In this document: piece after piece, positions 1 to 64,000 of the stretch
Position numbering within the stretch: position 1 is the first letter of the stretch
Layout of the letters: each line of letters begins with the position of its first letter
Assembly: GCA_016867035.1 (NCBI GenBank)
Contig: VGKO01000001.1
Coordinates: 1,998 to 65,997 of the forward strand
DNA length: 64,000 bases
Direction: 5' to 3'
From: Candidatus Pacearchaeota archaeon
Lineage (GTDB): Archaea > Nanobdellota > Nanobdellia > Pacearchaeales > GW2011-AR1
Notes under the pieces: model-generated
Told to the model about the DNA's origin: nothing
Databases searched by the model: none
Seen by the model: the letters and a program-made list of their open reading frames with translations, nothing else
Position numbers and translations under genes: made by a program

Positions 1-639
1 GAGGATGAAATGCAAAGACTTGTTACTGCAATTGCTCTTAAAATGCCTAATCATGAAAAAATGTCTGAGTTCATAGGCAACCTATTCTTAATAAAATTCT
101 TTAACAGGCTTGAGGATGCGCGAGAAATGTCTGCGTTAGTAAATGCTTGTTCAAGAATGGGCGAGTCTAATGTTGCATTATTATTTTGCATGGGAAATGA
201 AAATGCAAGAAAGCAAGCAGAAACCGTTTATATAAAATACAAACAAAGCCTGATAGAAGCTCTAAATCATGTTAATACTAATCCAAAAATACAGGGCAAG
301 CAATACATGATTATTAATGCCAAAGATAAAATTCAAGACACAATTATAGGCACAGTAGCCAGCATTTTATCCATGTCTGCATTGTATGAAGAAGGAACAA
401 TAATAATTACTATGGCTTATAATCAAGATAAAATAAAAGTCTCTTCAAGAATTTGCGGCCGTGAGAAGATAGATGACAGCAAAAATCTAAAAGAAATTAT
501 GGATTCTATTACTGAGTTAATTGGTGGAGAATCAGGCGGGCATAAACTTGCAGCCGGCTGCATTATTGGCAAAGATAAAGAAGAAGCCTTCATAGACTTA
601 GTTAAAAAGAAACTTGATATTGAAGTTATTAAGTGTTAA
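1..639 (+). CDS. DHH-family phosphoesterase, C-terminal part (DHHA1 domain; RecJ/GAN-like); 5' end lies outside the window
   Basis: The ORF 10..639 is open in frame back to base 1. The C-terminal 'GGESGGHKLAAGC' matches the GGGH motif of DHHA1 domains. Confidence 0.5.
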   Translation, partial: EDEMQRLVTAIALKMPNHEKMSEFIGNLFLIKFFNRLEDAREMSALVNACSRMGESNVALLFCMGNENARKQAETVYIKYKQSLIEALNHVNTNPKIQGKQYMIINAKDKIQDTIIGTVASILSMSALYEEGTIIITMAYNQDKIKVSSRICGREKIDDSKNLKEIMDSITELIGGESGGHKLAAGCIIGKDKEEAFIDLVKKKLDIEVIKC

Positions 640-685
640 TTCTCTTAATCAGAAGTTTTAAAAACCCCCTAAACCCCTTGTTTTT

Positions 686-856
686 ATGGCAAAATTAAGA
701 TTCATAAAGGTTAGATGTCAAGCATGCAAAAACGAACAGGTAATGTTCGAAGGAGCAACTACAAAAGTAAAATGTTTGATTTGCAATGCTGTTATAGCAG
801 AGCCAAAAGCCGGAAAAGCAGAACTTAAGGCAAGCAGAATAGAAGTTCTTAATTAA
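686..856 (+). CDS. rps27e: 30S ribosomal protein S27e (56 aa, C4 zinc ribbon)
   Basis: Hand translation gives MAKLRFIKVRCQACKNEQVMFEGATTKVKCLICNAVIAEPKAGKAELKASRIEVLN, with CxxC...CxxC spacing and the KV(K/R)C..C..EQV.F signature of S27e. It was missed by the ORF track (under 60 aa). It lies directly upstream of aIF2-alpha, as in the conserved archaeal cluster. Confidence 0.8.
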   Translation: MAKLRFIKVRCQACKNEQVMFEGATTKVKCLICNAVIAEPKAGKAELKASRIEVLN

Positions 857-915
857 TTCTTTTAATAAAATCTTAAAATACTAATATTTAAAAGTCTTCT
901 AAACCCCCTATAAAC

Positions 916-1659
916 ATGGTAAAAAATAATATTGAAGAAGGACAATTAGTTCTTTGTAATGTAGAAAAAATTCTAGGCACAAGCGTATTTGTTAAGATAG
1001 AAGGCTACAACATAGATGGTGCAATTACTTTTCCAGAAATAGCTCCCGGAAGAATCAGGAATATAAGAGATTTTGTATTTCCGGGCAAGAAAATAGTTTG
1101 TAAAGTTCTTAAAATTCATCAAAATTCTATAGAGTTATCCTTAAGAAGAGTAAAAACCACAGAAAGAAATGAATTTAATGAATACTACAAAAAAGAAAAA
1201 AGCTATTCTGCACTTGTTAGAACCCTTTTAGGAGATAAAGCTGAAGCAGTTATTAATGAAATAAAAGAAAAGGAAAATTCTATTGTAGATGTTTTTGATA
1301 GCTGTAAAGAAAATCCCAAAAATGTAGAAAAATATTTTGCAAAAGAAAATGCAGAGAAGATATGTAAGATATTAAGAGAAAAAGAAAATAAAACTAAAGA
1401 AACTATTATCAATCGAGAATTCTCTTTGACAAGCAAAGACCCGGCTGGAATAAATATAATAAAAAACATAATTCTTGAAGCTTCAAAAGGCACAAACATT
1501 AATTTTTCATACATAGCTGCAGGCAAATATTTGGCAAAAGTAAAAAGTAAAGATCCAAAGAAAGATGAGTTTACGCTTAATCAGGTAATAGATAAAATCG
1601 AGGATTTGTCAAAGAAAAAATATTGTTCAAGCTGTAATTTCGTCTATCAAAAGAAGTAA
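916..1659 (+). CDS. Translation initiation factor 2 alpha subunit (aIF2-alpha)
   Basis: An N-terminal S1/OB domain ('GQLVLCNVEKI...GAITFPEIAPGRIRNIRDF...GKKIVCKVLKI') is followed by a helical and an alpha-beta domain. The conserved archaeal S27e-aIF2alpha gene order supports the call. Confidence 0.8.
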   Translation: MVKNNIEEGQLVLCNVEKILGTSVFVKIEGYNIDGAITFPEIAPGRIRNIRDFVFPGKKIVCKVLKIHQNSIELSLRRVKTTERNEFNEYYKKEKSYSALVRTLLGDKAEAVINEIKEKENSIVDVFDSCKENPKNVEKYFAKENAEKICKILREKENKTKETIINREFSLTSKDPAGINIIKNIILEASKGTNINFSYIAAGKYLAKVKSKDPKKDEFTLNQVIDKIEDLSKKKYCSSCNFVYQKK

Positions 1660-1663
1660 TTAT

Positions 1664-2998
1664 CTAAATCAATGTCTTTTGGTTCTCTGAATTCTTTTCA
1701 ACCAAAACCCCATACTCTCCGTCAAAACCTGGTTTGACTTTAAGATTTGCTATCCTATTATCAATAATTAAATCCGCGAGTTTCTCTAGTTTATCCTTGG
1801 CCAGTTCAGAAGCCAAAACATTTTTATCTACTTTAAGCAAAATATTAAATTCATTACCAAATTTTTCAATAAGTTTATTATAAATCTCCCAGGTTTTCTT
1901 GTTTTCTACTTTACTCTTAATAAAAAAAGCAATTAATTCGTGTAAAGGCAAAATTTTGAAAAAGGCCCGGGCATTATTAGGAATTCCGGTATTGTTTGCA
2001 AGCTCTTCTACTCTATTTTCAACCCCTATAACAAGAGGCTTGCTACAGACAGGACAAATACCTTTCAACTCGCGAGTTTTAGCAGGAGCACAAGAGAAAC
2101 CACAATTTCTGTGCCCATCAAAATGATATTTTCCATAGCCGGGCTCTGTTTCAATAGTTGATTTAAAAGTTTTTTCTCTGATTTGTTTAATAAGTTCGTT
2201 GTAACTAAAGTTTTCTAATCCATCAGACTTGAAAATAGTTGCTTCCCTTCCCAGTCTCCAAGGCCAAAAGCTATGCGAATCTGAAAAACTTATAATGGCT
2301 TTGTCTCCAAGTTCTTTTAATTTCCAATTCATCTCAGGATCACTAGACATTCCTGTTTCAATCGCATGAATATTTCCAAATTGGCTTGCAAATGCATCCT
2401 TAAGACTATTAAACCCGCTCTCGCTTCCAAAAACCCCAAACCACGGAGTCCAAACATGAGCAGGAATTATTTCTATTCTTGAATCTATTTCTTTTAAAAC
2501 TCGAGTAAATTCCTCGCAAGATACTGAAAAAATAGGCCTGCCATCGTAATCGCGCCTTCCCAAGCTATCCAAATACTTATTTATTTTAGAATTCGTTTCT
2601 AGACTTGGAACAAGATAAACTAAGTGGACGCGTCTGCCTTTTCCAAGACTTGTGAACACCAAACTTATCTCGCCTGTTAAAATAAAAGGAAACTTAGTTT
2701 TATCTTCAAACTCATACCACAATATTCCTGTTTCTTTATTCTCAACAAGTTTAGTTTTAATCTCTGCAAGCCATTCTTCATGAGAGATATCTCCTGTACC
2801 TAACAAATTTATCCCTTTAATTCTCGCCCACTTAGCCAAATTATCAATACTAAGATTTTTACTAGTTGCTCGCGAGAATCTTGAGTGAATATGCAAATCC
2901 GCAATAATATCCTTCTCTTCAAGTTTAACAGGTTTTATTTTCTCACTATTAGAACTATTATCAAGATTAACAATTGCCTCTTTTATCAAACTTAACAT
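1664..2998 (-). CDS. PHP-domain nuclease, endonuclease Q (EndoQ)-like
   Basis: It has the N-terminal PHP motif 'ADLHIHSRFSRA' and a later Zn-binding 'CPVCSKPL' and 'HRNCGFSCAP'. The size (444 aa) and architecture match archaeal EndoQ. Confidence 0.5.
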   Translation of the reverse strand: MLSLIKEAIVNLDNSSNSEKIKPVKLEEKDIIADLHIHSRFSRATSKNLSIDNLAKWARIKGINLLGTGDISHEEWLAEIKTKLVENKETGILWYEFEDKTKFPFILTGEISLVFTSLGKGRRVHLVYLVPSLETNSKINKYLDSLGRRDYDGRPIFSVSCEEFTRVLKEIDSRIEIIPAHVWTPWFGVFGSESGFNSLKDAFASQFGNIHAIETGMSSDPEMNWKLKELGDKAIISFSDSHSFWPWRLGREATIFKSDGLENFSYNELIKQIREKTFKSTIETEPGYGKYHFDGHRNCGFSCAPAKTRELKGICPVCSKPLVIGVENRVEELANNTGIPNNARAFFKILPLHELIAFFIKSKVENKKTWEIYNKLIEKFGNEFNILLKVDKNVLASELAKDKLEKLADLIIDNRIANLKVKPGFDGEYGVLVEKNSENQKTLI

Positions 2999-3072
2999 CT
3001 CTTACCTCAATTTTCAAAGATAGCTTAAGCTTTTAAACTTTTATAAAGTCAAGAATAATAATAAATAAGTAA

Positions 3073-3146
3073 GCCCTTATAGTTCAGCCCGGATAGAATA
3101 CGACCTTGCGGAGGTTGTGACCGAGGTTCAAATCCTCGTGGGGGCG
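3073..3146 (+). tRNA. tRNA-Arg (anticodon GCG)
   Basis: Cloverleaf read by eye: acceptor GCCCUUA/UGGGGGC (two G-U pairs), D arm GTTC..GAAT, anticodon stem CGACC/GGTTG with loop TTGCGGA, T arm CGAGG-TTCAAAT-CCTCG, discriminator G. CCA is not encoded. Confidence 0.7.
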
Positions 3147-3165
3147 TTCAGTAGAAAATTTCTGC

Positions 3166-6100
3166 TCAGGAAATCTTAGGTTTATCTAAATTTTGAAGGC
3201 CCTTGCTAAAATCGTCTAAATAGTTTTCTATACTACTTTTAAGAATAATAACATCTTTTATAGAATAAACTGCATCTTGCTTTATCAAGATAAGTTTCTT
3301 TCCTATCTTCTTGCTTATTCTTTTATCAACTCTAATAAGCCAACCATAAATTTTTGGAATCTTATCTTCCAAGTAAATTTCCTCGACTTTTCCAATAAAG
3401 TTGCCATCTTCAGAATAGACTTTTGTGCCAGTTAGACGACTTAATCTATTTTTAGAACCTTTATTGAAAATTCTTCTAACTTCAAAAATTATATTTTTAA
3501 TTAAAGAGTAAACTTTAATTCTCATCTTATAAATAAGAATAATTAATAATAAAATTAAAAGTATTGCTAAATTCTCTCCTTTAGAAGAGATTCCCTTAAC
3601 CCCCCTAAAAATATGGTTGAAAGTATTCCCAAAGATATCCTTTGTTTTGGTTATAACGCTAGAATTATCTTTTAATTCTACATTTTGATTTTTGCTTTCA
3701 TCTTTTATATTTGTGCTAATATCTTCATCACTATCGCATATGCTATTATTGTTCTTATCTAAACAGCATTCGGCCCCATATCTTATATAAGGGGGGTTGC
3801 AAACAATATTATCCTTAATAACATTTCCAAGAAGATTGCTTCCACCAGAACCTCCTGTAGAACCGCTTGATCCTCCCGTGTTATCTGTAACAGAAGAACT
3901 AACCACAAAACTATCATAAGCTGTAGCTGTACCTCCTGCCCAAGAGACTAATCCTCTAAATCTATAATTTCCAGAAGAACTTGGAGAAGTTAAAGTAGCC
4001 GTTAAATAAGAGTTCCCATTAGCAGATACATATATTGTTTGTTGCCCAGAAGTATAATTTGTATTCTCATTTTCATTAGTAATCCAATAATCAATGACAA
4101 AATCTTGCCCTACGTCTGAATTTTTATTCTCAATAGTAATTATTGTATTAAAACTTGTTGAGGCGGTTACAGATGCAGGCGCATTTACAATAGCATCGGC
4201 AGGCCCCCCATATCCGGGAATTCTTACATTGATTTGGTTTGAAGAATAAGTAATAGAATTAACTGTCGCTGTTGCCTTTACGAATAATTTATTTGCATTT
4301 GAAGCCGCTTTATCTATAATAATAGAACTTAAATAAGTATAATTTTGGGTTCTGTTTAGGTTAGTCGTTGTAGTTAATTCTAAATCAGAATCTATTAAAG
4401 TTATATTTGTTAAATCTTCTCCACCGGAATTTACAATTTCTAGAGATATTGTATAATTAACAGAAGTTGAATTTTCAGAATTATAATATGCATTTTTAGT
4501 TAAAGTCAACTGCTGTTCTGTTTCAGCAGCAGGAATAATTAAAATAATCTCAGAAGAATTTGCAGAAACTTGATTTCCAGAGTAAGAATTAGTTGCATTC
4601 ACTCTTGCAATCGCAATGCTAATATTATACGTAGATGAATTTCTCTCATACAACTTAATATAACTTCTAGTAGAGGAAGAATTTGCAGAAATATTTTCTA
4701 AATTGTAAGGAGAATCTGTTGAGTCTGAGTCAGTTAAAATTGTTGAAGTTGCATCACTTAAACCCTTATTTATTACTCTTAAAGTAAAATTATAAATTAT
4801 CGAGGTATTTGTCATATTATGGATACTCAATATTTTATCCAAAACAAAAGAAGCAGGCCCTCCTATGGAAAAAGTATCTTGGCAAGTCTCATTATATCCC
4901 TTATATGTTGAAGTTGCATTTAAAACATAACTTCCCACAGAAAGATTCGCAAAGCTTGTTTCAAATCCACCATCACTTGCAGTTGTTAAATTTTGATTAG
5001 CGTCTAAATTATTATTTGAATCATAGATGCTTAAATTAACAGCATAATTTGGAACAACAACACTTTCATTTAAAATTGTTCCTTGAACCAAGACAAGAGC
5101 CCCTTGTTGATACGAACCTCCGGCTTCACAAGAAATGGAAAAATTAGTCAAGTTAAAATAAAAGAAATAATTTGTAGAATTTGCTTTTCCATCGCTTGCA
5201 ATAACCGTCCAATTATATCTTCCAGAACTTCCTAAACTCCAGTTGTAAGTTACTTGAGTGCCATTTGTGATATTATAAGTTATATTAATCAAAGAATAAG
5301 TTCCATTTGGATATCCCCCATAAAACCAGACAGTGAAATTATCTAAATTGCCATTATTGTCTGAAGCAGTTGCATTAAGCAATATTGATATTCTATTGTT
5401 CAGATGAGAATTGTTTGTAGGATAATTTAAAGTTATGTTAGGGGCAATATTCGATTGTAATATTATTGTTCTATTTGTACTCCAATTTGAATTTCCTAGA
5501 CTATCAAAAGCAAGACAATTCCAAGTATAATTTCCAACCCCCAAGGCTAATGTCCAATTAGTTGAATTAAGTGTTCCAGTTATATTTGTTGTTTTATTAA
5601 GTATAAAATTGCCATTAGAGCTATTAGTTATATATAGGCTGATATTCTTTAAGGCAAAATTATCTGCAGAAGAGCAGTTAAAGGAAACATTAGTTGTCGA
5701 GCTTGTTATTGTAGCAGCATAATTTAAAGCCGGTGAGTTTAAAGTTAAATTTGGAGCAACGTTATCCATGTTAAAACTAATCAAGTTACTTCCTATATTA
5801 TTACTGGTGTCATTGCAATAAACTATCCAATTATTCCAGCCCGATATACTAGTTAATCCGGTAAAATTTTGTCCTGCCGATTGTATCGAATAATTATTTA
5901 TACCAGAATTATTTGAATACCAACAAGCACTCAAGGCAACATCGTCACTAACGCTATAATTAAGTGTAGTTATACTACCATAGCCCGTTCCATTAATAGG
6001 ATAAGTTATGTTTACTACAGGAAGAGTAGAATCTGAAAAGCCTATTGTTATTGTTCTGTTAATCGAAAAATTTGAATTTCCTAAGCTATCCGAGACAAAA

Positions 6101-9100
6101 CAATTCCAAGTATAAGTCCCTATTCCCAAAGTTAAAGTCCAGTTTGTTGTGTTTATTGTTCCATTTATGTTGGTAGTTCTATTAAAGGTAAAATTGCCAT
6201 TAGAATTATTAGTTAGGTATAAACTAATATTTTTCAAAGCCAAATTATCTGCAGAAGAGCAGTTAAAGGAAACATTAACCGAATTTGAAGTTCCCAAACT
6301 ATATGCATCGGACGGCGAATTCAAAGTTACATTTGGTGTAAAAGTATCTTTATAAAATGAAGAAACACCATTTCCAATATTATTAAGACTATCATTACAA
6401 TAAACTGTCCAATTATTCCAGCCCTCATTACTTGTTAATCCGGTCCAGTTTATTCCTGCAGAAAAAATAGATGAATTTGTTTCTGCATTATTAACTGAAT
6501 ACCAACAGGCACTAATATTCTCATTTGAAGAAACACTATAATTCAAAACAGAAATATTGGTTGCATAACTTGTGCCATTTAAAGGATAAACAATACTTAT
6601 AGCCGGATTGGCATTTCTTATAATAATTGTTCTTTGTTCTGTTGAATTTGAAAATCCAATTGAATCAGATGCAAAAAGCTGATAAGAATATGTCCCCAAA
6701 TCTAATCCAGCAGTTGAATTTTTGCTCTGATTTGCATAAAAATACCATTGAGTAGAATTAAATTTTTGCAAATTAGAAACATACTGCTCATAAATTTCTT
6801 CAGCGCTTAAACTTCTATTCCAAATTCTTACTTCATCAATTGAACCGTTAAAATAATAACCGTCGCTTCTCGCCCCAACCCTCAATAATTCGGTGTTGGC
6901 AACTGCATTCGTAGAATAGGCCGTGCTATTATCCAAAACACCATCAATATAAATCCTTAATTGGCTTCCATTATAAGTTACAGCCAAATGGCTCCAATTA
7001 CCTACGGAAAGGTTATTTTTTGATATTATGGTTTCTGCAAGGTCTGTTGACCATCTAAAAGTAATTCTTCCTGTTGTCGCATAATCCATTAATTGATAAC
7101 CTGTACTTGTCGAACCAGGAGTTGCCTTTGTAACATACATCTGATAACTCTTGAGTGAGTTTCTCTTTGCCCATAAAGAAATAGTGCCTCTTGTAGTTAA
7201 ATCTAGAGAATTTGAATCTGCAACACTAATGACGTCGTTGATTCCATCGAAAAAAGCACCCATTCCATATTTTCCAGAGGTGGAGTTTATTACTGCCCCA
7301 CTTAAAGTTCCATTATTTCCATTAATACTTGCATCCTTCACATGAGTTACATTCTCTCCAAGAGAGGAAATATTATCAAAATTATACATCAAAACCAGAG
7401 AGTTTTCATAGAAAGTATAATTTACCCCATTCCAATTATAAATTATATTTGTAAGCCCATGCGACCCTACAATTGAGGTATTTATTTGAATAGATGTATT
7501 TGTTGTACTTGTTCCGTCTATTGGTGTGGGGGATATAAAACTTAATTGAGGATAGTTTCTTGGAGTTGCATTAACAAAAATTGTTCTAGAGGCAAGATTA
7601 TTCAAGGTATCATTTACAGTTATATTTAAATTATATAAACCAACAGCTAAAAGCGTATTATTTTTTAAATATCCTGAACAATTTACATTGAAATTAGTTG
7701 TGTCATTAACCGTATAGCAAGATATTCCAGAAGCATCTGTAGCATTTATCTGATATGTAAATGCATTCCCATATAAAACTGTTTGATTTGTCAAATTGTT
7801 AAAAGTTGGGAAATTACTATCAGAAACATTTACAAAAATAATATTTGAAACTCTATTATTTAGTGTATCATTAATTGTAATATTGATCCAATAAGTCCTA
7901 CCTGCGAGAAGAGTATTATTTTTTAAATATCCTGAACAATTTACATTGAAATTAGTTGTGTCATTTACAGTAAAACAACTTATGTTATTAGAATCTGTAG
8001 CATTTATCTGATACCCCAACCCTAAAACTTCTGTTGTTGTTTGATTTGCGAGATTATTGAACACGGGTAAAATAGTATCCTTAAAGAATCTGTTTATTCT
8101 ACTTCCCAAATTATTATAACTATCATTGCAATAAACACTCCAATTATTCCAGCCTTCATTGCTTGTCAATCCTGTCCAGTTTATTCCTGCTGAAACAATT
8201 GAAGAATTCCAGATTCCTGAAGAATTACTCCACCAACATCCACTAATACTCGAGTTATCCGCAACAGTATAATTTAGAGTTGAAATATTAACAATATAAT
8301 TAGTGTTGTTTGCAGGATAGATTATGTTAATCGCCGGAGCAAGAGAATCTGAAACATTCACCCACATTAAACCAGAAGCAAGGTTATTAGAAGTATCATT
8401 AATTGTTATATTTAAGTTATGTAATCCTACATTAAGCAAAGTTTTATTCGTTAAAATACCAGCACAAGACATTGCAAAATTAGTTGTGTCATTAACCGTA
8501 TAGCAAGAAACCCCAAATGTATCTGATGCGCTTATTGTATGAGATAAAGCCGAGCCGTATTCTATAGACTTATTAGAGAGGTTTGTGAAAGTTGGGGAGA
8601 CTATATCTCTTATTGTAACATTCCATTTTGTAGTTATATTACTTATAGTCATATTAGAAGTCATATTAGCATATACAAAAAAAGTATTAGGAGATAAACT
8701 TGTTCCAGTTGCATTAACAATCCAAGTTATTGTTGAAGTCTGGGCATGGCTCAATGTAACATTATATGGATTTTGTGTTGTTGTATAAAATGGGGTTGCA
8801 CTTGTATTCATGGAAACTAGCCCAGATTTTACTCCCGTGCCGCCCGTATAAGTAAGCCATATTTTTGGAACAAGAGTATATGGAGTTGAAGCCATGCTAT
8901 CAAAAGGCCAAATATAACCAGAGTCACTTTGCCCACCAAGAGATCTCCCGTTAGCCAACCCTGTTACAACATACAAACCACCATTAGAAGTCCAGCCACT
9001 ATTATCCCTTGAGAAGTCTATAATAATATTACTTGTACCATCCCATGTGAAATTATTCGTAAAATTAAATTCGAACAAACGACTTACTGAAAATGAAGAG

Positions 9101-11709
9101 GTTGCTATACTTGTTGGGCCATATGCTGTAGTATTCCAAGAAGTAATTGCACTCGATGTAGTATTTAAGTTTGTATGATTCATTCTTATTCTAAAATTCC
9201 CTAATGCTTGTCCTGGAACTTGAGAAACATTAATATATAATTGTTTAATTACAGAACCCGTTGAAAGCCCTGCTGCCCTTAAATCAGAAGCAAGATAAAC
9301 AGACTGCATTCTTGCATCATGAAAATAAGTATTTAATGGATCTGGATTTGATGACGAGCCCCAACCCAAAGTTGAAGTAGCATTTCCTGCATGAATCTCC
9401 ACCATTGTTCCCCCAGATATAGGATCCAAACTTATATTTATCTCTCCGCAATAACCATCGAAACATGAAACATTAACAGAAATATTAAACAATTCGCTAT
9501 AGTTAGCTCCAATATTTTCAGTAGGATAAACCATCTCGAGTGTAATTCTTGGAATTGAGCTTCTTGTAAGAGATATAACCCGCGAGTTCAGATTATTATA
9601 GCTATCATTTACAGTTATATTAAACGTATAATAATAATCTTCCAAAGCAGTTTTATTTGTCAAGTAACCCGAACAATTAATATTAAAATTTGTTGTATCA
9701 TTAACAGTATAGCAAGATATTTCTGAAAGGTCTGTAGCATTTATCTGATAAGCTAATGAATCATACTGTCCGATTGTTTGGTTTGCTAAGTTATTGAATA
9801 AAGGAGGGGTTGTATCTGAAACATTGACAAATATTTCAGCCGATATAAGATGATTGACAGTGTCATTAACAGTTATGTTTACCCAATATAAACCAATTGC
9901 AAGATTTGTGTTGTTTGTCAAGTAACCTGAACAATTAATATTGTAATTAGTTGTGTCATTAACTGTAAAACAATTAATAGCCCCGTCGTCTGTAGCATTT
10001 ATTTGATAGTTAAATGAAGAACCATATTCCGATGTTTTGTTTTCAATTGCTGTGAAATTAGGATTTAGTACATCTTTATTAAATGTAGCAGACTTACTAC
10101 CTATTGCCCCGGTAGTATCATTGCAATAAACACTCCAATTATTCCAACCGTCATTACTTGTCAATCCTGTCCAGTTTGTTCCTGCTGAAACAATTGAAGA
10201 ATTCCAGATTCCTGAAGAATTACTCCACCAACAACTATCAATCGCATTTGTATCTGTAACAGTATAGTTTAATTCTGTGATATCTAAATAACTCGTCCAA
10301 TTAACAGGGTAAGTTATATTTATTGTAGGCGGAACCAAACCCATACCTATACCCATTCCAACCCCCACTAATGCAGGATAACCATCATTTACATTTGAAC
10401 TGATATCCCAATAATTATTGTTTAAAGTATCATTGTAAGGATTAAAAGCAAAATCCCATGAATTAGATATATTTGTATATGTTGAAACATTTTTCATTTG
10501 TGCGGTTGTTTTTCCTATTCCTCCAGAGGAAGTTGTTTTGCTTGTTGTTTGATTATCCCAGAAGCAATTTGCACAAGCATAATCTTGATAATCGCTAAAC
10601 CCTCCCCCGCCAGAGTCTCCAGAAACTCTTCCAGTGGCATAGCATGCAAAAAGATAAACGTCTTGCATCTCTCCTCCAAAAGCAGCTGTGTAGCCAGAGC
10701 TACCTCCACCAGTAACATTACCTCTTGCAAAGGAGTTATTAATAAAATTCGTTCCTAAATATGCTAAACCGACAAAACCCCCACAACCCCTGCTAACACA
10801 ATAAACATTACCTGTAGCATATGATTCCTTGATTTTTCCATCGTATTCTAAGTCTCCTACAAAACCACCAACACTTTCATATCCGGTAGCATTTCCCGTA
10901 GAATAACATCTAGTTATTGTTCCGGTATTATGAGAGCCTACAAAACCACCGACCGAATCTTGATAACTATAAGATGTTGAGGCCAAGGCAGAGGCAGTAG
11001 AATAAGAATCGAAAACAGAACCCCCGTTACCTCCAATAAAACCCCCGCAGTCATCGCTTGTACCGCAGTTAACACTTCCAGTAGAATAAGAATTATTTAT
11101 ATTACCGCCATGAGAACCGACAAAACCCCCTCCAGAATCCCATGAAGTTACATTTATAATTGAATAAGAATTTTTTATGTATCCCAAGCTTAATCCGGCA
11201 AATCCACCAGTATAACTCTGACCTGCGATTCTGCCACTAACAAAAGAATTTGAAATATTTCCCTTATTGTAACCTATTAACCCTCCAGTATAAGAAGCTC
11301 CACTTATATTTACATTTATCAATCCAAGATTAGAGATATTACTTGATAATTCTGAATACCCTATTAATCCAATATAACTTGTAGAAGTTCTTTTTATGTA
11401 TAAATCCGTAATGTTATAATATTGGCCATTCAAGCTTCCTCTAAAGCTACTTGAAGAAGTTCCAATCGGAGAAAATCCTAATGCAGAGTTCCAAGATGTC
11501 GTTTCAGAACAGTTTATATTATTTGCAAGGCCAAAATTTCCTAATAAGTCTAGGCTCAAGTTTTGAAGCTGAGTACAATTTGTTATTAAACAAGGATCTA
11601 ATGTTGTGTTACCACCCGACATTCCCGCGACGCAACCAGCACTTACAAAGTTTATTGCAAATATAAAAAACAAAATTACAATAGTAAAAACAAGTAGACT
11701 TTTTTTCAT
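3166..11709 (-). CDS. Giant (2847 aa) cell-surface protein: signal peptide, Gly-rich GGF(V/I)G repeats, many Ig-like repeats, LamG/ConA-like lectin domain, one C-terminal TM helix, cytoplasmic PRC-barrel-like tail
   Basis: There is an uninterrupted 8.5-kb ORF. The N-terminus 'MKKSLLVFTIVILFFIFAINFVSA' looks like a signal peptide. Repeated modules contain 'CYTVNDTTNFN(I/V)NCSGYL' and 'CWWSNSSGIWNSSIVSAG.NWTGLTSN.GWNNW'. 'SIDEVRIWNRSLSAEEI' is typical of LamG_3 domains. 'LAILLILLLIILIY' is a TM helix near the C-terminus. The tail 'GTKVYSEDGNFIGKVEEIYLED...WLIRVDKR' resembles PRC-barrel domains. N-x-S/T sequons are very dense throughout. Confidence 0.8.
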   Translation of the reverse strand: MKKSLLVFTIVILFFIFAINFVSAGCVAGMSGGNTTLDPCLITNCTQLQNLSLDLLGNFGLANNINCSETTSWNSALGFSPIGTSSSSFRGSLNGQYYNITDLYIKRTSTSYIGLIGYSELSSNISNLGLINVNISGASYTGGLIGYNKGNISNSFVSGRIAGQSYTGGFAGLSLGYIKNSYSIINVTSWDSGGGFVGSHGGNINNSYSTGSVNCGTSDDCGGFIGGNGGSVFDSYSTASALASTSYSYQDSVGGFVGSHNTGTITRCYSTGNATGYESVGGFVGDLEYDGKIKESYATGNVYCVSRGCGGFVGLAYLGTNFINNSFARGNVTGGGSSGYTAAFGGEMQDVYLFACYATGRVSGDSGGGGFSDYQDYACANCFWDNQTTSKTTSSGGIGKTTAQMKNVSTYTNISNSWDFAFNPYNDTLNNNYWDISSNVNDGYPALVGVGMGIGMGLVPPTINITYPVNWTSYLDITELNYTVTDTNAIDSCWWSNSSGIWNSSIVSAGTNWTGLTSNDGWNNWSVYCNDTTGAIGSKSATFNKDVLNPNFTAIENKTSEYGSSFNYQINATDDGAINCFTVNDTTNYNINCSGYLTNNTNLAIGLYWVNITVNDTVNHLISAEIFVNVSDTTPPLFNNLANQTIGQYDSLAYQINATDLSEISCYTVNDTTNFNINCSGYLTNKTALEDYYYTFNITVNDSYNNLNSRVISLTRSSIPRITLEMVYPTENIGANYSELFNISVNVSCFDGYCGEINISLDPISGGTMVEIHAGNATSTLGWGSSSNPDPLNTYFHDARMQSVYLASDLRAAGLSTGSVIKQLYINVSQVPGQALGNFRIRMNHTNLNTTSSAITSWNTTAYGPTSIATSSFSVSRLFEFNFTNNFTWDGTSNIIIDFSRDNSGWTSNGGLYVVTGLANGRSLGGQSDSGYIWPFDSMASTPYTLVPKIWLTYTGGTGVKSGLVSMNTSATPFYTTTQNPYNVTLSHAQTSTITWIVNATGTSLSPNTFFVYANMTSNMTISNITTKWNVTIRDIVSPTFTNLSNKSIEYGSALSHTISASDTFGVSCYTVNDTTNFAMSCAGILTNKTLLNVGLHNLNITINDTSNNLASGLMWVNVSDSLAPAINIIYPANNTNYIVNISTLNYTVADNSSISGCWWSNSSGIWNSSIVSAGINWTGLTSNEGWNNWSVYCNDSYNNLGSRINRFFKDTILPVFNNLANQTTTEVLGLGYQINATDSNNISCFTVNDTTNFNVNCSGYLKNNTLLAGRTYWINITINDTLNNRVSNIIFVNVSDSNFPTFNNLTNQTVLYGNAFTYQINATDASGISCYTVNDTTNFNVNCSGYLKNNTLLAVGLYNLNITVNDTLNNLASRTIFVNATPRNYPQLSFISPTPIDGTSTTNTSIQINTSIVGSHGLTNIIYNWNGVNYTFYENSLVLMYNFDNISSLGENVTHVKDASINGNNGTLSGAVINSTSGKYGMGAFFDGINDVISVADSNSLDLTTRGTISLWAKRNSLKSYQMYVTKATPGSTSTGYQLMDYATTGRITFRWSTDLAETIISKNNLSVGNWSHLAVTYNGSQLRIYIDGVLDNSTAYSTNAVANTELLRVGARSDGYYFNGSIDEVRIWNRSLSAEEIYEQYVSNLQKFNSTQWYFYANQSKNSTAGLDLGTYSYQLFASDSIGFSNSTEQRTIIIRNANPAISIVYPLNGTSYATNISVLNYSVSSNENISACWYSVNNAETNSSIFSAGINWTGLTSNEGWNNWTVYCNDSLNNIGNGVSSFYKDTFTPNVTLNSPSDAYSLGTSNSVNVSFNCSSADNLALKNISLYLTNNSNGNFTFNRTTNINGTINTTNWTLTLGIGTYTWNCFVSDSLGNSNFSINRTITIGFSDSTLPVVNITYPINGTGYGSITTLNYSVSDDVALSACWYSNNSGINNYSIQSAGQNFTGLTSISGWNNWIVYCNDTSNNIGSNLISFNMDNVAPNLTLNSPALNYAATITSSTTNVSFNCSSADNFALKNISLYITNSSNGNFILNKTTNITGTLNSTNWTLALGVGNYTWNCLAFDSLGNSNWSTNRTIILQSNIAPNITLNYPTNNSHLNNRISILLNATASDNNGNLDNFTVWFYGGYPNGTYSLINITYNITNGTQVTYNWSLGSSGRYNWTVIASDGKANSTNYFFYFNLTNFSISCEAGGSYQQGALVLVQGTILNESVVVPNYAVNLSIYDSNNNLDANQNLTTASDGGFETSFANLSVGSYVLNATSTYKGYNETCQDTFSIGGPASFVLDKILSIHNMTNTSIIYNFTLRVINKGLSDATSTILTDSDSTDSPYNLENISANSSSTRSYIKLYERNSSTYNISIAIARVNATNSYSGNQVSANSSEIILIIPAAETEQQLTLTKNAYYNSENSTSVNYTISLEIVNSGGEDLTNITLIDSDLELTTTTNLNRTQNYTYLSSIIIDKAASNANKLFVKATATVNSITYSSNQINVRIPGYGGPADAIVNAPASVTASTSFNTIITIENKNSDVGQDFVIDYWITNENENTNYTSGQQTIYVSANGNSYLTATLTSPSSSGNYRFRGLVSWAGGTATAYDSFVVSSSVTDNTGGSSGSTGGSGGSNLLGNVIKDNIVCNPPYIRYGAECCLDKNNNSICDSDEDISTNIKDESKNQNVELKDNSSVITKTKDIFGNTFNHIFRGVKGISSKGENLAILLILLLIILIYKMRIKVYSLIKNIIFEVRRIFNKGSKNRLSRLTGTKVYSEDGNFIGKVEEIYLEDKIPKIYGWLIRVDKRISKKIGKKLILIKQDAVYSIKDVIILKSSIENYLDDFSKGLQNLDKPKIS

Positions 11710-11888
11710 TTTATCTTCATCTCCCTCTTAAATTTAATTATCTCTTCTGCATCTTTTATCTTCCAGAGAGCATTATTATAAAAATTAGAAACAGCAGGCT
11801 GCGAGATATTAAGTTTTTTAGCTATTTCTAGCTGAGTAAGCCCTTGTTTTTTCAACTTAAGAACCTCTTTTTCCCTGTCGCTAAGCAT
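11706..11888 (-). CDS. Small HTH DNA-binding protein (LuxR/sigma-70 region-4-like), putative regulator
   Basis: 'LTQLEIAKKLNISQPAVSNFYNNALWKI' is a classic HTH with a recognition helix. Its stop overlaps the start of the giant gene by 4 bp (11706-11709), suggesting co-transcription or translational coupling. Confidence 0.55.
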   Translation of the reverse strand: MLSDREKEVLKLKKQGLTQLEIAKKLNISQPAVSNFYNNALWKIKDAEEIIKFKREMKIK

Positions 11889-11999
11889 AACTATTATAAC
11901 TTATTTAGGTTATATAAAGCTATCTAAATACAACAATATTAAAAAATTAAAGGATAAAAATTATCCCAAAATTTAAAATAAGATTACATATCAGGGGCG

Positions 12000-13046
12000 T
12001 TAATCTTCTCCACTTTCTTCATCAGTAACGCCCTTGCTAGCTACAAAGAAAATAGTTTCATTATCAGGCAAGTTTGGGGAATCAATTAACTTAGCTACTC
12101 TTGAACCTTTCTTGCCTTTTCTAAGATAAATTCTATAAGTTGAAGCATGTCCAACTATATTCCCGCCAATAGCAGTTGTAGGATCTCCAAACAACATTCC
12201 GGGATTACTCATAACCTGATTAGTAACATAAATCGCAAGATTATTTTGCTCTGCAATTTTCATTAAATTATGTAAATACTTATTCAATTTTTGTTGTCTA
12301 TCTGCTAATTGTCCTCTTCCTGAGAATTCAGCTCTAAAATGAGCAGTAAGCGAATCGACTACAATTAACTTGATAGGCTCATTATTTTTAATCATCTCTT
12401 GAACCTTATCCAATAATAATATTTGATGGTCTGAATTAAAAGCTCTTGCAACAAATATATTTTTTAAAACATTTTCCGGATTTAGCCCAAGCCCTGTTGC
12501 AATTTGTCTTATTCTTTCAGGTCTGAAGGTTCCTTCAGTGTCAATAAATACTGCTTTTCCATTAGCTCCACCCATTTCCACAGGTAATTGAGTTCTGATG
12601 GCTAAAGTAAATCCAAGCTGAGATTTTCCACTTCCAAAAGCACCATAAGCCTCTGTAATTGATTTAGTTTCAACACCCTTGCCCCCTAGAAGATTATCTA
12701 AATTTTTGCTTCCTGTACCAATAAAAAATATTTCTTTTCTCTTTTCTGAAAACTCTGAACCTGTTTGAAAACCCAAGTCCATCATTTTTCTTGCTGCTTG
12801 GATTGCTTTTCTAGCAACCGCTTCTCCAAGCCCAGCCATTTCTCCAAGTTCGGCAGGCGATAATACTGCAACACCCATTAAATCATAAATACCCGCATCC
12901 TCAAGCTTTTGGACAGTTCCCGGCCCAATTCCAGGCAAATCTGAGATTTTGTTTTCTTTTTTTTCTTCTTTTTCTTTTTTGGATTTTTTCTTAGATTCTT
13001 CTTTTTCCTCTATAACCTCTTCTTTTATCTCTTTTAAAGTTACCAT
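12000..13046 (-). CDS. radA: DNA repair and recombination protein RadA (Rad51/RecA family)
   Basis: An N-terminal HhH ('LPGIGPGTVQKLEDAGIYDLMGVA') is followed by Walker A 'GAFGSGKSQL' and Walker B '...LIVVDSL'. It carries a Lys/Glu-rich N-terminal extension. Confidence 0.9.
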   Translation of the reverse strand: MVTLKEIKEEVIEEKEESKKKSKKEKEEKKENKISDLPGIGPGTVQKLEDAGIYDLMGVAVLSPAELGEMAGLGEAVARKAIQAARKMMDLGFQTGSEFSEKRKEIFFIGTGSKNLDNLLGGKGVETKSITEAYGAFGSGKSQLGFTLAIRTQLPVEMGGANGKAVFIDTEGTFRPERIRQIATGLGLNPENVLKNIFVARAFNSDHQILLLDKVQEMIKNNEPIKLIVVDSLTAHFRAEFSGRGQLADRQQKLNKYLHNLMKIAEQNNLAIYVTNQVMSNPGMLFGDPTTAIGGNIVGHASTYRIYLRKGKKGSRVAKLIDSPNLPDNETIFFVASKGVTDEESGED

Positions 13047-13148
13047 AGAAAAACAGGACTTTCTTTATTTATAAGGTTTATTTTCTTGTGTTATATATAT
13101 CAAAGATACTTGGAAAAAATTTATATATATGTCCTCCCTTAAAAAAAA

Positions 13149-13502
13149 GTGGGAAGCACCTATTATCAAGAAGTTAAAGAATTAATGGCTTCGCAAGGAT
13201 ATGGCCGATGTACCCTAGATCAAGCCCATGTTTTTGATAAACTAGGTGTAGAAAACTACAAAAGAATTCTTAAGTTGGTTTTCCAAAAAAGCACAATTGA
13301 ATTTGAACTCGAGAATAGACTCGCAAGAAGGTATGCTTTTGTCGAAAGATGCAGAAGAAGAACCAAGGAGATTTTTAAAAGGCTAAGAGTCAAGATAACC
13401 ACCCTAGAAAAAGAAAAACATAATCTAAATGATTTACAAATAGCAGACTTAGAACACTCAGAGATATTTACAAGGACTCTTGAAGGAATATTCTCGAATT
13501 AA
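13149..13502 (+). CDS. Hypothetical protein (117 aa)
   Basis: The only support is the ORF itself. The stop abuts tRNA-Thr on the opposite strand. No recognisable motifs were found. Confidence 0.3.
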   Translation: MGSTYYQEVKELMASQGYGRCTLDQAHVFDKLGVENYKRILKLVFQKSTIEFELENRLARRYAFVERCRRRTKEIFKRLRVKITTLEKEKHNLNDLQIADLEHSEIFTRTLEGIFSN

Positions 13503-13574
13503 GCCTGTAGCCGGGATTGAACCGGCGACCCCCGCATTACGAATGCGATGCTCTACCAACTGAGCTATACAGGC
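13502..13574 (-). tRNA. tRNA-Thr (anticodon CGU)
   Basis: Reverse complement reads GCCTGTA-TA-GCTCAGTTGGTAGAGC-A-TCGCA-TTCGTAA-TGCGG-GGGTC-GCCGGTTCAATCCCGGC-TACAGGC. The 7-bp acceptor stem is perfect, with canonical D and T loops. The anticodon loop TTCGTAA gives anticodon CGT. Confidence 0.75.
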
Positions 13575-13637
13575 ATAAAAGGCTAAAAAAGAACAATTAT
13601 TTAATTTTTGCTACTCTTATTATTTTAATATCCCTAG

Positions 13638-13964
13638 TTAGCTCTTCTCACTAACATGAAGCCTGTGCTCAATCTCGTTCAACAGAGCTTGGAAAGCACT
13701 ATTTAGGGCTTTATTTAAATCCCAATCAAAAGCACTTGCGTTCATTCGTGGTATTTGCCCAGAGATTTCTAAATCAATACTATACTTTTTTCTCTTATTT
13801 TTATTTTCTTCAATTTTATTATGCTCTTTTACTAGAATTCTTAGATAAAAGTCATTGTTAATCCAGTTTTTTATTTTATGAGAGTATTTGCTGATTTTTT
13901 CATTAACTACTTGTCTTTCAGATTCGTTAAGAAGTTCTAACCCTTTTATTTCAATTGTTTCCAT
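13638..13964 (-). CDS. Ribosome hibernation factor-like protein (HPF/RaiA/YfiA family), tentative
   Basis: Hydrophobic and charged residue spacing ('IEIKGLELLNESERQVVNEKISKYSHKI...LRILVKE...YSIDLEISGQIPRMNASAFDWDLNKALNSAFQALLNEIEHRLH') aligns by eye with E. coli YfiA/HPF ('[28 protein letters not shown]...ILSKE...[34 protein letters not shown]'). Confidence 0.4.
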   Translation of the reverse strand: METIEIKGLELLNESERQVVNEKISKYSHKIKNWINNDFYLRILVKEHNKIEENKNKRKKYSIDLEISGQIPRMNASAFDWDLNKALNSAFQALLNEIEHRLHVSEKS

Positions 13965-14038
13965 TTAAAGAAGGAGATATTTTAATTTATATATCTTGTG
14001 AAACATTTTATTACAAACTATATTATTGTTTTTTCAAA

Positions 14039-14977
14039 TTAGGGTTTTTCTAATTCTTCTATTAATTTATCCAAATCTACTTCATGAATGTCATTAACAA
14101 AAATCTCCAGGTTCTCGGAAAGCTTGTTCTTTCTAACTCCGCCACCGATAAAAACCTCTTTCCCTAAAAGACTTTCTCTCTGAAGCATAAATTCTTCAGA
14201 ACTAGGGATTTCTGGAGTATTTGTCAATTTTTTTATTTGTTCTGAAAAAAGAACCGCCCTTATACTTGAAGTACCATCATCTATAATCAAAGTGAGTATA
14301 GCATTTTTTTTAGGTATAATCTTTCCATGAATTTCGCACTCTCCCATTTCATTCACTTTTTTATTACATTCAGAACATACACTATAAAAGGTTGGCCCGA
14401 AAATTTGAACAATAAAGGCTCTTGAAATTACATTATCATTCATTTGCATTTTCTCTATAGTTTTTTGTTGCAATACTTGCTTAGTTTGAACATTCTCAAG
14501 GATAACATTACTCAACTTAATGTCTCCAAAACTTGAGAGGTGCATCTCTCCGTTTCTTATATCTCCATTAGAAATTTCAACAACATCCCCTTCTTTTACT
14601 TCCCCCCTTTCTATTAAACCAATATGATTAACATCCCATAAAACTACTCTAATATTACTCGAATCGTCTGCAACTAAAAAACTTCCAATTTTACCGCTTC
14701 TCCCATTTTTATTATACTCAGCTACTTTATTCAATCTTATAATCTTACCAACAAGATTAATTCTTCTCATTCCGCTGAGTAATCCAGAAATTTTCATCTT
14801 TTGCTTATCAAAACTTATTCCTAGCTCAGAGGCTATAATCTGCGCAGCCCCTTCTTTACTAATAAGCCCAGATAACTTGGCTCTCTTAGCCTCTATCCTT
14901 CTCTCAATCTCATCTATAGGTAATTGCGAGCTTTCCGAGAGCATCTTTAGTATTTGTTCGTAATTTCCGTTTATCAT
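14039..14977 (-). CDS. Replication protein A (RPA)-like single-stranded DNA-binding protein with OB folds and a Zn ribbon
   Basis: It has an RPA-type N-terminal helical segment ('ISKEGAAQIIASELGI'), an OB-fold region ('GKIGSFLVADDSSNIRVVLWD') and a 'CSECNKKV...CEIHG' zinc ribbon. Confidence 0.6.
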   Translation of the reverse strand: MINGNYEQILKMLSESSQLPIDEIERRIEAKRAKLSGLISKEGAAQIIASELGISFDKQKMKISGLLSGMRRINLVGKIIRLNKVAEYNKNGRSGKIGSFLVADDSSNIRVVLWDVNHIGLIERGEVKEGDVVEISNGDIRNGEMHLSSFGDIKLSNVILENVQTKQVLQQKTIEKMQMNDNVISRAFIVQIFGPTFYSVCSECNKKVNEMGECEIHGKIIPKKNAILTLIIDDGTSSIRAVLFSEQIKKLTNTPEIPSSEEFMLQRESLLGKEVFIGGGVRKNKLSENLEIFVNDIHEVDLDKLIEELEKP

Positions 14978-15121
14978 CTTCCCTTTTTTATATTGTTCTC
15001 CTTTTACAAACAGATTTTTTGAGTTTTTAAAGACTATTGTTAATTAAAGCATAATAACAAAAAATGATGAAAACAAAAGTATAAAACAAATCTTTATAAA
15101 CCTAAAAAAACCAAGAAGATT

Positions 15122-15394
15122 ATGGGATTTACAGCAGTACAAATGAAATTAATGCCAGAGTCTCCTAGCGTAGACTTAAAGGCCATAGAAGTAAGTGCAG
15201 AGCAGATTATTAATTCAATGCATAAAACCCAAGTCAGAGTTGAAGAACAACCGATTGCCTTCGGATTAAAGGCAATAATTCTTAGTTTTGCTTGGAACGA
15301 TGAGATAGAACTTGAAAAACTAGAAGCAGAGTTCCAAAAAATACCCCAAGTTTCAAGTGTTGAAGTTCTTGATATAAGAAAAGCTTTCGGATAA
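15122..15394 (+). CDS. Elongation factor 1-beta (aEF-1beta)
   Basis: The 90-aa product has 'KLMPESPSVDLKAIE...IAFGLKAIIL...VSSVEVLDIRK', typical of archaeal EF-1beta. Confidence 0.8.
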   Translation: MGFTAVQMKLMPESPSVDLKAIEVSAEQIINSMHKTQVRVEEQPIAFGLKAIILSFAWNDEIELEKLEAEFQKIPQVSSVEVLDIRKAFG

Positions 15395-15456
15395 TTTTTA
15401 TCTTAATATAAATAAAAAAGTCAAAAATATTTATACTCCCCCATTCTAGATTTTTT

Positions 15457-16062
15457 ATGGAGTTTAAAATAAAAACACCCAAAAATGATTTGACTATTGA
15501 ATTATATTCCAAGTTTATTAAAAAACAAGAAATAAAATTACAAAGACAAGAGTTTATCGAATTATGCAAAAAATGCAGGAATTATAATAAAAAGTATTCT
15601 TGCCCTCCAAAATCCCCCGACTTTTATAATATTTGCAATAAAGAAGGATTATTTATTGTTCTTTTAAAAATAAATCTAGAGAATATTAAATCTACCGAAT
15701 ATAACAAAGTTCAATTAGCAAATTCTATACTTAAAAGTCGAGTTGATAAATTAATGCGAATTCTAGAAAAAGAGTTTAATACAAAATTTCTTAGCAGCGG
15801 CAGTTGCAGACTATGCAAACCTTGTAATCTTCAAAAAAATCTTCCTTGCAAACACCCCAAGGAAATGCGTTTTTCTTTAGAAGCAACAGGAATAGATTGT
15901 AATTTTCTTTCGCAAACCCTCTTTAACCTCCCATTACTCTGGTTTAAAGATAAAAAAGCCCCAGATTATACCTGTGTTCTAGCAGGTTTAATCTGCAATC
16001 AAGAAGAAACCGAAGCTATTAAACAGGCATTATCAAAAAATATAAATCAAATCCTTTATTAA
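15457..16062 (+). CDS. Cys-rich hypothetical protein, possible metal-binding
   Basis: Spaced cysteines are present: 'CKKCRNYNKKYSCPP', 'CRLCKPCNLQ', 'CKHP'. Confidence 0.4.
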   Translation: MEFKIKTPKNDLTIELYSKFIKKQEIKLQRQEFIELCKKCRNYNKKYSCPPKSPDFYNICNKEGLFIVLLKINLENIKSTEYNKVQLANSILKSRVDKLMRILEKEFNTKFLSSGSCRLCKPCNLQKNLPCKHPKEMRFSLEATGIDCNFLSQTLFNLPLLWFKDKKAPDYTCVLAGLICNQEETEAIKQALSKNINQILY

Positions 16063-16083
16063 CCTGATTTTCTAATATATTTT

Positions 16084-16782
16084 ATGCCAATAAATGATGA
16101 ACAAGCTAAGCAAATAAAGGAACAAATTTTAAAGCAAGTAGAAAACCTCCCAGAAGAAAAAAGGGCAGAAATAAAAAGTTATATTGAGCCGATGTCTAAT
16201 CAAGAGCTTGAAGAATTCTTAATAAAAAATAAAATGATTAGGCAAGAAGGAGAAAGCGAAAGTTCAGAAGATAGCGCAGGAGAAAATAGTTCAGGACTAG
16301 GGAAAGAATGTATTATGTGTGCTCTAGCTAATAAAAAGATAAGTTCTCTGGCTATTTACGAGGATAAAGATTACCTGGCAGCACTTGAAATCAATCCTTT
16401 CACAAAAGGACATACTATCTTAATCCCAAAACAGCATTTAGAAGAAACCAAACAAATAAAAAACAAAGCCCTAACTCTTGCAAACAGAATAGGAAAACAT
16501 ATAGTAAGCAAACTAGAAGCCGAAAGTTATGAGATAAATACTTCTGCAGAGCTAAAACATGCAATAATAAATATAATCCCTAAATATAAAGGCGAGAAAC
16601 TAGATTATCAAAGAAAGCCCGCTAAAAAAGAGGAATTAACTGAGATAGCAAGCAAGATAGGAACAATAAAACCAAGAATAAGCAAACCAAGAGAGAAAAA
16701 ACCAAAAGGCGAGAAAAATAATAAGGAAGAAAAAGAAGTAAGTAAAAAGAGTCTACCTTCAATGAATAGAAGAATTCCCTAA
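16084..16782 (+). CDS. HIT-family (histidine triad) protein with acidic N-terminal and Lys-rich C-terminal extensions
   Basis: 'ECIMCALANKKISSLAIYEDKDYLAALEINPFTKGHTILIPKQHLEE' matches the HIT N-terminal core. The His-triad region is degenerate ('HAIINIIPKY'). Confidence 0.6.
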   Translation: MPINDEQAKQIKEQILKQVENLPEEKRAEIKSYIEPMSNQELEEFLIKNKMIRQEGESESSEDSAGENSSGLGKECIMCALANKKISSLAIYEDKDYLAALEINPFTKGHTILIPKQHLEETKQIKNKALTLANRIGKHIVSKLEAESYEINTSAELKHAIINIIPKYKGEKLDYQRKPAKKEELTEIASKIGTIKPRISKPREKKPKGEKNNKEEKEVSKKSLPSMNRRIP

Positions 16783-16794
16783 TTTCTATTAAAA

Positions 16795-17418
16795 TTATAT
16801 TATATCTATAATTCCATTTTTTACACTTCCGGTATCTGAACAATGATAAACTTTATGGAAAAAATTGAAAGAGTGATGATTAATACTCATATTTAAAGAC
16901 CCCAATCTAACTTCATTATCCTTGCTTAAAGCAAGTTGTGGAGCCTCAAACAAAGTAGGATAAAAACCAAAGCATTTCTTGAACTCCCGCATACCATTTT
17001 TAATATAATTTTCGTCACGAATCTCTAAAAATTCTTGGAAAGTATGATAAAAACCAAAGCATTTCTTGAACTCCCGCATACCATTTTTAATATAATCTTC
17101 GTCACGAATCTCTAAAAATTCTTGGAAAGTATGATAAACCCCATGCATCCCAAGAGTTTTATTCAAAGCTAATATTTCCTGACACCAAGTTTTATTTTCG
17201 GCAATTGAAATATTATTATAAAGTGGAATTACCATTAGAATCTCGCTCTTTTCTATTATCTCTTTCTCGCAATATATTTGTGGAGAGAAGTCATCTACCT
17301 GTCTAGCCCAAAGGGCTCTTGCAAGAATAAAGTCAGCTATTAAAAAAACGATGGCAATTCCCAGAATTATAAGTATTATTCGCCATTTACTAATCCCTTT
17401 TTTATTTTTGTTTATCAT
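16795..17418 (-). CDS. N-terminally membrane-anchored protein containing a perfect-looking 29-aa tandem duplication
   Basis: An N-terminal TM helix ('WRIILIILGIAIVFLIADFIL') is present. 'YHTFQEFLEIRDE(D/N)YIKNGMREFKKCFGF' occurs twice in tandem. Confidence 0.5.
   Translation of the reverse strand: MINKNKKGISKWRIILIILGIAIVFLIADFILARALWARQVDDFSPQIYCEKEIIEKSEILMVIPLYNNISIAENKTWCQEILALNKTLGMHGVYHTFQEFLEIRDEDYIKNGMREFKKCFGFYHTFQEFLEIRDENYIKNGMREFKKCFGFYPTLFEAPQLALSKDNEVRLGSLNMSINHHSFNFFHKVYHCSDTGSVKNGIIDII
16960..17133. repeat. 87-bp tandem direct duplication (2 copies, about 2 mismatches) inside CDS 16795..17418
   Basis: The string 'ataaaaaccaaagcatttcttgaactcccgcataccatttttaatataat(t/c)ttcgtcacgaatctctaaaaattcttggaaagtatg' is seen twice back to back. 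Confidence 0.8.
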
Positions 17419-17431
17419 ATTATTTTATTAA

Positions 17432-18316
17432 TTATAACATCGCAAGCAAGATTAAGAGAAGAATAGCAAATAGAAAAGCCGGAGTAAAAGGAATACCATA
17501 TTTTATTTCAACCTTCTTGTTTTTTCCAAATCTTTTAGTAATTATTTTAAGTTCTTCTTCACTTAAACCTTCCCAATTAGGCTTTATTATTTTTTTTCCA
17601 ATCTTTACTTTAGTAGTTAACCAGTCTCCAATAGTTAAGTTAGAAACCGGGGGAAATTTAGTTAAGCAAGATTCCTCTATAGCCTTAGCAGCCAATAATA
17701 AAATAGGCAAAATAATCATCACCCCTGCTAAAATCATACCAATTGCTAGATTAAATAAAAAGAATACTCCAAAAACAATTGCAAAGAACAAGATAGAAGA
17801 TAGTGTCTGAATCTTATACTTAGAGAAAGAAATTATAAAACTTTTCTTAAACTTCCCCAGATGTAAAAACATTAAAGTTAAACTATAAATCAAGCCATAA
17901 ATACTTCCGGCCAGTATAAAGAAAAAAATAAACAAGCAAAATATCCAAATATTTTGATTAAAATTATTTGTTAAAGGTAAAAAAGCGCCAAGGGCTATTA
18001 AGAGTTTAGCATCCCCGCCGGCGAAAACCCTAGCATAATAAAAAATATTAGCCAATATAAAACCAACAACCACTCCAATCAAACCCCAAACAAAAAAACC
18101 CCAGTTAGCTAGTTCAATAGATAAAAAGAACCTATAAGCCAAAATAAAGACAATTAGACTAAAGTTCCACCAATTAGCAACCTCTCTCTTCCTAAAATCC
18201 TGGATAACAGCAATTAAAACCCAAAACAAAACCCCTATGATTAAAAACCAATTATAACTTGTTAATATCTCTTTAAGGTTGAGATTGAATAAGAATTGCA
18301 TAAAAAATAAGTCCAT
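17432..18316 (-). CDS. Type IV prepilin/preflagellin peptidase (A24 family; PibD/FlaK-like)
   Basis: It is a polytopic membrane protein. 'IQDFRKREVANWW' matches the first catalytic-Asp motif and 'FAGGDAKLLIALGAF' matches the GGD(V/A)KL second-Asp motif. It sits at the end of the pilin gene array. Confidence 0.7.
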   Translation of the reverse strand: MDLFFMQFLFNLNLKEILTSYNWFLIIGVLFWVLIAVIQDFRKREVANWWNFSLIVFILAYRFFLSIELANWGFFVWGLIGVVVGFILANIFYYARVFAGGDAKLLIALGAFLPLTNNFNQNIWIFCLFIFFFILAGSIYGLIYSLTLMFLHLGKFKKSFIISFSKYKIQTLSSILFFAIVFGVFFLFNLAIGMILAGVMIILPILLLAAKAIEESCLTKFPPVSNLTIGDWLTTKVKIGKKIIKPNWEGLSEEELKIITKRFGKNKKVEIKYGIPFTPAFLFAILLLILLAML

Positions 18317-18522
18317 TAGATATAAATTATTAATTATTATTTCCAGAGTTTATTTGATTAACCTCAGATGTTCTAAACTTACCGCCATGCTTATAAGGAA
18401 AAAGTTTACGTCTTTTTTTCTTGTCCTTACCTTTATTTCTTCTTTCACTACCTGAAGAATAAAAATCATCACCCATTATAAGAATAGGAAAAAAGGGTTT
18501 AAAAGTTTAATTAAAATTGAAT

Positions 18523-19041
18523 TTATTCTGTTCCTGTTTCTTCAATATTAGCAACTGTCTTTTCACAGCAAACCTCAGTCTTTACATCATGCATTTCTGA
18601 ATTTTGTATTTGAGAAGTAAAATCTTTTGCGGTTCCGCATCCAGGGTTCTTTGACTTCCAGTCACAGTTAAGGACACCATCATCTTTTAATGAAGTTTCA
18701 GCACAATCCACATTTGGACAACTTTCAAGTCCTGCCTCGCCCACATTAGTTCTCAGAGTAGAACAACTTCCTCTAAAAGAACGCTTATCGTCTAAATTAA
18801 TTGTTCTTGATTTTCCACAGAACTCATAAACCTGACTAGTAGAACATGCCGCAGTACAAGCATTTTTAATAGTATCTACATTTGTACCTGAACCAAAGAA
18901 ATTTTTAATATTATCCATCAAACTTCCGCCGCTTCTAGTAAAACTAAATATTAAGAAAACCAATACAACAATAGCAATAATAATTACAATTATTGTACCA
19001 ACACTCATTTCCTGAGCTTTTTTATTCAATAAGTTTCTCAT
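18523..19041 (-). CDS. Pilin-like protein with class III (type IV pilin) signal peptide; Cys-rich C-terminal domain
   Basis: '...NKKAQEMSVGTIIVIIIAIVVLVFLIF' is a KKA|Q processing-site-like motif followed by a hydrophobic stretch. There are 12 or more Cys C-terminally. Confidence 0.6.
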   Translation of the reverse strand: MRNLLNKKAQEMSVGTIIVIIIAIVVLVFLIFSFTRSGGSLMDNIKNFFGSGTNVDTIKNACTAACSTSQVYEFCGKSRTINLDDKRSFRGSCSTLRTNVGEAGLESCPNVDCAETSLKDDGVLNCDWKSKNPGCGTAKDFTSQIQNSEMHDVKTEVCCEKTVANIEETGTE

Positions 19042-19078
19042 GTTCCTCTTTGTATCTAACCATATATGTTTCTGGGGT

Positions 19079-19555
19079 TTAAAAATCTATCTCAAAAACA
19101 ACGTCTGTGTTAAAATTAACCGCCTCTATTCCGAAATCCTTATTGGCATCTATAACCTTACTAATCCTAAATCCAGAAAGATAAAAATATAGTTTATTTC
19201 CCTCAACTTTTGATTTAGCATAATTTCCTTCTTGTACTTGAAGATTATATTCTTCTAATTCTTTAATTCCTTCGGCTTGATTTGAGAATTCTTGCTTGAA
19301 CTGAACTATAAAGTCTGAAGTCCCAAATTTTGCCCCTTGATTTTCTGTTAAAACTTTTTCTGCAACAGCCCTCATGGTGAATTCAATCCCTTGTTGTTCT
19401 GAATAAATATGCAACAACTCTGAAGAACCCTGTATCTTCTCTTGATTACTAGCTTTCGAAGTCATAAACATAAATAAGGCAAAACCTACGAGTAAAACAG
19501 TCATTATGACTAAAATTGTAATTGCAATATCTCCTTTCTTTCTTTTAAACATCAT
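19079..19555 (-). CDS. Pilin-like protein with class III signal peptide
   Basis: 'MMFKRKKGDIAITILVIMTVLLVGFALFMF'. The start overlaps the upstream gene's stop by 4 bp. Confidence 0.6.
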   Translation of the reverse strand: MMFKRKKGDIAITILVIMTVLLVGFALFMFMTSKASNQEKIQGSSELLHIYSEQQGIEFTMRAVAEKVLTENQGAKFGTSDFIVQFKQEFSNQAEGIKELEEYNLQVQEGNYAKSKVEGNKLYFYLSGFRISKVIDANKDFGIEAVNFNTDVVFEIDF

Positions 19556-20157
19556 GTTATTGAAGTCCCCCTTGCAGCTCTTTCAGCAGCCTTGTCTAAT
19601 GCCGACTCTGTTAAGCTTTTTTGAACATAACCCTCACAATCAACCAGACCTAGTTTTATTTTAATAAATTTATCCTCGCTTGGATAAAAAAAGACTATGC
19701 TATTTGGAGACAGACATTTGGATTGTATTGTAGGGTCTGCTTCTTTATTAAAAATGGATTTATCATTGATAGAAACCGAATGAAAAACAAAGTTAGAACC
19801 TTTGAATATCTCTTGATTCAACGAAGCGATAAAGCTTCCTAGTTCAGAATAAGATACTTCGCCTTTTACATAACTTAAAATTTCTTGTTTAAGAGAGGTT
19901 TGTCTTTCTTTAAATAAAATTATTTGATTAAAATTTGAAAAAGCAGCAGAGGTAGTTGCTTCCACTAAAAGACTTGAAGACCTTTCAGTTTTACCAAAGA
20001 GTCCAGAAACACTTGAAACTGCTTTTCTTGGGGCAGCCATCCCAACAGAAAAGCTTACAAATAGAAAAATAATAAAAAATATAATAATAAAACCCACCAC
20101 CCAAGTAAGAGTAGAGGGAGTTTGTGCCTTTCTAAGTTTTATTTTATTTGATTTCAT
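19552..20157 (-). CDS. Pilin-like protein with class III signal peptide
   Basis: 'KLRKAQTPSTLTWVVGFIIIFFIIFLFV'. Confidence 0.55.
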   Translation of the reverse strand: MKSNKIKLRKAQTPSTLTWVVGFIIIFFIIFLFVSFSVGMAAPRKAVSSVSGLFGKTERSSSLLVEATTSAAFSNFNQIILFKERQTSLKQEILSYVKGEVSYSELGSFIASLNQEIFKGSNFVFHSVSINDKSIFNKEADPTIQSKCLSPNSIVFFYPSEDKFIKIKLGLVDCEGYVQKSLTESALDKAAERAARGTSIT

Positions 20158-20159
20158 TT

Positions 20160-20642
20160 TTATTTTTTAACAAATTTATAGTTTGAACCCGTAGTCATTT
20201 CAATGTTAACTTTTTCACCCAAATAAGACGAAGAAATCTTTTTTTGAGTACAAAGAGGATAGGCCTTAGCATTTAATTGTGAAGCAAATAAACAATCCTC
20301 TTCAAAAGCACGATTACCGAAGACTAAATTTTTAGAATTAACTCCACTAATAGAGAGTTTTATATAAAAGAAGCCAGAATTTTCGATTAGATTTCTATTT
20401 AAATCACAGGTATCAAAAAAATTAAAGTCTTCTGAAAATACGCTAGGATTAACTTGGCCATTATTTATTAAACAATCAACTACTTTATTTGTAATAATTT
20501 CAGACTGTAAAACCCGAATATCAATGTCGCTAGCATAAAATATTGAAGTCCCTGCAATCATTCCTGCCCCAATAACTGCAAGTACCAAAAACCACCAAAC
20601 AGACAATAAATTACCCTTTCTTCCAATTTTTTTAGATAGCAT
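20160..20642 (-). CDS. Pilin-like protein with class III signal peptide
   Basis: 'KIGRKGNLLSVWWFLVLAVIGAGMIAG'. Confidence 0.55.
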   Translation of the reverse strand: MLSKKIGRKGNLLSVWWFLVLAVIGAGMIAGTSIFYASDIDIRVLQSEIITNKVVDCLINNGQVNPSVFSEDFNFFDTCDLNRNLIENSGFFYIKLSISGVNSKNLVFGNRAFEEDCLFASQLNAKAYPLCTQKKISSSYLGEKVNIEMTTGSNYKFVKK

Positions 20643-20643
20643 T

Positions 20644-21054
20644 TTAAACTTTTTTTAGAACAAGAACCTCCTGATTCTCTTGAGATTTATCTACATAGTA
20701 ACTAAAAGACTTTGAAGAAGATAAAAATTGAAAATTATATCCCCCTGATCCAAGTACCTGAATGTGAATTGTGTTGGTATTACTATCTATAGAAATAACT
20801 TGCCCACTATATCTATTTTTTTCTGCGAAATCATATAACTTTGTTAGAGAAAAATTAGCTTCTGTACCTGGTTTCATTGAATCTATTAAGATAGCAACTG
20901 TTTTAGCACTTGTTTCTTCTAAAACAGCAGCACCGGTGCTAGCCCGAACAATAAAAAACATAATTGCAAGTAAAAAAATCAGATTTAGAATAAGAAAAAT
21001 TAATTGTTTGGAGATTATTTCATCCCCTTTTTTATTTTTAATAAAGTTTTTCAT
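20644..21054 (-). CDS. Pilin-like protein with class III signal peptide
   Basis: 'KNKKGDEIISKQLIFLILNLIFLLAIMFFIV'. Confidence 0.55.
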   Translation of the reverse strand: MKNFIKNKKGDEIISKQLIFLILNLIFLLAIMFFIVRASTGAAVLEETSAKTVAILIDSMKPGTEANFSLTKLYDFAEKNRYSGQVISIDSNTNTIHIQVLGSGGYNFQFLSSSKSFSYYVDKSQENQEVLVLKKV

Positions 21055-21060
21055 CTTAAA

Positions 21061-22149
21061 TTAGGGGATACTCTCTATATTAGAACAATATTTCGCAATC
21101 TCACTAACATTATAATCTACGCTTCTTACAACTGAACAACCCTCATAGGTATCGTCGCCAATTTTAGAATCCCCACAATAACTAGCGGTTATCTGCCTAT
21201 TATAAGCTACATTTGACTGTTGTAACCCTATTCCAACTGCAGCAGATATAAGCGCTACCAATGGATTTTTAAAAAGCCCAGAAGCTAATTGTTTAGTCCA
21301 AGTAGGAGCTAATACTCTACTTGCTCCATATCCTCCTAAAAGAGCAGTTGCGCTATTTTTAAGACTGGTGCCGTATTGTGGAGCAGATATCTGCATAAAA
21401 ACTATTGCAGACTCTTTATTAAATGCAGAATAATCTGAAACCGGTTCTTTTAAGTCTTCAGGTTTTATAGAGGAGCCTTCTGACTTAAGAGTATTTCCAT
21501 CTTTTTGATAATTAAAATCTCCGAAAGAGATATCTGAATTTAATGAATCCTTAAAGTTATATAATCCTCCAGCGCCAGAAATATATTCCATATAAGTTTT
21601 CTCCTCGCCAGGAACCTTATGCGTTATCATATAACTGCCAACATCAATTTTTGAGAAATCAAATTCAGGTTCTTTTATTCTAGATTTATCAAAGGCTATC
21701 CTTGTACAGATAATGCAACTTGGAGAAACGGTTCCGAATCCAAAATTTTTAGCTAGAGTTTGGGAGAACAAATTTAATTTGCCTTCGCCCATGGTGCTCC
21801 AGCAATCCAAAATTTCTTGTGCGTAAATTTGTTCTATCTGTTCTTCATTTCTAACCCTCACTCGAGTTATACCTTTTTCACCAATAAAATCTGCGCACTC
21901 TCCCCCCAGTAATCCTGAAGTAATACAAATTTTATTAGTTTTACATTTTAAAGGAAGAAACCCCTGAGTCGATTCAGGAATAGTAGCTCTGAATATTACC
22001 GATTGATGACAAACTTCCCTATCCATTGCACCAGTTCCACCAAGGTTATAGAAAAAAATAAGAACCATCATGAATCCAAGAACAAGAAGCACGATAGTTA
22101 CTATCCAAGCTATCGTTATTTCCCCTTTTCTTTTTTTATCCTTTCCCAT
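21061..22149 (-). CDS. Large pilin-like / pilus-associated protein with class III signal peptide (362 aa)
   Basis: 'KKRKGEITIAWIVTIVLLVLGFMMVLIFF' is followed by a Cys-containing globular region. Confidence 0.55.
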   Translation of the reverse strand: MGKDKKRKGEITIAWIVTIVLLVLGFMMVLIFFYNLGGTGAMDREVCHQSVIFRATIPESTQGFLPLKCKTNKICITSGLLGGECADFIGEKGITRVRVRNEEQIEQIYAQEILDCWSTMGEGKLNLFSQTLAKNFGFGTVSPSCIICTRIAFDKSRIKEPEFDFSKIDVGSYMITHKVPGEEKTYMEYISGAGGLYNFKDSLNSDISFGDFNYQKDGNTLKSEGSSIKPEDLKEPVSDYSAFNKESAIVFMQISAPQYGTSLKNSATALLGGYGASRVLAPTWTKQLASGLFKNPLVALISAAVGIGLQQSNVAYNRQITASYCGDSKIGDDTYEGCSVVRSVDYNVSEIAKYCSNIESIP

Positions 22150-22344
22150 TTTAAATAATCAAAAGATTTCAACATTAAAAATCTATGCAGTGAGATTATC
22201 AACTAGTAATTTAACCCCAAAAGCAAGTATGGCAAAAAGAGCAATTCTTAATAGCCATAAAAAAAAGTGGCTTCCTGGATTTTCCTCGCCTTTTTTATTT
22301 TTAAAAAGATTTACCATTGTATTAAGAGTTGTATTAGGATTTAT

Positions 22345-23223
22345 TTAAGACTTACATTCAGGAACCCCCAATTCCCAGATTTTTAATTTTACTTCAAAAC
22401 TTTTTCCATTTGGAGAAGTAAGCTGAGCAGAACCCAAATCTAAAACCTTGCTAGAGCCATCCCAGCCAAAAGCCATGCCTGTATTCGTAATAACGCTATT
22501 ACTATTAAAGCCACCAACATTAGAAATTTCCATTCTGAAAGCAAGAGAATTGGTTTTTTCGGAAAAATATTCGTTAAGAACATTTAAAGGATAATTGCTA
22601 TAAACTCCGCCGGGCTCATCAACATAAAGACCGAGTATATAAGAAATATCTGCATCATGAACATTGGAATCATATTGGGGTTTATACTGTGCAGAAGAAC
22701 TTAAAATCTCGATTAGCTTAATATTTTGACCAACCAACTTATACTCTTCTGAATAAATAAGGATATTTCCAGAATCATTCTTTATTAAAAGGTTCAAGGG
22801 TGTTTTTAAAATAACAAAGCAAGGATAAATATTATCATATTGTTCAAACCCTTGCTGATAAAAATAAAATTTTTCTTTAGTTGATTTACATTGACCTGTT
22901 TTAAAACAATCTTGCCTACCTTCCTTACAAAGACAAAGGCAATTAGAATCTCCGCAGGAAGAAGGTTTACTCTCTTCTTCTTTAAAAGAAAAAATAGACC
23001 AATCTTTTAAATTAGTAATAAGATATTGAGCTTGAGCACCATTAGCTAAAGCCTTTCCTTTGCCAGCAATATCTTCTAATATTGCTTTAGCCTGTTCTAT
23101 TTCAGAACCTCTTGTAAAAATACCATAAAGTCCGAATGCTAAATAAAGAAGAAGTATTATGCAGAAAACTGCAATAACTAACTTCAAAACTTCTGGTAAA
23201 ACAATTGCTTTTTTGTTTATCAT
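22345..23223 (-). CDS. Pilin-like / pilus-associated protein with class III signal peptide (292 aa)
   Basis: 'MINKKAIVLPEVLKLVIAVFCIILLLYLAFG', with a Cys-rich segment 'CGDSNCLCLCKEGRQDCFKTGQC'. Confidence 0.5.
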   Translation of the reverse strand: MINKKAIVLPEVLKLVIAVFCIILLLYLAFGLYGIFTRGSEIEQAKAILEDIAGKGKALANGAQAQYLITNLKDWSIFSFKEEESKPSSCGDSNCLCLCKEGRQDCFKTGQCKSTKEKFYFYQQGFEQYDNIYPCFVILKTPLNLLIKNDSGNILIYSEEYKLVGQNIKLIEILSSSAQYKPQYDSNVHDADISYILGLYVDEPGGVYSNYPLNVLNEYFSEKTNSLAFRMEISNVGGFNSNSVITNTGMAFGWDGSSKVLDLGSAQLTSPNGKSFEVKLKIWELGVPECKS

Positions 23224-23224
23224 T

Positions 23225-24121
23225 TTAAGAATTATTTTTAATTATTTCTAATTTACCTGATTTATAGACTAAATTGGTTAAATAAAAACCAGTATCTCCT
23301 AGTTCTTCACCAAAAGTTATTCTAGAATCAAAAGTATAGTAAGAGTCTACAAGATAACTTTTACGAACATAAACCTTCCCATCAGACATTACCATTGCCA
23401 AAAGTTTCCTGCTATTACCCACATAAAGAAGGCTATTTTCTTTTGAGTTCTCTATTAAAATCCTACCTTCTTCGCCTTCTTTTGCAACCAAGAGAAGACT
23501 TTTATCCGCAATATTTTTAGATTTAAAATAAATAGTATTAAGTTGTGAAATTAAAGTTACAATAGGATCTTCAGGCAACAACTCTTTACTTTTGCTTTTA
23601 AATATTTCTGCCCCCACTATTTTCGCGCCTTCTAATTTTCGAACATAAATCTCATTTACATCGACCGAACCAATATATTTATGATAATATATTGAATTAA
23701 TTACAAAGAAATAATTCTTAATTGTTCCAAGAGTCTTATCATTCCAAGCGCCCGGAACATTTATAATAATCTCGCCTTGTCCTTCATTCAATTCAACATA
23801 AAGATTGCTAGGAATTTCCTTATAACTTGGTTTTTCAGAAGTTCCAACATTATCTAAAAAAATAATGTAAAAATCTTTAACACTTTCTTGTTTTAATTCA
23901 ATCTTACCTATTAATTCATAATTAAGAGCTTTTATTTGTGTAGGAGTAAGCGTATTTTCATTATCCGGACTTTGTTGAAAACCTGGAAGATTTCTTATCC
24001 ATCCAAATATTTCTGGTTTGGTAAAGAATAATACGACTGCTACTATAACTAATAAAACCAAGATTAGAGTAATAATTTTACTAATTGCCAAGCTCTCAGC
24101 TGCTTTTTTATTTTTTAACAT
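23225..24121 (-). CDS. Pilin-like / pilus-associated protein with class III signal peptide (298 aa)
   Basis: 'KNKKAAESLAISKIITLILVLLVIVAVVLFF'. Confidence 0.55.
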   Translation of the reverse strand: MLKNKKAAESLAISKIITLILVLLVIVAVVLFFTKPEIFGWIRNLPGFQQSPDNENTLTPTQIKALNYELIGKIELKQESVKDFYIIFLDNVGTSEKPSYKEIPSNLYVELNEGQGEIIINVPGAWNDKTLGTIKNYFFVINSIYYHKYIGSVDVNEIYVRKLEGAKIVGAEIFKSKSKELLPEDPIVTLISQLNTIYFKSKNIADKSLLLVAKEGEEGRILIENSKENSLLYVGNSRKLLAMVMSDGKVYVRKSYLVDSYYTFDSRITFGEELGDTGFYLTNLVYKSGKLEIIKNNS

Positions 24122-24290
24122 TTTAGTGTAACCTCAAAAAATTTCTTATAAATTCTAGTAACGATGTTCCGTGGTTTTTTGCGGCTATATAAGCAAATAC
24201 TAAAATAGCAAGAGCAATTGCCCCGATTATCCAATAACCAAGGACTTTTAGTTCCATAGCTTTTTTATTTCTAAAAAAACTTAGCATGAC

Positions 24291-24623
24291 TTAACAAGCA
24301 CCAGTGCAAACCAATTTATTTATACTAGAACCCCAAGATTTCTCACTAGCTAAAGAACAAGTTAACTCTAATTTCTCAGATTTGGATAGCTTGACAGTCC
24401 TATTAACACAACAAAATTCATATTTTCGTTCTTGCTCTCCAAGAGTATCACATTGGCTTACAACTGAATCAACATTACTTGAAGTAAAAAATGAATCCAT
24501 CTTCTCACCAAAACTACCAGAAGAGCGATTAAACAATAGCACAAGAGCAACAAGTACAATTATTGCTAAAACAATTAAAATAATAGTATTCAAAGCCAAC
24601 TCCACTCCCTTTTTACCTTTCAT
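24291..24623 (-). CDS. Pilin-like protein with class III signal peptide (110 aa)
   Basis: 'MKGKKGVELALNTIILIVLAIIVLVALVLLF'. A C-terminal 'YEFCC...C...C' motif is shared with 18523..19041. Confidence 0.6.
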   Translation of the reverse strand: MKGKKGVELALNTIILIVLAIIVLVALVLLFNRSSGSFGEKMDSFFTSSNVDSVVSQCDTLGEQERKYEFCCVNRTVKLSKSEKLELTCSLASEKSWGSSINKLVCTGAC

Positions 24624-24762
24624 AAATTCCTCAAGAAACCCAATTATTTAAAGGTTATTAATGGAAGTAATAATAAGCCCCCTTTCTCTTCTTAACCCAA
24701 TTGTAGAATAAACCCCAAAATAAAAGATTAAAACAAAAAAGTTAATTAAAAACTAATAAAAA

Positions 24763-25074
24763 TTATGAACTAGCAGAAGCAGGCGGCCAATAGCCTCTTC
24801 CTTCAATAAAAAGAGGTTCCTTAGAAAGAGCTTTTGGAGACCTATTCAAAACACCCACTAAAAAACGGCCCATACCCAATCTTCTTAACCTTTCTGCTTC
24901 TCTTTCAGCGCCTTCAAGCAATGCCTGTTGCACTTCTGCTTCTGTCGGCATTCTTGCTCTGCAAGGAACATCCCCCAACGCTTTAAGCCCTCTTACAACA
25001 TGTTCATCCCTATCAAAAGGTTCGAAAGGAGGATAAGGTAAAACATAGTTATTTCTCATAAAAGATATAATCAA
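24763..25074 (-). CDS. Hypothetical protein of atypical (Arg/Ala/Gly/Glu-rich, GC-richer) composition
   Basis: The ORF sits between the platform gene and the pilin array. Local GC is visibly higher than the flanks. 'PCRARMPTEAEVQQALLEGAEREAERLRRLG' is unlike the K/I/N-rich host proteins. Confidence 0.3.
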   Translation of the reverse strand: MIISFMRNNYVLPYPPFEPFDRDEHVVRGLKALGDVPCRARMPTEAEVQQALLEGAEREAERLRRLGMGRFLVGVLNRSPKALSKEPLFIEGRGYWPPASASS

Positions 25075-25119
25075 AACAACTATTTAAGGATTTCTATATA
25101 AACAAAAACAATGTGTGAT

Positions 25120-27282
25120 TTATATTGTCAGATTACTCAAGGCAACCCCTGCAAGTAAACTCAAAGCGATTATTGCAATTAAGGAAACAATCAAGTACAG
25201 CCATCCGCCCTTCAAAAGATTTTTAGAAATATCATAGGTAACTTTTAGTTTATCTTCACCAGCATCAACTGTAACTAAAGCTTTAGTGAGAATAAAAATT
25301 ATTTCAATTATATACAGTCCAACTGAAATTTGTAAGAAATAAGGGGGGATCATAGCATCTACCGGGAACAAATCTTTAATCCTAACAATATTTCCAAATC
25401 CTGAAAGATCTGCTCCAGAAATTTCAGCAGAACTTAAAACAGCATCGAGTTTACTTAAAATTAAAGTTATCATCCCGCCAAGCCCAACAACAATTCCTGC
25501 AAGTAAAGGAGCAAGGAAAGTCATATTACTCTTCATATCACTTACTACATCAGCAAGTAAATCCCTAAGTCTATCGTTAATCTTTTTAATATTTCTAACA
25601 TAATCTGCAATACTCATCAGAGATTGCGCAGCAACCTTTAATCCTTTTTTTACCGCTTCAATTAAAATATGCATAGAAGTCGAAATTAGATTTGAAGGAT
25701 AATTAATAATCGCCCCTCTTTTTGGATCAAAAATAGCACGTTCAAGACCCATACCTAAACTTTGAATATTAGAATTAACTTGCTTAAAAAATTGTTCAGT
25801 AACTTGTCCTCTTGAACTTTCAATAACTCTGCCAAAAGCAAGTTCAGCAGGAGTTCCATCTCCAATTCTGTTAGCAAGTTGGAATAAGGAATTATTAAAT
25901 TCGTCCTCTAATTGCTTAGAAAAATCTCGTGATTTTATTATTTCTTTAGTTTTTCCAGAATAGGCTATAGAAAAAAACAAAAATACAGAAACAGGAATAA
26001 ACAAACTAAATAACAAAGCCAGAGGGCCCATTGGCATTCCGTTCACAAAGTCAAAAACCTTTATGTTACCTAAAAATCCTACTCCCAATTCCATAAAAGT
26101 ATAATCTTCCTGTAATCCTAAAAGAGAAGCCAAACCAGTATAATGCAAAAGGAAAGGTAGAATTCCCAAAATAAAAATTGGAACACTAATTAAAGCAGCC
26201 CTGAGATAGGGTCTTCTAGATTTATATTTAGGATATAAGGGATTTAATTCTAATATACTCGACTCGCCATAACCTCCTGGCCTGCGCGACATAATATCAT
26301 TAGTCATATAAAAAACCATAAAAGGTATAAGTAAATTAAAAATAACAAAAACATGATACCACTTAATTGCTCCTTCAAGTAAAGCCGAACCCAAGGGCAA
26401 TAAAGCAAGTCCAAGGGTTGGTAAAACAATACCCAACATATAAAGATTAGTTAAAGGTGCTTTAACATCGTGTGAGAATTTAAGCATTTTATCATAAACC
26501 CCGTCAAGAATTACCTGCAATGCTCTTTCTAAAATTTCAACCCTTCTAGCATCACTTGGTTCATACAAACTAGACTCGATTAAATTAAAACTCTCAACAA
26601 ATTCTGGGCTAGTTCCCCTCCAAGTTTCCAGATAATTATCTAAACTCTGTTTTATACTAGAAAATCTACCTATTTCAACATCCCAAAAAACTTTTCTTAA
26701 ATCTAAAGCAAGAGGAGGTTCGAGATGCTGGCTTGCAAATCTTATTGCCCTTTCTAAATTACTGGTGTGTTTCATATAAACTACAGTATAAAGTATACAG
26801 GGAACCATCTGTGAACCTGCTTTTAATCTCCATTCGTTACCCAATCTTTTTGGAGCACCATAAAAATAATAAAAAACAAATCCTGCAGTCAGCATTGCTA
26901 AAAATAAAAGTAAGAAGCTGAAAAAACTAGTAAAAAGATAAATAGCAACTGTCAAAATCAAGCCACCTAAAAAAATCAAAATAGAAGATAAAAAAGCCAA
27001 GCTTACAACATTACTTGGAGTAATATCTAGATGTGCCCCTTCAATCTCGGTCTGTATTCTTTTTTCATCGCTAGAAGCTAATTTAATCTTTAGACTCCCG
27101 CCAATATTTTTACATAATTTTTCATACCTTGAAAAATTAGGAAGCATATCTTGTTTAAATTGTGTAAATTCCGCAGAAATATCGCTTGAAGCAGGACTAT
27201 AATTACTAAGTACAGAAGAGCTAGTTCCTTTACTTAAAACTCCACCGTATTTTTTTAAAATATCTTCAGTACTTTTTGCCAT
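25120..27282 (-). CDS. Type IV pilus/archaellum platform protein (FlaJ/TadC/PilC-like; two T2SS-F-like cytoplasmic domains, polytopic)
   Basis: The 720-aa product has alternating long soluble segments and TM clusters, matching FlaJ/TadC topology. It is adjacent to the secretion ATPase. Confidence 0.65.
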   Translation of the reverse strand: MAKSTEDILKKYGGVLSKGTSSSVLSNYSPASSDISAEFTQFKQDMLPNFSRYEKLCKNIGGSLKIKLASSDEKRIQTEIEGAHLDITPSNVVSLAFLSSILIFLGGLILTVAIYLFTSFFSFLLLFLAMLTAGFVFYYFYGAPKRLGNEWRLKAGSQMVPCILYTVVYMKHTSNLERAIRFASQHLEPPLALDLRKVFWDVEIGRFSSIKQSLDNYLETWRGTSPEFVESFNLIESSLYEPSDARRVEILERALQVILDGVYDKMLKFSHDVKAPLTNLYMLGIVLPTLGLALLPLGSALLEGAIKWYHVFVIFNLLIPFMVFYMTNDIMSRRPGGYGESSILELNPLYPKYKSRRPYLRAALISVPIFILGILPFLLHYTGLASLLGLQEDYTFMELGVGFLGNIKVFDFVNGMPMGPLALLFSLFIPVSVFLFFSIAYSGKTKEIIKSRDFSKQLEDEFNNSLFQLANRIGDGTPAELAFGRVIESSRGQVTEQFFKQVNSNIQSLGMGLERAIFDPKRGAIINYPSNLISTSMHILIEAVKKGLKVAAQSLMSIADYVRNIKKINDRLRDLLADVVSDMKSNMTFLAPLLAGIVVGLGGMITLILSKLDAVLSSAEISGADLSGFGNIVRIKDLFPVDAMIPPYFLQISVGLYIIEIIFILTKALVTVDAGEDKLKVTYDISKNLLKGGWLYLIVSLIAIIALSLLAGVALSNLTI

Positions 27283-27582
27283 TTCTCCCTCTTTTTTACA
27301 TCCAGATTAGATAAATAATCTATATAAATGTTTATTCTCGCTCGGCTGCTGCCTCGCTTAGGCAATTAATAACTGCAACTTATTAACAACACCGCGCATA
27401 AGTTAATTAAACATACCAAACTATTTATTATCTTTAATTCTTTCTGTTTGGATTTGCAGGCATTGTAGGTTTGTTTTTTCTACTTGACTTACTTAACCTA
27501 TTTAACTATTCGAAACCAACACCACCCATTAAACTGACGCAGAATAAACATAATAAAAAAGTAAGAATTACACATAACAAAA

Positions 27583-29868
27583 CTAAATCTTCTTAGCAGC
27601 ATTAATCGCCCACTTTTGCCATTCAGGGAAAACCTTTTCTCCGAGAGGCAAACCTATTTCTTCAGTAATCTTATCAGAAACCTGATGAAAAATACTATTA
27701 CTTAGAACATTGAATCCTGCTTCAAGAATCTCTGGCTTGCCTATTTTTTCCGATAGATTAACTATTTCTGCTTTAATCTTAGCCCTAAGTAAAATATTAT
27801 CATAAACTGCATCCCAATTTCCAGCCCAGCTCTTAACTCCTGCCGCAATATTCTTAATTATCTCGCTATCACCATTAATTAAATCTTCACTCGGCTCAAG
27901 CTCGTCTTTCTCAACATTATATTTCAACAAATCTACAAATCCTTTTTCTTCTAGAGGATCTCGAGTCCAATGTTTTCTTACTTCTGTTAATTGTAAAACT
28001 CTTCTTACGCTATGCATTCCATCCGGAGTTTTAACAGGATTAGCAACAATAATACAATCTGTTGCTTTAAAACTAGTTACAGGAACTCCTAAATCATTTA
28101 CCACTCTATCAAAAACACCATAGGGGCTTGCACCATGAATTGTTCCTGCAACAACATTAGCCAAAGCCCCAATTCTCATTGCTTCATATAATGCTCGAGC
28201 TTCCTGACTTCTAACCTCACCAATAATCAGGCAAGAATCCCCAAGTCTAAGTGAAGTTCTAATTCCCTCATCAGCAGATACCTCATTAGTTGTTTGTAAT
28301 AAAGCACTCCTAACCTTCATCCTTAAAATATCATAATTCAGCTTTCTCATTGTATCTACTGCAAGTTCAGGAGTATCCTCTATTGTAATTATTCTATATT
28401 TTGGCATTATCTCGAGCATTAAACTTCCTAAGAGCGAAGTTTTACCTGAGCTCCTTGTTCCAGCAACTAACATTGTTCTAGAACCGTCCACTAAAAAACT
28501 CATAAGTCCTGCTCCAAAAGAATTAATCATTTTATTTTTTATAAAAAGAGGTAATGTCCAAGGCGATTCTCTATGACGTCTAACAGCATAAGCAATACCA
28601 CTTGGAGATAAAGGTTGCTGAACAACCGCAATTCTTGCTCTTATCTCCCCAATAGACAAGTCTGTGTCTAAAATAGGATTAGCTTCATCTAAAGGCCTGC
28701 CTGAAATCATTCTAAATTTAGCTGCCCAAGAGTCTGCATCTTCTTGACTAGGAATTATATTAGTAGAACATTCATCAAAATCATTATGCCTTAAAAAAAT
28801 AGGATTCTGAGTTATTGGTGCATTTAAAACAATATCTTGTAAATTTTTATCTTTTAATAATACTTCAATTAAACCAAATCCAATTGTATGTCTAACTAAA
28901 ATCATGGCTAATTTGTTTATGTCTGAATAACTAAGTTTTATTCCTTGATTGTCCGCAAGTTCGCGAACTAAATCTCGCGAAACATTAAAAAATACTTGCC
29001 TGGTTCTCTCAGGATCGGTAAATTCTTCTGCTTTAGGTTGATGTTCAATTAAAACATTTCTTGCAAGATTTAGGAGTAAATGATGGTCCTCTTTTAACGA
29101 GTATTCGGGAGGCATTAAATGATAAAAATATTTAACTTCTTCAGATTTTTTTAGTATCGTGACTACTGAGATATCATATCCTTCTCCAACCTGATATTGA
29201 TCCACTATCTTAGCTTCTCTAGGTAATTGAGAAACAAGTCTTGTAAAAGTAAAATTAGGGATAATATCCGGTCTGAAAATATAAGAATAAATTTTTCTAT
29301 CCCCAAACTTATAATCTTCGAGATATTTTTCAATAGCACCAAAAAATCTCAAATTCAAAAGAAACTGAATAAAATTTTCCAAAAGTCTAAGATAAAGTAA
29401 ATTATCGTATTCTGTATTTTTATTAGAACCAAGAGATGCCAAAAGAGATTTCTCTTTAGCAACAGCATTCTTTAATTCAAAAAAACAAGCAAGCGGGTCT
29501 GATTTAAGAAGTCCAAGTAAATAAGTAATAAAATTATATCTTACCGCAAGCTCATTGGGATTATTATAAGAAAGTTTATTGGGTGATAAAACCCTTTCTT
29601 CGTTTACCAATCGAGTATAAAGGTTAGCAATTTCCCTTAAAAAAACCAATTGGCTATAATCATAACTATAATTTCTTTGCTGAACAAAAACTATTCTTGA
29701 AACATTTGGTGTCTTTATCAAATAATCTATTACTTGTGCCATAATCTCTTGGGAATCAGCAATATTAGGAACCAAAGGTGCTCCTAAGAAATTAATGTAC
29801 ATTACATCTTCATCAGCTTCTTTTTCAACTTCGTATGCGTAAAGCGGTGTGCCTGGTTTAAATAACAT
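27583..29868 (-). CDS. Type II/IV secretion-system ATPase (FlaI/PilB/VirB11 family) with long N-terminal extension
   Basis: Walker A 'VAGTRSSGKTSLLGSL', 'ITIEDTPE', Asp and His boxes ('IIGEVRSQEA', 'GTIHGASP') are present. The catalytic core starts far into the 761-aa protein. Confidence 0.85.
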   Translation of the reverse strand: MLFKPGTPLYAYEVEKEADEDVMYINFLGAPLVPNIADSQEIMAQVIDYLIKTPNVSRIVFVQQRNYSYDYSQLVFLREIANLYTRLVNEERVLSPNKLSYNNPNELAVRYNFITYLLGLLKSDPLACFFELKNAVAKEKSLLASLGSNKNTEYDNLLYLRLLENFIQFLLNLRFFGAIEKYLEDYKFGDRKIYSYIFRPDIIPNFTFTRLVSQLPREAKIVDQYQVGEGYDISVVTILKKSEEVKYFYHLMPPEYSLKEDHHLLLNLARNVLIEHQPKAEEFTDPERTRQVFFNVSRDLVRELADNQGIKLSYSDINKLAMILVRHTIGFGLIEVLLKDKNLQDIVLNAPITQNPIFLRHNDFDECSTNIIPSQEDADSWAAKFRMISGRPLDEANPILDTDLSIGEIRARIAVVQQPLSPSGIAYAVRRHRESPWTLPLFIKNKMINSFGAGLMSFLVDGSRTMLVAGTRSSGKTSLLGSLMLEIMPKYRIITIEDTPELAVDTMRKLNYDILRMKVRSALLQTTNEVSADEGIRTSLRLGDSCLIIGEVRSQEARALYEAMRIGALANVVAGTIHGASPYGVFDRVVNDLGVPVTSFKATDCIIVANPVKTPDGMHSVRRVLQLTEVRKHWTRDPLEEKGFVDLLKYNVEKDELEPSEDLINGDSEIIKNIAAGVKSWAGNWDAVYDNILLRAKIKAEIVNLSEKIGKPEILEAGFNVLSNSIFHQVSDKITEEIGLPLGEKVFPEWQKWAINAAKKI

Positions 29869-30011
29869 TTCTCTTTTTTACAAAAACATAAAACTCAAGT
29901 AGGTTAAATAGTTTTTCATGTTACAGAATAATAGAAAAACTAGCTAGGATAAATATAAAGGAGAAAAATAACAAGAATTTTAAACCCCAAGATACTACTT
30001 AAATAGAAAAG

Positions 30012-30377
30012 ATGGCTGAAAATGAACAAATTCCCGATTATAGTGCATTTCTTTCAGATATCAGTGTAAAAATCAGAGATATAGAAGAAAAAGAAAACAT
30101 ATTGAAAGACAGAGTACTCTTAATCGGAGAAAATTTAGTAAATCAAAGAAATGATATAGATCAAGAATTCTTAGAAATAAAGGCCAAAATACTGGAAATA
30201 GAATCTGAGCTAAAGAGGATAAGATTAACCTTACAAGGAATTCTTGAAAATTCCGACAATCTCGTGAGAAGAAACGAGTTTGATATATTAAAAAGACAAT
30301 TTGAAATGTTTCAACCTCTTGAATTAGCCAGGATATCAGATGTAGAGAGAATGATAAATAAAGCACTAAAAAAATAA
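30012..30377 (+). CDS. Coiled-coil protein (121 aa), function unknown
   Basis: Heptad-like periodicity is present throughout ('LEIKAKILEIESELKRIRLTLQGILEN'). It is divergent from the ATPase gene. Confidence 0.4.
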   Translation: MAENEQIPDYSAFLSDISVKIRDIEEKENILKDRVLLIGENLVNQRNDIDQEFLEIKAKILEIESELKRIRLTLQGILENSDNLVRRNEFDILKRQFEMFQPLELARISDVERMINKALKK

Positions 30378-30432
30378 TTTAATTAAACAACAATAATTAA
30401 AAACCCAATAAACCTTTACTTATAGAAAAAAG

Positions 30433-31266
30433 ATGGCATTACTTGATAGAATAGGAAAAATGAAACAAACAGGAATGAGCGATAGCCAGGTAGCCGATAC
30501 CCTAATGCAAGAAGGCATTTCTCCTAGAGAAGTTAATGATGCACTAGGACAATCAAAAATAAAATCCGCGATTTATCCTAATGAACAAGCACAAGGAGAA
30601 GAACAAGCAATGCAACCAAGCATAATGGAGCAATCCGAAGGAGGTACAGCAGCACCACTTCCAAGTCAAGGATATCAAAATCAAAATTATTATCCTGGCC
30701 AAGATAATACTCAAGGATTCTATCAAGACCCAACCCAAGCCTATGCGCAAGACGGCTATGATCAAACCCAGCAAGGATATGATCAAGTTTACTATCAACA
30801 AGCAATTGATATGGAAACTGTCCGCGACATAACTAGACAAGAAATTGAAGATAGTTTGAAAAAGATTAAGCAAGATATGGATGCTTTAAGTAAAATTAAA
30901 ACAGAAATGAAATTTCAAGTTCAAGGAATAGACTCAAGATTAGCAAGAATCGAGAACATTATACAAGAACTACAATCAGCAATAATTCGCAAGATGGGTG
31001 AATATGGGGAAGCCATTTCTAGTGTTTCTGAAGAACTTCAAGCAACCCAGAATAGTTTTTCTAAAATGATTAATCCATTAATGGATAAAAAACGAGGCTA
31101 TCAAGAAGATTTGAAAAATCAAGCCCAAGAATCTCAAGAACAATATGAAGAACCAGCGCCCACAACAAACCCACCAGAAAAACAATTTAAAAAGAAACCA
31201 CAAGCACAACAATCAAAAAACAGAAAAGCCGATTCAAGAGTAAGTGTAGAAGACTACTTTAGATAA
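30433..31266 (+). CDS. Protein with N-terminal UBA-like domain, Q/Y/N-rich low-complexity (prion-like) region and C-terminal coiled coil
   Basis: 'LLDRIGKMKQTGMSDSQVADTLMQEGISPREVNDAL' resembles UBA-like domains such as the EF-Ts N-terminus and NAC-alpha C-terminus. 'GYQNQNYYPGQDNTQGFYQDPTQAYAQDGYDQTQQGYDQVYYQQ' is low-complexity. Coiled-coil heptads lie in the C-terminal half. Confidence 0.5.
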   Translation: MALLDRIGKMKQTGMSDSQVADTLMQEGISPREVNDALGQSKIKSAIYPNEQAQGEEQAMQPSIMEQSEGGTAAPLPSQGYQNQNYYPGQDNTQGFYQDPTQAYAQDGYDQTQQGYDQVYYQQAIDMETVRDITRQEIEDSLKKIKQDMDALSKIKTEMKFQVQGIDSRLARIENIIQELQSAIIRKMGEYGEAISSVSEELQATQNSFSKMINPLMDKKRGYQEDLKNQAQESQEQYEEPAPTTNPPEKQFKKKPQAQQSKNRKADSRVSVEDYFR

Positions 31267-31282
31267 TTCTAACAATGGCGAA

Positions 31283-31825
31283 TTAAATAAAATCACTAAT
31301 TTTGTGTTTTATTTCCAAATAAATAAGCCAAAAAATTAAAAGAACAGCGTCTATAGCCGGAATAAAACTACCCCTCCAAGCAGAAGGTAAAAAATTAATT
31401 AAATTAAGTCCAATAGCCAAATCAGATATGGGATAAAAAGGCATTATCACTCCAGCTATTAATGCATCCAAAACAAGATGAGTAAAAATTCCAAAACTAA
31501 TTACAAAGAAAACCCAAGATAATTTAAGATGGTGTCTTCCCAGTTCTTTATTCTTAAAACTCATAAATAAAAAACCAAGTAATAGGAAAAAAATAACAAT
31601 AAATAGATTATGCGAGAAGGTTCTATGAACCTGTTCTAAAGTAAAACCAAAAAAATTAAGAATATAATAAGCAAGTACATCTAAATCCGGTATAAGCGAA
31701 GCAATACCTCCTATCAAAACATAATGTAAGGGAAATTTCTCCTTTTTCTTGCCCTTAAAAAAGATATCTCTAAACAAACTAAGTAAGATAATTGCTATTA
31801 ATACATGAGTAACTGATTGTGGCAT
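31283..31825 (-). CDS. Membrane-bound metal-dependent hydrolase (YdjM/DUF457-like)
   Basis: 'VTHVLIAIILL...DLDV...HRTFSHNL...FTHLVLD' is a His/Asp pattern typical of that family. There are 4-5 TM helices. Confidence 0.45.
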   Translation of the reverse strand: MPQSVTHVLIAIILLSLFRDIFFKGKKKEKFPLHYVLIGGIASLIPDLDVLAYYILNFFGFTLEQVHRTFSHNLFIVIFFLLLGFLFMSFKNKELGRHHLKLSWVFFVISFGIFTHLVLDALIAGVIMPFYPISDLAIGLNLINFLPSAWRGSFIPAIDAVLLIFWLIYLEIKHKISDFI

Positions 31826-31952
31826 GCTCTTTTACTTAAATAATCGCTCTGTCTTTTTAAATTCTATTAATCCCCCCTGTTTTAAATCAAATAACCACTC
31901 TATAGTTACAACAAACCAAAAGCTTTATAAATAAACCAAAACTGAAGTAAAT

Positions 31953-32474
31953 ATGATACAATTCAGTTTCGCAGAATACTATGCACCTTTACTAGTTTTA
32001 ATTGCAAGTTTCATAATTATATTTGCAGGTTTAAAGAAACTTGAATTTGGAGGCAGCAATTGGACTACAGCTATTCTTGCATTACTTTTATCTTTTATAT
32101 TAATCTCTTCTGATGTTCTAGTGGAATACACTATTGCCTTATTACCTTTAATAACTATAATTGCAGTGATAACTTTCTTTATTACACTTGCTTTAGTTTT
32201 CGTGAACTTTGATAATTCTCCGTTCAAAAAAACACTTGCCTGGATTGGTTTTGCTGTAGCTATTTTAATTACTTTATCTCTAGCCTTTGACACCTTCCCA
32301 ACCCTAGGTAATCTATTACCCGGAAGTTCTGATCGTGGACTAAATTCAGGATTAGTAGAATTGAAAGACCGAGTTTATACTCAAAATTTTCAGGACTTTT
32401 TAGTTTTTGTAGTATCTATAGTGATAGTTTGTTTTGTAATGGTAAAGGGCATTGCAGTCAAAGTTAAAAAGTAG
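31953..32474 (+). CDS. Integral membrane protein, unknown function
   Basis: Four or more hydrophobic helices. Confidence 0.4.
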   Translation: MIQFSFAEYYAPLLVLIASFIIIFAGLKKLEFGGSNWTTAILALLLSFILISSDVLVEYTIALLPLITIIAVITFFITLALVFVNFDNSPFKKTLAWIGFAVAILITLSLAFDTFPTLGNLLPGSSDRGLNSGLVELKDRVYTQNFQDFLVFVVSIVIVCFVMVKGIAVKVKK

Positions 32475-32493
32475 TTAAAAAAATAAAAGAGAG

Positions 32494-32979
32494 TTATCTT
32501 GCCTTGGTTACCCAATAGATTAATCCAATTAAAATACCCAAGACAACAATTGCACTACCATATTCTTGCCAAATATATATTCCGCCAAAAGCATAATCGC
32601 TCATAGAACTATAAGCAACAACAATAAATATAGTTATTGCAACAAGAGCAATAATCCAATTGGCAGTTTTCTTTATAGTTTCATTTTCATTAGTCATGAA
32701 TAATCCTATTAGAACAATAGCTGCAACTAAAAAGCTGATTCCAATTCCTAAATTAGGAAAGATTCTTTGGAAAAACATAGGGACATAATCTCCAACCAAA
32801 GATAAAGCACCGACTGCAAGAGCAAGAACAATATTAACTCCTCTGTTTTCTTCACCGAAGATTTTTGTCTTACTAAGAACACCATAAATAACAGCGAAAA
32901 CAATTAAAAAAGGAAGCACATAAGCAAATACTCCTGAAGCCGCCCATTGATTTAATATATAAGTTACGTCAAACACCAT
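32494..32979 (-). CDS. Integral membrane protein, unknown function
   Basis: Multiple hydrophobic helices. Confidence 0.4.
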   Translation of the reverse strand: MVFDVTYILNQWAASGVFAYVLPFLIVFAVIYGVLSKTKIFGEENRGVNIVLALAVGALSLVGDYVPMFFQRIFPNLGIGISFLVAAIVLIGLFMTNENETIKKTANWIIALVAITIFIVVAYSSMSDYAFGGIYIWQEYGSAIVVLGILIGLIYWVTKAR

Positions 32980-33045
32980 TTTTCTTTTTATACCTTCAAT
33001 TATTTTAAAACTTAAGTCTTTATATATCTTTTGTTATCTAATCAA

Positions 33046-33549
33046 TTAAGAATTACTTGGTTTGCTAGAACCACTTTTTCCGCTGAAAACAACCGCGATA
33101 ACCGCTGCAATAATTAAAACAAGGAATAATAAATTTTGCCCTGTTCCCTGAGTTGTAAAAAACGTAGATACAGTTCCCCAAGTATTAGTTATAATTAATG
33201 CGCCAACAATTACTGCAACAAAAATAATCCCTAAAATCCAATACTGCAATTTCAAAGCTTTTAAAGGGTCTCCATCTCCGGTTCCTCTTGCAAATCCAAA
33301 TAACATTAAGAAAACAAACAAGATTACTAGTCCAACTGAAAGGAATACAGTAAACTGCGCAATATAATCTACTGCTTGGCTAAAACCCACAAGTAAAGCG
33401 GCAACAACAAACCCTATTAAAGCATCAACTTGTGTTTTTCCGTCTCCAAGAAGTTTTGATTTTTGAAGAATAGCAAAGATTAAAACAAAAATTAAGACAA
33501 ATGGTAGTATTAATTCTTTAAATAGTGGTAGCGTTAGAAAATTCGCCAT
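33046..33549 (-). CDS. Integral membrane protein, unknown function
   Basis: Multiple hydrophobic helices. It is paralog-like to 32494..32979. Confidence 0.4.
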   Translation of the reverse strand: MANFLTLPLFKELILPFVLIFVLIFAILQKSKLLGDGKTQVDALIGFVVAALLVGFSQAVDYIAQFTVFLSVGLVILFVFLMLFGFARGTGDGDPLKALKLQYWILGIIFVAVIVGALIITNTWGTVSTFFTTQGTGQNLLFLVLIIAAVIAVVFSGKSGSSKPSNS

Positions 33550-33562
33550 TTTTTATTTGAAT

Positions 33563-33874
33563 TTAATTTAAACCAGAGTTTCCTTGGCTTAAATCCATTG
33601 TTTCAGATTCAGAGAAGCCCTCTTCTACATCAGCTATTGGAAGACTTGCTTTGTTAACAACAAAAACATCTCCAATTGCCTTTACGAATTGGTGAGGCAC
33701 TATTACTCCTCTTGCACCATTCAAATTTCGAATCATCTCTCGAGATACTCGAATTCTCCAGCTGTCTATCTTGTTTTCAGCAAGAACAGCTTCTTCGATT
33801 TCTCCGAAAAAATCACCGCTATCAGTAAATACTCTTTTTCCAAGCATTGAACTGATCTTTTTTATTTTTAGCAT
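33563..33874 (-). CDS. PRC-barrel domain protein (stand-alone)
   Basis: 'MLGKRVFTDSGDFFGEIEEAVLAENKIDSWRIRVSRE' matches the G(K)xV.D.dGe.iG.ve.....v..l.v PRC-barrel pattern. Confidence 0.55.
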   Translation of the reverse strand: MLKIKKISSMLGKRVFTDSGDFFGEIEEAVLAENKIDSWRIRVSREMIRNLNGARGVIVPHQFVKAIGDVFVVNKASLPIADVEEGFSESETMDLSQGNSGLN

Positions 33875-34006
33875 ACCACTTTTAAAAAAAGGGTATTTAT
33901 ATACTTTTCTCTTTTAGAAAAAATATTTTGATATATACTCTTTTTGAGGAAAATAAAAATAAAGAAACGCAGATAGCTTTTTATAGGAATTAAACCTTAA
34001 TTTAGA

Positions 34007-34645
34007 ATGGTTAAAAAAGGAGAAGTTGGAGTAATAATTGGGGCAATAATCTTGATGACTTTGTTACTAAGTTTTAACAAAGGACAATTAATTGTTTCAA
34101 CTCTTCTGAATTCTTTAGTCATTTCAATAGTAGTTATATTAACCTCAATTATCTGTAAAAAATTAGTAGCGAAAAAAATAGATACAGAAATAGAATTTAA
34201 ATTTTGGGCTTTGAGTAGATTTTGGATAACCCGAAGAGCTTACTTAAAAAGACCAGTTACTATGGGGCTAATATTACCCTTACTTATAGCGTTTTTATCG
34301 CGCGGATTTGTAAAATTTTTAACAATTTTAGAATTCAATATAAAAGCACTTCCAGCCAAAGCAGCTAAAAAGTACGGCAAACACCGATTCACCAATATAA
34401 ATGATTGGGATGAAGCCCTAATAATTTTTTATAGTCTTGTAGGTCTTTTAATAGTTTCAATCGTAACTGATTTTTTCAATTATAGTTTACTCCAAGGAAT
34501 TTCAAAGTGGGCATTATACTATGCAGCTTATAGTCTAGTGCCCCTAGGTTCTTTAGATGGAACCAAATTATTATTTGCCTCAAAACCCCTATATGCTTTC
34601 TCAGCTATCCTAATAGCAATAATAAGTTTGATCATTTTACCATAA
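34007..34645 (+). CDS. Integral membrane protein, unknown function
   Basis: 5-6 TM helices. Confidence 0.4.
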   Translation: MVKKGEVGVIIGAIILMTLLLSFNKGQLIVSTLLNSLVISIVVILTSIICKKLVAKKIDTEIEFKFWALSRFWITRRAYLKRPVTMGLILPLLIAFLSRGFVKFLTILEFNIKALPAKAAKKYGKHRFTNINDWDEALIIFYSLVGLLIVSIVTDFFNYSLLQGISKWALYYAAYSLVPLGSLDGTKLLFASKPLYAFSAILIAIISLIILP

Positions 34646-34679
34646 ATAAATTTATTAACAAACCAACAGGAGTAATTCT

Positions 34680-36251
34680 ATGCCATTTGAAACTCTAAGC
34701 AATATTAAACCCCGAGAATATCAAAAAGAGATTTATGAATCTTGTAAAAACAATAATTGCTTAGTTATTTTACCCACAGGTATAGGAAAAACCCTGGTTG
34801 CGTTAATGCTTGCAATTAACAGGCAAAAAACCTTCCCAGGAAGTAAAACACTTTTTCTTGCTCCAACTCGCCCCCTAGCTCAACAACACCTCGAGTATTT
34901 TAAAAAAAATCTTCCAGAGTTATTTGCAGAAATGAATTTATTTACAGGAAAGGTTGATGCAAAAAAACGCCAAGAACTTTGGGAAGTTTCAGATATTATT
35001 TTTTCAACCCCCCAATGCATAGGCAATGACATAAAAAAAGGACTTTACAACTTAGAAGAAGCAAGTTTGTTAATAGAAGACGAGTGCCATAGGTGTGTAA
35101 AAAATTATGCCTATACCTATGTCGCTCAAAAATATTTAGAACAAGCTAAAAATCCCCGAGTCTTAGGATTAACCGCAAGCCCTGGCACAGAAAAAGCAAT
35201 AATACAACAAATAGCAAAAAATTTAGGAATAGAAAAAATCGAGCTTCGTACCCGAGATAGCCCTGATGTAAAACCCTACTTACAAGAGCTTAATTTTAAA
35301 ACAATAAAAGTAGAATTCCCAAAAGAACTTGAGAATATACGAAGTTTAATAAAAACCATGCTTAATAAAAAAATAAGCGAACTGCAAAATAGAAAGCTCT
35401 TATTTAAACCCCCTATGAAAAAATATATTTTAGAATGTCAAGCAGGAATAATGAAATCAATTAATGCAGGAAATAGAAATCTTAACATGATGCTTGGCGC
35501 TAGTGCAGCAAGTCAAGCAATTAAACTCGAGCATTTATTAGAACTAATTGAAACTCAAACCCTTACTTCAGCTAATGATTATTTTAAAAGTATTTTTGAA
35601 CAAGCCCGACAGCAAACAACCAAAGCAGTTCAACATCTAGCCCGAGCTCCTGAGTTTAACCAAGCTTATATTCTATTAAATGAGTTATTAATAAAAAAAC
35701 GCGAACACCCTAAAATAGAAGTAGCAAAAGACTTAATAGAAAGTATAATGAAAAACAACTCTAAAGCAAAAGTAATAATTTTCTCACAATTTAGATTAAC
35801 CTCACAAAAGCTCACAGAAGAGTTAAATGCAACTTCAGGAATAAAATCCAAAATGTTCGTAGGACAATCTTCAAAAAAAGATTCCAAAGGAGTAAAAACA
35901 GGTTTAAATCAAAAAGAACAAAGCCAAATAATAAATGAATTTAAATCAGGCGAGATAAATGTTTTATGCTCAACATCCATTGGAGAAGAGGGCTTGGATA
36001 TTCCAGAAGTAAATGCCGTTATTTTTTATGAGCCTATTCCAAGTGCAATTCGCAAAATACAGCGAGCAGGACGAACCGCGAGATTAATGAAGGGGGAACT
36101 TTTTATATTGATTACTCAAGGTACAAGAGATGAAGCCTATTATTATGCCTCTATAAACAAAGAAAAAAAGATGCATAATGCAATTCAAGATATAAAAAAT
36201 AAACTCGATAATGAGCTTCCCATCTCTAAAGTTCAAAAAACACTATTCTAA
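34680..36251 (+). CDS. Hef/FANCM/Mph1-type SF2 helicase (helicase part only, no nuclease domain)
   Basis: 'PREYQKEIYESCKNNNCLVILPTGIGKTLVA' (Q motif plus motif I), 'DECHR' (DExH), and C-terminal helicase motifs 'TSIGEEGLDIPEVNAVIFYEP', 'QRAGRTAR'. Confidence 0.75.
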   Translation: MPFETLSNIKPREYQKEIYESCKNNNCLVILPTGIGKTLVALMLAINRQKTFPGSKTLFLAPTRPLAQQHLEYFKKNLPELFAEMNLFTGKVDAKKRQELWEVSDIIFSTPQCIGNDIKKGLYNLEEASLLIEDECHRCVKNYAYTYVAQKYLEQAKNPRVLGLTASPGTEKAIIQQIAKNLGIEKIELRTRDSPDVKPYLQELNFKTIKVEFPKELENIRSLIKTMLNKKISELQNRKLLFKPPMKKYILECQAGIMKSINAGNRNLNMMLGASAASQAIKLEHLLELIETQTLTSANDYFKSIFEQARQQTTKAVQHLARAPEFNQAYILLNELLIKKREHPKIEVAKDLIESIMKNNSKAKVIIFSQFRLTSQKLTEELNATSGIKSKMFVGQSSKKDSKGVKTGLNQKEQSQIINEFKSGEINVLCSTSIGEEGLDIPEVNAVIFYEPIPSAIRKIQRAGRTARLMKGELFILITQGTRDEAYYYASINKEKKMHNAIQDIKNKLDNELPISKVQKTLF

Positions 36252-36290
36252 TACCTATATCTTTTTATATTAAAAATTCAACAGGTTTTA

Positions 36291-36428
36291 ATGGCTTTTG
36301 AGATATTTAGAGCAAAAAGAAAACCCGTCCCTTTTCCAGAATTAGAAGATTTTTTAGATTATTGGGTGGGCGCACAAGAAGATGCATTAAACGCCGATAG
36401 GGTTGTTCAAGATTACATAAAAAAGTAA
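36291..36428 (+). CDS. Small ORF (45 aa), hypothetical
   Basis: Hand translation gives MAFEIFRAKRKPVPFPELEDFLDYWVGAQEDALNADRVVQDYIKK. Composition is non-random but there is no other support. Confidence 0.2.
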   Translation: MAFEIFRAKRKPVPFPELEDFLDYWVGAQEDALNADRVVQDYIKK

Positions 36429-36508
36429 AAAAGTAATAAAGCGATTATTCTCCAAAGCATATTTTAGAATAGCTAATTGTTTATAAAAAGGAAAAAACCA
36501 CTAAAGTT

Positions 36509-37585
36509 ATGGCAAATTATAAAGGAGCAGTGGACGTTGTTATCGGCGGACAACGAGGAGATGAGGGAAAAGGAAATTTCTGTGCTTGGCTTGGATTAAA
36601 TGGAGATTATTCTATAGGTTTACGAAGTGCTTCTCCTCAAGCAGGACACAGCATTTATATTCAAGGAAAAAGAGTGGGCATTGCACATTTGCCTTGTGCA
36701 GCAGTTAACCCCAAATTAAGACTTTTGTTAGGAGGTTCAAGTTTTATTGATGCAAGAAAATTATTCTACGGTGGAAAAGAAACAAGACCTCATACAGGTG
36801 AAACAATTGAGTTACAAGCAGAAATACCAACATTAGGTTTAACTCCAGATAGATTAGGAATAGATTATAATGCCAAATTAGTAACAGAAGAACACAAGGA
36901 AAGAGAAAGACAAAGCAATTTAATGAAATTAGGAAGTATTGGAAGCGGAGTTAATCCTGCTAAACATGATTTAATTGACAAGAAAGCAAAATTTGTAGCA
37001 GAAGACCCTGAACTAAAGAAGTTTGCTGCAAATACTCTTGAAGAAATGTTTAGAGCCCTAGCAGAAGGAAGAAATATTTTATTTGAAACCGACCATGGAA
37101 TAGAATTATGCCAACACTTCGGAGGATACTTTCCCTACAATACTGCAAGAACAATTAATACTTCGGCCTATTTGGGTGAAGTTGGTTTGCCGCCTCAAGC
37201 AGTTAGAAGAGTTTATCTTATCCTCAAACCCTATATTACGGCTGTAGCAAAAGATGCTCCACTCAAAGAAGAAATTATAGACTCGAAGACTTTAGACGAA
37301 TTATTACACACCGGAGGCGAATCTGGAAGCATCTCTGGAAGAGTGAGAAGAGCAGGAAAATTCGATTTTAAAAGCTTAAGAAAATCTATTTTTTTAAGCG
37401 GAGCAACAGACTTATGTATTTCCCATCTAGATTTATCCCCCCATGCCTGGAGAACCCTTGGTTTCAAAGGAGAAGAAGAATTTTTAGAAAGATTACAAGC
37501 AGAATCCGGAGCAACTGCAGGAAAACCAAAATTAACCTTAGTTTCTCACGGCCCTAGAATTGAGGACATTAGCAGGGCAAATTAA
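36509..37585 (+). CDS. purA: Adenylosuccinate synthetase (short archaeal type)
   Basis: The P-loop 'VVIGGQRGDEGKGN' matches the PurA G(A/G)QWGDEGKGK signature. The 358-aa length is typical of archaeal PurA. Confidence 0.75.
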   Translation: MANYKGAVDVVIGGQRGDEGKGNFCAWLGLNGDYSIGLRSASPQAGHSIYIQGKRVGIAHLPCAAVNPKLRLLLGGSSFIDARKLFYGGKETRPHTGETIELQAEIPTLGLTPDRLGIDYNAKLVTEEHKERERQSNLMKLGSIGSGVNPAKHDLIDKKAKFVAEDPELKKFAANTLEEMFRALAEGRNILFETDHGIELCQHFGGYFPYNTARTINTSAYLGEVGLPPQAVRRVYLILKPYITAVAKDAPLKEEIIDSKTLDELLHTGGESGSISGRVRRAGKFDFKSLRKSIFLSGATDLCISHLDLSPHAWRTLGFKGEEEFLERLQAESGATAGKPKLTLVSHGPRIEDISRAN

Positions 37586-37605
37586 AAAATAAAAATTTAA
37601 AAAAC

Positions 37606-39024
37606 ATGGCAAAAAAAGTCGTTATCTTTGGTGCGGGCCCGGCAGGATTGGCAGCAGCCTATACTCTTGCAGAAAATACTAAACCAGGTGAGCTTGAGAT
37701 AACCTTAATTGATCAAGGTAAGCGAGTTGAACAAAGACAAAGAGCAAGTGACTTTGATAGAGCCTGTGGAGTTGGCGGCGTTGGTGCTTATTCTGATGGA
37801 AAATTTATTTTTGATACAATTGTTGGGAAAAGACAAATAGGAACAAATCTTGGCGAGCTAATAGGTGAAAGAGATAGAGATTATATGATTGCTGCAAAAG
37901 AAATATTTAGGAGATTTTTTGAACCAATTCACGGCCCTATTAAAGAAATTTCTCAAGAAAGACTTAGAGAAGCAGAAAGAATAGCTGCTCTTGCAGGAAG
38001 AAACGATATGGATTATATTGTTGCACACGATTACCATATCGGTACTGATAGACTTCCAGAACTAATTGGAGCAATTCAAGAAGAACTTGAAGCAAAGGGA
38101 GTAAAAATTGTTACAGGAGAAAGAGTTACTGATTTCGAAAAAGGAAAAGTCTACACTCAAAATGAACAGGGTTCTCAAGAATATCAAGCAGATTATATTT
38201 TAGTTGCTCCTGGTAGAGATGGTTCAGCATGGTTGCAAGAAACCCTTAAAAAAAGAGGAGTCAAACACACTACTCGAGCAATTGATGTGGGCTTAAGAAT
38301 AGAAACAGATTCAGCGGTATTAAAACATCTTACAGATATTGAAAGAGATGTTAAACTCGAGTTTAGACATCCTAATGGCGATTTAATTAGAACTTTCTGT
38401 GTATGTCCTTATGGCGAAGTAGCTCAAGAAGGCAAGGATAAAAGGCCCGAAATGGGAGGATTAGATTTTTGCTTAGTAAATGGAGCTTCATCCTCAACAA
38501 GATTATCAAATAATACTAATTTTGCTCTTTTAGTAAGAATGCCATTGCGTGGCGATGGAGATAATGCAGCTTGGGGCAGAGAAATTGCTAGAACTTACAA
38601 AGAAGCAGGTATAAACAAGATTGTTTTACAAAGAATGGCTGATTTAAAATCTGAAAGAAGCAGCAAGCCAGGAAAAGTTTTAGAATGGAGAGTTAAACCA
38701 ACCCTACCCGAAGAATTTTATTTCCCCGGAGATGTAAGAATAGGCATGCCTGCAAGAATAATGGATGATTTACGCTATGGAATTGAGAGATTAAGTGTTC
38801 CGGGTTTAATGGAAGGCTTAAACCAAGATTCTACTTTGCTTTATGGCCCTGAAATAAAAATGCATGGAATAAAAGTAGCAACTGACGATTATCTTGAATC
38901 AGAATCAATGCCGGGTTTATTTTTAGCAGGAGACGGAACAGGCTTTTCTCGAGGAATTGGCGGAGCAATGGCTTCAGGTATAAGAGCTGCCGAAGGAATT
39001 TTAAGATATTGTAAAAAAAGTTAG
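37606..39024 (+). CDS. FAD-dependent oxidoreductase (COG2509-like uncharacterised FAD-dependent dehydrogenase)
   Basis: N-terminal Rossmann dinucleotide motif 'KVVIFGAGPAGLAAAYTLAE' and C-terminal 'LFLAGDGTGFSRGIGGAMASG'. Confidence 0.6.
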   Translation: MAKKVVIFGAGPAGLAAAYTLAENTKPGELEITLIDQGKRVEQRQRASDFDRACGVGGVGAYSDGKFIFDTIVGKRQIGTNLGELIGERDRDYMIAAKEIFRRFFEPIHGPIKEISQERLREAERIAALAGRNDMDYIVAHDYHIGTDRLPELIGAIQEELEAKGVKIVTGERVTDFEKGKVYTQNEQGSQEYQADYILVAPGRDGSAWLQETLKKRGVKHTTRAIDVGLRIETDSAVLKHLTDIERDVKLEFRHPNGDLIRTFCVCPYGEVAQEGKDKRPEMGGLDFCLVNGASSSTRLSNNTNFALLVRMPLRGDGDNAAWGREIARTYKEAGINKIVLQRMADLKSERSSKPGKVLEWRVKPTLPEEFYFPGDVRIGMPARIMDDLRYGIERLSVPGLMEGLNQDSTLLYGPEIKMHGIKVATDDYLESESMPGLFLAGDGTGFSRGIGGAMASGIRAAEGILRYCKKS

Positions 39025-39079
39025 AGGGATAGTTAATTTTATATTCTTAAAAATATTAGTTTATTTATCACAATATACT

Positions 39080-39742
39080 ATGATATTTGATATCTTCTCC
39101 AAGAAAAAAAGCAAATTAAATATAAAGAAAAGCAAACAGGCAAGAATAATAGTAGATATTCATGAAAAAAATTCTTTAGTTTTAGCCAACCTCCAACAAT
39201 CAGAAGCAGATATAGAAATAAAATCCTTGAAAGTAGGAGATTATATTATTTCAAATACTTTAATAGAAAGAAAAACCACAAGTGATTTTGTCTCAAGCAT
39301 GATATCTAAAAGATTAATTATACAACTTCGAGAAATGCAACCTTATAAAAACAAAATTCTAATTTTAGAAGGAGAAATTAGCGAGAACATTAATTTTAAT
39401 ATAAATGCAATTCGTGGAATGATTCTTTCTATATCTTTAGATTTTAATATTCCGATAATTCAAACAAAAAATAGCGAGGATACAGCAAAATTTTTATTAG
39501 TTTTAGCAAAAAAACAAAATCAAGAAAAAGAATTAAGCCTTCATTCAAGAAAAGGCTTAACAAAAAAACAGCAAATCCAGTATATTTTAGAGAGTTTTCA
39601 GGGTATAGGTCCTGCAACCGCAAAAAAACTTCTAAAGAAATATAAAAATCTAAAAAATATTTTCAATTTAGCTCAAGAAGAACTACAAAAAGAATTAGGT
39701 AAAAAATCTCAAGCCTTTAATATCTTAGACGAAAGTTATTAA
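39080..39742 (+). CDS. ERCC4-type nuclease with tandem HhH (XPF/Hef nuclease module)
   Basis: 'IIVDIHEKNS...GDYIISN...IERKTTSDF' gives the ERCC4 catalytic motifs (D.RE, GDY, ERK). The C-terminal 'FQGIGPATAKKLLKKYKNLKNIFNLAQEEL' is an HhH2 motif. Confidence 0.7.
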   Translation: MIFDIFSKKKSKLNIKKSKQARIIVDIHEKNSLVLANLQQSEADIEIKSLKVGDYIISNTLIERKTTSDFVSSMISKRLIIQLREMQPYKNKILILEGEISENINFNINAIRGMILSISLDFNIPIIQTKNSEDTAKFLLVLAKKQNQEKELSLHSRKGLTKKQQIQYILESFQGIGPATAKKLLKKYKNLKNIFNLAQEELQKELGKKSQAFNILDESY

Positions 39743-39765
39743 GAATTAAAGATTAAGTTGGCAAA

Positions 39766-40023
39766 TTACTTTTCACTTAAAGCTCGCAATCTTGCTCGCT
39801 CTTCTAAACCCAGACCTTTTGTTATCCTAGAATCATATAAACAAAGAACCCTCCCTGAATCTCGGCTATTATCCAATAATGCTTGATAAATCCTACCAAC
39901 ATATGCCCTCTCCTCTTCACTACCCTGAAATCCAGAAACCCAAGCATCGATTCCCGCCCTGCCCAAAGTACTAAAAACAGAAGCAGCCACTTCAAAAATT
40001 CTGCTCTTCTGGAGGCTGTCCAT
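39766..40023 (-). CDS. Hypothetical protein (85 aa) of atypical composition, downstream of the 1010-aa gene
   Basis: ORF only. It is Arg/Ala/Gly-rich like its neighbour and its GC is above the window background. Confidence 0.3.
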   Translation of the reverse strand: MDSLQKSRIFEVAASVFSTLGRAGIDAWVSGFQGSEEERAYVGRIYQALLDNSRDSGRVLCLYDSRITKGLGLEERARLRALSEK

Positions 40024-40148
40024 TTTAAGAGAAAATATTTTTTAGTTTAAAAACAAATACACCTTTAGAATATAATTAATAGTCTGCAATAATTATTTAA
40101 ACCCACAAAGCCTTTCTAAAGTATATTTTTTGCAAGAGAAAATAAAAT

Positions 40149-43100
40149 TTATAACATTTTATCCCTTTTAACAATGGCTTCTAATGTTGGGTTTAATACC
40201 ATTTCCCAACCATAAGTTTCTCGTTTAGAAGGATCATAAAGAACATTAACTACTCCTCTAACTCCTGCTTGCTTCCCAACAAAAGGAACATAGGTGTTTA
40301 TAGGCTCCATTCCAGGATGTAATGCTCCAGCATGTCCATCTGCATAAAAGATAATTGGTTGGTGCCTATCTCCTGCAATAACCACGTCTGATTCATTATT
40401 CATACTTCTTAAATGAGAAAGTACACCGTAGCCCTCATCTTGCCTTACCGGAAACTTATGCATTACAAATAATTTTCTTCCTTTTGTTCCCGGAAGAGTT
40501 GTCCAACCAACACCAACACTACTTCCTTTTCCACTAAAAACTTGGAGTTGTCTATTATCTCTATAAGCTTCATCAAACTGGCTAGCTAAACTTGCAGCCT
40601 CGTCAGAATTTCTAACAGAATTATTTGCATGGTTCCCACTTGCAAGGACAAGAGTTCCTTTCTTCTTTAAAATTTCTTGTGCATAAGGTTTGCATAAGAG
40701 TGCAAATAACCTCTCTTGATCCGCCAAGTTGTGGTCAGTTATTGCCCGCAGGTTGCCCATAGCTCTTTGCGCAAGAAGATAAGCTTTCTGATCTCCATTT
40801 AAATTCTTATCAGCTAAAATAGGTTCAACGACAGATTGTCTAAATTTTTCAGGAGGTAAACCTAAATATCTTGTTCCGCTATCAAATTTGCCTTGCATAA
40901 CTCCGTGTAACAGCTCATCCCAACTTGCAACATCAGGAAGCCCATGTTCTCTTTGATATTGCTGATAAGCTCTAATAAATTGATCCTTAGAATATCTTCC
41001 CATTATGTCTGGAGCACCTAAATGGAAATCTCCTGCAGCTTCAACTTTTTTAAAATCTAATTTAACCGCTGCCTTTCTTTCTTTGATTATTTGCGCAAGT
41101 CTTCTCTTTTCAGCAGCATTTTTTGTTTCACCCATAGCCTTCCTATAAGCCTCAATTTCTTTAGCTATTTTTCCAAATCTAATCAAATCAGTATTCCCCA
41201 TAAATAAGAATTTATTAACTCCCTCTGCGTCTTCAGTATGTAGAACCGCCCCAGAAGCATAAGGTCCTGTTAAATATCTTTTTGTATCCCAATTACTAAA
41301 TCCATGACCAACTAACCAATCCAATCTCTCTATAGATTGCATTGTAGGAAGATTAACTAAGTAAGAAATTTTCTGTCCTTCGACAGCCATCGGTTCATCA
41401 GAACCTTCTGCAGAACCAATTATATCTGAATCTTTAAACCACGGCATCGCTCTAAAACCACCGCCGTTGTGCGCACCAAGTAAAATAATATCAGGTCGAT
41501 TATCTATAGCATTACCCGAACCCTCTGTCGGATTAAACAATTTTCTTAAAACCATATTTTGAACATTCTGTTCAAGTTTAGCATCTCTTATTGCCCTAGG
41601 CCCAACTGCATCGGAAAAGGTACTTCTTATATTATGAATTAAAAGCAAATTTTTGCCGCCCCGCTTTATTTCTTCTACCTCTGCTTCTGCTCTAATTGTC
41701 CTTCCACTAGAAATATCCATTACTCCACTATCTACTTCCACAAGTTTTCTTGCCGATGGATGTGGATGAATTTGTTGTAAAACATCCCATCTGAAATAAT
41801 GCCTTGTATAAAGATTTTTAGCATTATTCCAAGCTACTTCAACTTCATCAGGATTAACAGGATATTGTCGAGTAAAGCGCGTTACAGAAGCCCTGTTTGT
41901 TGCAAGTAATTGATCTGTCCAAGTAACTGATCTAGCAAGTTCTTCAAGTCTTGCTTTAGAATCTTCTCTTAATCTTTGAGCTTCGCGTAATTGATCTTGA
42001 ACTTTTGCAAGTTTAGCTTTAACAAGCCCTCTATATTGCTCAGGAGTTTTTTTGCCAGAAGAAGCCCAAGAGAGATATTTAGGAACCTCTTTTCCCAAGA
42101 CAAGCCCATGTTCCTCTTCTTCCCAAAATGTCTCTCCTGCTAATTGCTTTAATCTAGCTGAAACTCTTTCCTGATGTGCTTTTAGTTTTTCCTCTGGTTT
42201 TCTAGCAAATTCTTGCATTAAACCCATATTACCATATATGTCTGATAAAAATTTATTTCTCGCAGACTCATATTCTAAAGCTGCAATTTTTCTTTCATAA
42301 ACTTTTTGATCGCTAACTAGCTTTTCTTTTTTTTCACCAGCCCAAGTAGCGATAGTTGCATCCACAATATGATCAATATTTTTTCTATCTTCCTCACCAT
42401 GTTGAACTCTTACTTGCGCCTCTTCAGGTATGCATCTCAATAATGTGCTAACTTCTGTTCCAGCAGCGTCAAAGGCATCAGCTAAATCTCTAATTTTTCT
42501 TCTTTCAAGATTATTAACGTGTTTAGGATAGAAATCGTTTAAATAAGGATCATCAATTTGCGCTACTCTTTCTTCAAGCATAGTTTCTGAAATAGTTTTT
42601 GCCTCACCAGGTCTTCTAGGAATCCAACCCAAGAATTTCATAGCAGTTAAATTAGCTTTTGAAGCATAAGGAGGTAAGTGAGGAATGACTCCGCCTTGAA
42701 AAATAACTTCTTGTACCTCTCTATTCAAACCATTGGCTTCTAAAAATAATCTTAATCCAAGCATACTATGCGGATCATAAGCTTTAGTACCAAAACCAGG
42801 TTCAGAAACATATAATGCGCTAAATCTTGTTTGCCTTTGTGGCCTTTGTGATTCAGAACCAGTAACCTCTGCTCGTGGCTTAACAGTAGTTTCTATTGTC
42901 TCAGGAGATAAAAAATAGTGGGGCTCTTTTTTTACCCCCTCTCTTTCAATATGGGTAAAAACATCAATACCGTCTACGCTTTTTAAATTCGTAAGAGCCC
43001 TTTTTGTTTCTGCCAAACTAGAAAATCCCATCTCTCCTTGGATTTCCGCCAAGGTTGGGGCTACATGATGATCTCCTGATCTTTTTCTTAAAAAATCAAA

Positions 43101-43181
43101 TAACCTATGTTGAGAAGTAGACAGATGTACTACTTGACCATTCACGCCCCTTTGATCCATGTTGTTTAAAATTTTTCTCAC
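40149..43181 (-). CDS. Large (1010 aa) protein: N-terminal LexA-like winged-helix DNA-binding domain, central helical/coiled region, C-terminal calcineurin-like metallophosphoesterase domain. Compositionally foreign.
   Basis: 'QHRLFDFLRKRSGDHHVAPTLAEIQGEMGFSSLAETKRALTNLKS' aligns by eye with the E. coli LexA N-terminal DBD ('[47 protein letters not shown]'). The C-terminal motifs 'AAGDFHLG' (GDxHxG), 'LASGNHAN' (GNH), 'VMHK' and 'AGDRHQP...GHAGALH' follow the metallophosphatase motif order. GC and amino-acid composition are unlike the flanking genes. Confidence 0.6.
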   Translation of the reverse strand: MRKILNNMDQRGVNGQVVHLSTSQHRLFDFLRKRSGDHHVAPTLAEIQGEMGFSSLAETKRALTNLKSVDGIDVFTHIEREGVKKEPHYFLSPETIETTVKPRAEVTGSESQRPQRQTRFSALYVSEPGFGTKAYDPHSMLGLRLFLEANGLNREVQEVIFQGGVIPHLPPYASKANLTAMKFLGWIPRRPGEAKTISETMLEERVAQIDDPYLNDFYPKHVNNLERRKIRDLADAFDAAGTEVSTLLRCIPEEAQVRVQHGEEDRKNIDHIVDATIATWAGEKKEKLVSDQKVYERKIAALEYESARNKFLSDIYGNMGLMQEFARKPEEKLKAHQERVSARLKQLAGETFWEEEEHGLVLGKEVPKYLSWASSGKKTPEQYRGLVKAKLAKVQDQLREAQRLREDSKARLEELARSVTWTDQLLATNRASVTRFTRQYPVNPDEVEVAWNNAKNLYTRHYFRWDVLQQIHPHPSARKLVEVDSGVMDISSGRTIRAEAEVEEIKRGGKNLLLIHNIRSTFSDAVGPRAIRDAKLEQNVQNMVLRKLFNPTEGSGNAIDNRPDIILLGAHNGGGFRAMPWFKDSDIIGSAEGSDEPMAVEGQKISYLVNLPTMQSIERLDWLVGHGFSNWDTKRYLTGPYASGAVLHTEDAEGVNKFLFMGNTDLIRFGKIAKEIEAYRKAMGETKNAAEKRRLAQIIKERKAAVKLDFKKVEAAGDFHLGAPDIMGRYSKDQFIRAYQQYQREHGLPDVASWDELLHGVMQGKFDSGTRYLGLPPEKFRQSVVEPILADKNLNGDQKAYLLAQRAMGNLRAITDHNLADQERLFALLCKPYAQEILKKKGTLVLASGNHANNSVRNSDEAASLASQFDEAYRDNRQLQVFSGKGSSVGVGWTTLPGTKGRKLFVMHKFPVRQDEGYGVLSHLRSMNNESDVVIAGDRHQPIIFYADGHAGALHPGMEPINTYVPFVGKQAGVRGVVNVLYDPSKRETYGWEMVLNPTLEAIVKRDKML

Positions 43182-43216
43182 TTTATAAACACTATTGTTC
43201 TAAAATATAATAATAT

Positions 43217-43774
43217 TCAGTTTTTCAGATTATATCGAGCCAAGTCAGTATAAATTGGCCCTTCGTGCTTTAATTCAGACTTCTTTAGAACAAAATCGCA
43301 AACATTGAAGCTAATTTTTTTCGATTTTATATTTTTTATATAATCTAAGAATATTTTTCTATCGAAAACTTTTTTTATTCTAGCAATAGTAATATGTCCC
43401 ATGAACCTTTCTTCTGGTTGGAAGGAATCTCCAAGTACCTTATCTATTTCTTTCTGTAGACTATAAACTCCTTCTCCAAGCATCTTTATCCACAAAATTC
43501 TAAAAGATTTTTTAGAAAACAAACCAAAGGGGCCTAACTTGGCAGAAAAACAATTAGCTTTTATTTCCCCAAGTTTTTTTATAATTTCTTCAATTTTTTC
43601 TTCAGGTATTTCACCTAAAAACTTAAGGGTTAGGTGTAAATTCTCGGGCTCTGTGAGCTTGCCTTGAAAGAGGTTCTTCTTTTTTATCAAGTTTTGTAAA
43701 TCTTCAATATAATCAATAGCTTCTCGTGGCATTTCCAAGCATACAAAACACCGAATTAACTTTATTACCTTCAT
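43217..43774 (-). CDS. 2H phosphoesterase (RNA 2',3'-cyclic phosphodiesterase / 2'-5' RNA ligase LigT-ThpR family)
   Basis: Two H-x-T/S-x motifs, 'HLTLKFLG' and 'HITIARI', with the expected spacing in a 185-aa protein. Confidence 0.7.
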   Translation of the reverse strand: MKVIKLIRCFVCLEMPREAIDYIEDLQNLIKKKNLFQGKLTEPENLHLTLKFLGEIPEEKIEEIIKKLGEIKANCFSAKLGPFGLFSKKSFRILWIKMLGEGVYSLQKEIDKVLGDSFQPEERFMGHITIARIKKVFDRKIFLDYIKNIKSKKISFNVCDFVLKKSELKHEGPIYTDLARYNLKN

Positions 43775-43778
43775 TTTA

Positions 43779-44453
43779 TTAACTAGCTAAAAACCTGGCC
43801 ACCCCTCCATTATTACTGCCAGAAGGGTGAGGTAAAAATATGACTTCTTTACCATTTTCTTCCAATAGCTGTTTTATACTCTTCCCATCAACCAATTCCG
43901 AACTTACTGCAAATTCAGCTTTTTTTCCAAAAAAAATTATTTTTTTTAAAGAGGCATAACAATTGATATCCTCGATAAATCTATGAGCCATACATTTTCT
44001 TCCAAAATCAAAATCAAGAGGCTGAAAATCATCAGACCTTCCTTTTCCTTCTTTCAGAGCAGCACACTTAACTAAAGAACTTGTCAAGAATAAATCCGAA
44101 TTATTAAAATCAAAGTTGTCATCAAGGTCTATGCCTAAAAATTTGTCAACTTCAATTTTTCTTAACATCTTTATTATGTTCTTGGAAGATTTTCTGAAAC
44201 TTGAAACCCCGGAAGATTCAAGGAAGTTACCTGTTTTGTTATATTCTTGCACAAGTGCATGAAGTTGCGTGAAGCCCGGGCATAAACCTATTAAAGCAAC
44301 CCTAGGATTTTTGGGGCAGTTACCAACTATACTAAAATAAATTTTTCTTTCGCCCTCTGTTTTAATTAATAAATCGGATTCATTTATAGGCGGGGCTTTT
44401 AATTCTATATCTCTTCCCCCGCACCAAATATTACAGAAATTCCTTGACTTCAT
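43779..44453 (-). CDS. Uracil-DNA glycosylase superfamily protein
   Basis: 'ALIGLCPGF' (motif A, GEAPG-like) and 'LPHPSGSNNG' (motif B, HPSPLN-like). Confidence 0.5.
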   Translation of the reverse strand: MKSRNFCNIWCGGRDIELKAPPINESDLLIKTEGERKIYFSIVGNCPKNPRVALIGLCPGFTQLHALVQEYNKTGNFLESSGVSSFRKSSKNIIKMLRKIEVDKFLGIDLDDNFDFNNSDLFLTSSLVKCAALKEGKGRSDDFQPLDFDFGRKCMAHRFIEDINCYASLKKIIFFGKKAEFAVSSELVDGKSIKQLLEENGKEVIFLPHPSGSNNGGVARFLAS

Positions 44454-44459
44454 AAAGTT

Positions 44460-45662
44460 TTACTCCGGGATTAAAACAATTATAGAATAATCCTTTAGCT
44501 CTGCTAATTTCTTTACGTCAGCAAGACTAACTTTCTTTATTTCTTGCTCATATTGATAAGATTTAGCAGCATCGCCATAAGCTTCATTATACAATAAATC
44601 AAGCATTTGTCCCTGACTATCTTCTCGGCTTATTTTACTATTACCTATTAATTGTTCTTTAGCGTCTTCTACTTCTTTTTCCCCAAGTTTCTTTAATTTT
44701 TTTATTTCTTCTAAAATAAGTTTTTTGACTTTATCTATATTCTTAGGGGAGGTTCCAATGTAAATTGTATTATAACCAAAATATTTAGCAGAATGACAGC
44801 TCCCCTTAACTGCATAAGCCAGATTTCTTTTTTCCCTTATTTCTTGAAACAATCTAGAGCTCATTCCTCCAGCCAAAACAGCATTAAGAACCTGAGCAGA
44901 ATAATATTCTTGCTCAGTAGCTTTAGGAACATGATATGCAAGTATCATATTAGCTTGGTCTATTCCTTTTCTTTTTTCTACAATGATTTTATTTTTTAAA
45001 CCGATTTTTGGAATTGGAATCTTTTTATTCTTTTTTCTATCAAAATTCTTTTCTACAAAACCACATAATTCTTCGAAACTTGCATCGCCTACGACACAGA
45101 GAATAATATTATTTGGAGAATATATTTCCTTAAATTTCTTTAATATTTTGTCCCGAGTTATTGAACTCATTGTCTTCTCAGTACCAATTAAATCATAAGC
45201 CATATTCCCCGTAAAAAGAAGAGGCTGAATTTTATCATAAACATAAATTTGAGGAGTATCTCTTCTCATTTTCATTTCTTCGAAAATTACAAGTCGTTCT
45301 TTATTTAACTCTTTTTCTTCAAACTTTGGATTTTTAACCATATCTGAAAGAACATCTAGAGCAACCCCCAAATGTTTGGATGGCATCTTACACCAATATG
45401 CAGTCATTTCTTCTTCAGTAAAGCCATTTAATATCCCTCCTCTTTTTTCTATTTCTTCAGAAATTTGTTTAGAACTCCTCTTATTTGTCCCCTTGTAAAG
45501 CATATGTTCTATAAAATGAGAAATACCTTTTTCCGCCGGACTTTCGTGCACCCCGCCATAGAGAACAGCAAAAGCCACACTTACAACCCCTGAGCCCAAT
45601 CGTTGCTCAAAAATAACAGTAACCCCATTATCTAACTTTTTTTTGAAAAAATTCTCAGTCAT
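44460..45662 (-). CDS. M16-family zinc peptidase (insulinase/pitrilysin-like)
   Basis: The inverted zinc-binding motif 'HFIEH' lies near the N-terminus. The size and two-domain organisation fit M16. Confidence 0.75.
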   Translation of the reverse strand: MTENFFKKKLDNGVTVIFEQRLGSGVVSVAFAVLYGGVHESPAEKGISHFIEHMLYKGTNKRSSKQISEEIEKRGGILNGFTEEEMTAYWCKMPSKHLGVALDVLSDMVKNPKFEEKELNKERLVIFEEMKMRRDTPQIYVYDKIQPLLFTGNMAYDLIGTEKTMSSITRDKILKKFKEIYSPNNIILCVVGDASFEELCGFVEKNFDRKKNKKIPIPKIGLKNKIIVEKRKGIDQANMILAYHVPKATEQEYYSAQVLNAVLAGGMSSRLFQEIREKRNLAYAVKGSCHSAKYFGYNTIYIGTSPKNIDKVKKLILEEIKKLKKLGEKEVEDAKEQLIGNSKISREDSQGQMLDLLYNEAYGDAAKSYQYEQEIKKVSLADVKKLAELKDYSIIVLIPE

Positions 45663-45790
45663 ATTATAAATTACAGAAAGTAGTTATTAAATCCTTCTGT
45701 CTAACTTCGGAATGAAATAAAACTCCGAACACGTCTTTGCTAATTAATTTAATTGCTTGAGGAATTTTAGAAGAAGAATGTACTTAAAAT

Positions 45791-46330
45791 TTATTTTTTA
45801 ATTGGGAGATATTGTTTACCTACACGAAACTTTGATTTAGAAAGGACTAGAAGCCACCGATTAGAATCAAATTTTTCTTCTTTATCCTTCCAACGCCTCA
45901 AAAGTACAGAGTTAGAGATGAAAAAATTTTTACCATTCCAGGGATCGTTTAGAGAAAAGCCTCTTTTATTATAACCGACTACAACAGCATAATGCCCCTC
46001 ATTTGAGCAAGGTTCAATATAATTTATTATTATTGGGAACTTTTTGTCAATAAAATATTTTAATTGTTCGAGTGTAGAATTCTCTTGTACATAAGAAAAA
46101 AATCCGTGCTTACTTACTACTTTAATTAAATCCCCATGCGAGGTACCTGTTTTTTTACTAGTTCTTGCTTCTTTAGTAAGTTTATTTTCACTATATTTCT
46201 TACCTAAAAATTTAAAGACCATCTTGAGTGAGGCAGGCCCACAAGTATATTCTTTTTTTTGTTTGAAATAAGGCACCCTTTTTATTATCATTTTACTCAA
46301 ACTCTGCCCTCCAAGCATTTCCTTCGCCAA
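45791..46330 (-). CDS. Papain-like cysteine peptidase domain protein (C39-like)
   Basis: 'KEYTCGPASLKMV' (Cys in a C39-type context) and 'GHYAVVVGYN' (His). The annotated start probably lies downstream of 46330, because the ORF overlaps the upstream gene by 38 bp. Confidence 0.45.
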   Translation of the reverse strand: MAKEMLGGQSLSKMIIKRVPYFKQKKEYTCGPASLKMVFKFLGKKYSENKLTKEARTSKKTGTSHGDLIKVVSKHGFFSYVQENSTLEQLKYFIDKKFPIIINYIEPCSNEGHYAVVVGYNKRGFSLNDPWNGKNFFISNSVLLRRWKDKEEKFDSNRWLLVLSKSKFRVGKQYLPIKK

Positions 46331-46955
46331 TTATATTCTTAATTTTAAAATCAAGTTTATTTTTGAAAAGAGGACAATCTATTACAAGGGATTCAAATTC
46401 CCCTCCTTCGCCAGCAGGATTAATTTTATATTTCTCATGCAGTTTTTTCATTTCTTCAATAAAAAATTTATCAATTTTTCTTCCAACCCATTTTTTATCT
46501 AAAGGATAAGCCGCAACTCCAGAAAGAATTACCTGAAATTTATTTTTCAAGAGTTCTTCTAGCAATTCAATTTGATTCTTCTGCCAAAGGGGATTAAAGC
46601 ACTCTAAACCAAGCTTGTTACAAATATTTTGTATCCTACTAGCTTGATAGACACTCCCAACGGCGCCAGTAACAACCCCCCGTATTTTATACTTTTTAAT
46701 AGCAGAAACAATCGCTCTTTCTAAATCTTGTAGTTCTAATTCCTTTTTCCCAAGAGTTTCAAAGACTATTAAAGGCAAACCCATTAGATTTGATTGTTTT
46801 TTAGTAAGTTCAATAGCAGGCGTATGAAACATAAAACTATCTTTATTTTTACTGAAGATACTTATCAAGCAACTTAACTTATATCCTCTTTTTTTAGCTA
46901 GAAAAGCAGAGTACATAGAGTCCTTCCCACCAGAAAATAAAACACCCAATCTCAT
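46293..46955 (-). CDS. PP-loop ATP pyrophosphatase of the Dph6/MJ0570 family (diphthine-ammonia ligase-like)
   Basis: N-terminal PP-loop 'GVLFSGGKDS'. The 220-aa size matches the archaeal stand-alone domain. Confidence 0.6.
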   Translation of the reverse strand: MRLGVLFSGGKDSMYSAFLAKKRGYKLSCLISIFSKNKDSFMFHTPAIELTKKQSNLMGLPLIVFETLGKKELELQDLERAIVSAIKKYKIRGVVTGAVGSVYQASRIQNICNKLGLECFNPLWQKNQIELLEELLKNKFQVILSGVAAYPLDKKWVGRKIDKFFIEEMKKLHEKYKINPAGEGGEFESLVIDCPLFKNKLDFKIKNIIGEGNAWRAEFE

Positions 46956-47011
46956 GATATCCCAAAGAAGAGAGAGTTTAAAAATTATATTAAACTAAAA
47001 TTAGAAAGACA

Positions 47012-47923
47012 ATGGCAACAAATCCAGGATACGAATTCACACAAGCAGAAAAGCATTATGATGAAGCCCAAACAGATGAGGAAAAGCTGAAGGCTTTGGA
47101 AGAAATGATTAGAACCATGCCCGGGCATAAGTCTGCAGAAGCGCTTCGCGCCAATCTAAGATCAAGGTATAAAAGAATAAAGCTTGAAATGGTTGAAAAA
47201 AAGAAAAGAGGAAAGCAAACCAATAGGCAGACAATAAAAAAGGGAGATATGCAAGCAGTTTTAGTAGGTTTAACCAATGCAGGCAAGTCTTCTATCTTAA
47301 AAATATTAACAAATGCTAATCCCAAAATAGCAAGCTATGGATTTACAACCCAAGAGCCAGAAATAGGTATTCTCTATTATCAAACTTGCCCAATACAGAT
47401 TATAGACTTGCCAGCGATAGGAGCCGAAACTTTTGAAACAGGAATTATTAATACTGCAGATACAATCTTAGTAGTTATAGAAAAAATTCATGAAATTTCA
47501 GAAATTGAAAAAGTCCTCGAGAAAGCCAAAGGAAAAAGAATAATTATTTTTAATAAAATAGATTTATATGATGAACAAACTAAAAGAAAGATTCAAGAAA
47601 CTCTAAGGACAAAAAGATATAATTTTGCATTAATCTCTTGTAAAACACGAGAAGGAATAGAAGAATTAAAAGAAAAAATATTCAAGAGCTTTAGCAAAAT
47701 CCGAGTTTACACCAAACAGCCAGGCAAGCAAGCAGACCCAGACCCAATTATCATGAATCCTGGCGCCATAGTTGAAGATGCAGCCAAAATAATCTTTAAA
47801 GGCAGACTAGATGTAATAAAAAGAATAAGAATTTGGGGCCCGAGTAGCAAGTTCGGCGGACAAGAAGTTGGCATCAAACACGAGCTTAAAGATAAAGATA
47901 CTCTAGAGTTTCAGACCAGATAA
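47012..47923 (+). CDS. OBG/DRG-family GTPase with C-terminal TGS domain
   Basis: G1 'GLTNAGKSS', G2 'TT' in 'YGFTTQEPEIG', G4 'NKID', and a C-terminal TGS-like beta-grasp ('IRVYTKQPG...IIFKGRLDVIKRIRIWG'). Confidence 0.6.
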   Translation: MATNPGYEFTQAEKHYDEAQTDEEKLKALEEMIRTMPGHKSAEALRANLRSRYKRIKLEMVEKKKRGKQTNRQTIKKGDMQAVLVGLTNAGKSSILKILTNANPKIASYGFTTQEPEIGILYYQTCPIQIIDLPAIGAETFETGIINTADTILVVIEKIHEISEIEKVLEKAKGKRIIIFNKIDLYDEQTKRKIQETLRTKRYNFALISCKTREGIEELKEKIFKSFSKIRVYTKQPGKQADPDPIIMNPGAIVEDAAKIIFKGRLDVIKRIRIWGPSSKFGGQEVGIKHELKDKDTLEFQTR

Positions 47924-47927
47924 TATA

Positions 47928-49193
47928 TTAAGAAGAAATATATTTTCTTTGAAGCACGCCCTTTACCTCATCTAAATTCTTTAAGATTTTCTTTGGCCCC
48001 GGTAAATTTTTATTCATTTTAGAAAAATAAAGATTTGCAACATTTCTAGGTAGAGAAGGATAAATAATTTTTTCGGCTATATTCATTAAAGAACAAGCGT
48101 TTATATCGGGTTTGATAAATGAATTAGAGATTATTTTAGCCTCGCCCCTACAACCACCCAAACATAAGGGAAAATAGCGACATTTTAAGCATTCTTTTAA
48201 ATCACTAAAACTTAATTTTTTAAAATTTAGAGAGTTTTTTATTTTTACTACAGAGTTAAAGTCAGCATTATCTACCGAAGCCAGAGTAATATCTTGACAA
48301 GGGATAGAGGGACAAAGAATATATTTTCCCTCGGCATTAATAAATAGAGAATAATCAGTTTTATATGCACAAGGATTTTCTGTTAAGGAAGGAGTAAAAA
48401 CATTTTTAGAATTAATTTTGGAGTTAAAAACTTTATAAATCTTTAAGAAAAATGGCTTTTTATCCAAAAAATATTTTTTTAAGACTTGTTTTAATTTAAG
48501 AGCTATAAGATTATAATCTGCAGAGAATTTTTCTTTTTTTTCTGCCAATCTACCCCTCAACTGAGGAAAGTCTATATGCCACTCATCGATGCCTATTCTT
48601 TTAAGGAGATTATAGAGTTTGGGGAGCTCTCTTACAGATTTACCATTAATCAAAGTATTAATCTTTATTTTAACTTCGGGGGCTTTCTTTCTTAAAACAA
48701 TAAGATTGTTTATTATTTTACGATAGTCGCTTCCAACCCTATAGAAATTATGGGAAGCCGTACCATCAAGAGTAACAGTTAGCCTAGAGACATAATCTTT
48801 AATTAAAGAGAGATTGTTTTTATTTGTAATTAAAGTCCCATTAGAATAAATTTCTACAAAACATCCATTACATTCTTTTAAAATCGTATCTAAGTCTTCT
48901 TTAACAAAAGCTTCTCCGCCGGTAAACAAAAAACTATTACATCCTTCTGCTCTCGCTTCCTTAATAACTTGGATGATTTTCTCGCTTTTTAACTCACGGG
49001 ATATTTTTTGAGGAGAATTTAAATAACCACGACAACAATAAAAACATTTAAGATTACATTTTCCCGTAACTTCAAAAGAAACCCTTTGTATTTTTTTAGA
49101 AACTAATCGTAGTGATCTCTTACTGTTTCTTTTTTTCTTATTCTTATAGGGTCTTTTCTTTTCTTTTTTGATTCTTTTTTCATAATAAGGCAT
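47928..49193 (-). CDS. Radical SAM enzyme with C-terminal SPASM/twitch-type auxiliary cluster domain; polybasic N-terminal tail
   Basis: 'CNLKCFYCC' (CxxxCxxC), C-terminal 'CLKCRYFPLCLGGCRGEA', and N-terminal 'KRIKKEKKRPYKNKKKRNSKRSLR'. Confidence 0.7.
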   Translation of the reverse strand: MPYYEKRIKKEKKRPYKNKKKRNSKRSLRLVSKKIQRVSFEVTGKCNLKCFYCCRGYLNSPQKISRELKSEKIIQVIKEARAEGCNSFLFTGGEAFVKEDLDTILKECNGCFVEIYSNGTLITNKNNLSLIKDYVSRLTVTLDGTASHNFYRVGSDYRKIINNLIVLRKKAPEVKIKINTLINGKSVRELPKLYNLLKRIGIDEWHIDFPQLRGRLAEKKEKFSADYNLIALKLKQVLKKYFLDKKPFFLKIYKVFNSKINSKNVFTPSLTENPCAYKTDYSLFINAEGKYILCPSIPCQDITLASVDNADFNSVVKIKNSLNFKKLSFSDLKECLKCRYFPLCLGGCRGEAKIISNSFIKPDINACSLMNIAEKIIYPSLPRNVANLYFSKMNKNLPGPKKILKNLDEVKGVLQRKYISS

Positions 49194-49217
49194 AGTATCA
49201 ATTATTTATAAATATTA

Positions 49218-50393
49218 TTATCTTGTAATAATCAGTTTCTCCATCTCTTCCTTAAGTTTTTTGATTTTTGGTTGATTAAGATGTTCTGTGGCGGGTTTTA
49301 AAATTTCAATAATTTTTTCTGCGACAGCGGCCTTTAGATCCATCGGATGCAATTTTTTTTCTGCGAAATCCTTTTCAAGCTCTTCGTAACTAGAATAACT
49401 CTTGTTTCCACCAAACTTTTCCGGTCTCCTGATATCTAGTTTCGGATTTTTGCCTATTCCAAAAACAATGTATTTACACCAATCTAAAATGGGATTATAA
49501 TCAATTTCGCCTTCTAAACAAAAAGCCTTATTTACTTTAGTTTTAATTTCTTCAGGAGAATCATCCATATAAACTGCAGAACTTGGAATACTTTTACTCA
49601 TTTTCATCTCTGCTCTAAAATCTTGAAGATTTTCTTTTGGAACAGGCCAGGTAGTTGGTTTTTGTAAACCCAAAACCAAATGCCCATGCACAGCACAGGG
49701 CTTTATTTGGTTTCCCTCTGCATCACAAACAATTTTAAAAGACAATTTATCAGCAACGTCTCTTGCTATTACCTGGGCTTTTCTTTGATCCATTCCTGCA
49801 TGAGCCATATTAATATCTTGAATAAAAATATCTGCTACCTGCATAGGGGGATAGATTAATTTAGCAAAATCCACAGTTTCCCCTTCTTTTCTGCCAGCAA
49901 TAGTTATACTTCTTAACATTCTCGAAAGAGAAGTATTTTTACTTATGTCTATTACGGTTAACCAATATAAATCATTATTATGGTATAATTGGCTACCTAA
50001 AACAAATTTTAATTTTTCAGAATCGCCACCAACACATTTAAATGCGGCCTTTATACACTCTTTAAAATAAGGAACGCCTATTTTTTGAATTGTTTCCATA
50101 TTTCCGCCCAATTTATCATTTATCCAAGAATGCCAATCTGCCAGAAAGATACTGCAATCTACTCCCGCATCTTGAAAATCTTTTACTTTAGCCATACAAA
50201 CTAAACCATGTCCAATGTGAGGTTTATTAGAAATTTCAAAGCCAATATAATGCTTAAGCTTTTCGCCTTTTTTTATTAATTCTTTTAACTCCTCTTCGCC
50301 TATAATTTCCTCTGTGTTTCTCTTAATTAAATTAAATCTTTCTTCCCAACTCAAACCACTTGTCATTTTTTTGCTCTTTGCTTCTTTTGCCAT
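49218..50393 (-). CDS. Class I aminoacyl-tRNA synthetase of the Tyr/Trp subfamily (most likely tyrosyl-tRNA synthetase)
   Basis: HIGH motif 'KPHIGHGL' and KMSKS motif 'KMSKSIP'. 'FLADWHSWIN' resembles the TyrRS 'LLADLHAYLN' segment. Confidence 0.7.
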   Translation of the reverse strand: MAKEAKSKKMTSGLSWEERFNLIKRNTEEIIGEEELKELIKKGEKLKHYIGFEISNKPHIGHGLVCMAKVKDFQDAGVDCSIFLADWHSWINDKLGGNMETIQKIGVPYFKECIKAAFKCVGGDSEKLKFVLGSQLYHNNDLYWLTVIDISKNTSLSRMLRSITIAGRKEGETVDFAKLIYPPMQVADIFIQDINMAHAGMDQRKAQVIARDVADKLSFKIVCDAEGNQIKPCAVHGHLVLGLQKPTTWPVPKENLQDFRAEMKMSKSIPSSAVYMDDSPEEIKTKVNKAFCLEGEIDYNPILDWCKYIVFGIGKNPKLDIRRPEKFGGNKSYSSYEELEKDFAEKKLHPMDLKAAVAEKIIEILKPATEHLNQPKIKKLKEEMEKLIITR

Positions 50394-50442
50394 AATTATA
50401 CGGTATAGAAATACTTAATAAATCTTTTTACGAATACATTTT

Positions 50443-50808
50443 ATGGAAAAGCTCTTGAAAACAGCTTTGGCTATTTCCCTTTTAGGCATCCTTCTTTTAT
50501 TATTTCTCTCAACGAAACTCCAAACACCACTTACAACAATAAACCAATCTCTTAGTTTAGAGGAATATGAAAAAGTCAAATTAGAAGGCCAAGTATTAAA
50601 TTTTAGAGAACTGAGCCCAAACTTTTATATCTTAGGATTAAAAGACTCTACTTCAGAGATAGATATAGTTTTTAATAGCAAAAATAATCTTAGTCAACTA
50701 ATAAAAAATAACAATACCCTGATGCAAATAACCGGTAAAATAAACTTTTATAATAATAAAACTCAAATAAACGCAGATAAAATAGTTTTGTTGAAAAATG
50801 CTACTTGA
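50443..50808 (+). CDS. Small membrane-anchored/secreted OB-fold-like protein
   Basis: N-terminal hydrophobic helix, then 'VKLEGQVLNF...FYILGLKDSTSEIDIVFN...MQITGKINFYNNKTQINADKIVLL', reminiscent of BOF/YgiW-type OB folds. Confidence 0.35.
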   Translation: MEKLLKTALAISLLGILLLLFLSTKLQTPLTTINQSLSLEEYEKVKLEGQVLNFRELSPNFYILGLKDSTSEIDIVFNSKNNLSQLIKNNNTLMQITGKINFYNNKTQINADKIVLLKNAT

Positions 50809-52000
50809 AATCTTTTTAGCCATTATTTTAGGAGTTATTATCGGAACCATCACAGGAATAACCCCGGGAATACATATTAATTTAGTTTCTGCATTATTAT
50901 TGGCGGCAACAACTTCTTTGCTTTTGAGTTTTGATTCAATAATTTTAATAGTTTTCTTAGTTTCGATAGCCATAACCCATACTTTTGTAGATTTTATCCC
51001 CTCTATTTTTTTAGGTGCTCCTGATGAGGATAATTTTTTATCGATTTTACCAGGACATCAAATGTTAATCCAAGGCCAGGGTTTTACAGGAATCGTTCTC
51101 ACCGCTTACGGAGGATTAATGGCTTTAGCAATATTTCTTATCTTGGCTCCTATTTTTATTTATTTTTTACCAATAATTTACCCCTACGCCCAAAGAATAA
51201 TGATTTTTATTTTACTTATTACTTGTTTTTTTCTGATTTATTTTGAAAAGAAAAATAGATTTTTAGCACTTCTTATTTTTTTACTAGCTGGTTTCTTAGG
51301 TTACGCAACCTTTAATCTTCCTCTGAAAGAAAATCTCTTGCCTTTATTCACTGGTTTATTTGGGGTTTCTTCTATAATAACTTCTATTTTGAAAAAACAA
51401 AAACTACCTGAACAGAAAATAATAAAATTAAAAAATATTAAAATAAAAAACCAGGGTTTTTCAAAATCTATTTTTGCATCGCTAATAGCCTCGCCACTTT
51501 GCAGTTTTCTTCCTGGCTTAGGGAGCGGTCAAGCTGCAGTAATAGGTAGCGAAGTCATAGGACAATTAAATAAAAAACAGTTTCTTTTTCTTTTAGGTAT
51601 AGTAAACACCTTAGTCACAAGTTTATCTTTTATAACGCTTTATTCCATATCTAAAGCAAGAACAGGAGTCGCGGTTGCAGTAGGGAAATTAACCGAACTT
51701 GGTTTAAAAGAAATATTTATTATAGTTGGCGCGATAATTATAGCAGGAATATTTGCTTTTATAATAACAATTTGGTTAGCAAAAATATTCTCTAAGATAA
51801 TCTGTAAATTAAATTATCAGATACTTTCAATAATAATTTTAATCTTGCTTCTTGTGATTGTTGTTTATTTTTCTGGTTGGTTGGGTTTGTTAGTTTCCCT
51901 GGTTTCTTCGGCTTTGGGGCTAGCTTGCATACTTTTAGGAATTCGCAGAACTCATTTAATGGGTTGCCTATTGATTCCGGCAATATTATTTTACATATAG
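50798..52000 (+). CDS. Polytopic membrane protein (TctA/DUF112-like), unknown substrate
   Basis: About 10 TM helices with repeated 'G(I/L)(T/L)PG(I/L)' motifs ('GITPGIHINL', 'LPGLGSGQAAV'). Confidence 0.4.
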   Translation: MLLEIFLAIILGVIIGTITGITPGIHINLVSALLLAATTSLLLSFDSIILIVFLVSIAITHTFVDFIPSIFLGAPDEDNFLSILPGHQMLIQGQGFTGIVLTAYGGLMALAIFLILAPIFIYFLPIIYPYAQRIMIFILLITCFFLIYFEKKNRFLALLIFLLAGFLGYATFNLPLKENLLPLFTGLFGVSSIITSILKKQKLPEQKIIKLKNIKIKNQGFSKSIFASLIASPLCSFLPGLGSGQAAVIGSEVIGQLNKKQFLFLLGIVNTLVTSLSFITLYSISKARTGVAVAVGKLTELGLKEIFIIVGAIIIAGIFAFIITIWLAKIFSKIICKLNYQILSIIILILLLVIVVYFSGWLGLLVSLVSSALGLACILLGIRRTHLMGCLLIPAILFYI

Positions 52001-52013
52001 AGACTCAGAAAAT

Positions 52014-55000
52014 TTAACTAGTAATAAAATCCCCCAAACCACTTTGTTTCTCAGTTTCTTTACCAAAGATACTTTCAATATATCTCCTTGTTAACAGAAG
52101 GTTTTGTTTGATGTAGGCTGGAACAGCATATTTATTTGCAAGTTCTGTTGCTGGCTCTAAGTATTTTACAATACTACCATAAGAAATCGTAAATATAATT
52201 TTTCCTTCGCACTTAGTACATTTTCCTGTAAGGGGCGGACGCCTAAACTTAGAATTACATGCAACACATCTAAATTCTTGTTCGCAGAATTTTCTTAAGT
52301 TACCTCTTAAATCCCTCATAAAATGTCTATCTATTACTAATCTTGCAACATCCCCTGTTTCTGCTGCCCTTAGTTTAGTAACCAAGTCCATCTGAGCCCT
52401 AACTTTTTCAAGCATATTAGGAATTGTCTTATAAGAGGAATTGGTAACCCCTTCATTAAAGTCATTAGTGTCATGAGTAAAACCAATATTGGTAAAAGTA
52501 TCAAGGCCCTTGGCAAGTCTTTGTTTAACATTATCTATTTTTATTTCACTTGAATGATGTCCGCCCTGCTCTGAAAGTTCATACATCTCCAAAGGATAGC
52601 TTCCGCACATCTCTAAATCAAGAATTTGATCATCAACCTCTCCTGCACGTATTCTTGCATTTAAAACAAGCGGAGCATCTTGTGTACCGCCCCTATGCGA
52701 AGGCAAGTATTGTCTAGAAAAATTCAAAAGAGTGTCGAGAAGCATCATTACAGCAAGTTCATCTCCATCACAATCTCTACGACAAGCAGCATGAATATAG
52801 GGCGAAGCAAAAATAGTTTGGGTTTTGCTAAAACCAATAATTCTAGAAACAACACACGCACAATTATGAGGAGATATACAAACGGTAAGTTGCCCAATTA
52901 AATCTTCTTTCTTTTTAACATTATAAAAAGGTTTTAATTTGTAAAACTTGACAAGTAAATCATCTATAAAATTACAAATTTTGATAAAAACATCGTCTCC
53001 TCTTTCGTCAAGAGTATCTGGACAAGCGGAAATTAAAATATCATGGGGCTTAAGTTCAAGAATTTGATTTTCATTCTCAAGGACCTTCCCAAAAATATCT
53101 TGCTCATACCCTAGGCTTCTTAACTTTTCGATTGGTGCTTGAACCTCTTTTGGCTTGAAATGAGTTATTGGTGCTTCTGTACCATCATATCTAATTGTCC
53201 CGTCTTTGTTAACCGCAAGCCCATGCCTTGCTCGCAAAATCCCTTTTGCCAAATTTTCAGGAATATGGTTCTCGTTACTTGTACCTTTAACTCCTTTAAT
53301 TAAAGGAGGTACCTGGTCTTTCTCAATTCCTAAATGAGTATATGCTTTCTTAAAATAATTTTTCATATCTATTTTTCTGTTCGAATATCTTTGTCCAATT
53401 TTATGTTCAGGACATATTCTAGATTCAAATTTAGCCTTGCATTCTCTACAATAGTAAAGTGCTTTGGTTTGCTCACCACAATCTTCGCAAACAAAGTAAA
53501 TAGTTTCTTTATTGCATTTATTACAAAAGTATAATGGGAATTCTGCTTTAACTTCGCCAACCTCAAAAGATTCGTTGACACTTCTAAACCTGCCGCCCTC
53601 TTCACCAACAGGGAAGAGAACATTAGGATTCCCGATTAATCTTCTAAGCTTAGCTTTTTCAGGCCTGCCCATTCTTGTTCCAATAAATGTACCTGCTTTG
53701 TCCCGAATTCTGTATTTAGAAAATTGATTAATTGCAAATAATACTCCTTTAAGTTTAATTTCGTCCGAAGCAACCAAGGAAATAATATTATTTATTTCCG
53801 TATCTATTTTTTTACCAGAATATTCTAAAATATTTTCTGTAATCCCCAAGTTCGCCAGGAGGGCACCAGCCCAAGGGTCCGGAATGACAATATTCTCAAG
53901 CGTAACCTCATGTTCTATACCTAAAAGTTCTAAGGCCCTCTTTGCTCTTGAAAATTTTTCTCTGTTGGCTTCCCTATAAGGCAGAATTATTTTATCCTCA
54001 TTAATATTTGCATTTAAAAGATAATATAAAAGCTCCAAAAATTCTTCCCAAGTTATTTGTGTCCAGAAAAAAATAAAGGAAGGATGTAAGGAAACTCCAA
54101 AACTTTTACTTAACTCTAAAGCCTTTTCCAAACTAATATTAGATTTATCTATATTAAACTGATTAAAATCTAAATTTTTTTCTTTAAATATTTTCTTTAG
54201 TTCTAATTCCCACCACTCTTCAACAAATCCTGCTTTAAGGAGTTCGTAGTTTCTATTCAAAACATCTCCAAATGGGAAGAGAATATCTCCAAAATAAATT
54301 ATCTCTTCTACATTAGGATAAGCTTTCTTAGCCTCCGAGTAATTATTAAATTTTTTCACACTTCCGTTCTTTAACTTAACAATTGGTCCGTCAATACTAT
54401 CACAAGAACTAATTATACAACCTTTAGTCGGCTTTTCGATTTTTAGTTGAGTACCAGTAGACAAAAAATCATTAGAGATTCCCATTGTTGCTGGATGTAT
54501 CGAAGTTGCTGAAAAACCTGCTACCCTAGAACGGCCATATCTAAATCTAAATCCACCGCTTCTAGAGGGATGGCCGAAAACAGGACGCCCTGCAACCAAG
54601 TCTTTGATATAAGTTGGACTTGTATCTGTAGAACCTTTTTCTCTTTTCTTATGCAAAACAATATAATCATCTAAAAAACCCCAGTCACTAATTTTAAATC
54701 CCTTGGCTTGTAATCCCTTCAGCAACCTTTGTGCTTTTTGTGCTTTTTGTGCTAATCCTTCTCCAAAAATTAAACATAAACCCCCGCGAATAGCATTAGT
54801 CTGAACCCTAGGTAAATCTTTAAAATTAGAAACTTCTCTTTGCTCGCTCGGTTCTCCGGAAATTTGAATCGGAAGACTTTTAGCTAAGAAATAAGATTCT
54901 TCTTCTGTGGGTAAATACTGAAGATTTGTAACCCTTTCATGATAATCTACTATTTCCGTAACAAATCTTTTTATTTCATTTTCATCAGGGTCAAACTTAG

Positions 55001-55526
55001 CATAACCAAAAGTTTCCCTTATATAATCTATAAGAATCAGAGCCATACAAGAAGCTGTTGTTCCTGCGCTTCTAATTGGTCCAGAAAAATAAGGAACAAA
55101 ATACTCTTTTCCTTCCTTAGTCTTACCTAATTTTAATTCTGTAAAACCTTCTATAGGACTAGAAACCACCCCAAGCGTAGCATAAGCAAAACCCACCCTT
55201 ATACCTGCTTCCATTGCTTGTAGTAAGCTTTCAAACTTGCAGAATTTTTCTTTAGCTATTTCCTCTGCTATTCTAAATGCAACACCATAATCTAATTGTC
55301 CAAATTCTTTCTCAAGCTCTAAAATTCTTTTGACTATTCTTTCGTCGTTGATTTGAGGATATAAAACACTAATCAGCCCCACTACTTTTTCTGCAAGAGT
55401 TCTAGCAAGGGGAATTTCAACTTTATTTAGGGGATCTAGACCTTTTTTTCGAGCTTCTTCAGCTATACTATAACAAGCTCTTACTTGATCCTCCAGTTCA
55501 TGAAAATATTTTTCTATATCTACCAT
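52014..55526 (-). CDS. DNA polymerase II (PolD) large subunit DP2
   Basis: The 1170-aa product has an N-terminal 'MVDIEKYFHELEDQVR' characteristic of DP2, Zn modules 'CNKCNKETIYFVCEDCG' and 'CRECKAKFESRICPEH', and the C-terminal 'CVACNSKFRRPPLTGKCTKCEG'. There is no intein. It starts 1 bp after DP1. Confidence 0.9.
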   Translation of the reverse strand: MVDIEKYFHELEDQVRACYSIAEEARKKGLDPLNKVEIPLARTLAEKVVGLISVLYPQINDERIVKRILELEKEFGQLDYGVAFRIAEEIAKEKFCKFESLLQAMEAGIRVGFAYATLGVVSSPIEGFTELKLGKTKEGKEYFVPYFSGPIRSAGTTASCMALILIDYIRETFGYAKFDPDENEIKRFVTEIVDYHERVTNLQYLPTEEESYFLAKSLPIQISGEPSEQREVSNFKDLPRVQTNAIRGGLCLIFGEGLAQKAQKAQRLLKGLQAKGFKISDWGFLDDYIVLHKKREKGSTDTSPTYIKDLVAGRPVFGHPSRSGGFRFRYGRSRVAGFSATSIHPATMGISNDFLSTGTQLKIEKPTKGCIISSCDSIDGPIVKLKNGSVKKFNNYSEAKKAYPNVEEIIYFGDILFPFGDVLNRNYELLKAGFVEEWWELELKKIFKEKNLDFNQFNIDKSNISLEKALELSKSFGVSLHPSFIFFWTQITWEEFLELLYYLLNANINEDKIILPYREANREKFSRAKRALELLGIEHEVTLENIVIPDPWAGALLANLGITENILEYSGKKIDTEINNIISLVASDEIKLKGVLFAINQFSKYRIRDKAGTFIGTRMGRPEKAKLRRLIGNPNVLFPVGEEGGRFRSVNESFEVGEVKAEFPLYFCNKCNKETIYFVCEDCGEQTKALYYCRECKAKFESRICPEHKIGQRYSNRKIDMKNYFKKAYTHLGIEKDQVPPLIKGVKGTSNENHIPENLAKGILRARHGLAVNKDGTIRYDGTEAPITHFKPKEVQAPIEKLRSLGYEQDIFGKVLENENQILELKPHDILISACPDTLDERGDDVFIKICNFIDDLLVKFYKLKPFYNVKKKEDLIGQLTVCISPHNCACVVSRIIGFSKTQTIFASPYIHAACRRDCDGDELAVMMLLDTLLNFSRQYLPSHRGGTQDAPLVLNARIRAGEVDDQILDLEMCGSYPLEMYELSEQGGHHSSEIKIDNVKQRLAKGLDTFTNIGFTHDTNDFNEGVTNSSYKTIPNMLEKVRAQMDLVTKLRAAETGDVARLVIDRHFMRDLRGNLRKFCEQEFRCVACNSKFRRPPLTGKCTKCEGKIIFTISYGSIVKYLEPATELANKYAVPAYIKQNLLLTRRYIESIFGKETEKQSGLGDFITS

Positions 55527-55527
55527 T

Positions 55528-57096
55528 TTAATTTTGCGGTTCTGTAAAATCCAAGATTTTTATTTCCCGAGTTTTTAGATTTAACATAGGCACCTTGCAA
55601 GGATCTGGAATATTTCCAACTTTTTCTTCAAAAGCAGTTTGACTTTGCCAACAAGAACCACATACAATCAAAATATTATTATACATATCAATATCTGTTC
55701 TATGCATGTCTCCTGTAGCCATTATATCTGGCACTTCTTTTATCATTTGCATATCTTCTTTATCACTTGGAACATAAACATTGCCTGCATGCATTGGACT
55801 TAGGTGTCTATGACGCAACATATACTTCACAACCTTTGAAGGGTTTTTATTTGCTTGACCTTGTCTCAAATCTTCTATAGAATCTATCCAATCGTGCATA
55901 CTAGCACCATGATACATTCCAACTTTAAACCCTGGCTTTCTTTCACTTGATTCTATTTCAATTAAAGCAGGATTGCTTACTAGAAACAAATTATTAATTT
56001 TTGTAAGCTCTAACCCAAATTCTTCATCTACCGGTGGTTGTGGTTCTGGAACCCTAACTGCATCGTGCTGTCCTGGGCACATAATCATAGTAATATTTTT
56101 AGGAATTCTTTCGAGTAATTCTGCAAGAGCTTTATATTGGTCTTTTATATCTTTAATTTTAAGCAAGGGTTCCTGAGCAGGGTGTACTCCAACCCCATCT
56201 ACATTATCTCCTAAAATGAAAAGATATTTTATTTTACTTATCTTCTCTTTCATTTTTTCATCATCAATTCTACCATTAATCCAATCTAAAAACTTAAGAA
56301 AACTTTTTTCTAAAAAGAGAGTTGAACCAATATGAATATCTGAAATAAAGAGAGCATAAACTTCCTCTTCTGCTCTTTTCTTATCTACAATAAAACTATC
56401 TGCAAAAAATAAGTCATTTACATAAATTAGATCTCCGTTTCCAGAGCATTTAAAACCAATTACATCGTCTAAAACTATTTCCTTTGCTTTATCAAAAACC
56501 TCTTTTTTATCACAACTTATTAATAGATTAACCTTTCCCGTAATATCTTCCACTTCTAAGATAATATTTTTGTTTTTTGTTACTCTCTTATTAAAAACCA
56601 AACCAATAATAGAAAAACTCCTACTATTTCCAATCTTATTTATAGATAAAAGATTAGTAAGCTCTTTTCTTTCTTTTAGAACGTCCTTAAAAAAATTATA
56701 CCTATTTTTAAAGTGCGTTACAAAGTCTCTCACTTCAATTTTCTTATAAGGAATAATATTAGAAGAGAGTATTTTTACGGTTGGAAAAACCTTCTTTTCC
56801 TGAATCTCTAGTCTTTTCTCTTCTTTTTTTTCTATAAATGGGTTAGATAGGAAAAAACTATCTAATATTTGTTTTTTCTCAGGAGAAAATTTAGCAAAAA
56901 AAGATTTCACCTCATTTAAATTTGATTCAAATAGTCTTTTAGATATAATTCTTTGTTTAGTTAGGGCAAATAGATGTGTAAGCAAGCTCTCTCCAAAGTC
57001 ATTATCTGCAATCTTATTAAATAATTCAGAGATATCTTTGTCTAGAAGAAATCCTTTCTTTGCAAAGTGTCTAATTATATTTTCGTTTGTTTCCAT
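55528..57096 (-). CDS. DNA polymerase II (PolD) small subunit DP1 (OB fold plus calcineurin-like phosphoesterase)
   Basis: Phosphoesterase motifs 'FISDIHIGS', 'FILGDNVDG', 'CPGQHD', 'ATGDMHRT'. Its position between cdc6 and DP2 fits. Confidence 0.9.
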   Translation of the reverse strand: METNENIIRHFAKKGFLLDKDISELFNKIADNDFGESLLTHLFALTKQRIISKRLFESNLNEVKSFFAKFSPEKKQILDSFFLSNPFIEKKEEKRLEIQEKKVFPTVKILSSNIIPYKKIEVRDFVTHFKNRYNFFKDVLKERKELTNLLSINKIGNSRSFSIIGLVFNKRVTKNKNIILEVEDITGKVNLLISCDKKEVFDKAKEIVLDDVIGFKCSGNGDLIYVNDLFFADSFIVDKKRAEEEVYALFISDIHIGSTLFLEKSFLKFLDWINGRIDDEKMKEKISKIKYLFILGDNVDGVGVHPAQEPLLKIKDIKDQYKALAELLERIPKNITMIMCPGQHDAVRVPEPQPPVDEEFGLELTKINNLFLVSNPALIEIESSERKPGFKVGMYHGASMHDWIDSIEDLRQGQANKNPSKVVKYMLRHRHLSPMHAGNVYVPSDKEDMQMIKEVPDIMATGDMHRTDIDMYNNILIVCGSCWQSQTAFEEKVGNIPDPCKVPMLNLKTREIKILDFTEPQN

Positions 57097-57221
57097 TTCC
57101 TTAGCCCCTGATTTACTTTGTTCTATTAAAGCAATTAACCAGTCCAGACCGGATTTATTTATTGTTTTTGTTTTTTTATTTTTTTAAATATAGTTGTACT
57201 GCATTTGTGCTATTCTCAAAG

Positions 57222-58460
57222 TCATATTCCGAGCGAATCTCTTAGTATTTCTTTGATTTTTTCAATAATTCCTTGAGGAATAGCTAACTTTATTTCTTTA
57301 GTTCTTCCGTAACGCCCTTTACTAATAACCTTAGCATTAATTATCCCCAACATATCGAACTCTGATAAAATATCGCCCACCCTTCTTTGTGTTAAAACTT
57401 CCATATTTATTCTCTTGCATAAATCTTGATAAACATTATAAACATCTCCTGTAAAAATCTTTCCTGTTTCGTCATCAAAGAGTTGTTTTTGCTTTCTTGA
57501 ATATTCTCTTCCTTCTTCTAAATGTATAATTGCTTGAAGAACTGCTTGAAATTGTTTAGGTTCTGTTTCAACAATATCTAAAATCTTGTCCCTTTCTATT
57601 TTATTATTCGCTTCGTCTATATGCTTTATAGTTATCTTATTATCACCATTCCTTTCTGCTATCTCTCCTGCTACTCTTAATAAGTCGAGTGCTCTTCTAG
57701 CATCCCCGTGCTCGCGAGCAGCAAAGGCAGCACACTTGGAAAGAGCGGCAGGATCTATTATATTCTCTTTAAAAGCTTCTAATGCTCTTTTATTTAATAT
57801 TCCTTGTAATTGAAGAGCGTTATAAGGTGGAAAAACTATTTCTTCTTCGCTTAGACTACTTCTTACTCGTGGATCAAGGCTTTCTAAAAATCTTAAATCA
57901 TTACTTATCCCAACAATTATAATTTGAGTTTTAGTCAACTCACTATTTAATCTAGTAAGATTATACAAAAAATTGTCCGAAATCTTCTTCACTAACTGAT
58001 CAATTTCGTCAAGAATTAAAATAAATAATTTTTCTTTTGAGTTTTGAAGTAAATTAAGAAACTTATTATAAACTTGGTCTGTAGGCAAACCCGTAGCAGG
58101 AACATCCCCTCCTAGCTGCTTGATTAATTCAGCTAACATTCTATACTCTGTATCTGCAACTTTCTTAAGTTTGCAATTAACATATTCTATTCTTAAGGGA
58201 TATTGTTCTTTTGCTCTTTTTGAAAGTTCATTGCGAACATACTGTACTGTTAAAGTTTTTCCGGTTCCTGTCTTTCCGTAAATAAAAAGGTTAGAAGTTT
58301 TCTGCCCAATTAAAGCAGGAGCAAGAATAGAGGCTACAGTCTCTATTTGTTTATCTCTATAAGGAATCTCCAATGGCGAATAATTTGACTGTAGAACAGT
58401 CTTATTTTTAAAAAGAGTTCTAGAATTAATTGAATCAAAAATTTTATCTATTTTATCCAT
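57222..58460 (-). CDS. cdc6: Orc1/Cdc6 replication initiator
   Basis: AAA+ Walker A 'IYGKTGTGKTLTV', Walker B 'LILDEID', sensor regions and a C-terminal winged helix. It is adjacent to the AT-rich putative origin. Confidence 0.9.
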   Translation of the reverse strand: MDKIDKIFDSINSRTLFKNKTVLQSNYSPLEIPYRDKQIETVASILAPALIGQKTSNLFIYGKTGTGKTLTVQYVRNELSKRAKEQYPLRIEYVNCKLKKVADTEYRMLAELIKQLGGDVPATGLPTDQVYNKFLNLLQNSKEKLFILILDEIDQLVKKISDNFLYNLTRLNSELTKTQIIIVGISNDLRFLESLDPRVRSSLSEEEIVFPPYNALQLQGILNKRALEAFKENIIDPAALSKCAAFAAREHGDARRALDLLRVAGEIAERNGDNKITIKHIDEANNKIERDKILDIVETEPKQFQAVLQAIIHLEEGREYSRKQKQLFDDETGKIFTGDVYNVYQDLCKRINMEVLTQRRVGDILSEFDMLGIINAKVISKGRYGRTKEIKLAIPQGIIEKIKEILRDSLGI

Positions 58461-59215
58461 CTCTTTTTGTTTGTTTATTCTTTGTTTTTTAATTAATAAT
58501 AAAGGTTATTTATATTGAGTGGATAAAAGTATTATATAAACATAATTGTAATTTTGAATATATTTAACAACCTATATTTCTCATAGAGGCTATTAAGCAT
58601 ATATTTTATCCCCAACGGAAAAACATCTAAAGAAGTTTATAAAACCATGCAATCACTTAAAAGAAAGAACACCTATTTTTCGCTTGGAAAAGAGGTAAAA
58701 CTAGAATTAAACTAAAAAGTAAATCTAAAACAACCAAATAAAGTAAAGTAAAGTAAAGTAAAAACCCTCCTACCCCTTAATACCCACTGGAAAAAGATAA
58801 ACAGGAAACATAATAATATTTTAATGATACCCTATAAATAAAAATAAGGAAAAATTACAAAAAACCTTAAACATTATTCTATAAAATATATTAATTAATA
58901 TATATAATATAATATATATACTATACTATACTATATATTTATAAATAAAAAATAAAAAAATAAAAACACTAGTTTTGATTTATAAATATTTCCATATGAA
59001 ATAAAAGGGTAGGTGTAACCCTTATTTTCCTTTATTTTTCATAGTTTTTCATAGTTTTTCGCAGCTTTTTGCTTAGAATAATATCTTTTACCTGCTTTTT
59101 TATCATAATCTTTAAATTAATTTTATTTATATCTTTTTTATTAAGAAATATAATCTTTTTTTATAATCAAACAAATATAGAAATATTTATAAAGAGGCTT
59201 TTGATACATTAAATT
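58461..59215. other. Candidate chromosomal replication origin (oriC): AT-rich intergenic region with ORB-like motifs, a DUE-like A/T block and short tandem repeats
   Basis: It lies immediately upstream of orc1/cdc6 and is the longest non-coding stretch in the window. The block 58861-58980 is almost pure A/T. ORB-like cores are 'cccaacGGAAAaac' (58611-58624) and 'cccactGGAAAaag' (58783-58796). An (aagta)x4 repeat lies at 58741-58760. On the minus strand, 'GGAAAAtaAGGGTT' lies within 59005-59030. 'atagtttttc' occurs twice at 59040-59060. Gene polarity diverges here. Confidence 0.6.
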
Positions 59216-59476
59216 ATGGCTATAGAAAAAAAGACATTAAAAGAGTTAATGGGTAAACTAATTGTTACAAAAGAAGGTAAGAGATTAGGTATTGTTCAAG
59301 ATGTTACTTTCGAAACTCGAACAGGCGAGCTTATTCATGTAGTAGTTAAAGATCCTACTCCTTACACAAGAAGCGTTAATTTAGAAAAGACAGCTGAAGG
59401 CGAGACACTTATACCTTACAATTCAATTATAGCAGTAGGGGATTTCTTAGTTATATCAGAAGAAGATTTAGTTTAA
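59216..59476 (+). CDS. PRC-barrel domain protein (stand-alone, 86 aa)
   Basis: 'LMGKLIVTKEGKRLGIVQDVTFETRTGELIHVVVKD' plus 'IPYNSIIAVGDFLVIS' give a PRC-barrel pattern. Confidence 0.55.
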   Translation: MAIEKKTLKELMGKLIVTKEGKRLGIVQDVTFETRTGELIHVVVKDPTPYTRSVNLEKTAEGETLIPYNSIIAVGDFLVISEEDLV

Positions 59477-59549
59477 TTCTTCTATTATTTAAATTTTATA
59501 TTTAGCCTGAAACAATAATCTTTAAAAACCAGGTTTATTATGCTTTAAC

Positions 59550-60020
59550 ATGAAAATAATAGGATTAGTATTTGAGAAGATCTCTATTGAGAAGAAAAAT
59601 GCTATTAAAGAAAAGACTGAAATAAAGTCTGGCTTAAGTATAACTGACATAAAAAAAGAAGAAAATAATCTTTCTGATAAGGATGCCTTACGCTTTGACT
59701 TCAGCTATGAAGTAGATTATTCTCCTGAAATTGCTAAAGTAGAGTTAAAAGGTAGCATAATCACAATAGATGATAAAGGAGAATCAAAAGAGATCTTTAA
59801 ATCTTGGAAAGAAAAGAAAGTAGAAGATAAAATAAGAATTCCTTTATTTAATTTTATAATGGAAAAATGCAATGTTAAAGCTTTAGCATTGGAAGATGAT
59901 TTAGGTATGCCTTTCCACATGCCCATGCCTAGGATAGGTGTTAGGGCTCAAACTCAAGATAACAAAGACGAAAAGAATAAAAACAATAAAGAAAAAAATC
60001 CCGCGAATTACGCAGGATAA
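59550..60020 (+). CDS. Hypothetical protein (156 aa) with Lys/Asn/Asp-rich C-terminal tail
   Basis: ORF only. Confidence 0.35.
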   Translation: MKIIGLVFEKISIEKKNAIKEKTEIKSGLSITDIKKEENNLSDKDALRFDFSYEVDYSPEIAKVELKGSIITIDDKGESKEIFKSWKEKKVEDKIRIPLFNFIMEKCNVKALALEDDLGMPFHMPMPRIGVRAQTQDNKDEKNKNNKEKNPANYAG

Positions 60021-60126
60021 TTTTTCCGAGAACCAATAGTTAAGAGGTGCCGGCCTCTTAGAGCCTTATTCTAAGCAATTAAATAAACTCAGAAAATAAA
60101 TAAGCAGCTTATTTTAATTTCATAAA

Positions 60127-60636
60127 ATGCCCGAACAAACATCCCAAGATGTTAGAACTTTTTTAGCAGAGCAAGTTTATCTTCCAGGTTATATGCTTTT
60201 AGGAAATCATGAACAACATGACGCACAGGGTTCTAATTTTTCTTTTAATGTTAGAGAACCGCCAGTTGCTAGAGAAAGCATACTACATTATCTTACTCCG
60301 CGAGGATTACATATCTGTTTGTCTCAAGCAGGTTATGCGATGGTAGAAAGAATGGTTTCACAGGGCGCATTTGGCGAGATGAATTTAGAAAAATTAAGGC
60401 AAACTTTGCTTTCTGGGAGGATTAAGATAAAAAGAATTTATGAGGATTTTAAAAGGGAAGTTGATTTAGCCGGTATTGTTGAAGCAAGATTTGATATCGT
60501 GGCCTTTAGAGCGGGCAGGCTTCCACTTTTAAAGATTGGTTTTAATTTTAATAATCGTGCAATAGGCGGTTTTTTTGTTTCTACTATTGTACCTACACCA
60601 ACAGCACAATTAAATTCAGATGTATCAAGAATTTAA
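60127..60636 (+). CDS. Hypothetical protein (169 aa), moderately GC-richer
   Basis: ORF only. No motif recognised. Confidence 0.35.
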   Translation: MPEQTSQDVRTFLAEQVYLPGYMLLGNHEQHDAQGSNFSFNVREPPVARESILHYLTPRGLHICLSQAGYAMVERMVSQGAFGEMNLEKLRQTLLSGRIKIKRIYEDFKREVDLAGIVEARFDIVAFRAGRLPLLKIGFNFNNRAIGGFFVSTIVPTPTAQLNSDVSRI

Positions 60637-61729
60637 AATGCCACTTGACTTAAGAACCCAAAAACTAGCAAAGCTAGTAGTAAACTACAGCGTATTTGTA
60701 AAACCAGGTGAAAATGTAGTTATTAGTGGAAGCACAGAAGCCCAAGATTTTATTCTTGCTTTATACAAAGAAGTTCTTTTAGCAGGCGCACATCCTATTC
60801 TTAGAGTTAATATCCCCGGAACAAACGAATTTTTCTTCAAGCATGCAAACAAAGAACAAGTAGAAAAGTTTCCAGAGTATTTTAATTATTTAGTCAAAAA
60901 CAGTCAAAAATATATTGGCATCTTAACAGAATCAAATACAAGAGAATTAACTAATTGCAATCCTAAAAAGATGACTGCTCGAGCAAAAGTAACTCATCCG
61001 ATTAGCGAATATATTTGCAATTCTAAACCAAAGATGCATCGCTGTTCTGTCGGATTTCCTTGTCAATCTCTTGCTCAAGAAGCAGATATGTCTCTTCAAG
61101 AATATGAGGCCTTTGTTTTTGGTGCTTGTTTACAAGATTGGAAAACCCTTGGAAAAAAGATGGATAAAATAAAATCCAGATTCAGAAAGAATTCTCAAGT
61201 TCATTTAATTGGCGAAGGAATTGATTTAAAGATGCAAGTTCATGGACATTTAGCTGTAGCTGATAAGGGTGAAGAAAATATGCCTGGCGGCGAGATTTTC
61301 ATGGCTCCGGTTAAAGAAAGTTTAGAAGGCTGGGTCAAATTTGATTATCCTTCTATTAGAGACGGAAAAGAAGTCACTGATATTTTTATCAAATTTAGTA
61401 AAGGTAAAGTTATTGAAGCAAAAGCAGGCAAAAACCAAGATTTCTTAAAAGAAATGCTCGCTACAGATGAAAACTCAAGTTATGTAGGCGAGTTAGGTAT
61501 TGGTTGTAATCCAAAAATAACAAAATTCACTAATGAACTTTTATTCGATGAAAAAATTGGCGGAACAATTCACTTAGCTTTTGGTGCAGCTTACAAAGAG
61601 AACACGCCCGAGGAGGAGCAAGGCAAAAGAAATTCTGCGGTTCATTGGGATATTGTCAAAGATATGAAGAAAGCCAAGATAATTGTTGATAATAAAGTCT
61701 TGCAAGAAAATGGTGTTTGGAAGTTATAA
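60620..61729 (+). CDS. M29-family aminopeptidase (AmpS/PepS, thermophilic metalloprotease type)
   Basis: N-terminal 'QKLAKLVVNYSVFVKPGENVVISG' is characteristic of M29. The 369-aa size and conserved His/Glu/Asp positions later ('HGHLAV', 'GGEIFMAP', 'HLAFG') fit. Confidence 0.7.
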   Translation: MYQEFKMPLDLRTQKLAKLVVNYSVFVKPGENVVISGSTEAQDFILALYKEVLLAGAHPILRVNIPGTNEFFFKHANKEQVEKFPEYFNYLVKNSQKYIGILTESNTRELTNCNPKKMTARAKVTHPISEYICNSKPKMHRCSVGFPCQSLAQEADMSLQEYEAFVFGACLQDWKTLGKKMDKIKSRFRKNSQVHLIGEGIDLKMQVHGHLAVADKGEENMPGGEIFMAPVKESLEGWVKFDYPSIRDGKEVTDIFIKFSKGKVIEAKAGKNQDFLKEMLATDENSSYVGELGIGCNPKITKFTNELLFDEKIGGTIHLAFGAAYKENTPEEEQGKRNSAVHWDIVKDMKKAKIIVDNKVLQENGVWKL

Positions 61730-61756
61730 TCTTAATTTAACACACCAACACAATCA

Positions 61757-62524
61757 TTACTCCATCTCACCAAGTTTTCCAAACCCAAGTGCTTCTTTTC
61801 CCGGCTCTTGGATAATAAATATTTCAAAATCATCTAAATCTTTATTTGGAACTATAGAAAAAGAATTATCCATTATTTGATCCATGTCATTAGCAGCAAC
61901 ACCTTCTGTAAGACTCAAAAAACTAGGCACAATCACAAAATCTTTTTTATTGTATCTCCCAACTAGAAAGCATTTATATTTTTCATTTTTTATTTTCATT
62001 TCATCTCGGAGGGTTATACTCGGGTGTAGATGCCCCATAATCACTAGATTAATTTCTTTATCATAAATCTCTGAATAAGCCCTATCTCCATGTATAAAAG
62101 CAATATCTTTTAAGATATAGTAATCTAAATATTTTCCATTATTCTCATTCTTTTCGTGGTTTCCTCTAATAAAAATAATGTTTTTTTCCTCAACATAGTT
62201 TTTTAGGAAAGCCAAAAGTTGAAGAAGCTCCTTATTTTCTTCATAATTAAAGCCAAAATGGTGTTTTATATCTCCTAAAAAGATAATCTTACCGATTTTT
62301 CCATATTTTTCTTTAATATAACTCAGGGTTTCTTTTAACTCTCTAATTAAATCCTTAAATTGTTCTAAAGGTATAGAGAGGCCTTGCTCTCTTAGCATCT
62401 TTTCATAACCTAGATGCAAGTCTCCAATACATACTATCTTTTCCTTAGGGAAAAATAGAGTTTTTCCCACAAAAAAATATTTTTTTTCTTGTACTCTCTT
62501 TTCCATATATATTTTAGGATGCAA
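61757..62524 (-). CDS. Calcineurin-like metallophosphoesterase
   Basis: 'IVCIGDLHLGYE', 'FLGDIKHH', 'FIRGNHEKN', 'VIMGHLHP'. Confidence 0.65.
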   Translation of the reverse strand: MHPKIYMEKRVQEKKYFFVGKTLFFPKEKIVCIGDLHLGYEKMLREQGLSIPLEQFKDLIRELKETLSYIKEKYGKIGKIIFLGDIKHHFGFNYEENKELLQLLAFLKNYVEEKNIIFIRGNHEKNENNGKYLDYYILKDIAFIHGDRAYSEIYDKEINLVIMGHLHPSITLRDEMKIKNEKYKCFLVGRYNKKDFVIVPSFLSLTEGVAANDMDQIMDNSFSIVPNKDLDDFEIFIIQEPGKEALGFGKLGEME

Positions 62525-62558
62525 TTTTGTTTATAAACTCTTTTTATCTGGGTAAAAC

Positions 62559-62966
62559 ATGTCCGGACCAACAAGATCAGACCAAGCAAGAACTCTTCTA
62601 GAATTGGCCCAAGAACTAGAAAGAGAAAATAGGGCTTCAAACGAATTTGCAGTAGACCCACAAAATAAAATAAGAGTCTTTCTAAGATTAACAGAATATT
62701 CGCCTTCAGTACCCCCTAAAGATTTAAAATTGGGCGGAAACCTGGTTAAAGTAAGCTATACCTATGGGCAGGGGAAAAGTAAATTGTACATATTTAAAAC
62801 AGACGCGGACGGAGAAATAAGTATTTTAGATACTAAAAGAGAGCAACCCACCATGGTTTCTTCTATCGTACTGCCTTCATTGCTTGCCTTAAATAGCCCC
62901 GTATTATTTTTACCCGCAGCTAACTTTGGGAAATCAGCGAAGCTAGGATTATTAATTGGGGATTAA
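62559..62966 (+). CDS. Hypothetical protein (135 aa)
   Basis: ORF only. Confidence 0.3.
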   Translation: MSGPTRSDQARTLLELAQELERENRASNEFAVDPQNKIRVFLRLTEYSPSVPPKDLKLGGNLVKVSYTYGQGKSKLYIFKTDADGEISILDTKREQPTMVSSIVLPSLLALNSPVLFLPAANFGKSAKLGLLIGD

Positions 62967-63442
62967 GTTTTTCTTGAGAATATTTCTTTCAAATGCAACT
63001 CCTATATTTTTTTAATATTAAATCTATAAGACCCCATCGCTCGCTCTGCTCGCTTCTATAATACGCTCGCCCTGCTGGGCTCGCTTATGTAGCGGGCTCA
63101 ATTCTACCTAGTTCAAAACCTACCTTGATTTAACAGGCGGTTTTAATTTAACTGCTTCAAGATAAGTTCTGCACCCATCGTATCTCGAGCAAGTCAAACA
63201 CAAGGCATTAGTATTTCCAGCTGCTTCAGCATGCCTTATATAACAATCATAAGTTAATTCGGGTTGCATTCCTTTTTGCTCTTCTCACGTTCTTGCTAAT
63301 CTCTCCAGAATTCCCCTTATTTTTCTAACATCTATTTCAAATATCTTTAGCCATCTTTCGCACAAGCCCTCGTTTCTAGCTTCCATAAAAATTAATCAAA
63401 AAACCAGCTTATAATCATTATCAATCTTGAGTATAATAATTT

Positions 63443-63808
63443 TTATCTAAAATACTCATAAGGAATTCTTATAATATCCAAGTATAATAGAACTATGATT
63501 ATAATACTATAAATTACTACCCAGACCAAACCCATTACAATACTTTCTTTTTTCCAGCCATAAACTTGTTGTAAAGGGGTATTGATAGAATACTTGAGTA
63601 TTAGCAAACCCCCAATATTTAGTAAAAAATAAAATCCAACAAAGCACAAATTGAATAGATTTGGGTCATATTTGGCTATAGCAACTAAAAACGCAAATAA
63701 ATAAGCCAGGGGCGCATTAATTAATAAATTGTTCCACCAGGAAACAGGAGAGAGGAGATATCCTAAAAAATATAAAGAACCCACGAGCACTTCTTTTATT
63801 TTTTTCAT
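63443..63808 (-). CDS. Small integral membrane protein (3-4 TM), unknown function
   Basis: Hydrophobic helices throughout. Confidence 0.4.
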   Translation of the reverse strand: MKKIKEVLVGSLYFLGYLLSPVSWWNNLLINAPLAYLFAFLVAIAKYDPNLFNLCFVGFYFLLNIGGLLILKYSINTPLQQVYGWKKESIVMGLVWVVIYSIIIIVLLYLDIIRIPYEYFR

Positions 63809-64000
63809 AAATCTTCATGTTTTATTAGCTTAAAACCCTTTCTAATAAAAGTTTATCCAAAGATTTTCAAATACTATCTAGCATCTATTTTCTACTCTTA
63901 ATTTCGCTTAGGTGCAATTCGTGCATTCTTTTTAAAAAATCTTGTTTATCTTCTATTCTCAAAAAGTCAGTATGTCCCTGTAAAACCATGTTTAAGGCAA

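What the first reader, a model, noticed from the sequence alone, without database searches (positions are those of the whole stretch)
3166..11709. 2847-aa giant surface protein with extreme N-glycosylation sequon density and lectin-like domain
A single uninterrupted 8.5-kb gene encodes one protein with the following parts in order: signal peptide, Gly-rich GGF(V/I)G repeats (GLUG-like), many roughly 90-100-aa Ig-like modules, a LamG/ConA-like lectin domain (SIDEVRIWNRSLSAEEI), a Gly/Ser linker, one TM helix and a short cytoplasmic tail. N-x-S/T sequons occur every few residues along most of the ectodomain, implying a very heavily N-glycosylated adhesin or S-layer-like protein. Giant surface proteins of this type are candidate host-attachment factors in episymbiotic archaea.
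Basis: partly seen in the sequence, partly recalled or inferred. Interest (0 to 1): 0.7.

Follow-up and report, generated by a model that had tools for sequence, protein, structure and literature searches.

The report
Giant glycosylated archaeal adhesin, PRC-barrel anchor
This is an intact gene for a 2847-residue, sugar-coated cell-surface protein of a tiny symbiotic-type (Pacearchaeota) archaeon; proteins of this kind are already known, but this one is held in the membrane by a previously undescribed anchor whose inner end resembles archaeal cell-division scaffold proteins.

Summary
Window 3166-11709 (minus strand) is one uninterrupted 2847-codon ORF, identical to a 'hypothetical protein' of a Candidatus Pacearchaeota MAG. 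Signal peptide, GLUG repeats, LamG domain, Gly/Ser linker and a single TM helix are all present. It carries 185 N-x-S/T sequons: 2.1 times the composition-shuffled expectation (z 12.7) and 15 times the density of the other 55 window ORFs. Sequon positions are conserved between repeat copies.

One correction matters. The cytoplasmic tail is not short. It is about 115 residues and folds as a PRC barrel whose closest solved structure is the Archaeoglobus CdpB1/CdpB2 division scaffold.

This module (Cys/EF-hand-like motif, TM helix, PRC barrel) ends 121 protein clusters, named so far only from Pacearchaeota, Woesearchaeota and Nanoarchaeota records. Their heads vary: LamG, beta-helix, MAM, Gly-rich.

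The gene is translationally coupled to a 60-aa GerE-type HTH gene, an arrangement conserved in relatives. Two free-standing CdpB-like genes lie in the same window.

Best reading: a glycan-shielded adhesin fibre, clustered or tethered from inside through its PRC tail. The adhesin class is known in DPANN; the anchor and operon are a new variant. Binding, glycosylation and tail partners are inferred, not shown.

The parts
11911..11918 (-). TATA-box-like TTTATATA, 30 nt upstream of the HTH start codon; likely promoter of the two-gene cassette
   Evidence: Read directly from the sequence. Inference only; not tested.
11706..11888 (-). 60-aa GerE/LuxR-type (sigma-70 region-4-like) helix-turn-helix protein. 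Its TGA stop overlaps the ATG of the giant gene (ATGA).
   Evidence: ORF. Pfam GerE E 4e-10 and Sigma70_r4 E 8e-8. It is 68-75% identical and in the same overlapping position upstream of relatives P0002, P0003 and P0004, whose flanking genes otherwise differ.
3166..11709 (-). Giant surface-protein gene, 2847 codons plus stop
   Evidence: Identical to P0001.
11638..11709 (-). Sec-type signal peptide, residues 1-24 (MKK, hydrophobic core, VSA|G)
   Evidence: Hydropathy peak at residues 1-31 and sequence reading. No dedicated predictor was available.
10336..11637 (-). N-terminal head with GLUG repeats, residues 25-458; lower sequon density (3.9 per 100 aa)
   Evidence: Pfam Glug, 6 stretches, E 9.7e-18 on the segment. 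This region matches 110 of the 120 best database relatives, many of them bacterial GLUG proteins. Sequon count.
9577..10335 (-). Repeat modules A1-B1-B2, residues 459-711 (about 85-95 aa each, beta-sandwich-like, paired Cys)
   Evidence: Internal repeats at 44-72% identity. Recurrent weak Big_7, Big_13 and He_PIG hits. Conserved sequon columns.
9409..9576 (-). N-terminal half of a split beta-sandwich 'display' domain, residues 712-767
   Evidence: Found together with its C-terminal half in 33 further instances in relatives, always separated by an insert of 149-364 aa.
8785..9408 (-). 208-aa inserted domain of unknown fold, residues 768-975; unique to this protein
   Evidence: No Pfam hit at E<=5. 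No relative among 120 homologues or in JGI metagenomes. The single-sequence AlphaFold model is all-beta but unreliable (pLDDT 36). At the same site relatives carry ALK-like Gly-rich, MAM, fibrinogen-C, LamG or Cys-rich domains.
8614..8784 (-). C-terminal half of the split beta-sandwich, residues 976-1032
   Evidence: invariant N-P, N-x-T-G and F columns.
7558..8613 (-). Repeat modules B3-A2-B4-B5, residues 1033-1384
7246..7557 (-). Residues 1385-1488: domain preceding LamG. It co-occurs with LamG in relatives and is read as the first half of a beta-sandwich that hosts LamG.
   Evidence: Matches 30 sites in 12 relatives, each next to a LamG domain. The nesting is an inference.
6793..7245 (-). 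LamG / concanavalin-A-like lectin domain, residues 1489-1639
   Evidence: PF13385, E 5.1e-30, 105 bits against a cut-off of 27.6. The only PDB sequence match is the pappalysin-2 LamG region.
6607..6774 (-). Residues 1646-1701: segment after LamG that resembles the C-terminal part of type C modules
   Evidence: Matches residues 1854-1889 and 2048-2085 of the same protein.
5185..6606 (-). Repeat modules A3-C1-A4-C2 plus a Big_7-like module, residues 1702-2175; densest sequon region (up to 13 per 100 aa)
   Evidence: Big_7 best stretch at residues 2090-2169. Weak Big_13 and Cadherin_5 hits for type C.
3892..5184 (-). Conserved stalk, residues 2176-2606: a prealbumin/SpaA-like module plus three modules of about 110 aa
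   Evidence: SpaA E 1.5e-4 on the segment. E 1e-27 to 1e-63 against P0002-P0004. Visible in the majority consensus of 34 family members.
3838..3888 (-). Gly/Ser-rich linker, residues 2608-2624
   Evidence: Sequence reading.
3721..3801 (-). Four-Cys motif C-N-P-P-Y-x3-G-x2-C-C-L-D-x-N-x-N-x2-C-D-x-D-E, residues 2637-2663. The D-x-N-x-N-x3-D-x2-E part has EF-hand-like Ca-loop spacing.
   Evidence: Conserved in the family consensus. A regex match was found in about a third of members. Ca binding and disulfides are inferred from the pattern only.
3517..3576 (-). Transmembrane helix, about residues 2712-2731, followed by a basic juxtamembrane helix (to about residue 2750)
   Evidence: Only internal hydropathy peak. 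AlphaFold gives a continuous helix over residues 2709-2751. The tail is 22% K+R with no Cys and no sequon, against 3.8% K+R in the ectodomain.
3187..3447 (-). Cytoplasmic PRC barrel (residues 2755-2824) and C-terminal helix (residues 2825-2841)
   Evidence: PF05239, 25.0 bits against a cut-off of 21.2. phmmer against PDB: 8QZO E 5e-6. AlphaFold pLDDT 93-97. Foldseek top hits are A. fulgidus CdpB1/CdpB2 8ONW and 8QZO, E 1e-6, TM 0.79, rmsd 2.1 A.
33563..33874 (-). Free-standing 103-aa CdpB-like PRC-barrel protein; candidate cytoplasmic partner of the tail
   Evidence: PF05239 E 5e-5. 8ONW E 9e-10. 29% identity to the tail, E 8e-11. 58 bits against the tail-family HMM. The partnership is inferred.
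59216..59476 (+). Second free-standing 86-aa PRC-barrel protein
   Evidence: PF05239 E 4e-9. 8QZO E 1.4e-9.

Best explanation
The gene encodes a roughly 305-kDa, acidic, Sec-exported type-I membrane protein of a Pacearchaeota (DPANN) archaeon. It most likely forms a long, glycan-coated adhesin fibre.

**Reading the protein from outside to inside**
- A GLUG-repeat head.
- About 19 beta-sandwich-like modules of 85-115 aa. If extended, they would span several tens of nanometres (inference).
- Two of these modules are split and display nested binding-type domains: a LamG lectin-like domain and a unique 208-aa domain.
- A stalk conserved across the family.
- A Gly/Ser hinge and a disulfide/Ca-loop-like motif.
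- One TM helix.
- A cytoplasmic PRC barrel of the CdpB type.

**Shown here**
- The intact gene and its domain order.
- The topology signals.
- Selection for N-x-S/T at fixed positions.
- The PRC fold.
- The recurrence of the anchor module on many different heads.
- The overlap with an upstream HTH gene.

**Inferred**
1. AglB glycosylates most of the 183 ectodomain sequons. This would shield and stiffen the fibre.
2. The variable heads and inserts bind ligands (glycans or proteins) on a host or partner cell or on a substrate.
3. The PRC tail self-associates, or co-assembles with the free-standing CdpB-like proteins encoded in the same genome. Solved PRC barrels of this type form homo- and heterodimers that chain into membrane-proximal filaments. 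Such assembly would cluster, position and mechanically hold the fibres from the cytoplasmic side.
4. The tiny HTH protein regulates the cassette.
For: **Intact gene, known organism**
- Intact ORF, identical to a deposited MAG protein.

**Domains and topology**
- Glug, Laminin_G_3 and PRC are all above Pfam cut-offs.
- Repeats.
- Signal peptide, single TM helix, positive-inside tail, and Cys and sequons confined to the ectodomain.

**Sequon selection**
- 2.1 times the shuffled expectation and 15 times the window background.
- Type A repeats have 4 sequon columns conserved in at least 70% of 19 copies; type B repeats have 6.
- Family ectodomains carry 4-7.8 sequons per 100 aa.

**The tail is CdpB-like**
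- Sequence match.
- AlphaFold pLDDT 93-97.
- Foldseek top hits 8ONW and 8QZO.
- CdpB1:CdpB2 dimers chain into filaments and bind SepF (bioRxiv 10.1101/2023.03.28.534543 and 10.1101/2023.03.28.534520).

**Candidate partners are present**
- Two free-standing PRC genes lie in the window.

**The anchor is modular**
- 121 cluster representatives match at their extreme C-terminus. About 100 of them have a TM helix followed by an 85-125-aa tail.
- Heads include LamG, beta-helix/NosD, MAM, FG-GAP and ALK-type Gly-rich domains.
- Head swapping occurs among close relatives that share the stalk.

**Taxonomy**
- Pacearchaeota, Woesearchaeota and Nanoarchaeota.

**Operon**
-.

**Class precedent**
- DPANN surface proteins with many N-glycosylation sites, Ig-like folds, beta-helix or lectin heads and a C-terminal TM helix have been described. 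aglB is present in a cultivated relative (10.1101/2023.10.27.564410; PMC10266531).
Against: - No experimental data exist on expression, glycosylation, localisation or binding.
- No AglB, SepF or FtsZ gene lies in the 64-kb window, and the rest of the MAG could not be inspected.
- The Ig-like fold of repeat types A and B rests on sub-threshold hits.
- The unique insert could not be modelled.
- No host or partner organism is known, so 'adhesin' is an argument from architecture.
- PRC-PRC interaction of the tail was not modelled; no multimer prediction was available.
- The hydrophobic core of the TM segment is short (14 residues).
- The small upstream regulators belong to different folds in different loci (GerE, wHTH, RHH). 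This argues against a specific physical partnership with the tail.
Confidence: 0.55

Rival explanations
1. It is the S-layer, or an S-layer-anchoring, protein of the cell rather than an adhesin. The conserved stalk, TM helix and PRC tail would form the lattice anchor, and the glycosylated Ig-like modules would form the canopy.
For: - Archaeal S-layer proteins are rich in Ig-like folds and N-glycans.
- In the cultivated DPANN Nanobdella, candidates with a C-terminal TM helix are proposed as SlaB-like anchors (10.1101/2023.10.27.564410).
- The stalk and anchor are conserved.
- A self-associating PRC tail could support a lattice.
Against: - Heads differ radically between close relatives that share the same stalk: GLUG here, a PQQ-type propeller in P0004, Gly-rich domains in P0002 and P0003.
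- The family carries many lectin and adhesin-type heads.
- At 2847 aa it is far larger than the S-layer candidates discussed for DPANN (about 1000 aa in the cited preprint).
- Genomic context varies between relatives.
- No expression data are available.
Confidence: 0.17
2. The PRC tail has no cytoplasmic partner. It is a passive folded 'stopper' or a topogenic and quality-control domain. It would keep a very long ectodomain from being pulled out of the membrane, or help membrane insertion.
For: - The module is always terminal and directly follows the TM helix with a fixed 85-125-aa length.
- It also ends some multi-pass membrane proteins with no adhesin features.
- The short TM core might need extra anchoring.
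Against: - The domain is specifically of the CdpB type, whose solved members oligomerise (10.1101/2023.03.28.534543).
- It is well conserved: invariant G, V and Y positions, and a KIYGWLIK motif.
- It is closer to a free-standing paralogue in the same genome (58 bits) than a mere plug would need to be.
Confidence: 0.15
3. The cassette is a contact-sensing device. The membrane-bound PRC tail would sequester the co-translated small DNA-binding protein and release it when the ectodomain engages a target or is cleaved. This would be functionally analogous to sigma/anti-sigma pairs.
For: - A 4-nt start/stop overlap with a tiny DNA-binding protein occurs in 7 of 9 loci examined.
- The regulator here is sigma-70 region-4-like.
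- The cytoplasmic domain is a known protein-protein interaction fold.
Against: - The upstream proteins are of unrelated folds (GerE HTH, winged HTH, ribbon-helix-helix). A conserved PRC tail is unlikely to bind all of them.
- Plain autoregulation explains the coupling.
- No interaction evidence exists.
- The orientation is opposite to classical anti-sigma factors.
Confidence: 0.08
4. It is mainly an extracellular enzyme (protease, or polysaccharide lyase or hydrolase) presented on a stalk, not an adhesin.
For: - Most bacterial GLUG relatives carry the M26 IgA1-protease N-terminal region (PF05342).
- Beta-helix/NosD heads in the family resemble pectin-lyase folds.
- The unique insert is unassigned.
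Against: - No catalytic family was detected in this protein at E<=1 in Pfam or NCBIfam.
- PF05342 is absent here.
- The only PDB sequence match is a LamG region.
Confidence: 0.05

Closest known systems
DPANN surface proteins with LamG, Ig-like and beta-helix domains and a C-terminal TM helix (Nanobdella aerobiophila MJ1 proteins; nanohaloarchaeal LamG proteins)
   Same: - Signal peptide and many N-glycosylation sequons.
- Tandem Ig-like folds.
- Lectin-like or beta-helix heads.
- Single C-terminal TM anchor.
- Proposed role in attachment to a host (10.1101/2023.10.27.564410; PMC10266531).
   Different: - Those descriptions report 13-52 sites in proteins of about 900-1300 aa, with no cytoplasmic domain mentioned in the passages read. 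Here there are 185 sequons in 2847 aa.
- Here there is a CdpB-like PRC barrel behind the TM helix, a conserved stalk and Cys motif, nested display domains, and a coupled HTH gene.
Nanohaloarchaeal giant 'SPEARE'-type proteins (SVXNc_0300, BNXNv_0298)
   Same: Giant Ig-like ectodomain, membrane anchoring, and a functional domain on the cytoplasmic side. They lie in variable genomic regions of DPANN genomes (PMC10266531).
   Different: - They are 8880-9409 aa, and their cytoplasmic part is a VirB4/TraG-like ATPase.
- No ATPase is detected here; the cytoplasmic part is a 70-aa PRC barrel.
- No sequence relationship was found.
CdpB1/CdpB2/CdpB3 PRC-barrel cell-division proteins of Euryarchaeota (PDB 8ONW, 8QZO)
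   Same: - Best sequence and structure match of the tail: E 5e-6; Foldseek E 1e-6, TM 0.79, rmsd 2.1 A over 71 residues.
- The segment preceding the barrel also aligns.
   Different: - CdpB proteins are small, soluble and free-standing. They localise to midcell, and CdpB1 binds SepF.
- Here the barrel is the C-terminal end of a 2847-aa type-I membrane protein.
- Identity is only about 25%. SepF binding and localisation are unknown.
H subunit of the photosynthetic reaction centre
   Same: Same topology: one TM helix followed by a cytoplasmic PRC barrel. Foldseek E 1e-4 to 1e-3.
   Different: - The H subunit has almost no extracytoplasmic part and caps the L/M subunits.
- No photosynthesis genes are seen here.
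- Similarity is weaker than to CdpB.
Bacterial GLUG-motif surface proteins (M26 IgA1-protease-like proteins, filamentous-haemagglutinin-like proteins)
   Same: The N-terminal head (residues 25-458) matches 110 of the 120 best relatives, at about 30-45% identity over the GLUG region.
   Different: - Those proteins carry Peptidase_M26_N, T9SS, TPS or other bacterial sorting domains.
- They lack the archaeal stalk, the PRC anchor and the extreme sequon load.
PGF-CTERM / archaeosortase-type C-terminal anchors of archaeal surface glycoproteins
   Same: A conserved C-terminal sorting or anchoring module attached to diverse glycosylated surface proteins.
   Different: - No PGF motif.
- The TM helix is followed by a folded 115-aa domain instead of a few basic residues, so cleavage and lipid attachment at the C-terminus are unlikely.

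Membership tests
Laminin_G_3 / ConA-like lectin superfamily (PF13385) | Profile match above the curated gathering score over the full domain | tested here: met
   105 bits against 27.6; profile positions 2-150 of 151; residues 1489-1639.
Laminin_G_3 / ConA-like lectin superfamily (PF13385) | Carbohydrate or protein ligand binding | not testable with these tools
   No binding-site analysis or experiment was possible.
GLUG motif proteins (PF07581) | Several tandem GLUG repeats above the gathering score | tested here: met
   4 stretches (36.1 bits) in the whole protein and 6 stretches (63.7 bits) in residues 130-460, against a cut-off of 20.5.
M26 IgA1-protease-type GLUG proteins | Peptidase_M26_N (PF05342) and/or an M26 catalytic domain | tested here: not met
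   No such family at E<=1, although most bacterial relatives have PF05342.
PRC-barrel domain (PF05239) | Profile match above the gathering score | tested here: met
   25.0 bits against 21.2; residues 2755-2825.
PRC-barrel domain (PF05239) | PRC-barrel fold | tested here: met
   AlphaFold pLDDT 93-97 for the barrel. 40 PDB matches at E<=1e-3, including CdpB, MTH1859, RC-H, CdvA and RimM.
CdpB cell-division PRC proteins | Small free-standing soluble protein | tested here: not met
   The barrel is the C-terminus of a 2847-aa membrane protein. Free-standing versions exist separately at 33563-33874 and 59216-59476.
CdpB cell-division PRC proteins | Binding to SepF, hetero-oligomerisation into filaments, midcell localisation | not testable with these tools
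   No multimer prediction was available, and no sepF or ftsZ lies in the window.
Archaeal N-glycoprotein | N-x-S/T sequons enriched beyond composition and confined to the exported part | tested here: met
   185 against 86 +/- 7.8 by shuffling. 15 times the window background. None in the cytoplasmic tail. Sequon columns are conserved.
Archaeal N-glycoprotein | AglB oligosaccharyltransferase in the genome; glycans actually attached | not testable with these tools
   No STT3/AglB-like ORF was recognised: the first-half window ORFs were scanned, ten second-half ORFs were scanned, and the remaining second-half ORFs were assigned by eye only. aglB is reported in a cultivated DPANN relative (10.1101/2023.10.27.564410).
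Bacterial-type Ig-like domains (Big_7 PF17957, Big_13 PF19077, He_PIG) | Profile match above the gathering score | tested here: inconclusive
   - Big_7: 19.3 bits against 24.1 in the whole protein.
- Copies of type A hit Big_7 (7 of 19, best E 1e-3) and Big_13 (4 of 19).
- Copies of type B hit Big_13 (5 of 19, best E 1.6e-4) and He_PIG (3 of 19).
- No structure model was obtained.
PGF-CTERM / archaeosortase substrates | PGF motif, TM helix and a short basic tail at the extreme C-terminus | tested here: not met
   There is no PGF motif, and the TM helix is followed by 115 residues.
Nanohaloarchaeal SPEARE-type giant proteins | More than 5000 aa with a cytoplasmic VirB4/TraG-like ATPase domain | tested here: not met
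   2847 aa; no ATPase family in Pfam or NCBIfam.
S-layer protein | Forms the regular surface lattice; among the most highly expressed genes | not testable with these tools
   No expression or imaging data. Variable heads among relatives argue against it.

The most novel reading that the evidence does not exclude
In Pacearchaeota/Woesearchaeota-type DPANN archaea, surface adhesins may be physically wired to the CdpB/SepF-type PRC-barrel scaffold under the membrane. The PRC tails would co-polymerise with free CdpB-like proteins. Attachment fibres would then be organised into rows or patches, and their placement would be coupled to the division apparatus. This would be a trans-envelope link between host contact and the archaeal cytoskeleton. 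Its expression, and possibly its signalling, would be governed by the translationally coupled mini-regulator.
Probability: 0.2. Interest if true: 0.8.

Novelty: new variant of a known kind. Interest (0 to 1): 0.58.

Why it matters
How DPANN archaea hold on to other cells is an open question, and giant glycosylated surface proteins are the main suspects.

This locus adds a concrete, testable handle. A conserved anchor module joins very different adhesin-like heads to a cytoplasmic domain of the same type as the recently discovered archaeal division scaffold proteins. It is found on at least 121 protein clusters in Pacearchaeota, Woesearchaeota and Nanoarchaeota.

**If the tail does dock onto that scaffold**
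- It would be the first link between surface adhesion and the cytoplasmic organising machinery in archaea.
- It would give PRC barrels a role beyond cell division.

**What the other features offer**
- The split beta-sandwich that displays interchangeable binding domains, together with the HTH/RHH-coupled cassette, provides markers for finding and classifying such adhesins in metagenomes.
- The conserved sequon positions are useful for studying glycan shielding.

**If the tail is only a plug,** the finding is an ordinary, if extreme, member of a known class.

Tried and rejected
**Searches and models that led nowhere**
- Word-indexed homologue searches with fragments returned nothing, not even the parent protein (C-terminal 207 aa; the insert). 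These negatives are uninformative.
- Exact-sequence contig look-up of the giant protein failed twice, although the protein is in the collection.
- A JGI metagenome scan for relatives of the 208-aa insert found none.
- Single-sequence AlphaFold of the insert gave pLDDT 36, which is unusable. No fold search was run on it.
- Fragment-based alignments misaligned, both locally and in the tool (A5), and were not used.
- Foldseek against afdb50 was unavailable.
- Profile searches of repeat types A and B against PDB sequences gave only E 0.017-0.035 (shark VNAR, cadherin-related), which is not significant.
- A literature search for the PDB codes was unhelpful. The identity of 8ONW and 8QZO came from the Foldseek descriptions.
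A narrower alignment worked but is a low-sensitivity pattern scan.

**Ideas rejected**
- Pseudogene or assembly artefact: the ORF is intact, repeats are diverged, and the architecture is conserved.
- Sequon richness as a by-product of an Asn-rich proteome.
- Recent horizontal acquisition: the GC content of the gene equals that of the window.
- PGF-CTERM anchoring.

Full report
**1. The observation**

The window holds a single ORF at 3166..11709 on the minus strand. It has an ATG start, 2847 codons and no internal stop. The in-frame open stretch starts only six codons upstream of that ATG.

The protein is 100% identical to NCBI 'hypothetical protein FJZ17_00045 [Candidatus Pacearchaeota archaeon]'. 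The window's other genes are archaeal: RadA, PolD small and large subunits (recognised from their sequences), Orc1/Cdc6, a prepilin peptidase and a type-IV-pilus-like ATPase.

The GC content of the gene (0.31-0.35) matches that of the window. Repeats inside the gene are only 67-94% identical at the DNA level. Nothing therefore suggests a pseudogene, a recent transfer or an assembly collapse.

**2.

| Part | Result |
|---|---|
| Signal peptide | MKK, hydrophobic core, VSA\|G |
| GLUG repeats | PF07581, 4-6 copies, above the gathering score |
| LamG domain | PF13385, residues 1489-1639, E 5e-30 |
| Gly/Ser linker | residues 2608-2624 |
| Internal hydrophobic helix | one, about residues 2712-2731 |

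The 85-100-aa modules are true repeats:
- Type A: four copies.
- Type B: five copies.
- Type C: two, plus a Big_7-like copy.

Their Ig-like nature is plausible but not proven here. The only support is recurrent sub-threshold hits of individual copies to Big_7, Big_13 and He_PIG and weak profile matches to PDB sequences.

**3. Sequons**

- There are 185 N-x(not P)-S/T sequons, or 6.5 per 100 aa.
- Shuffling the protein's own residues gives 86 +/- 7.8 (z 12.7). The reversed motif occurs 112 times.
- After Asn-x, Thr is 2.7-fold and Ser 1.6-fold over-represented, while every other residue is under-represented.
- The other 55 ORFs of the window carry 0.43 sequons per 100 aa and 5.3% Asn, against 13.3% here. 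The exported pilin-like ORFs next door are also sequon-poor.
- Density is 7.6 per 100 aa in residues 459-2640 and 3.9 per 100 aa in the GLUG head. It is zero in the cytoplasmic tail.
- In alignments of 19 repeat copies, type A has four sequon columns kept in at least 70% of copies and type B has six. Three of the type B columns are kept in all 19 copies.

The enrichment is therefore specific, position-conserved and confined to the exported part. Actual glycosylation is still an inference. No AglB gene was recognised in the window: only part of its ORFs were scanned against Pfam, and the rest were assigned by eye. The remainder of the genome could not be read.

**4.

Behind the TM helix lie about 115 residues. 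They are 22% Lys+Arg and contain no Cys. They hold a PRC barrel: PF05239, 25.0 bits against a cut-off of 21.2.

- Against PDB sequences the best matches are 8QZO and 8ONW, at E 5e-6.
- An AlphaFold model of residues 2637-2847, built with a 30-sequence alignment, gives pLDDT 93-97 for the barrel. It also shows a continuous TM-plus-juxtamembrane helix and a C-terminal helix.
- Foldseek ranks the Archaeoglobus fulgidus CdpB1/CdpB2 complex first, at E 1e-6, TM 0.79 and rmsd 2.1 A. Next come MTH1859, then the reaction-centre H subunits, and then CdvA. The H subunits share the 'TM helix then cytoplasmic PRC barrel' topology.

CdpB1 and CdpB2 are archaeal division proteins. Their dimers chain into membrane-proximal filaments, and CdpB1 binds SepF (bioRxiv 10.1101/2023.03.28.534543 and 10.1101/2023.03.28.534520).

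The window itself encodes two free-standing CdpB-like proteins:
- 33563-33874, 103 aa. 8ONW E 9e-10; 29% identical to the tail; 58 bits against a tail-family HMM.
- 59216-59476, 86 aa.

**5. The tail belongs to a conserved anchor module**

An exhaustive HMMER search of 1.84 billion cluster representatives with residues 2650-2847 found 121 proteins at E<=1e-3, and 54 at E<=1e-10. Almost all match at their extreme C-terminus.

- About 100 of them have a hydrophobic helix followed by an 85-125-aa tail.
- The long ones (1000-2642 aa) have a signal peptide and ectodomains with 4-7.8 sequons per 100 aa.
- Many also share two further elements. One is the stalk of residues 2176-2606. The other is a four-Cys motif, C-x-x-P-Y-x3-G-x2-C-C-L-D-x-N-x-N-x2-C-D-x-D-E, whose acidic part has EF-hand-like spacing. 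The EF-hand reading is pattern-based only.

The heads differ:
- In 34 long members: LamG in 7, beta-helix/NosD in 7, and Big_13, DUF2341, MAM, FG-GAP or ALK-type Gly-rich domains in others.
- Among the closest relatives, which are about 61-63% identical in the shared part, P0004 has a PQQ-type propeller and P0002 and P0003 have Gly-rich domains.
- A few PRC tails end multi-pass membrane proteins.

Database names are only automatic ones, such as 'sporulation protein YlmC with PRC-barrel domain' and 'PRC-barrel domain-containing protein'. Named sources are Pacearchaeota, Woesearchaeota, Nanoarchaeota or 'archaeon'.

The full-text searches I ran found no description of a PRC barrel fused to a surface protein. 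This is absence from a partial library, not proof of novelty.

**6. Nested display domains**

Residues 712-767 and 976-1032 are the two halves of one conserved beta-sandwich-like domain. The same split domain occurs 33 more times in relatives, always interrupted by 149-364 residues.

The inserts are unrelated to each other apart from the shared flank. They include Gly-rich ALK-like, MAM-like, fibrinogen-C-like, LamG/DUF2341 and Cys-rich domains.

The insert here (residues 768-975) has no detectable relative anywhere I could search. It could not be modelled.

The LamG domain appears to be nested in the same way. It lies between residues 1385-1488 and 1646-1701, and the latter segment resembles the C-terminal part of type C modules. 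I read these as display sites for interchangeable binding domains. This is an inference.

**7. Operon**

A 60-aa GerE/LuxR-type HTH ORF (11706-11888) ends in a TGA that overlaps the giant gene's ATG. A TATA-like TTTATATA lies 30 nt upstream of its start codon.

| Loci | Upstream small ORF | Junction with the surface-protein gene |
|---|---|---|
| P0002, P0003, P0004 | Same HTH, 68-75% identical; flanking genes differ | Same overlapping position |
| Three more distant family members | Winged HTH, or one of two ribbon-helix-helix-like ORFs | 4-nt overlap |
| Two further loci | No such overlapping ORF | - |

Because the regulators are of different folds, autoregulation of the cassette is the simplest reading. 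A physical regulator-tail partnership is possible but less likely.

The database gene call for P0002 is truncated. Its open frame starts at the HTH stop and includes a signal peptide, giving about 4016 aa.

**8. Mechanism**

Shown:
- A type-I membrane protein with an exported, sequon-selected, modular ectodomain.
- A cytoplasmic CdpB-type PRC barrel.
- A family-wide anchor with swappable heads.
- Coupling to a small regulator.

Inferred:
- The protein is a long glycan-shielded fibre. It has about 19 beta-sandwich-like modules plus head, insert and LamG domains. The mature polypeptide is 305.5 kDa with pI 4.7.
- Its heads bind ligands on another cell or surface.
- The PRC tails self-associate, or join the free CdpB-like proteins under the membrane. 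This would cluster, position and hold the fibres.

Rivals:
- An S-layer or S-layer-anchor role.
- A passive plug function of the tail.
- A contact-sensing cassette.
- An enzyme on a stalk.

**9. Comparison with what is known**

The general class is already described: DPANN surface proteins with many N-glycosylation sites, Ig-like folds, lectin or beta-helix heads and a C-terminal TM helix, proposed for host attachment (10.1101/2023.10.27.564410; PMC10266531).

Nanohaloarchaeal giants also pair an ectodomain with a cytoplasmic domain, but theirs is a VirB4-like ATPase. The protein here fails the defining features of those giants, of M26 GLUG proteases, of PGF-CTERM substrates and of free-standing CdpB proteins. 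It is a clear member of the LamG_3, GLUG and PRC domain families.

**10. Verdict**

The finding is real, and its main interpretation is reasonable but not new as a class. The added value lies in four features:
- The CdpB-like PRC anchor module.
- Its wide use on variable heads.
- The nested display domains.
- The regulator-coupled cassette.

Together these make it a new variant of a known kind. It is of moderate to good interest, and there are clear computational and experimental tests.

Noticed in passing
window 11706-11888 (-); L001 8164-8352; L002 9820-10008; L003 305-487; L006 2295-2504; L008 1873-2004; L009 1858-2004: A tiny DNA-binding protein gene (GerE-type HTH, winged HTH or ribbon-helix-helix) overlaps by 4 nt the start of PRC-tailed surface-protein genes. 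This holds in 7 of 9 loci examined, across otherwise non-syntenic contexts.
   Followed up: yes
window 33563-33874 (-) and 59216-59476 (+): Two free-standing CdpB-like PRC-barrel genes. The first lies next to two small multi-pass membrane ORFs (32494-33549). The second lies in the AT-rich region beside orc1/cdc6. Which is the CdpB1 or CdpB2 equivalent was not resolved.
   Followed up: partly
window 17432-29868 (-): Type-IV-pilus-like locus:
- Prepilin peptidase (PF01478, 17432-18316).
- Nine small ORFs with a basic N-terminus followed by a hydrophobic stretch, read as pilin-like (18523-24623). They have no Pfam hits and are notably poor in sequons.
- A 720-aa polytopic membrane protein.
- A T2SSE-family ATPase (27583-29868).
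   Followed up: partly
window 57222-59216: orc1/cdc6 (57222-58460) is followed by the most AT-rich stretch of the window (GC 0.26 at 58-60 kb), with the PolD subunits just upstream (52014-57096). This is a probable replication origin. No origin repeats were searched for.
   Followed up: no
L001 8345-20395: The database gene call for relative P0002 (3464 aa) is truncated. The open frame begins at the stop of the upstream HTH gene and encodes a signal peptide, giving about 4016 aa.
   Followed up: yes
window 40149-43181 (-): A 1010-aa ORF with a GTG start whose only Pfam hit is a LexA-like winged-helix DNA-binding domain at the N-terminus. It lies in a slightly GC-richer stretch (0.37). Its function is unknown.
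   Followed up: no
window 16795-17418 (-): A 207-aa membrane-anchored ORF contains an almost perfect tandem duplication of about 33 aa (YHTFQEFLEIRDE[D/N]YIKNGMREFKKCFGF twice).
   Followed up: no
window 3073-3146 (+), 12000-13046 (-); L005 13840-14793: The cassette lies between a convergent tRNA-Arg(GCG) gene, 20 nt past its stop, and radA. A radA gene also abuts the PRC-tailed giant gene of the distant relative P0008, whereas other relatives sit in unrelated contexts.
   Followed up: partly
tool behaviour: Fragment queries to the word-indexed protein search did not recover even the parent protein. The exact-sequence contig look-up did not find P0001, although it is in the collection. 'No hit' from these tools is therefore not evidence of absence for pieces of giant proteins.
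   Followed up: partly

What the first reader, a model, noticed from the sequence alone, without database searches (positions are those of the whole stretch)
3166..3480. Cytoplasmic PRC-barrel tail on the giant surface protein
After the single TM helix, the last ~100 residues ('LTGTKVYSEDGNFIGKVEEIYLEDKIPKIYGWLIRVDKRISKKIGKKLILIKQDAVYSIKDVII') match the PRC-barrel pattern. The same pattern is seen in two stand-alone PRC-barrel genes in this window (33563..33874 and 59216..59476). PRC-barrel proteins have been implicated in archaeal cell division and FtsZ/SepF tethering. A PRC barrel as the intracellular tail of an adhesin would physically couple the surface protein to a cytoplasmic partner. 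I am not aware of this architecture being described.
Basis: partly seen in the sequence, partly recalled or inferred. Interest (0 to 1): 0.55.

Follow-up and report, generated by a model that had tools for sequence, protein, structure and literature searches.

The report
Cytoplasmic PRC-barrel tail on archaeal surface proteins
A 2,847-residue surface glycoprotein of a tiny DPANN archaeon (Candidatus Pacearchaeota) ends, just inside the membrane, in a small barrel domain related to archaeal cell-division proteins, and the same membrane-anchor-plus-barrel cassette recurs on about a hundred otherwise unrelated surface proteins, which suggests an undescribed way of tying surface proteins to something inside the cell.

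Summary
The last ~115 residues of the 2,847-aa ORF (window 3166..11709, minus strand) follow its only internal hydrophobic helix and contain a PRC barrel: Pfam PF05239 scores 31.5 bits against a cut-off of 21.2. An AlphaFold2 model (pLDDT 91.7) superposes best on A. fulgidus CdpB1/CdpB2 (rmsd 1.9 Å over 70 residues). Both stand-alone PRC genes are also real.

The fusion is not a one-off. An exhaustive search found 118 relatives (50%-identity clusters). In nearly all of them the barrel is the extreme C-terminus. 100 of 118 have a TM helix about 20 residues upstream. Where a source or record names an organism it is Pacearchaeota, Woesearchaeota or "Nanoarchaeota". The ectodomains are unrelated (LamG, beta-helix/NosD, MAM, propeller). 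Complete 110-170-aa "TM + PRC" mini-proteins also exist.

Family-wide asymmetries in charge, sequons and Cys place the barrel in the cytoplasm, as does an odd TM count in most members. DeepTMHMM could not be run.

The function is inferred. I think the tail is a membrane-tethered CdpB1-like barrel that oligomerises or pairs with soluble PRC proteins under the membrane.

I found no paper describing this architecture, although database pipelines already label relatives as PRC-barrel proteins. I rate it a new variant of a known kind, of moderate interest.

The parts
3166..11709 (-). Giant ORF of 2,847 aa. It equals NCBI MBM3246922.1, 'hypothetical protein FJZ17_00045 [Candidatus Pacearchaeota archaeon]'. 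Predicted type I membrane glycoprotein.
11635..11709 (-). N-terminal signal-like segment, aa 1-25 (MKKSLLVFTIVILFFIFAINFVSAG)
   Evidence: Kyte-Doolittle peak at aa 4-22, score 2.78
3574..11634 (-). Ectodomain, aa 26-2712. It contains GLUG motifs (aa ~137-310), a Laminin_G_3 domain (aa 1489-1639, window 6793..7245), Ig-like repeats, 185 N-X-S/T sequons and 41 Cys, and is only 1.9% Lys.
3733..3801 (-). Membrane-proximal extracellular Cys motif CNPPYIRYGAECCLDKNNNSICD (aa 2637-2659). The same motif recurs 140-310 residues from the C-terminus in 26 of 74 long relatives.
3517..3573 (-). The single transmembrane helix, aa 2713-2731 (hydrophobic core LAILLILLLIILIY)
   Evidence: Kyte-Doolittle peak 2.32. 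It is part of the continuous helix aa 2711-2750 in the AF2 model.
3454..3516 (-). Basic juxtamembrane helix, aa 2732-2752 (KVYSLIKNIIFEVRRIFNKGS)
   Evidence: AF2 helix covering model residues 2-41; positive-inside statistics
3235..3447 (-). PRC barrel, aa 2755-2825, of the CdpB1-like type
   Evidence: Pfam PF05239; AF2 strands at model residues 54-114; Foldseek best hits 8onw/8qzo; tail profile scores 30.4 bits on A. fulgidus CdpB1 and 15.8 bits on CdpB2
3187..3234 (-). Short C-terminal helix after the barrel, aa 2826-2841 (SIENYLDDFSKGLQNL). In relatives the consensus is 'V.EHLEKL'.
   Evidence: AF2 helix at model residues 117-132; family consensus
33563..33874 (-). Stand-alone soluble PRC-barrel gene (103 aa, net acidic). 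It is the closest paralogue of the tail in the window and is CdpB1-like. I propose it as a candidate partner; this is inferred, not tested.
   Evidence: Pfam 23.7 bits; tail-family HMM 35-54 bits; 41.9 bits to A. fulgidus CdpB1; pairwise scores; charge
59216..59476 (+). Second stand-alone PRC-barrel gene (86 aa, net acidic), more distant from the tail
   Evidence: Pfam 36.7 bits; tail HMM 19 bits; matches CdpB1 and CdpB2 about equally

Best explanation
The giant ORF encodes a type I membrane glycoprotein of a Candidatus Pacearchaeota (DPANN) archaeon. Its ~2,690-residue, heavily sequon-bearing, lectin/Ig-like ectodomain is outside the cell. One helix crosses the membrane, and the last ~115 residues lie in the cytoplasm. 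Those residues are a basic juxtamembrane helix, a CdpB1-like PRC barrel and a short C-terminal helix.

This 'TM + PRC barrel' unit is a portable, strongly conserved cassette. It has been attached to many unrelated ectodomains in the lineages that sources label Pacearchaeota, Woesearchaeota or Nanoarchaeota. It also exists alone as 110-170-aa bitopic mini-proteins.

Proposed mechanism (inferred): the cassette is a membrane-tethered PRC barrel. Like the soluble CdpB1/CdpB2, MTH1859 and CdvA barrels, it would self-associate or pair with the cell's soluble PRC-barrel proteins directly under the membrane. The acidic CdpB1-like gene at 33563..33874 is the obvious candidate partner. That association would hold, cluster or position the surface proteins from the inside.

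What is shown: the domain identity, the fold, the recurrence of the cassette, and (by indirect evidence) the topology. What is inferred: oligomerisation, the identity of any partner, and any link to SepF/FtsZ.
For: Domain and fold:
- Pfam PRC scores 31.5 bits against a cut-off of 21.2.
- The AF2 model has pLDDT 91.7.
- The best structural matches are A. fulgidus CdpB1/CdpB2, at rmsd 1.9 A over 70 residues and probability 1.0.
- The tail profile scores 30.4 bits on CdpB1 and 15.8 bits on CdpB2.

Recurrence:
- Exhaustive phmmer of the tail against 1.84 billion representatives gave 119 hits with E<=1e-3, including the query itself. Nearly all matches lie at the extreme C-terminus; the match ends a median of 5 aa from the end. 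Protein lengths range from 75 to 2,847 aa.
- 100 of 118 relatives have a hydrophobic helix within 90 aa upstream of the barrel, with a median gap of 20 aa.
- 43 of 62 long members that start with Met have a signal-like N-terminus.
- Of 40 full-length members, 33 hit Pfam PRC. Their ectodomains differ: Laminin_G_3 in 6, Beta_helix/NosD in 6, DUF2341 in 2, MG2 in 2, MAM in 1, beta-propeller in 1.
- Intact fused ORFs occur in contigs from several separate assemblies, some of them the same gene re-assembled. Three are named as Pacearchaeota or Woesearchaeota MAGs.
- A complete small form, 120 aa of TM + PRC, sits as its own gene in L004.

Topology:
- Sequons: 4.58 per 100 aa in ectodomains and 0.40 in tails.
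- Cys: 1.16 and 0.30 per 100 aa.
- Net charge: -3.3 and +12.5 per 100 aa (all three).
- K+R flanking the TM: 2.7 outside and 5.5 inside, p=3e-12.
- Hydrophobic segments counted in the last 330 aa: 1 in 86 members and 3 in 11 members. Seven members count 2; four of these are small proteins and two look like one split segment.
- The tail's Lys content (15.8%) matches the window's cytoplasmic proteins (6-15%) and not the ectodomain (1.9%).

Oligomerisation precedent:
- CdpB1 and CdpB2 form homo- and heterodimers and alternating filaments through strands beta3/beta4 and beta1-alpha1. MTH1859 forms an analogous filament, and AlphaFold2 predicts one for YlmC. CdpB1 binds SepF (preprint 10.1101/2023.03.28.534543).
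- The most conserved tail segments (RL..G.KVY, IGKVKEVYLE, KIYGWLIK) map to the same structural elements.
- Tails are strongly basic, while both soluble PRC proteins in the window are acidic at -1.9 and -3.5 per 100 aa. This allows electrostatic complementarity.
- The tail is closer to the window's own CdpB1-like gene (alignment score 99) than to A. fulgidus CdpB1 (82). That fits an origin by duplication and fusion of the lineage's own CdpB1-like gene.
Against: - No interaction was tested. The window has no FtsZ gene, and no SepF was seen among the ORFs I scanned.
- The conserved strands are also the core of the fold, so their conservation does not prove an interface.
- Topology rests on hydropathy and composition statistics, not on a trained predictor or an experiment. 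For the window protein alone, the 15 residues on each side of the TM carry equal K+R (3 and 3).
- No conserved gene neighbour was found around tail-bearing genes, and each of the 16 loci has only one copy. Genomic context therefore gives no hint of a partner.
- The basic surface could bind anionic lipids rather than a protein.
- 18 of 118 relatives lack a detectable upstream TM. Many look like fragments or soluble paralogues.
Confidence: 0.55

Rival explanations
1. Passive anchor. The PRC barrel is a compact, basic cytoplasmic 'stopper' that sits on the inner leaflet. It stabilises the type I anchoring of very large ectodomains against being pulled out, and has no specific protein partner.
For: Tails are strongly basic, at +12.5 net charge per 100 aa, and begin about 20 residues after the TM. 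This is compatible with binding anionic lipids. No conserved neighbouring gene was found. Archaeal surface proteins are commonly held by a C-terminal TM segment (general knowledge).
Against: A plain TM segment plus a few basic residues is enough for anchoring in other archaeal surface proteins. Here an ~80-residue fold is kept at 40-55% identity across proteins whose ectodomains are unrelated. The cassette also exists without any ectodomain, as complete 110-170-aa proteins, where there is nothing to anchor. Every characterised close relative of the fold works through protein-protein contacts.
Confidence: 0.22
2. Sorting or targeting tag. The cassette is recognised in the cytoplasm by an insertion, secretion or localisation machinery, for example one linked to the type-IV-pilus-like apparatus. 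It would direct these proteins to a particular site or pathway rather than forming a structural link.
For: It behaves like a shared C-terminal module on many different cargo ectodomains. The window has a type-IV-pilus-like locus 6 kb away. In L004 a small TM-PRC gene lies next to a gene whose product has an N-terminus (MEKRGLSPIIATVLLVS...) that I judge by eye to resemble a type IV pilin signal.
Against: The proteins already have ordinary N-terminal signal-like segments. Known archaeal C-terminal sorting signals (PGF-CTERM and similar) sit at the very end of the protein and are removed. Here 115 folded residues follow the TM, and NCBIfam finds no sorting-signal model. The pilus proximity is seen in only two places and may be chance.
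Confidence: 0.1
3. RNA or ribosome binding. The tail acts like the RimM PRC domain, tethering ribosomes or RNA at the membrane, for example for co-translational insertion of the giant protein.
For: PRC barrels occur in RimM. A RimM structure is among the weaker fold hits (2dyi, E=1e-3). Archaeal PRC genes often neighbour translation genes (preprint 10.1101/2023.03.28.534520). The tail is Lys-rich.
Against: The tail is the last part of the protein to be translated, so it cannot guide its own co-translational insertion. The best sequence and structure matches are the CdpB1/2 type, not RimM. Pfam PRC_RimM and NCBIfam RimM do not hit the tail. Lys richness is typical of this low-GC proteome.
Confidence: 0.03
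4. Artefact. The fusion comes from a misassembly or frameshift that joined a small PRC gene to a surface-protein gene, or the PRC resemblance is a chance match.
For: There is an in-frame Met (KMRIK...) right after the TM core, and small stand-alone TM-PRC genes do exist.
Against: The ORF is uninterrupted. The same fused layout is found in about 100 clusters and in contigs from several separate assemblies and sampling projects. Pfam, the AF2 model and Foldseek agree on the fold at high confidence.
Confidence: 0.01

Closest known systems
CdpB1/CdpB2/CdpB3, the archaeal cell-division PRC-barrel proteins (Haloferax volcanii; A. fulgidus structures 8onw and 8qzo)
   Same: Same fold, and the best sequence and structure matches (rmsd 1.9 A, 26% identity; 30.4 bits to CdpB1). 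The lineage also encodes soluble CdpB-like proteins in the same window.
   Different: CdpB proteins are ~10 kDa soluble proteins consisting only of the barrel. They reach the membrane indirectly through SepF. Here the barrel is covalently tethered by its own TM helix, is strongly basic instead of acidic, carries an extra conserved C-terminal helix, and is the tail of large extracellular proteins. No division role, SepF binding or filament formation was shown for it.
Photosynthetic reaction-centre H subunit (founding member of the PRC-barrel domain)
   Same: One TM helix with the PRC barrel on the cytoplasmic side. Found among the fold hits (E about 7e-5 to 1e-3).
   Different: In the H subunit the TM helix is N-terminal with almost nothing outside the cell. 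The protein belongs to a bacterial photosynthetic complex. Similarity is lower (12-22% identity, TM-score normalised to the target 0.22-0.25). Here the helix follows a ~2,700-residue ectodomain in an archaeon.
CdvA (crenarchaeal division protein: PRC barrel plus coiled coil, recruits ESCRT-III to the membrane)
   Same: A PRC barrel used next to the membrane as an assembly platform. Found among the fold hits (9s9g, E=1.4e-4).
   Different: CdvA has no TM helix or ectodomain, and it has a coiled-coil and ESCRT-III-binding region that is absent here. The superposition is poor (rmsd about 12 A over 107 columns).
Archaeal surface and S-layer glycoproteins held by a C-terminal TM segment or a PGF-CTERM/archaeosortase signal
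   Same: N-terminal signal, a large ectodomain rich in N-glycosylation sequons, and a hydrophobic segment near the C-terminus.
   Different: Those anchors end within a few residues of the TM, or are cleaved and replaced by a lipid. Here a folded 115-residue cytoplasmic domain follows, and no sorting-signal model matches.
Eukaryotic adhesion receptors with cytoskeleton-binding cytoplasmic tails, such as integrins and cadherins (functional analogy only, from general knowledge)
   Same: Large adhesive ectodomain, a single TM helix, and a conserved cytoplasmic tail that could connect to an intracellular scaffold.
   Different: There is no homology, and the intracellular link here is hypothetical.

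Membership tests
PRC-barrel domain (Pfam PF05239) | Sequence match to the family profile above the curated gathering score | tested here: met
   31.5 bits for the isolated tail and 25.0 bits in the full protein, against a cut-off of 21.2. 33 of 40 full-length relatives also match.
PRC-barrel domain (Pfam PF05239) | All-beta, strongly bent six-stranded sheet (barrel) fold | tested here: met
   The AF2 model has pLDDT 91.7 with six strands. Foldseek top hits are all PRC barrels at probability 1.0.
CdpB1/2/3 cell-division proteins | Closest sequence and structure relatives are CdpB proteins | tested here: met
   8onw/8qzo are the best fold hits. The tail profile scores 30.4 bits on CdpB1 and 15.8 bits on CdpB2.
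CdpB1/2/3 cell-division proteins | Small soluble protein consisting entirely of the PRC barrel | tested here: not met
   The barrel is the C-terminal 3% of a 2,847-aa membrane protein and is preceded by a TM helix.
CdpB1/2/3 cell-division proteins | Homo- and heterodimerisation and filament formation through beta3/beta4 | not testable with these tools
No multimer predictor is available.
CdpB1/2/3 cell-division proteins | Binding to SepF and localisation at the division ring | not testable with these tools
   No FtsZ signature in the window and no SepF hit among the ORFs scanned with Pfam. This needs the full genome and experiments.
Reaction-centre H subunit | N-terminal TM helix followed directly by a cytoplasmic PRC-containing domain, as part of a photosynthetic reaction centre | tested here: not met
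   The membrane side of the barrel is the same, but the TM helix is near the C-terminus after a huge ectodomain. Fold hits are weak (TM-score to target 0.22-0.25). No photosynthesis gene appeared among the scanned ORFs of this archaeal window.
CdvA | PRC barrel followed by a coiled coil and an ESCRT-III-binding C-terminus | tested here: not met
   Only a 16-residue helix follows the barrel. The superposition on CdvA has rmsd about 12 A.
YlmC/YmxH sporulation protein (the name JGI gives to some relatives) | Match to TIGR02888 above its cut-off | tested here: not met
   NCBIfam gives no hit for the C-terminal 344 aa. Only the stand-alone gene at 59216..59476 hits, at 24.4 bits, below the cut-off of 44.2.
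Archaeal C-terminal sorting signals (PGF-CTERM and related) | Short motif, TM segment and a few basic residues at the extreme C-terminus | tested here: not met
   115 residues, including a folded domain, follow the TM. No NCBIfam sorting-domain model matches.

The most novel reading that the evidence does not exclude
The TM-PRC cassette is an archaeal counterpart of an adhesion-receptor tail. Under this reading the tethered CdpB1-like barrel would co-assemble with the soluble CdpB-like proteins, and through them with SepF/FtsZ. Giant adhesins of these episymbiotic DPANN cells would then be mechanically and spatially coupled to the division or cytoskeletal apparatus. That coupling could place adhesins at the division plane or the host-contact site, or let host attachment feed back on the cell cycle.
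Probability: 0.2. Interest if true: 0.8.

Novelty: new variant of a known kind. Interest (0 to 1): 0.55.

Why it matters
PRC-barrel proteins were tied to archaeal cell division only in 2023-24, and only as small soluble proteins. A clade of the same barrel that is hard-wired to the membrane and fused to the inside end of many different surface proteins has two implications. It would extend the domain's role from organising the division ring to connecting the outside of the cell with the inside. It would also give a concrete, testable handle on how ultra-small, host-dependent DPANN archaea, which cannot be manipulated genetically, organise their adhesins.

The cassette is short (~135 aa) and self-contained, so it can be expressed, purified, or fused to reporters in Haloferax. 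Practically, these proteins are now labelled 'hypothetical', 'YlmC sporulation protein' or only by the ectodomain. A dedicated family model would correct that.

Tried and rejected
Searches and jobs that led nowhere:
- The word-index homology search with the tail returned nothing. With a 58-sequence profile it returned only 4 proteins. The exhaustive search was what revealed the family.
- An exact look-up of the giant protein in the gene-position index found no record, although the cluster table does hold it.
- The search for related loci with the diverse alignment A2 failed because it had no conserved stretch. The tighter alignment A3 worked but used a narrow pattern, so only 3 genome loci and 9 metagenome loci came back. 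Per-genome copy number could not be measured.
- The afdb50 fold library was unavailable.
- A viral-contig scan found no relative.
- NCBIfam has no model for the cassette.
- A search for conserved neighbours found none. Contexts differ between loci: GerE-like HTH, type I restriction enzyme, pilin-like gene, RadA/tRNA-Arg.
- I looked for FtsZ and SepF in the window as candidate partners. There is no tubulin signature. The two genes downstream of the CdpB1-like gene are small polytopic membrane paralogues, not SepF.

Ideas considered and rejected:
- Fusion artefact: rejected because of the recurrence.
- C-terminal sorting signal: rejected because 115 folded residues follow the TM.
- RimM-like RNA role: rejected because the best matches are CdpB-type.
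- An outside-facing tail: rejected on the charge, sequon, Cys and TM-count evidence.
Full report
**1. The observation**

The window is archaeal. It encodes aIF2-alpha, RadA, EF-1-beta and Orc1/Cdc6, and GC is about 32%. The ORF at 3166..11709 on the minus strand encodes 2,847 aa. It is identical to NCBI MBM3246922.1, 'hypothetical protein FJZ17_00045 [Candidatus Pacearchaeota archaeon]'.

A Kyte-Doolittle scan finds only two hydrophobic segments. One is aa 4-22, which looks like a signal peptide. The other is aa 2713-2731.

The residues after that second helix match Pfam PRC (PF05239) at 31.5 bits, E=1.8e-7, against a cut-off of 21.2. The match covers aa 2755-2825.

An AlphaFold2 model of the last 138 residues, built with 58 homologous tails, has mean pLDDT 91.7. 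It shows:
- a continuous helix at aa 2711-2750 (the TM plus a juxtamembrane stretch)
- a six-stranded barrel at aa 2763-2823
- a short helix at aa 2826-2841

Foldseek against the PDB returns PRC barrels. The best are A. fulgidus CdpB1/CdpB2 (8onw, 8qzo; E=2e-6, rmsd 1.9 A over 70 columns, 26% identity). MTH1859, reaction-centre H subunits, CdvA and RimM follow.

**2. The fusion is a recurrent cassette**

A word-index search with the tail found nothing. An exhaustive phmmer search against 1.84 billion representative proteins found 119 hits at E<=1e-3, 43 of them at E<=1e-10. The query itself is among them at 100% identity.

In almost every hit the match is the extreme C-terminus, ending a median of 5 aa from the end. 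Protein lengths run from 75 to 2,847 aa, and many are 400-2,600 aa.

Of the 118 relatives:
- 100 have a hydrophobic helix within 90 aa upstream of the barrel, with a median gap of 20 aa.
- 43 of the 62 long members that start with Met have a signal-like N-terminus.

The tails are well conserved, at 28-42% identity to the window tail over the whole cassette and 44-54% over the barrel. The consensus is RL....G.KVY...G..IGKVKEVYLE....KIYGWLIK.DKKIAKKI.KK.ILVKHK.V.SI..IMIID..V.EHLEKL.

The ectodomains are unrelated. Among 40 full-length members Pfam finds PRC in 33, Laminin_G_3 in 6, Beta_helix/NosD in 6, DUF2341 in 2, MG2 in 2, and MAM and a beta-propeller in 1 each.

About 23 members have fewer than 60 residues before the TM. 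At least one of these small forms (P0064, 120 aa) is a complete, separately called gene inside its contig. So 'TM + PRC' also exists as an autonomous bitopic protein.

Intact fused ORFs were recovered from contigs of several separate assemblies, some carrying the same gene. Three are named Candidatus Pacearchaeota or Woesearchaeota. The rest are low-GC metagenome contigs. Source names for other members are Pacearchaeota or 'Nanoarchaeota'.

Each locus carries one copy. The window has only one tail-bearing gene. No relative was found on viral contigs.

**3. Topology**

No trained predictor was available, so I used independent indirect tests.

*Window protein:*
- All 185 N-X-S/T sequons are in the ectodomain, against 87 expected from composition. 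None is in the tail.
- The ectodomain has 41 Cys and the tail has none.
- Net charge is -69 for the ectodomain and +10 for the tail.
- The giant ORF has 6.5 sequons per 100 aa, against 0.9 or fewer in every other long reading frame (>=300 aa) of the window.
- Lys is 1.9% of the ectodomain and 15.8% of the tail. The window's cytoplasmic proteins range from 6 to 15% Lys.

*Family:*

| Measure | Ectodomain side | Tail side |
|---|---|---|
| Sequons per 100 aa | 4.58 | 0.40 |
| Cys per 100 aa | 1.16 | 0.30 |
| Net charge per 100 aa | -3.3 | +12.5 |
| K+R in the 15 residues flanking the TM | 2.7 | 5.5 |

The K+R difference holds in 72 of 90 members (Wilcoxon p=3e-12).

A hydropathy scan counted hydrophobic segments in the last 330 aa of each relative. 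86 members have one and 11 have three. Seven score two. Four of these are small proteins, at least one with an obvious N-terminal signal segment, two look like a single split segment, and one is unclear. An odd count is what a cytoplasmic barrel behind an extracellular domain requires.

One caveat applies. For the window protein alone, the 15 residues on each side of the TM carry equal K+R (3 and 3). The local positive-inside signal is therefore carried by the longer tail and by the family, not by those flanks.

**4. Relationship to known PRC proteins**

- A profile of the tails scores 30.4 bits on A. fulgidus CdpB1 and 15.8 bits on CdpB2.
- The stand-alone gene 33563..33874 scores 41.9 bits on CdpB1 and does not hit CdpB2.
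- The gene at 59216..59476 hits both about equally.
- The tail-family HMMs score 35-54 bits on the 33563..33874 product and only 19 bits on the other.
- In pairwise alignments the tail is closest to the window's own CdpB1-like protein (score 99), then to A. fulgidus CdpB1 (82).

The simplest history is that the cassette arose in this lineage from a CdpB1-like gene that acquired a TM helix and was then joined to many ectodomains.

The tails are strongly basic. Both soluble PRC proteins of the window are acidic, at -1.9 and -3.5 per 100 aa.

**5. Mechanism**

*What is known.* CdpB1 binds SepF and CdpB2. CdpB1 and CdpB2 form homo- and heterodimers and alternating filaments through strands beta3/beta4 and the beta1-alpha1 element. 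MTH1859 forms an analogous filament, and AlphaFold2 predicts one for YlmC (preprint 10.1101/2023.03.28.534543). CdpB1-3 localise at mid-cell and are needed for normal division (preprint 10.1101/2023.03.28.534520).

*What I infer.* A CdpB1-like barrel held about 20 residues from the inner face of the membrane most plausibly does what its relatives do. It would associate with itself or with the soluble PRC proteins, so that the surface proteins are held, clustered or positioned from the inside. The most conserved tail segments fall on the same structural elements as the CdpB dimer interface. They are also the core of the fold, so this is only compatible evidence.

No FtsZ signature is present in the window. 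The ORFs I scanned with Pfam gave no SepF hit, and a few small ORFs were not scanned. The genes next to the CdpB1-like gene are two small polytopic membrane paralogues, not SepF.

*My confidence, by layer:*
- about 0.9 that this is a cytoplasmic PRC barrel belonging to a recurrent cassette
- about 0.4-0.5 that it works by PRC-PRC association
- about 0.2 that it links to the SepF/FtsZ division machinery

*Rivals:*
- A passive, lipid-binding stopper (0.22). The high conservation and the ectodomain-less mini-proteins argue against it.
- A cytoplasmic sorting or localisation tag (0.10).
- RimM-like RNA or ribosome binding (0.03).
- An artefact (0.01), excluded by the recurrence.

**6. Comparison with the literature and novelty**

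Two surveys of archaeal PRC proteins report mostly PRC-only proteins. One says 93% contain only PRC domains and a few carry a zinc ribbon. The other mentions duplicated barrels and the CdvA coiled-coil fusion. A term search of the latter finds no occurrence of 'transmembrane', and the passages I read in the former mention no TM or surface-protein fusion.

Full-text searches combining PRC-barrel with transmembrane and DPANN, and Pacearchaeota with surface or giant proteins, found no description of this architecture. The library does not cover all journals, so this is absence of evidence.

Annotation pipelines do see the domain. Relatives are named 'PRC-barrel domain-containing protein', 'sporulation protein YlmC with PRC-barrel domain' or 'LamG-like jellyroll fold domain-containing protein'. 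NCBIfam has no model for the cassette.

A TM helix followed by a cytoplasmic PRC barrel is also the layout of the reaction-centre H subunit. The new element is therefore not the membrane tethering itself. It is a CdpB1-like barrel used as the conserved intracellular tail of diverse, often giant, archaeal surface proteins. I rate this a new variant of a known kind.

**7. Verdict**

Interest is 0.55: a real, testable lead for archaeal cell biology, with its function still inferred.

Noticed in passing
window 3733..3801 (aa 2637-2659 of the giant ORF); relatives P0002-P0104: An extracellular four-Cys motif, CN.PYIRYG.ECCLD.NNN.ICD, lies 54 residues before the TM helix. It recurs almost unchanged, 140-310 residues from the C-terminus, in 26 of 74 long relatives. 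In a subset the conserved C-terminal cassette therefore extends outside the membrane. This could be a disulfide knot or a metal site.
   Followed up: partly
relatives P0006, P0017, P0026, P0052, P0086, P0089, P0094, P0106, P0108, P0112, P0117: A variant of the cassette has three hydrophobic helices instead of one. The layout is ectodomain, TM1, a ~60-aa Lys/Arg-rich stretch, TM2, a short loop, TM3 and then the PRC barrel. The segment count stays odd.
   Followed up: partly
L004 583..1442 (NCBI JBDROP010000060.1, 'Nanoarchaeota archaeon'): A complete 120-aa 'TM + PRC' mini-protein (P0064) lies directly downstream of a 143-aa gene. That gene's N-terminus (MEKRGLSPIIATVLLVSLGLVIAV) looks by eye like an archaeal type IV pilin (class III) signal.
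   Followed up: no
window 17432..29868 (-): A type-IV-pilus-like locus. It comprises a Peptidase_A24 prepilin peptidase (17432..18316), a run of small ORFs without Pfam hits that are candidate pilins (18523..24121), a 720-aa polytopic membrane protein (25120..27282) and a T2SSE-family ATPase (27583..29868).
   Followed up: partly
window 32494..33874 (-): The CdpB1-like stand-alone PRC gene (33563..33874) is followed on the same strand by two small polytopic membrane proteins. They are 167 and 161 aa, have no Pfam family, and are paralogues of each other (28% identity, E=2e-8). The three genes may form an operon.
   Followed up: partly
window 58461..59215: The most AT-rich stretch of the window (GC 0.263 for 58-60 kb) lies between orc1/cdc6 (57222..58460, -) and the second stand-alone PRC gene (59216..59476, +). 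It is a plausible replication origin. A repeat scan showed only AT-rich inverted repeats and no clear ORB-like boxes.
   Followed up: partly
window 3073..3146 (+): A tRNA-Arg (GCG) gene converges on the giant ORF. Its 3' end lies 19 nt from the ORF's stop codon.
   Followed up: no
window 3574..11634 (-), giant ectodomain: The ectodomain contains internal repeated modules. GWNNW.VYCND occurs at aa 521, 1186, 1763 and 1957. C[YF]TVNDTTN[FY] occurs at aa 580, 666, 1069, 1245 and 1331. FNCSSADN occurs at aa 1815 and 2010. GGF.G (GLUG-like) occurs seven times in aa 142-310. The signal-like segment ends in ...VSAGC, which resembles a lipobox but does not fit it.
   Followed up: no
window 40149..43181 (-) and 52014..55526 (-): Two large cytoplasmic ORFs remain uncharacterised. 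The 1,010-aa one has only a weak N-terminal LexA_DNA_bind hit. The 1,170-aa one was not scanned. Nearby, a Peptidase_C39-like protein (45791..46330) sits next to an M16 peptidase (44460..45662).
   Followed up: no

Follow-up and report, generated by a model that had tools for sequence, protein, structure and literature searches.

The 64,000-nucleotide stretch of a Candidatus Pacearchaeota genome analysed here (hereafter, the window) encodes a protein of 108 amino acids that, close to certainly, has the HPF fold and is homologous to the HPF domains of HibA type, and that probably acts as a hibernation factor, as a stand-alone archaeal HPF/RaiA-like counterpart of the 30S-binding domain of HibA. 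To our knowledge, archaeal ribosome hibernation had remained essentially unknown until 2025-2026. HibA consists of four CBS domains and a C-terminal HPF/RaiA domain (Madru et al., Nat Commun 2026, PMC13324472); in cryo-EM structures of Pyrococcus abyssi ribosomes this C-terminal domain lies in the 30S subunit's mRNA:tRNA channel, where it contacts h44, h28, h24 and h23 together with uS12, uS9, uS19, uS11, uS7 and eS28, and HibA also binds the free 30S subunit through the same domain, of which a soluble isolated form was not obtained (PMC13324472). The HibA domain carries two archaeal-specific insertions, 283-SAL-285 between beta1 and alpha1 and 324-KFRGVHL-330 between beta2 and beta3, and the deletion of both left the in vitro activity of HibA unchanged; the paper names neither as a requirement for the stand-alone forms (PMC13324472).

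Stand-alone archaeal HPF/RaiA-like proteins have been reported mostly in DPANN and Nitrososphaerales (PMC13324472) and are generally nested in HibA clades, a placement suggestive of repeated losses of the CBS module; an ancient horizontal transfer of the HPF domain from Bacteria to Archaea is favoured by the same authors, who also predict that HPF/RaiA-like proteins, HibA and the CM families exclude one another (PMC13324472). In the AHA preprint the count of HPF-only proteins is 926, from 814 archaeal species in 12 phyla (PMC12934967), figures that contradict the original prediction, made from the sequence of the window, that proteins of this family are rare in archaea. The window protein belongs to the class named 'HPF/RaiA-like' in the first of these works (PMC13324472) and 'HPF-only / canonical HPF homologs' in the second (PMC12934967). 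Stand-alone HPF-like proteins of DPANN were therefore already catalogued in 2026, by bioinformatics, and the window gene is one more unannotated example.

The gene, its flanking signals and its conservation

The coding sequence, as read from the DNA, extends from ATG to TAA at 13638..13964 on the minus strand, and all the peptide strings quoted when the gene was first proposed are present in its product. An identical protein is deposited at NCBI as 'hypothetical protein FJZ17_00070 [Candidatus Pacearchaeota archaeon]', and four more metagenome contigs carry the identical protein with the same neighbours; the source samples are from freshwater (JGI 3300020220 and 3300020074). The spacer of 74 nt that separates the gene from its upstream neighbour, which encodes an RPA-like OB-fold protein (14039-14977), contains a TATA-like box, ATATATAAAT, at 13985..13994 on the minus strand, beginning 30 nt 5' of the ATG; archaeal promoters have a TATA element with its centre some 26 nt upstream of the start site, and this box is a putative promoter of the gene's own. 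The spacing between ATATATAAAT and the ATG would imply an mRNA with no leader or almost none, and the coding strand of the gene has no GGAGG of Shine-Dalgarno type. Downstream, a T6 run (13585..13590, minus strand), 48 nt 3' of the stop codon, is a possible archaeal oligo-T terminator, and 3' of this run lies a co-oriented tRNA-Thr(CGU) gene at 13502-13574, identified with ARAGORN and Rfam.

The open reading frame is a real gene under constraint, because it has numerous relatives and because synonymous sites between orthologues are saturated with few amino-acid changes. When 1.84 billion representatives were searched exhaustively with phmmer, 159 related cluster representatives were recovered at E<=1e-3, almost all of 96-140 aa, and three orthologues, with 80-81% and 59% identity, reside within a shared aEF-1beta / RPA-like / HPF-like neighbourhood. 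Between orthologues, pS reaches 0.65-0.81 and pN only 0.08-0.12, with pN/pS values of 0.12-0.16 when the orthologues are compared with the window gene, and dN/dS is 0.058 between the genes of loci L011 and L012; neither a dN/dS near 1 nor frequent frameshifts were found among the orthologues. A chance open reading frame is ruled out by the relatives and the purifying selection. The inference of Madru et al. (PMC13324472) that stand-alone forms derive from the loss of the CBS module could favour a different reading, in which the gene is a decaying and non-functional remnant of HibA that has lost this module, but such a remnant is extremely improbable in view of the strong purifying selection, the start methionine found at the same aligned position in 93 of 145 homologues, the nearly uniform length of the relatives and the confident AF2 model of the protein; moreover, the 74 nt to the upstream gene leave no room for a CBS remnant.

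Membership of the HPF/RaiA family

Taken alone, the window protein gives no match at E<=10 to Pfam, including PF02482, and its phmmer comparison with PDB sequences returned noise only (USP28, kinesin). The NCBIfam model TIGR00741 (yfiA) aligns collinearly, with residues 14-95 of the protein on positions 14-85 of the 102 of the profile, with E=0.0016 and a score of 18.8 bits, the curated cut-off being 40.9; the protein is thus below the curated thresholds of both PF02482 and TIGR00741, such cut-offs being operational criteria of the models and not biological properties. The signal emerges with the depth of the family: in a search of the PDB with a four-sequence profile, kinesin and eS1 still ranked above HI0257, and with the profile of 145 sequences (A2) the best matches were HPF chains, namely 9t0z_9 (E=0.009), 8uu4_w (0.016) and HI0257 (0.04). 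Individually, 51 of the 145 homologues match PF02482 at E<=0.01, with a best value of 4.3e-7, and any other Pfam family is matched by at most three of them. A precomputed PF02482 match exists for P0161, which is 49% identical to the window protein, and the JGI pipeline label 'ribosome-associated translation inhibitor RaiA' is attached to P0002 (81% identical) and to P0020. The Pfam comparison put forward in the original prediction fails for the protein by itself and succeeds for these 51 homologues; the structure prediction also suggested there bears the assignment out, since the confident AF2 model has an HPF domain at residues 2-107 of 108, with the beta2-beta3 loop as its sole low-confidence part.

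Homology with the HPF/YfiA(RaiA) superfamily is in this way established through intermediates and profiles. A generic dsRNA-binding (dsRBD-like) protein unrelated to ribosomes is very improbable; a dsRBD identity was already disfavoured, and the protein did not qualify as a member of that group.

Comparison with known HPF proteins and archaeal affiliation

The window protein has neither a CBS module nor the dimerisation domain of long HPF, and since it has no N-terminal extension it is not a HibA/AHA protein. With the stand-alone archaeal class it shares the single HPF domain, the absence of CBS domains, the DPANN host and the affinity to the C-terminal domains of HibA, and it is of the same kind as these proteins, within a Pacearchaeota subclade distinguished by a longer and very basic beta2-beta3 loop. 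With HibA/AHA (P. abyssi Q9UYR4, PDB 9SR9-9SRF) it has in common a homologous HPF domain, the Trp of a D/E-W-D/G motif and an insertion between beta2 and beta3; unlike HibA/AHA, it is devoid of the N-terminal CBS module and hence of 50S contacts and of AMP/ATP binding, and it also lacks the beta1-alpha1 'SAL' insertion, which binds the uS19 tail in HibA, and the C-terminal tail of roughly 25 residues. Identity is 6-20% with bacterial short HPF, RaiA/YfiA (PF02482, TIGR00741) and plastid pY/PSRP1, and the window protein differs from bacterial HPF/RaiA in W81, in its C-terminal EIEH-x-x-H motif and in its presumed target, the archaeal ribosome. We know of no RMF-type partner in archaea. The fold of the N-terminal domain of bacterial long HPF (lHPF) is shared, but the window protein ends 8 residues after helix 2 and the dimerisation domain is absent.

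The most conserved residue of the family, Trp81 (137 of 145 members), is common to P0141, P0075 and P. abyssi HibA (ETWG) and is replaced in E. coli. P0075 (298 aa) and P0141 (400 aa) are named as CBS-domain proteins by JGI, their phmmer match to the window protein falls in the C-terminal 100 residues, and P0141 aligns over almost its full length with 9sr9_H, the P. abyssi HibA chain in the PDB; an archaeal source of P0141 is inferred from the nearby C-terminal domain of an archaeal/eukaryotic-type ProRS and a TFIIB-type Zn ribbon. Identity of the window protein amounts to 35% with the C-terminal domain of P0141 and 37% with that of P0075 and, in a joint alignment (A5), to 32-33% with these two domains, 14% with the C-terminal domain of P. 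abyssi HibA and 16-20% with E. coli HPF/RaiA, both E. coli sequences having been entered by hand. As judged from these sequence comparisons, the window protein appears closer to HibA's C-terminal domain than to bacterial HPF/RaiA, with an affinity, in view of the 14% with P. abyssi HibA, to one HibA subclade.

The beta2-beta3 loop (residues 49-60, NKIEENKNKRKK) is enlarged and rich in lysine and arginine. K46 and Y61 of the window protein are separated by 14 residues, where the family mode is 10, and in joint alignment A5 its loop exceeds that of E. coli by about 13 residues and that of HibA-type domains by 3-4. The predicted pI is 7.96 (18 K+R versus 17 D+E), compared with a family median of 9.3. 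A separate variant of the domain is seen in P0048, a protein of 210 aa on a 1349-bp Logan contig outside the window, whose residues 1-103 form an HPF-like domain with the complete DW-x-L ... EIEHKLHVSEQ motif; the hydrophobic stretch of about 100 residues after it resembles transmembrane segments, so that P0048 represents either an HPF variant anchored in the membrane or a read-through introduced by gene calling.

All the family members with an informative gene context are archaeal, in a taxonomy that represents a sample of gene contexts, with three loci obtained from a narrow peptide pattern and 23 proteins by profile, few of them named. The sampled relatives come from Woesearchaeota, Nanoarchaeia MAGs and an uncultured archaeon: L001 belongs to the uncultured archaeon, L002 to Woesearchaeota, where the HPF-like gene adjoins Kae1, and L003 to Nanoarchaeia, where it is near TFB, S8e and LSm, and in L009 the gene is beside Orc1/Cdc6. 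The fold, the weak profile similarity to bacterial models and the ancient Bacteria-to-Archaea transfer of the domain favoured by Madru et al. (PMC13324472) are the points from which a recent acquisition of a bacterial HPF/RaiA by a DPANN archaeon could be argued; given the archaeal contexts, the unremarkable local GC around the gene and the affinity to HibA-type domains, this recent transfer was rejected, and its probability is very low. The HPF domain encoded by the window gene belongs to an archaeal lineage and is not a recent bacterial import, so that, of the initial description as bacterial HPF/YfiA-like, the assignment to the HPF family stands by virtue of the fold, the family profile and the homologues matching PF02482, and the bacterial type does not.

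Host and gene neighbourhood

The host is an archaeon, since RadA (12000-13046), aEF-1beta (15122-15394), PolD DP1/DP2 (52014-57096, minus strand) and Orc1/Cdc6 (57222-58460, minus strand) are all encoded in the window. The HPF-like gene is surrounded by those of the RPA-like protein, tRNA-Thr and RadA, and the distant loci of the family have unrelated neighbours; no conserved operon partner was found beyond the local synteny in close Pacearchaeota, and because a conserved translation operon is absent, gene context gives no functional support. In locus L012 an MFS transporter gene (1780-2958) separates the RPA-like gene from the HPF-like one, and in L001 the insertion, a gene for a membrane protein of 212 aa (4330-4968), is on the other side, where it parts the HPF-like gene from tRNA-Thr; with the microsynteny broken in this manner on either side, the HPF-like gene behaves as an independent unit. 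Neither CBS-module nor SBDS genes were found among about 30 larger ORFs of the window.

Of the family's gene neighbourhoods, the only one linked to translation is that of a distant member, P0128, in L010 (5434-6695), whose HPF-like gene is tightly placed between those of FtsJ, an rRNA methyltransferase, and PTH2, a peptidyl-tRNA hydrolase, with overlapping stop and start codons and Rpr2 nearby. In the window, an ORF of 117 aa with no Pfam match (13149-13502, plus strand) occupies the interval between RadA and tRNA-Thr, and ORFs of similar size are found in the same syntenic position in L001 (130 aa, 5079-5471) and in L004 and L011 (116-117 aa). A DRG/Obg-like GTPase with MMR_HSR1 and TGS domains, ribosome-associated, is encoded at 47012-47923 (plus strand), with no evident link to the HPF-like gene.

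Other features of the window

A gene-free and very AT-rich stretch of 1.1 kb (58461-59549) lies beside Orc1/Cdc6, with a GC content of 0.26 in the 58-60 kb bin; the GC skew flips sign there, from about -0.23 to +0.03/+0.06, and the cumulative skew has its minimum near 58 kb. This stretch is a candidate replication origin, and the search for origin-recognition-box repeats next to orc1/cdc6 gave only AT-rich low-complexity matches, with no clear box of this kind among them. The minus-strand ORF at 3166-11709, of 2847 aa, has Laminin_G_3 (concanavalin-like lectin) and GLUG as its only Pfam matches and probably specifies a large protein of surface or adhesion type; such proteins are common in DPANN genomes. 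Also on the minus strand, a group of same-strand ORFs lies between the genes for a prepilin (A24) peptidase (17432-18316) and for a T2SSE-type secretion ATPase (27583-29868); the ORFs scanned (18523-19041, 21061-22149, 22345-23223, 23225-24121 and 25120-27282) gave no Pfam match; the region 17432-29868 may be a type-IV-pilus-like or archaellum-like surface-appendage cluster.

Proposed function and competing explanations

We infer that the window protein binds the ribosome, and its site and physiological role are deduced in the same way; on balance, a hibernation function is likely. Like HibA's C-terminal domain and bacterial HPF/RaiA, the protein would overlap the mRNA path and the anticodon stem-loops of A- and P-site tRNAs, so that mRNA and A/P-site tRNAs would be excluded, initiation blocked and the decoding centre shielded from nucleases. 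In the absence of the 4xCBS module, the 50S subunit (PTC, uL5, L1 stalk) would be out of reach and AMP/ATP would not be sensed; likewise, because the C-terminal dimerisation domain is missing, ribosomes would not be dimerised, and formation of 100S particles is not expected, by the long-HPF route. The protein is thus expected to be a short HPF/RaiA-type 'plug', in which the basic beta2-beta3 loop, aligned with the insertion by which HibA contacts uS12 and the decoding bases, may add anchoring.

Several observations weigh against hibernation. The pI of the protein lies far below the basic family median, which is uncommon in proteins that bind rRNA; the insertion that binds the uS19 tail in HibA is missing; the isolated C-terminal domain of HibA was not obtained in soluble form by Madru et al. 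(PMC13324472), and the sufficiency of an HPF domain alone on an archaeal ribosome is an assumption; the protein by itself has no Pfam match and no meaningful PDB sequence match; and no conserved translation operon surrounds the gene. The main competing explanation is that this HPF-fold protein binds the ribosome or RNA without being stress-induced, as a constitutive accessory or assembly factor of the small subunit or as a translational regulator in a reduced DPANN genome. The near-neutral pI compared with the family, the missing CBS energy-sensing module and the absence of stress-related neighbours in the window would agree with such a role, and the position of one relative's gene between FtsJ and PTH2 suggests housekeeping translation functions. 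Nevertheless, all the characterised members of the fold are hibernation or silencing factors that occupy the decoding channel in a manner incompatible with translation (PMC13324472), and a shared mode of binding is favoured by the residues in common with HibA-type domains, so that such a role, although deserving more weight than any other alternative, is considerably less probable than hibernation.

With regard to the origin of the stand-alone proteins of DPANN, their descent from an ancestral unfused archaeal HPF, with HibA arising later by fusion, is rather unlikely. Whether through this descent or through loss of the CBS module, these proteins could be naturally soluble and self-sufficient HPF domains, in which case the HPF plug alone would be able to hibernate an archaeal ribosome, with the enlarged basic beta2-beta3 loop as a compensating anchor.

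Significance

The window gene leaves unchanged the known distribution of HPF among the domains of life. The protein is a natural stand-alone version of the 30S-binding domain of HibA and, since the isolated HibA domain is insoluble (PMC13324472), a protein of this type would allow a direct test of whether the HPF domain by itself can silence and protect an archaeal ribosome; it would also reveal in what way ribosomes are parked in a DPANN cell with a reduced genome and no CBS energy sensor.
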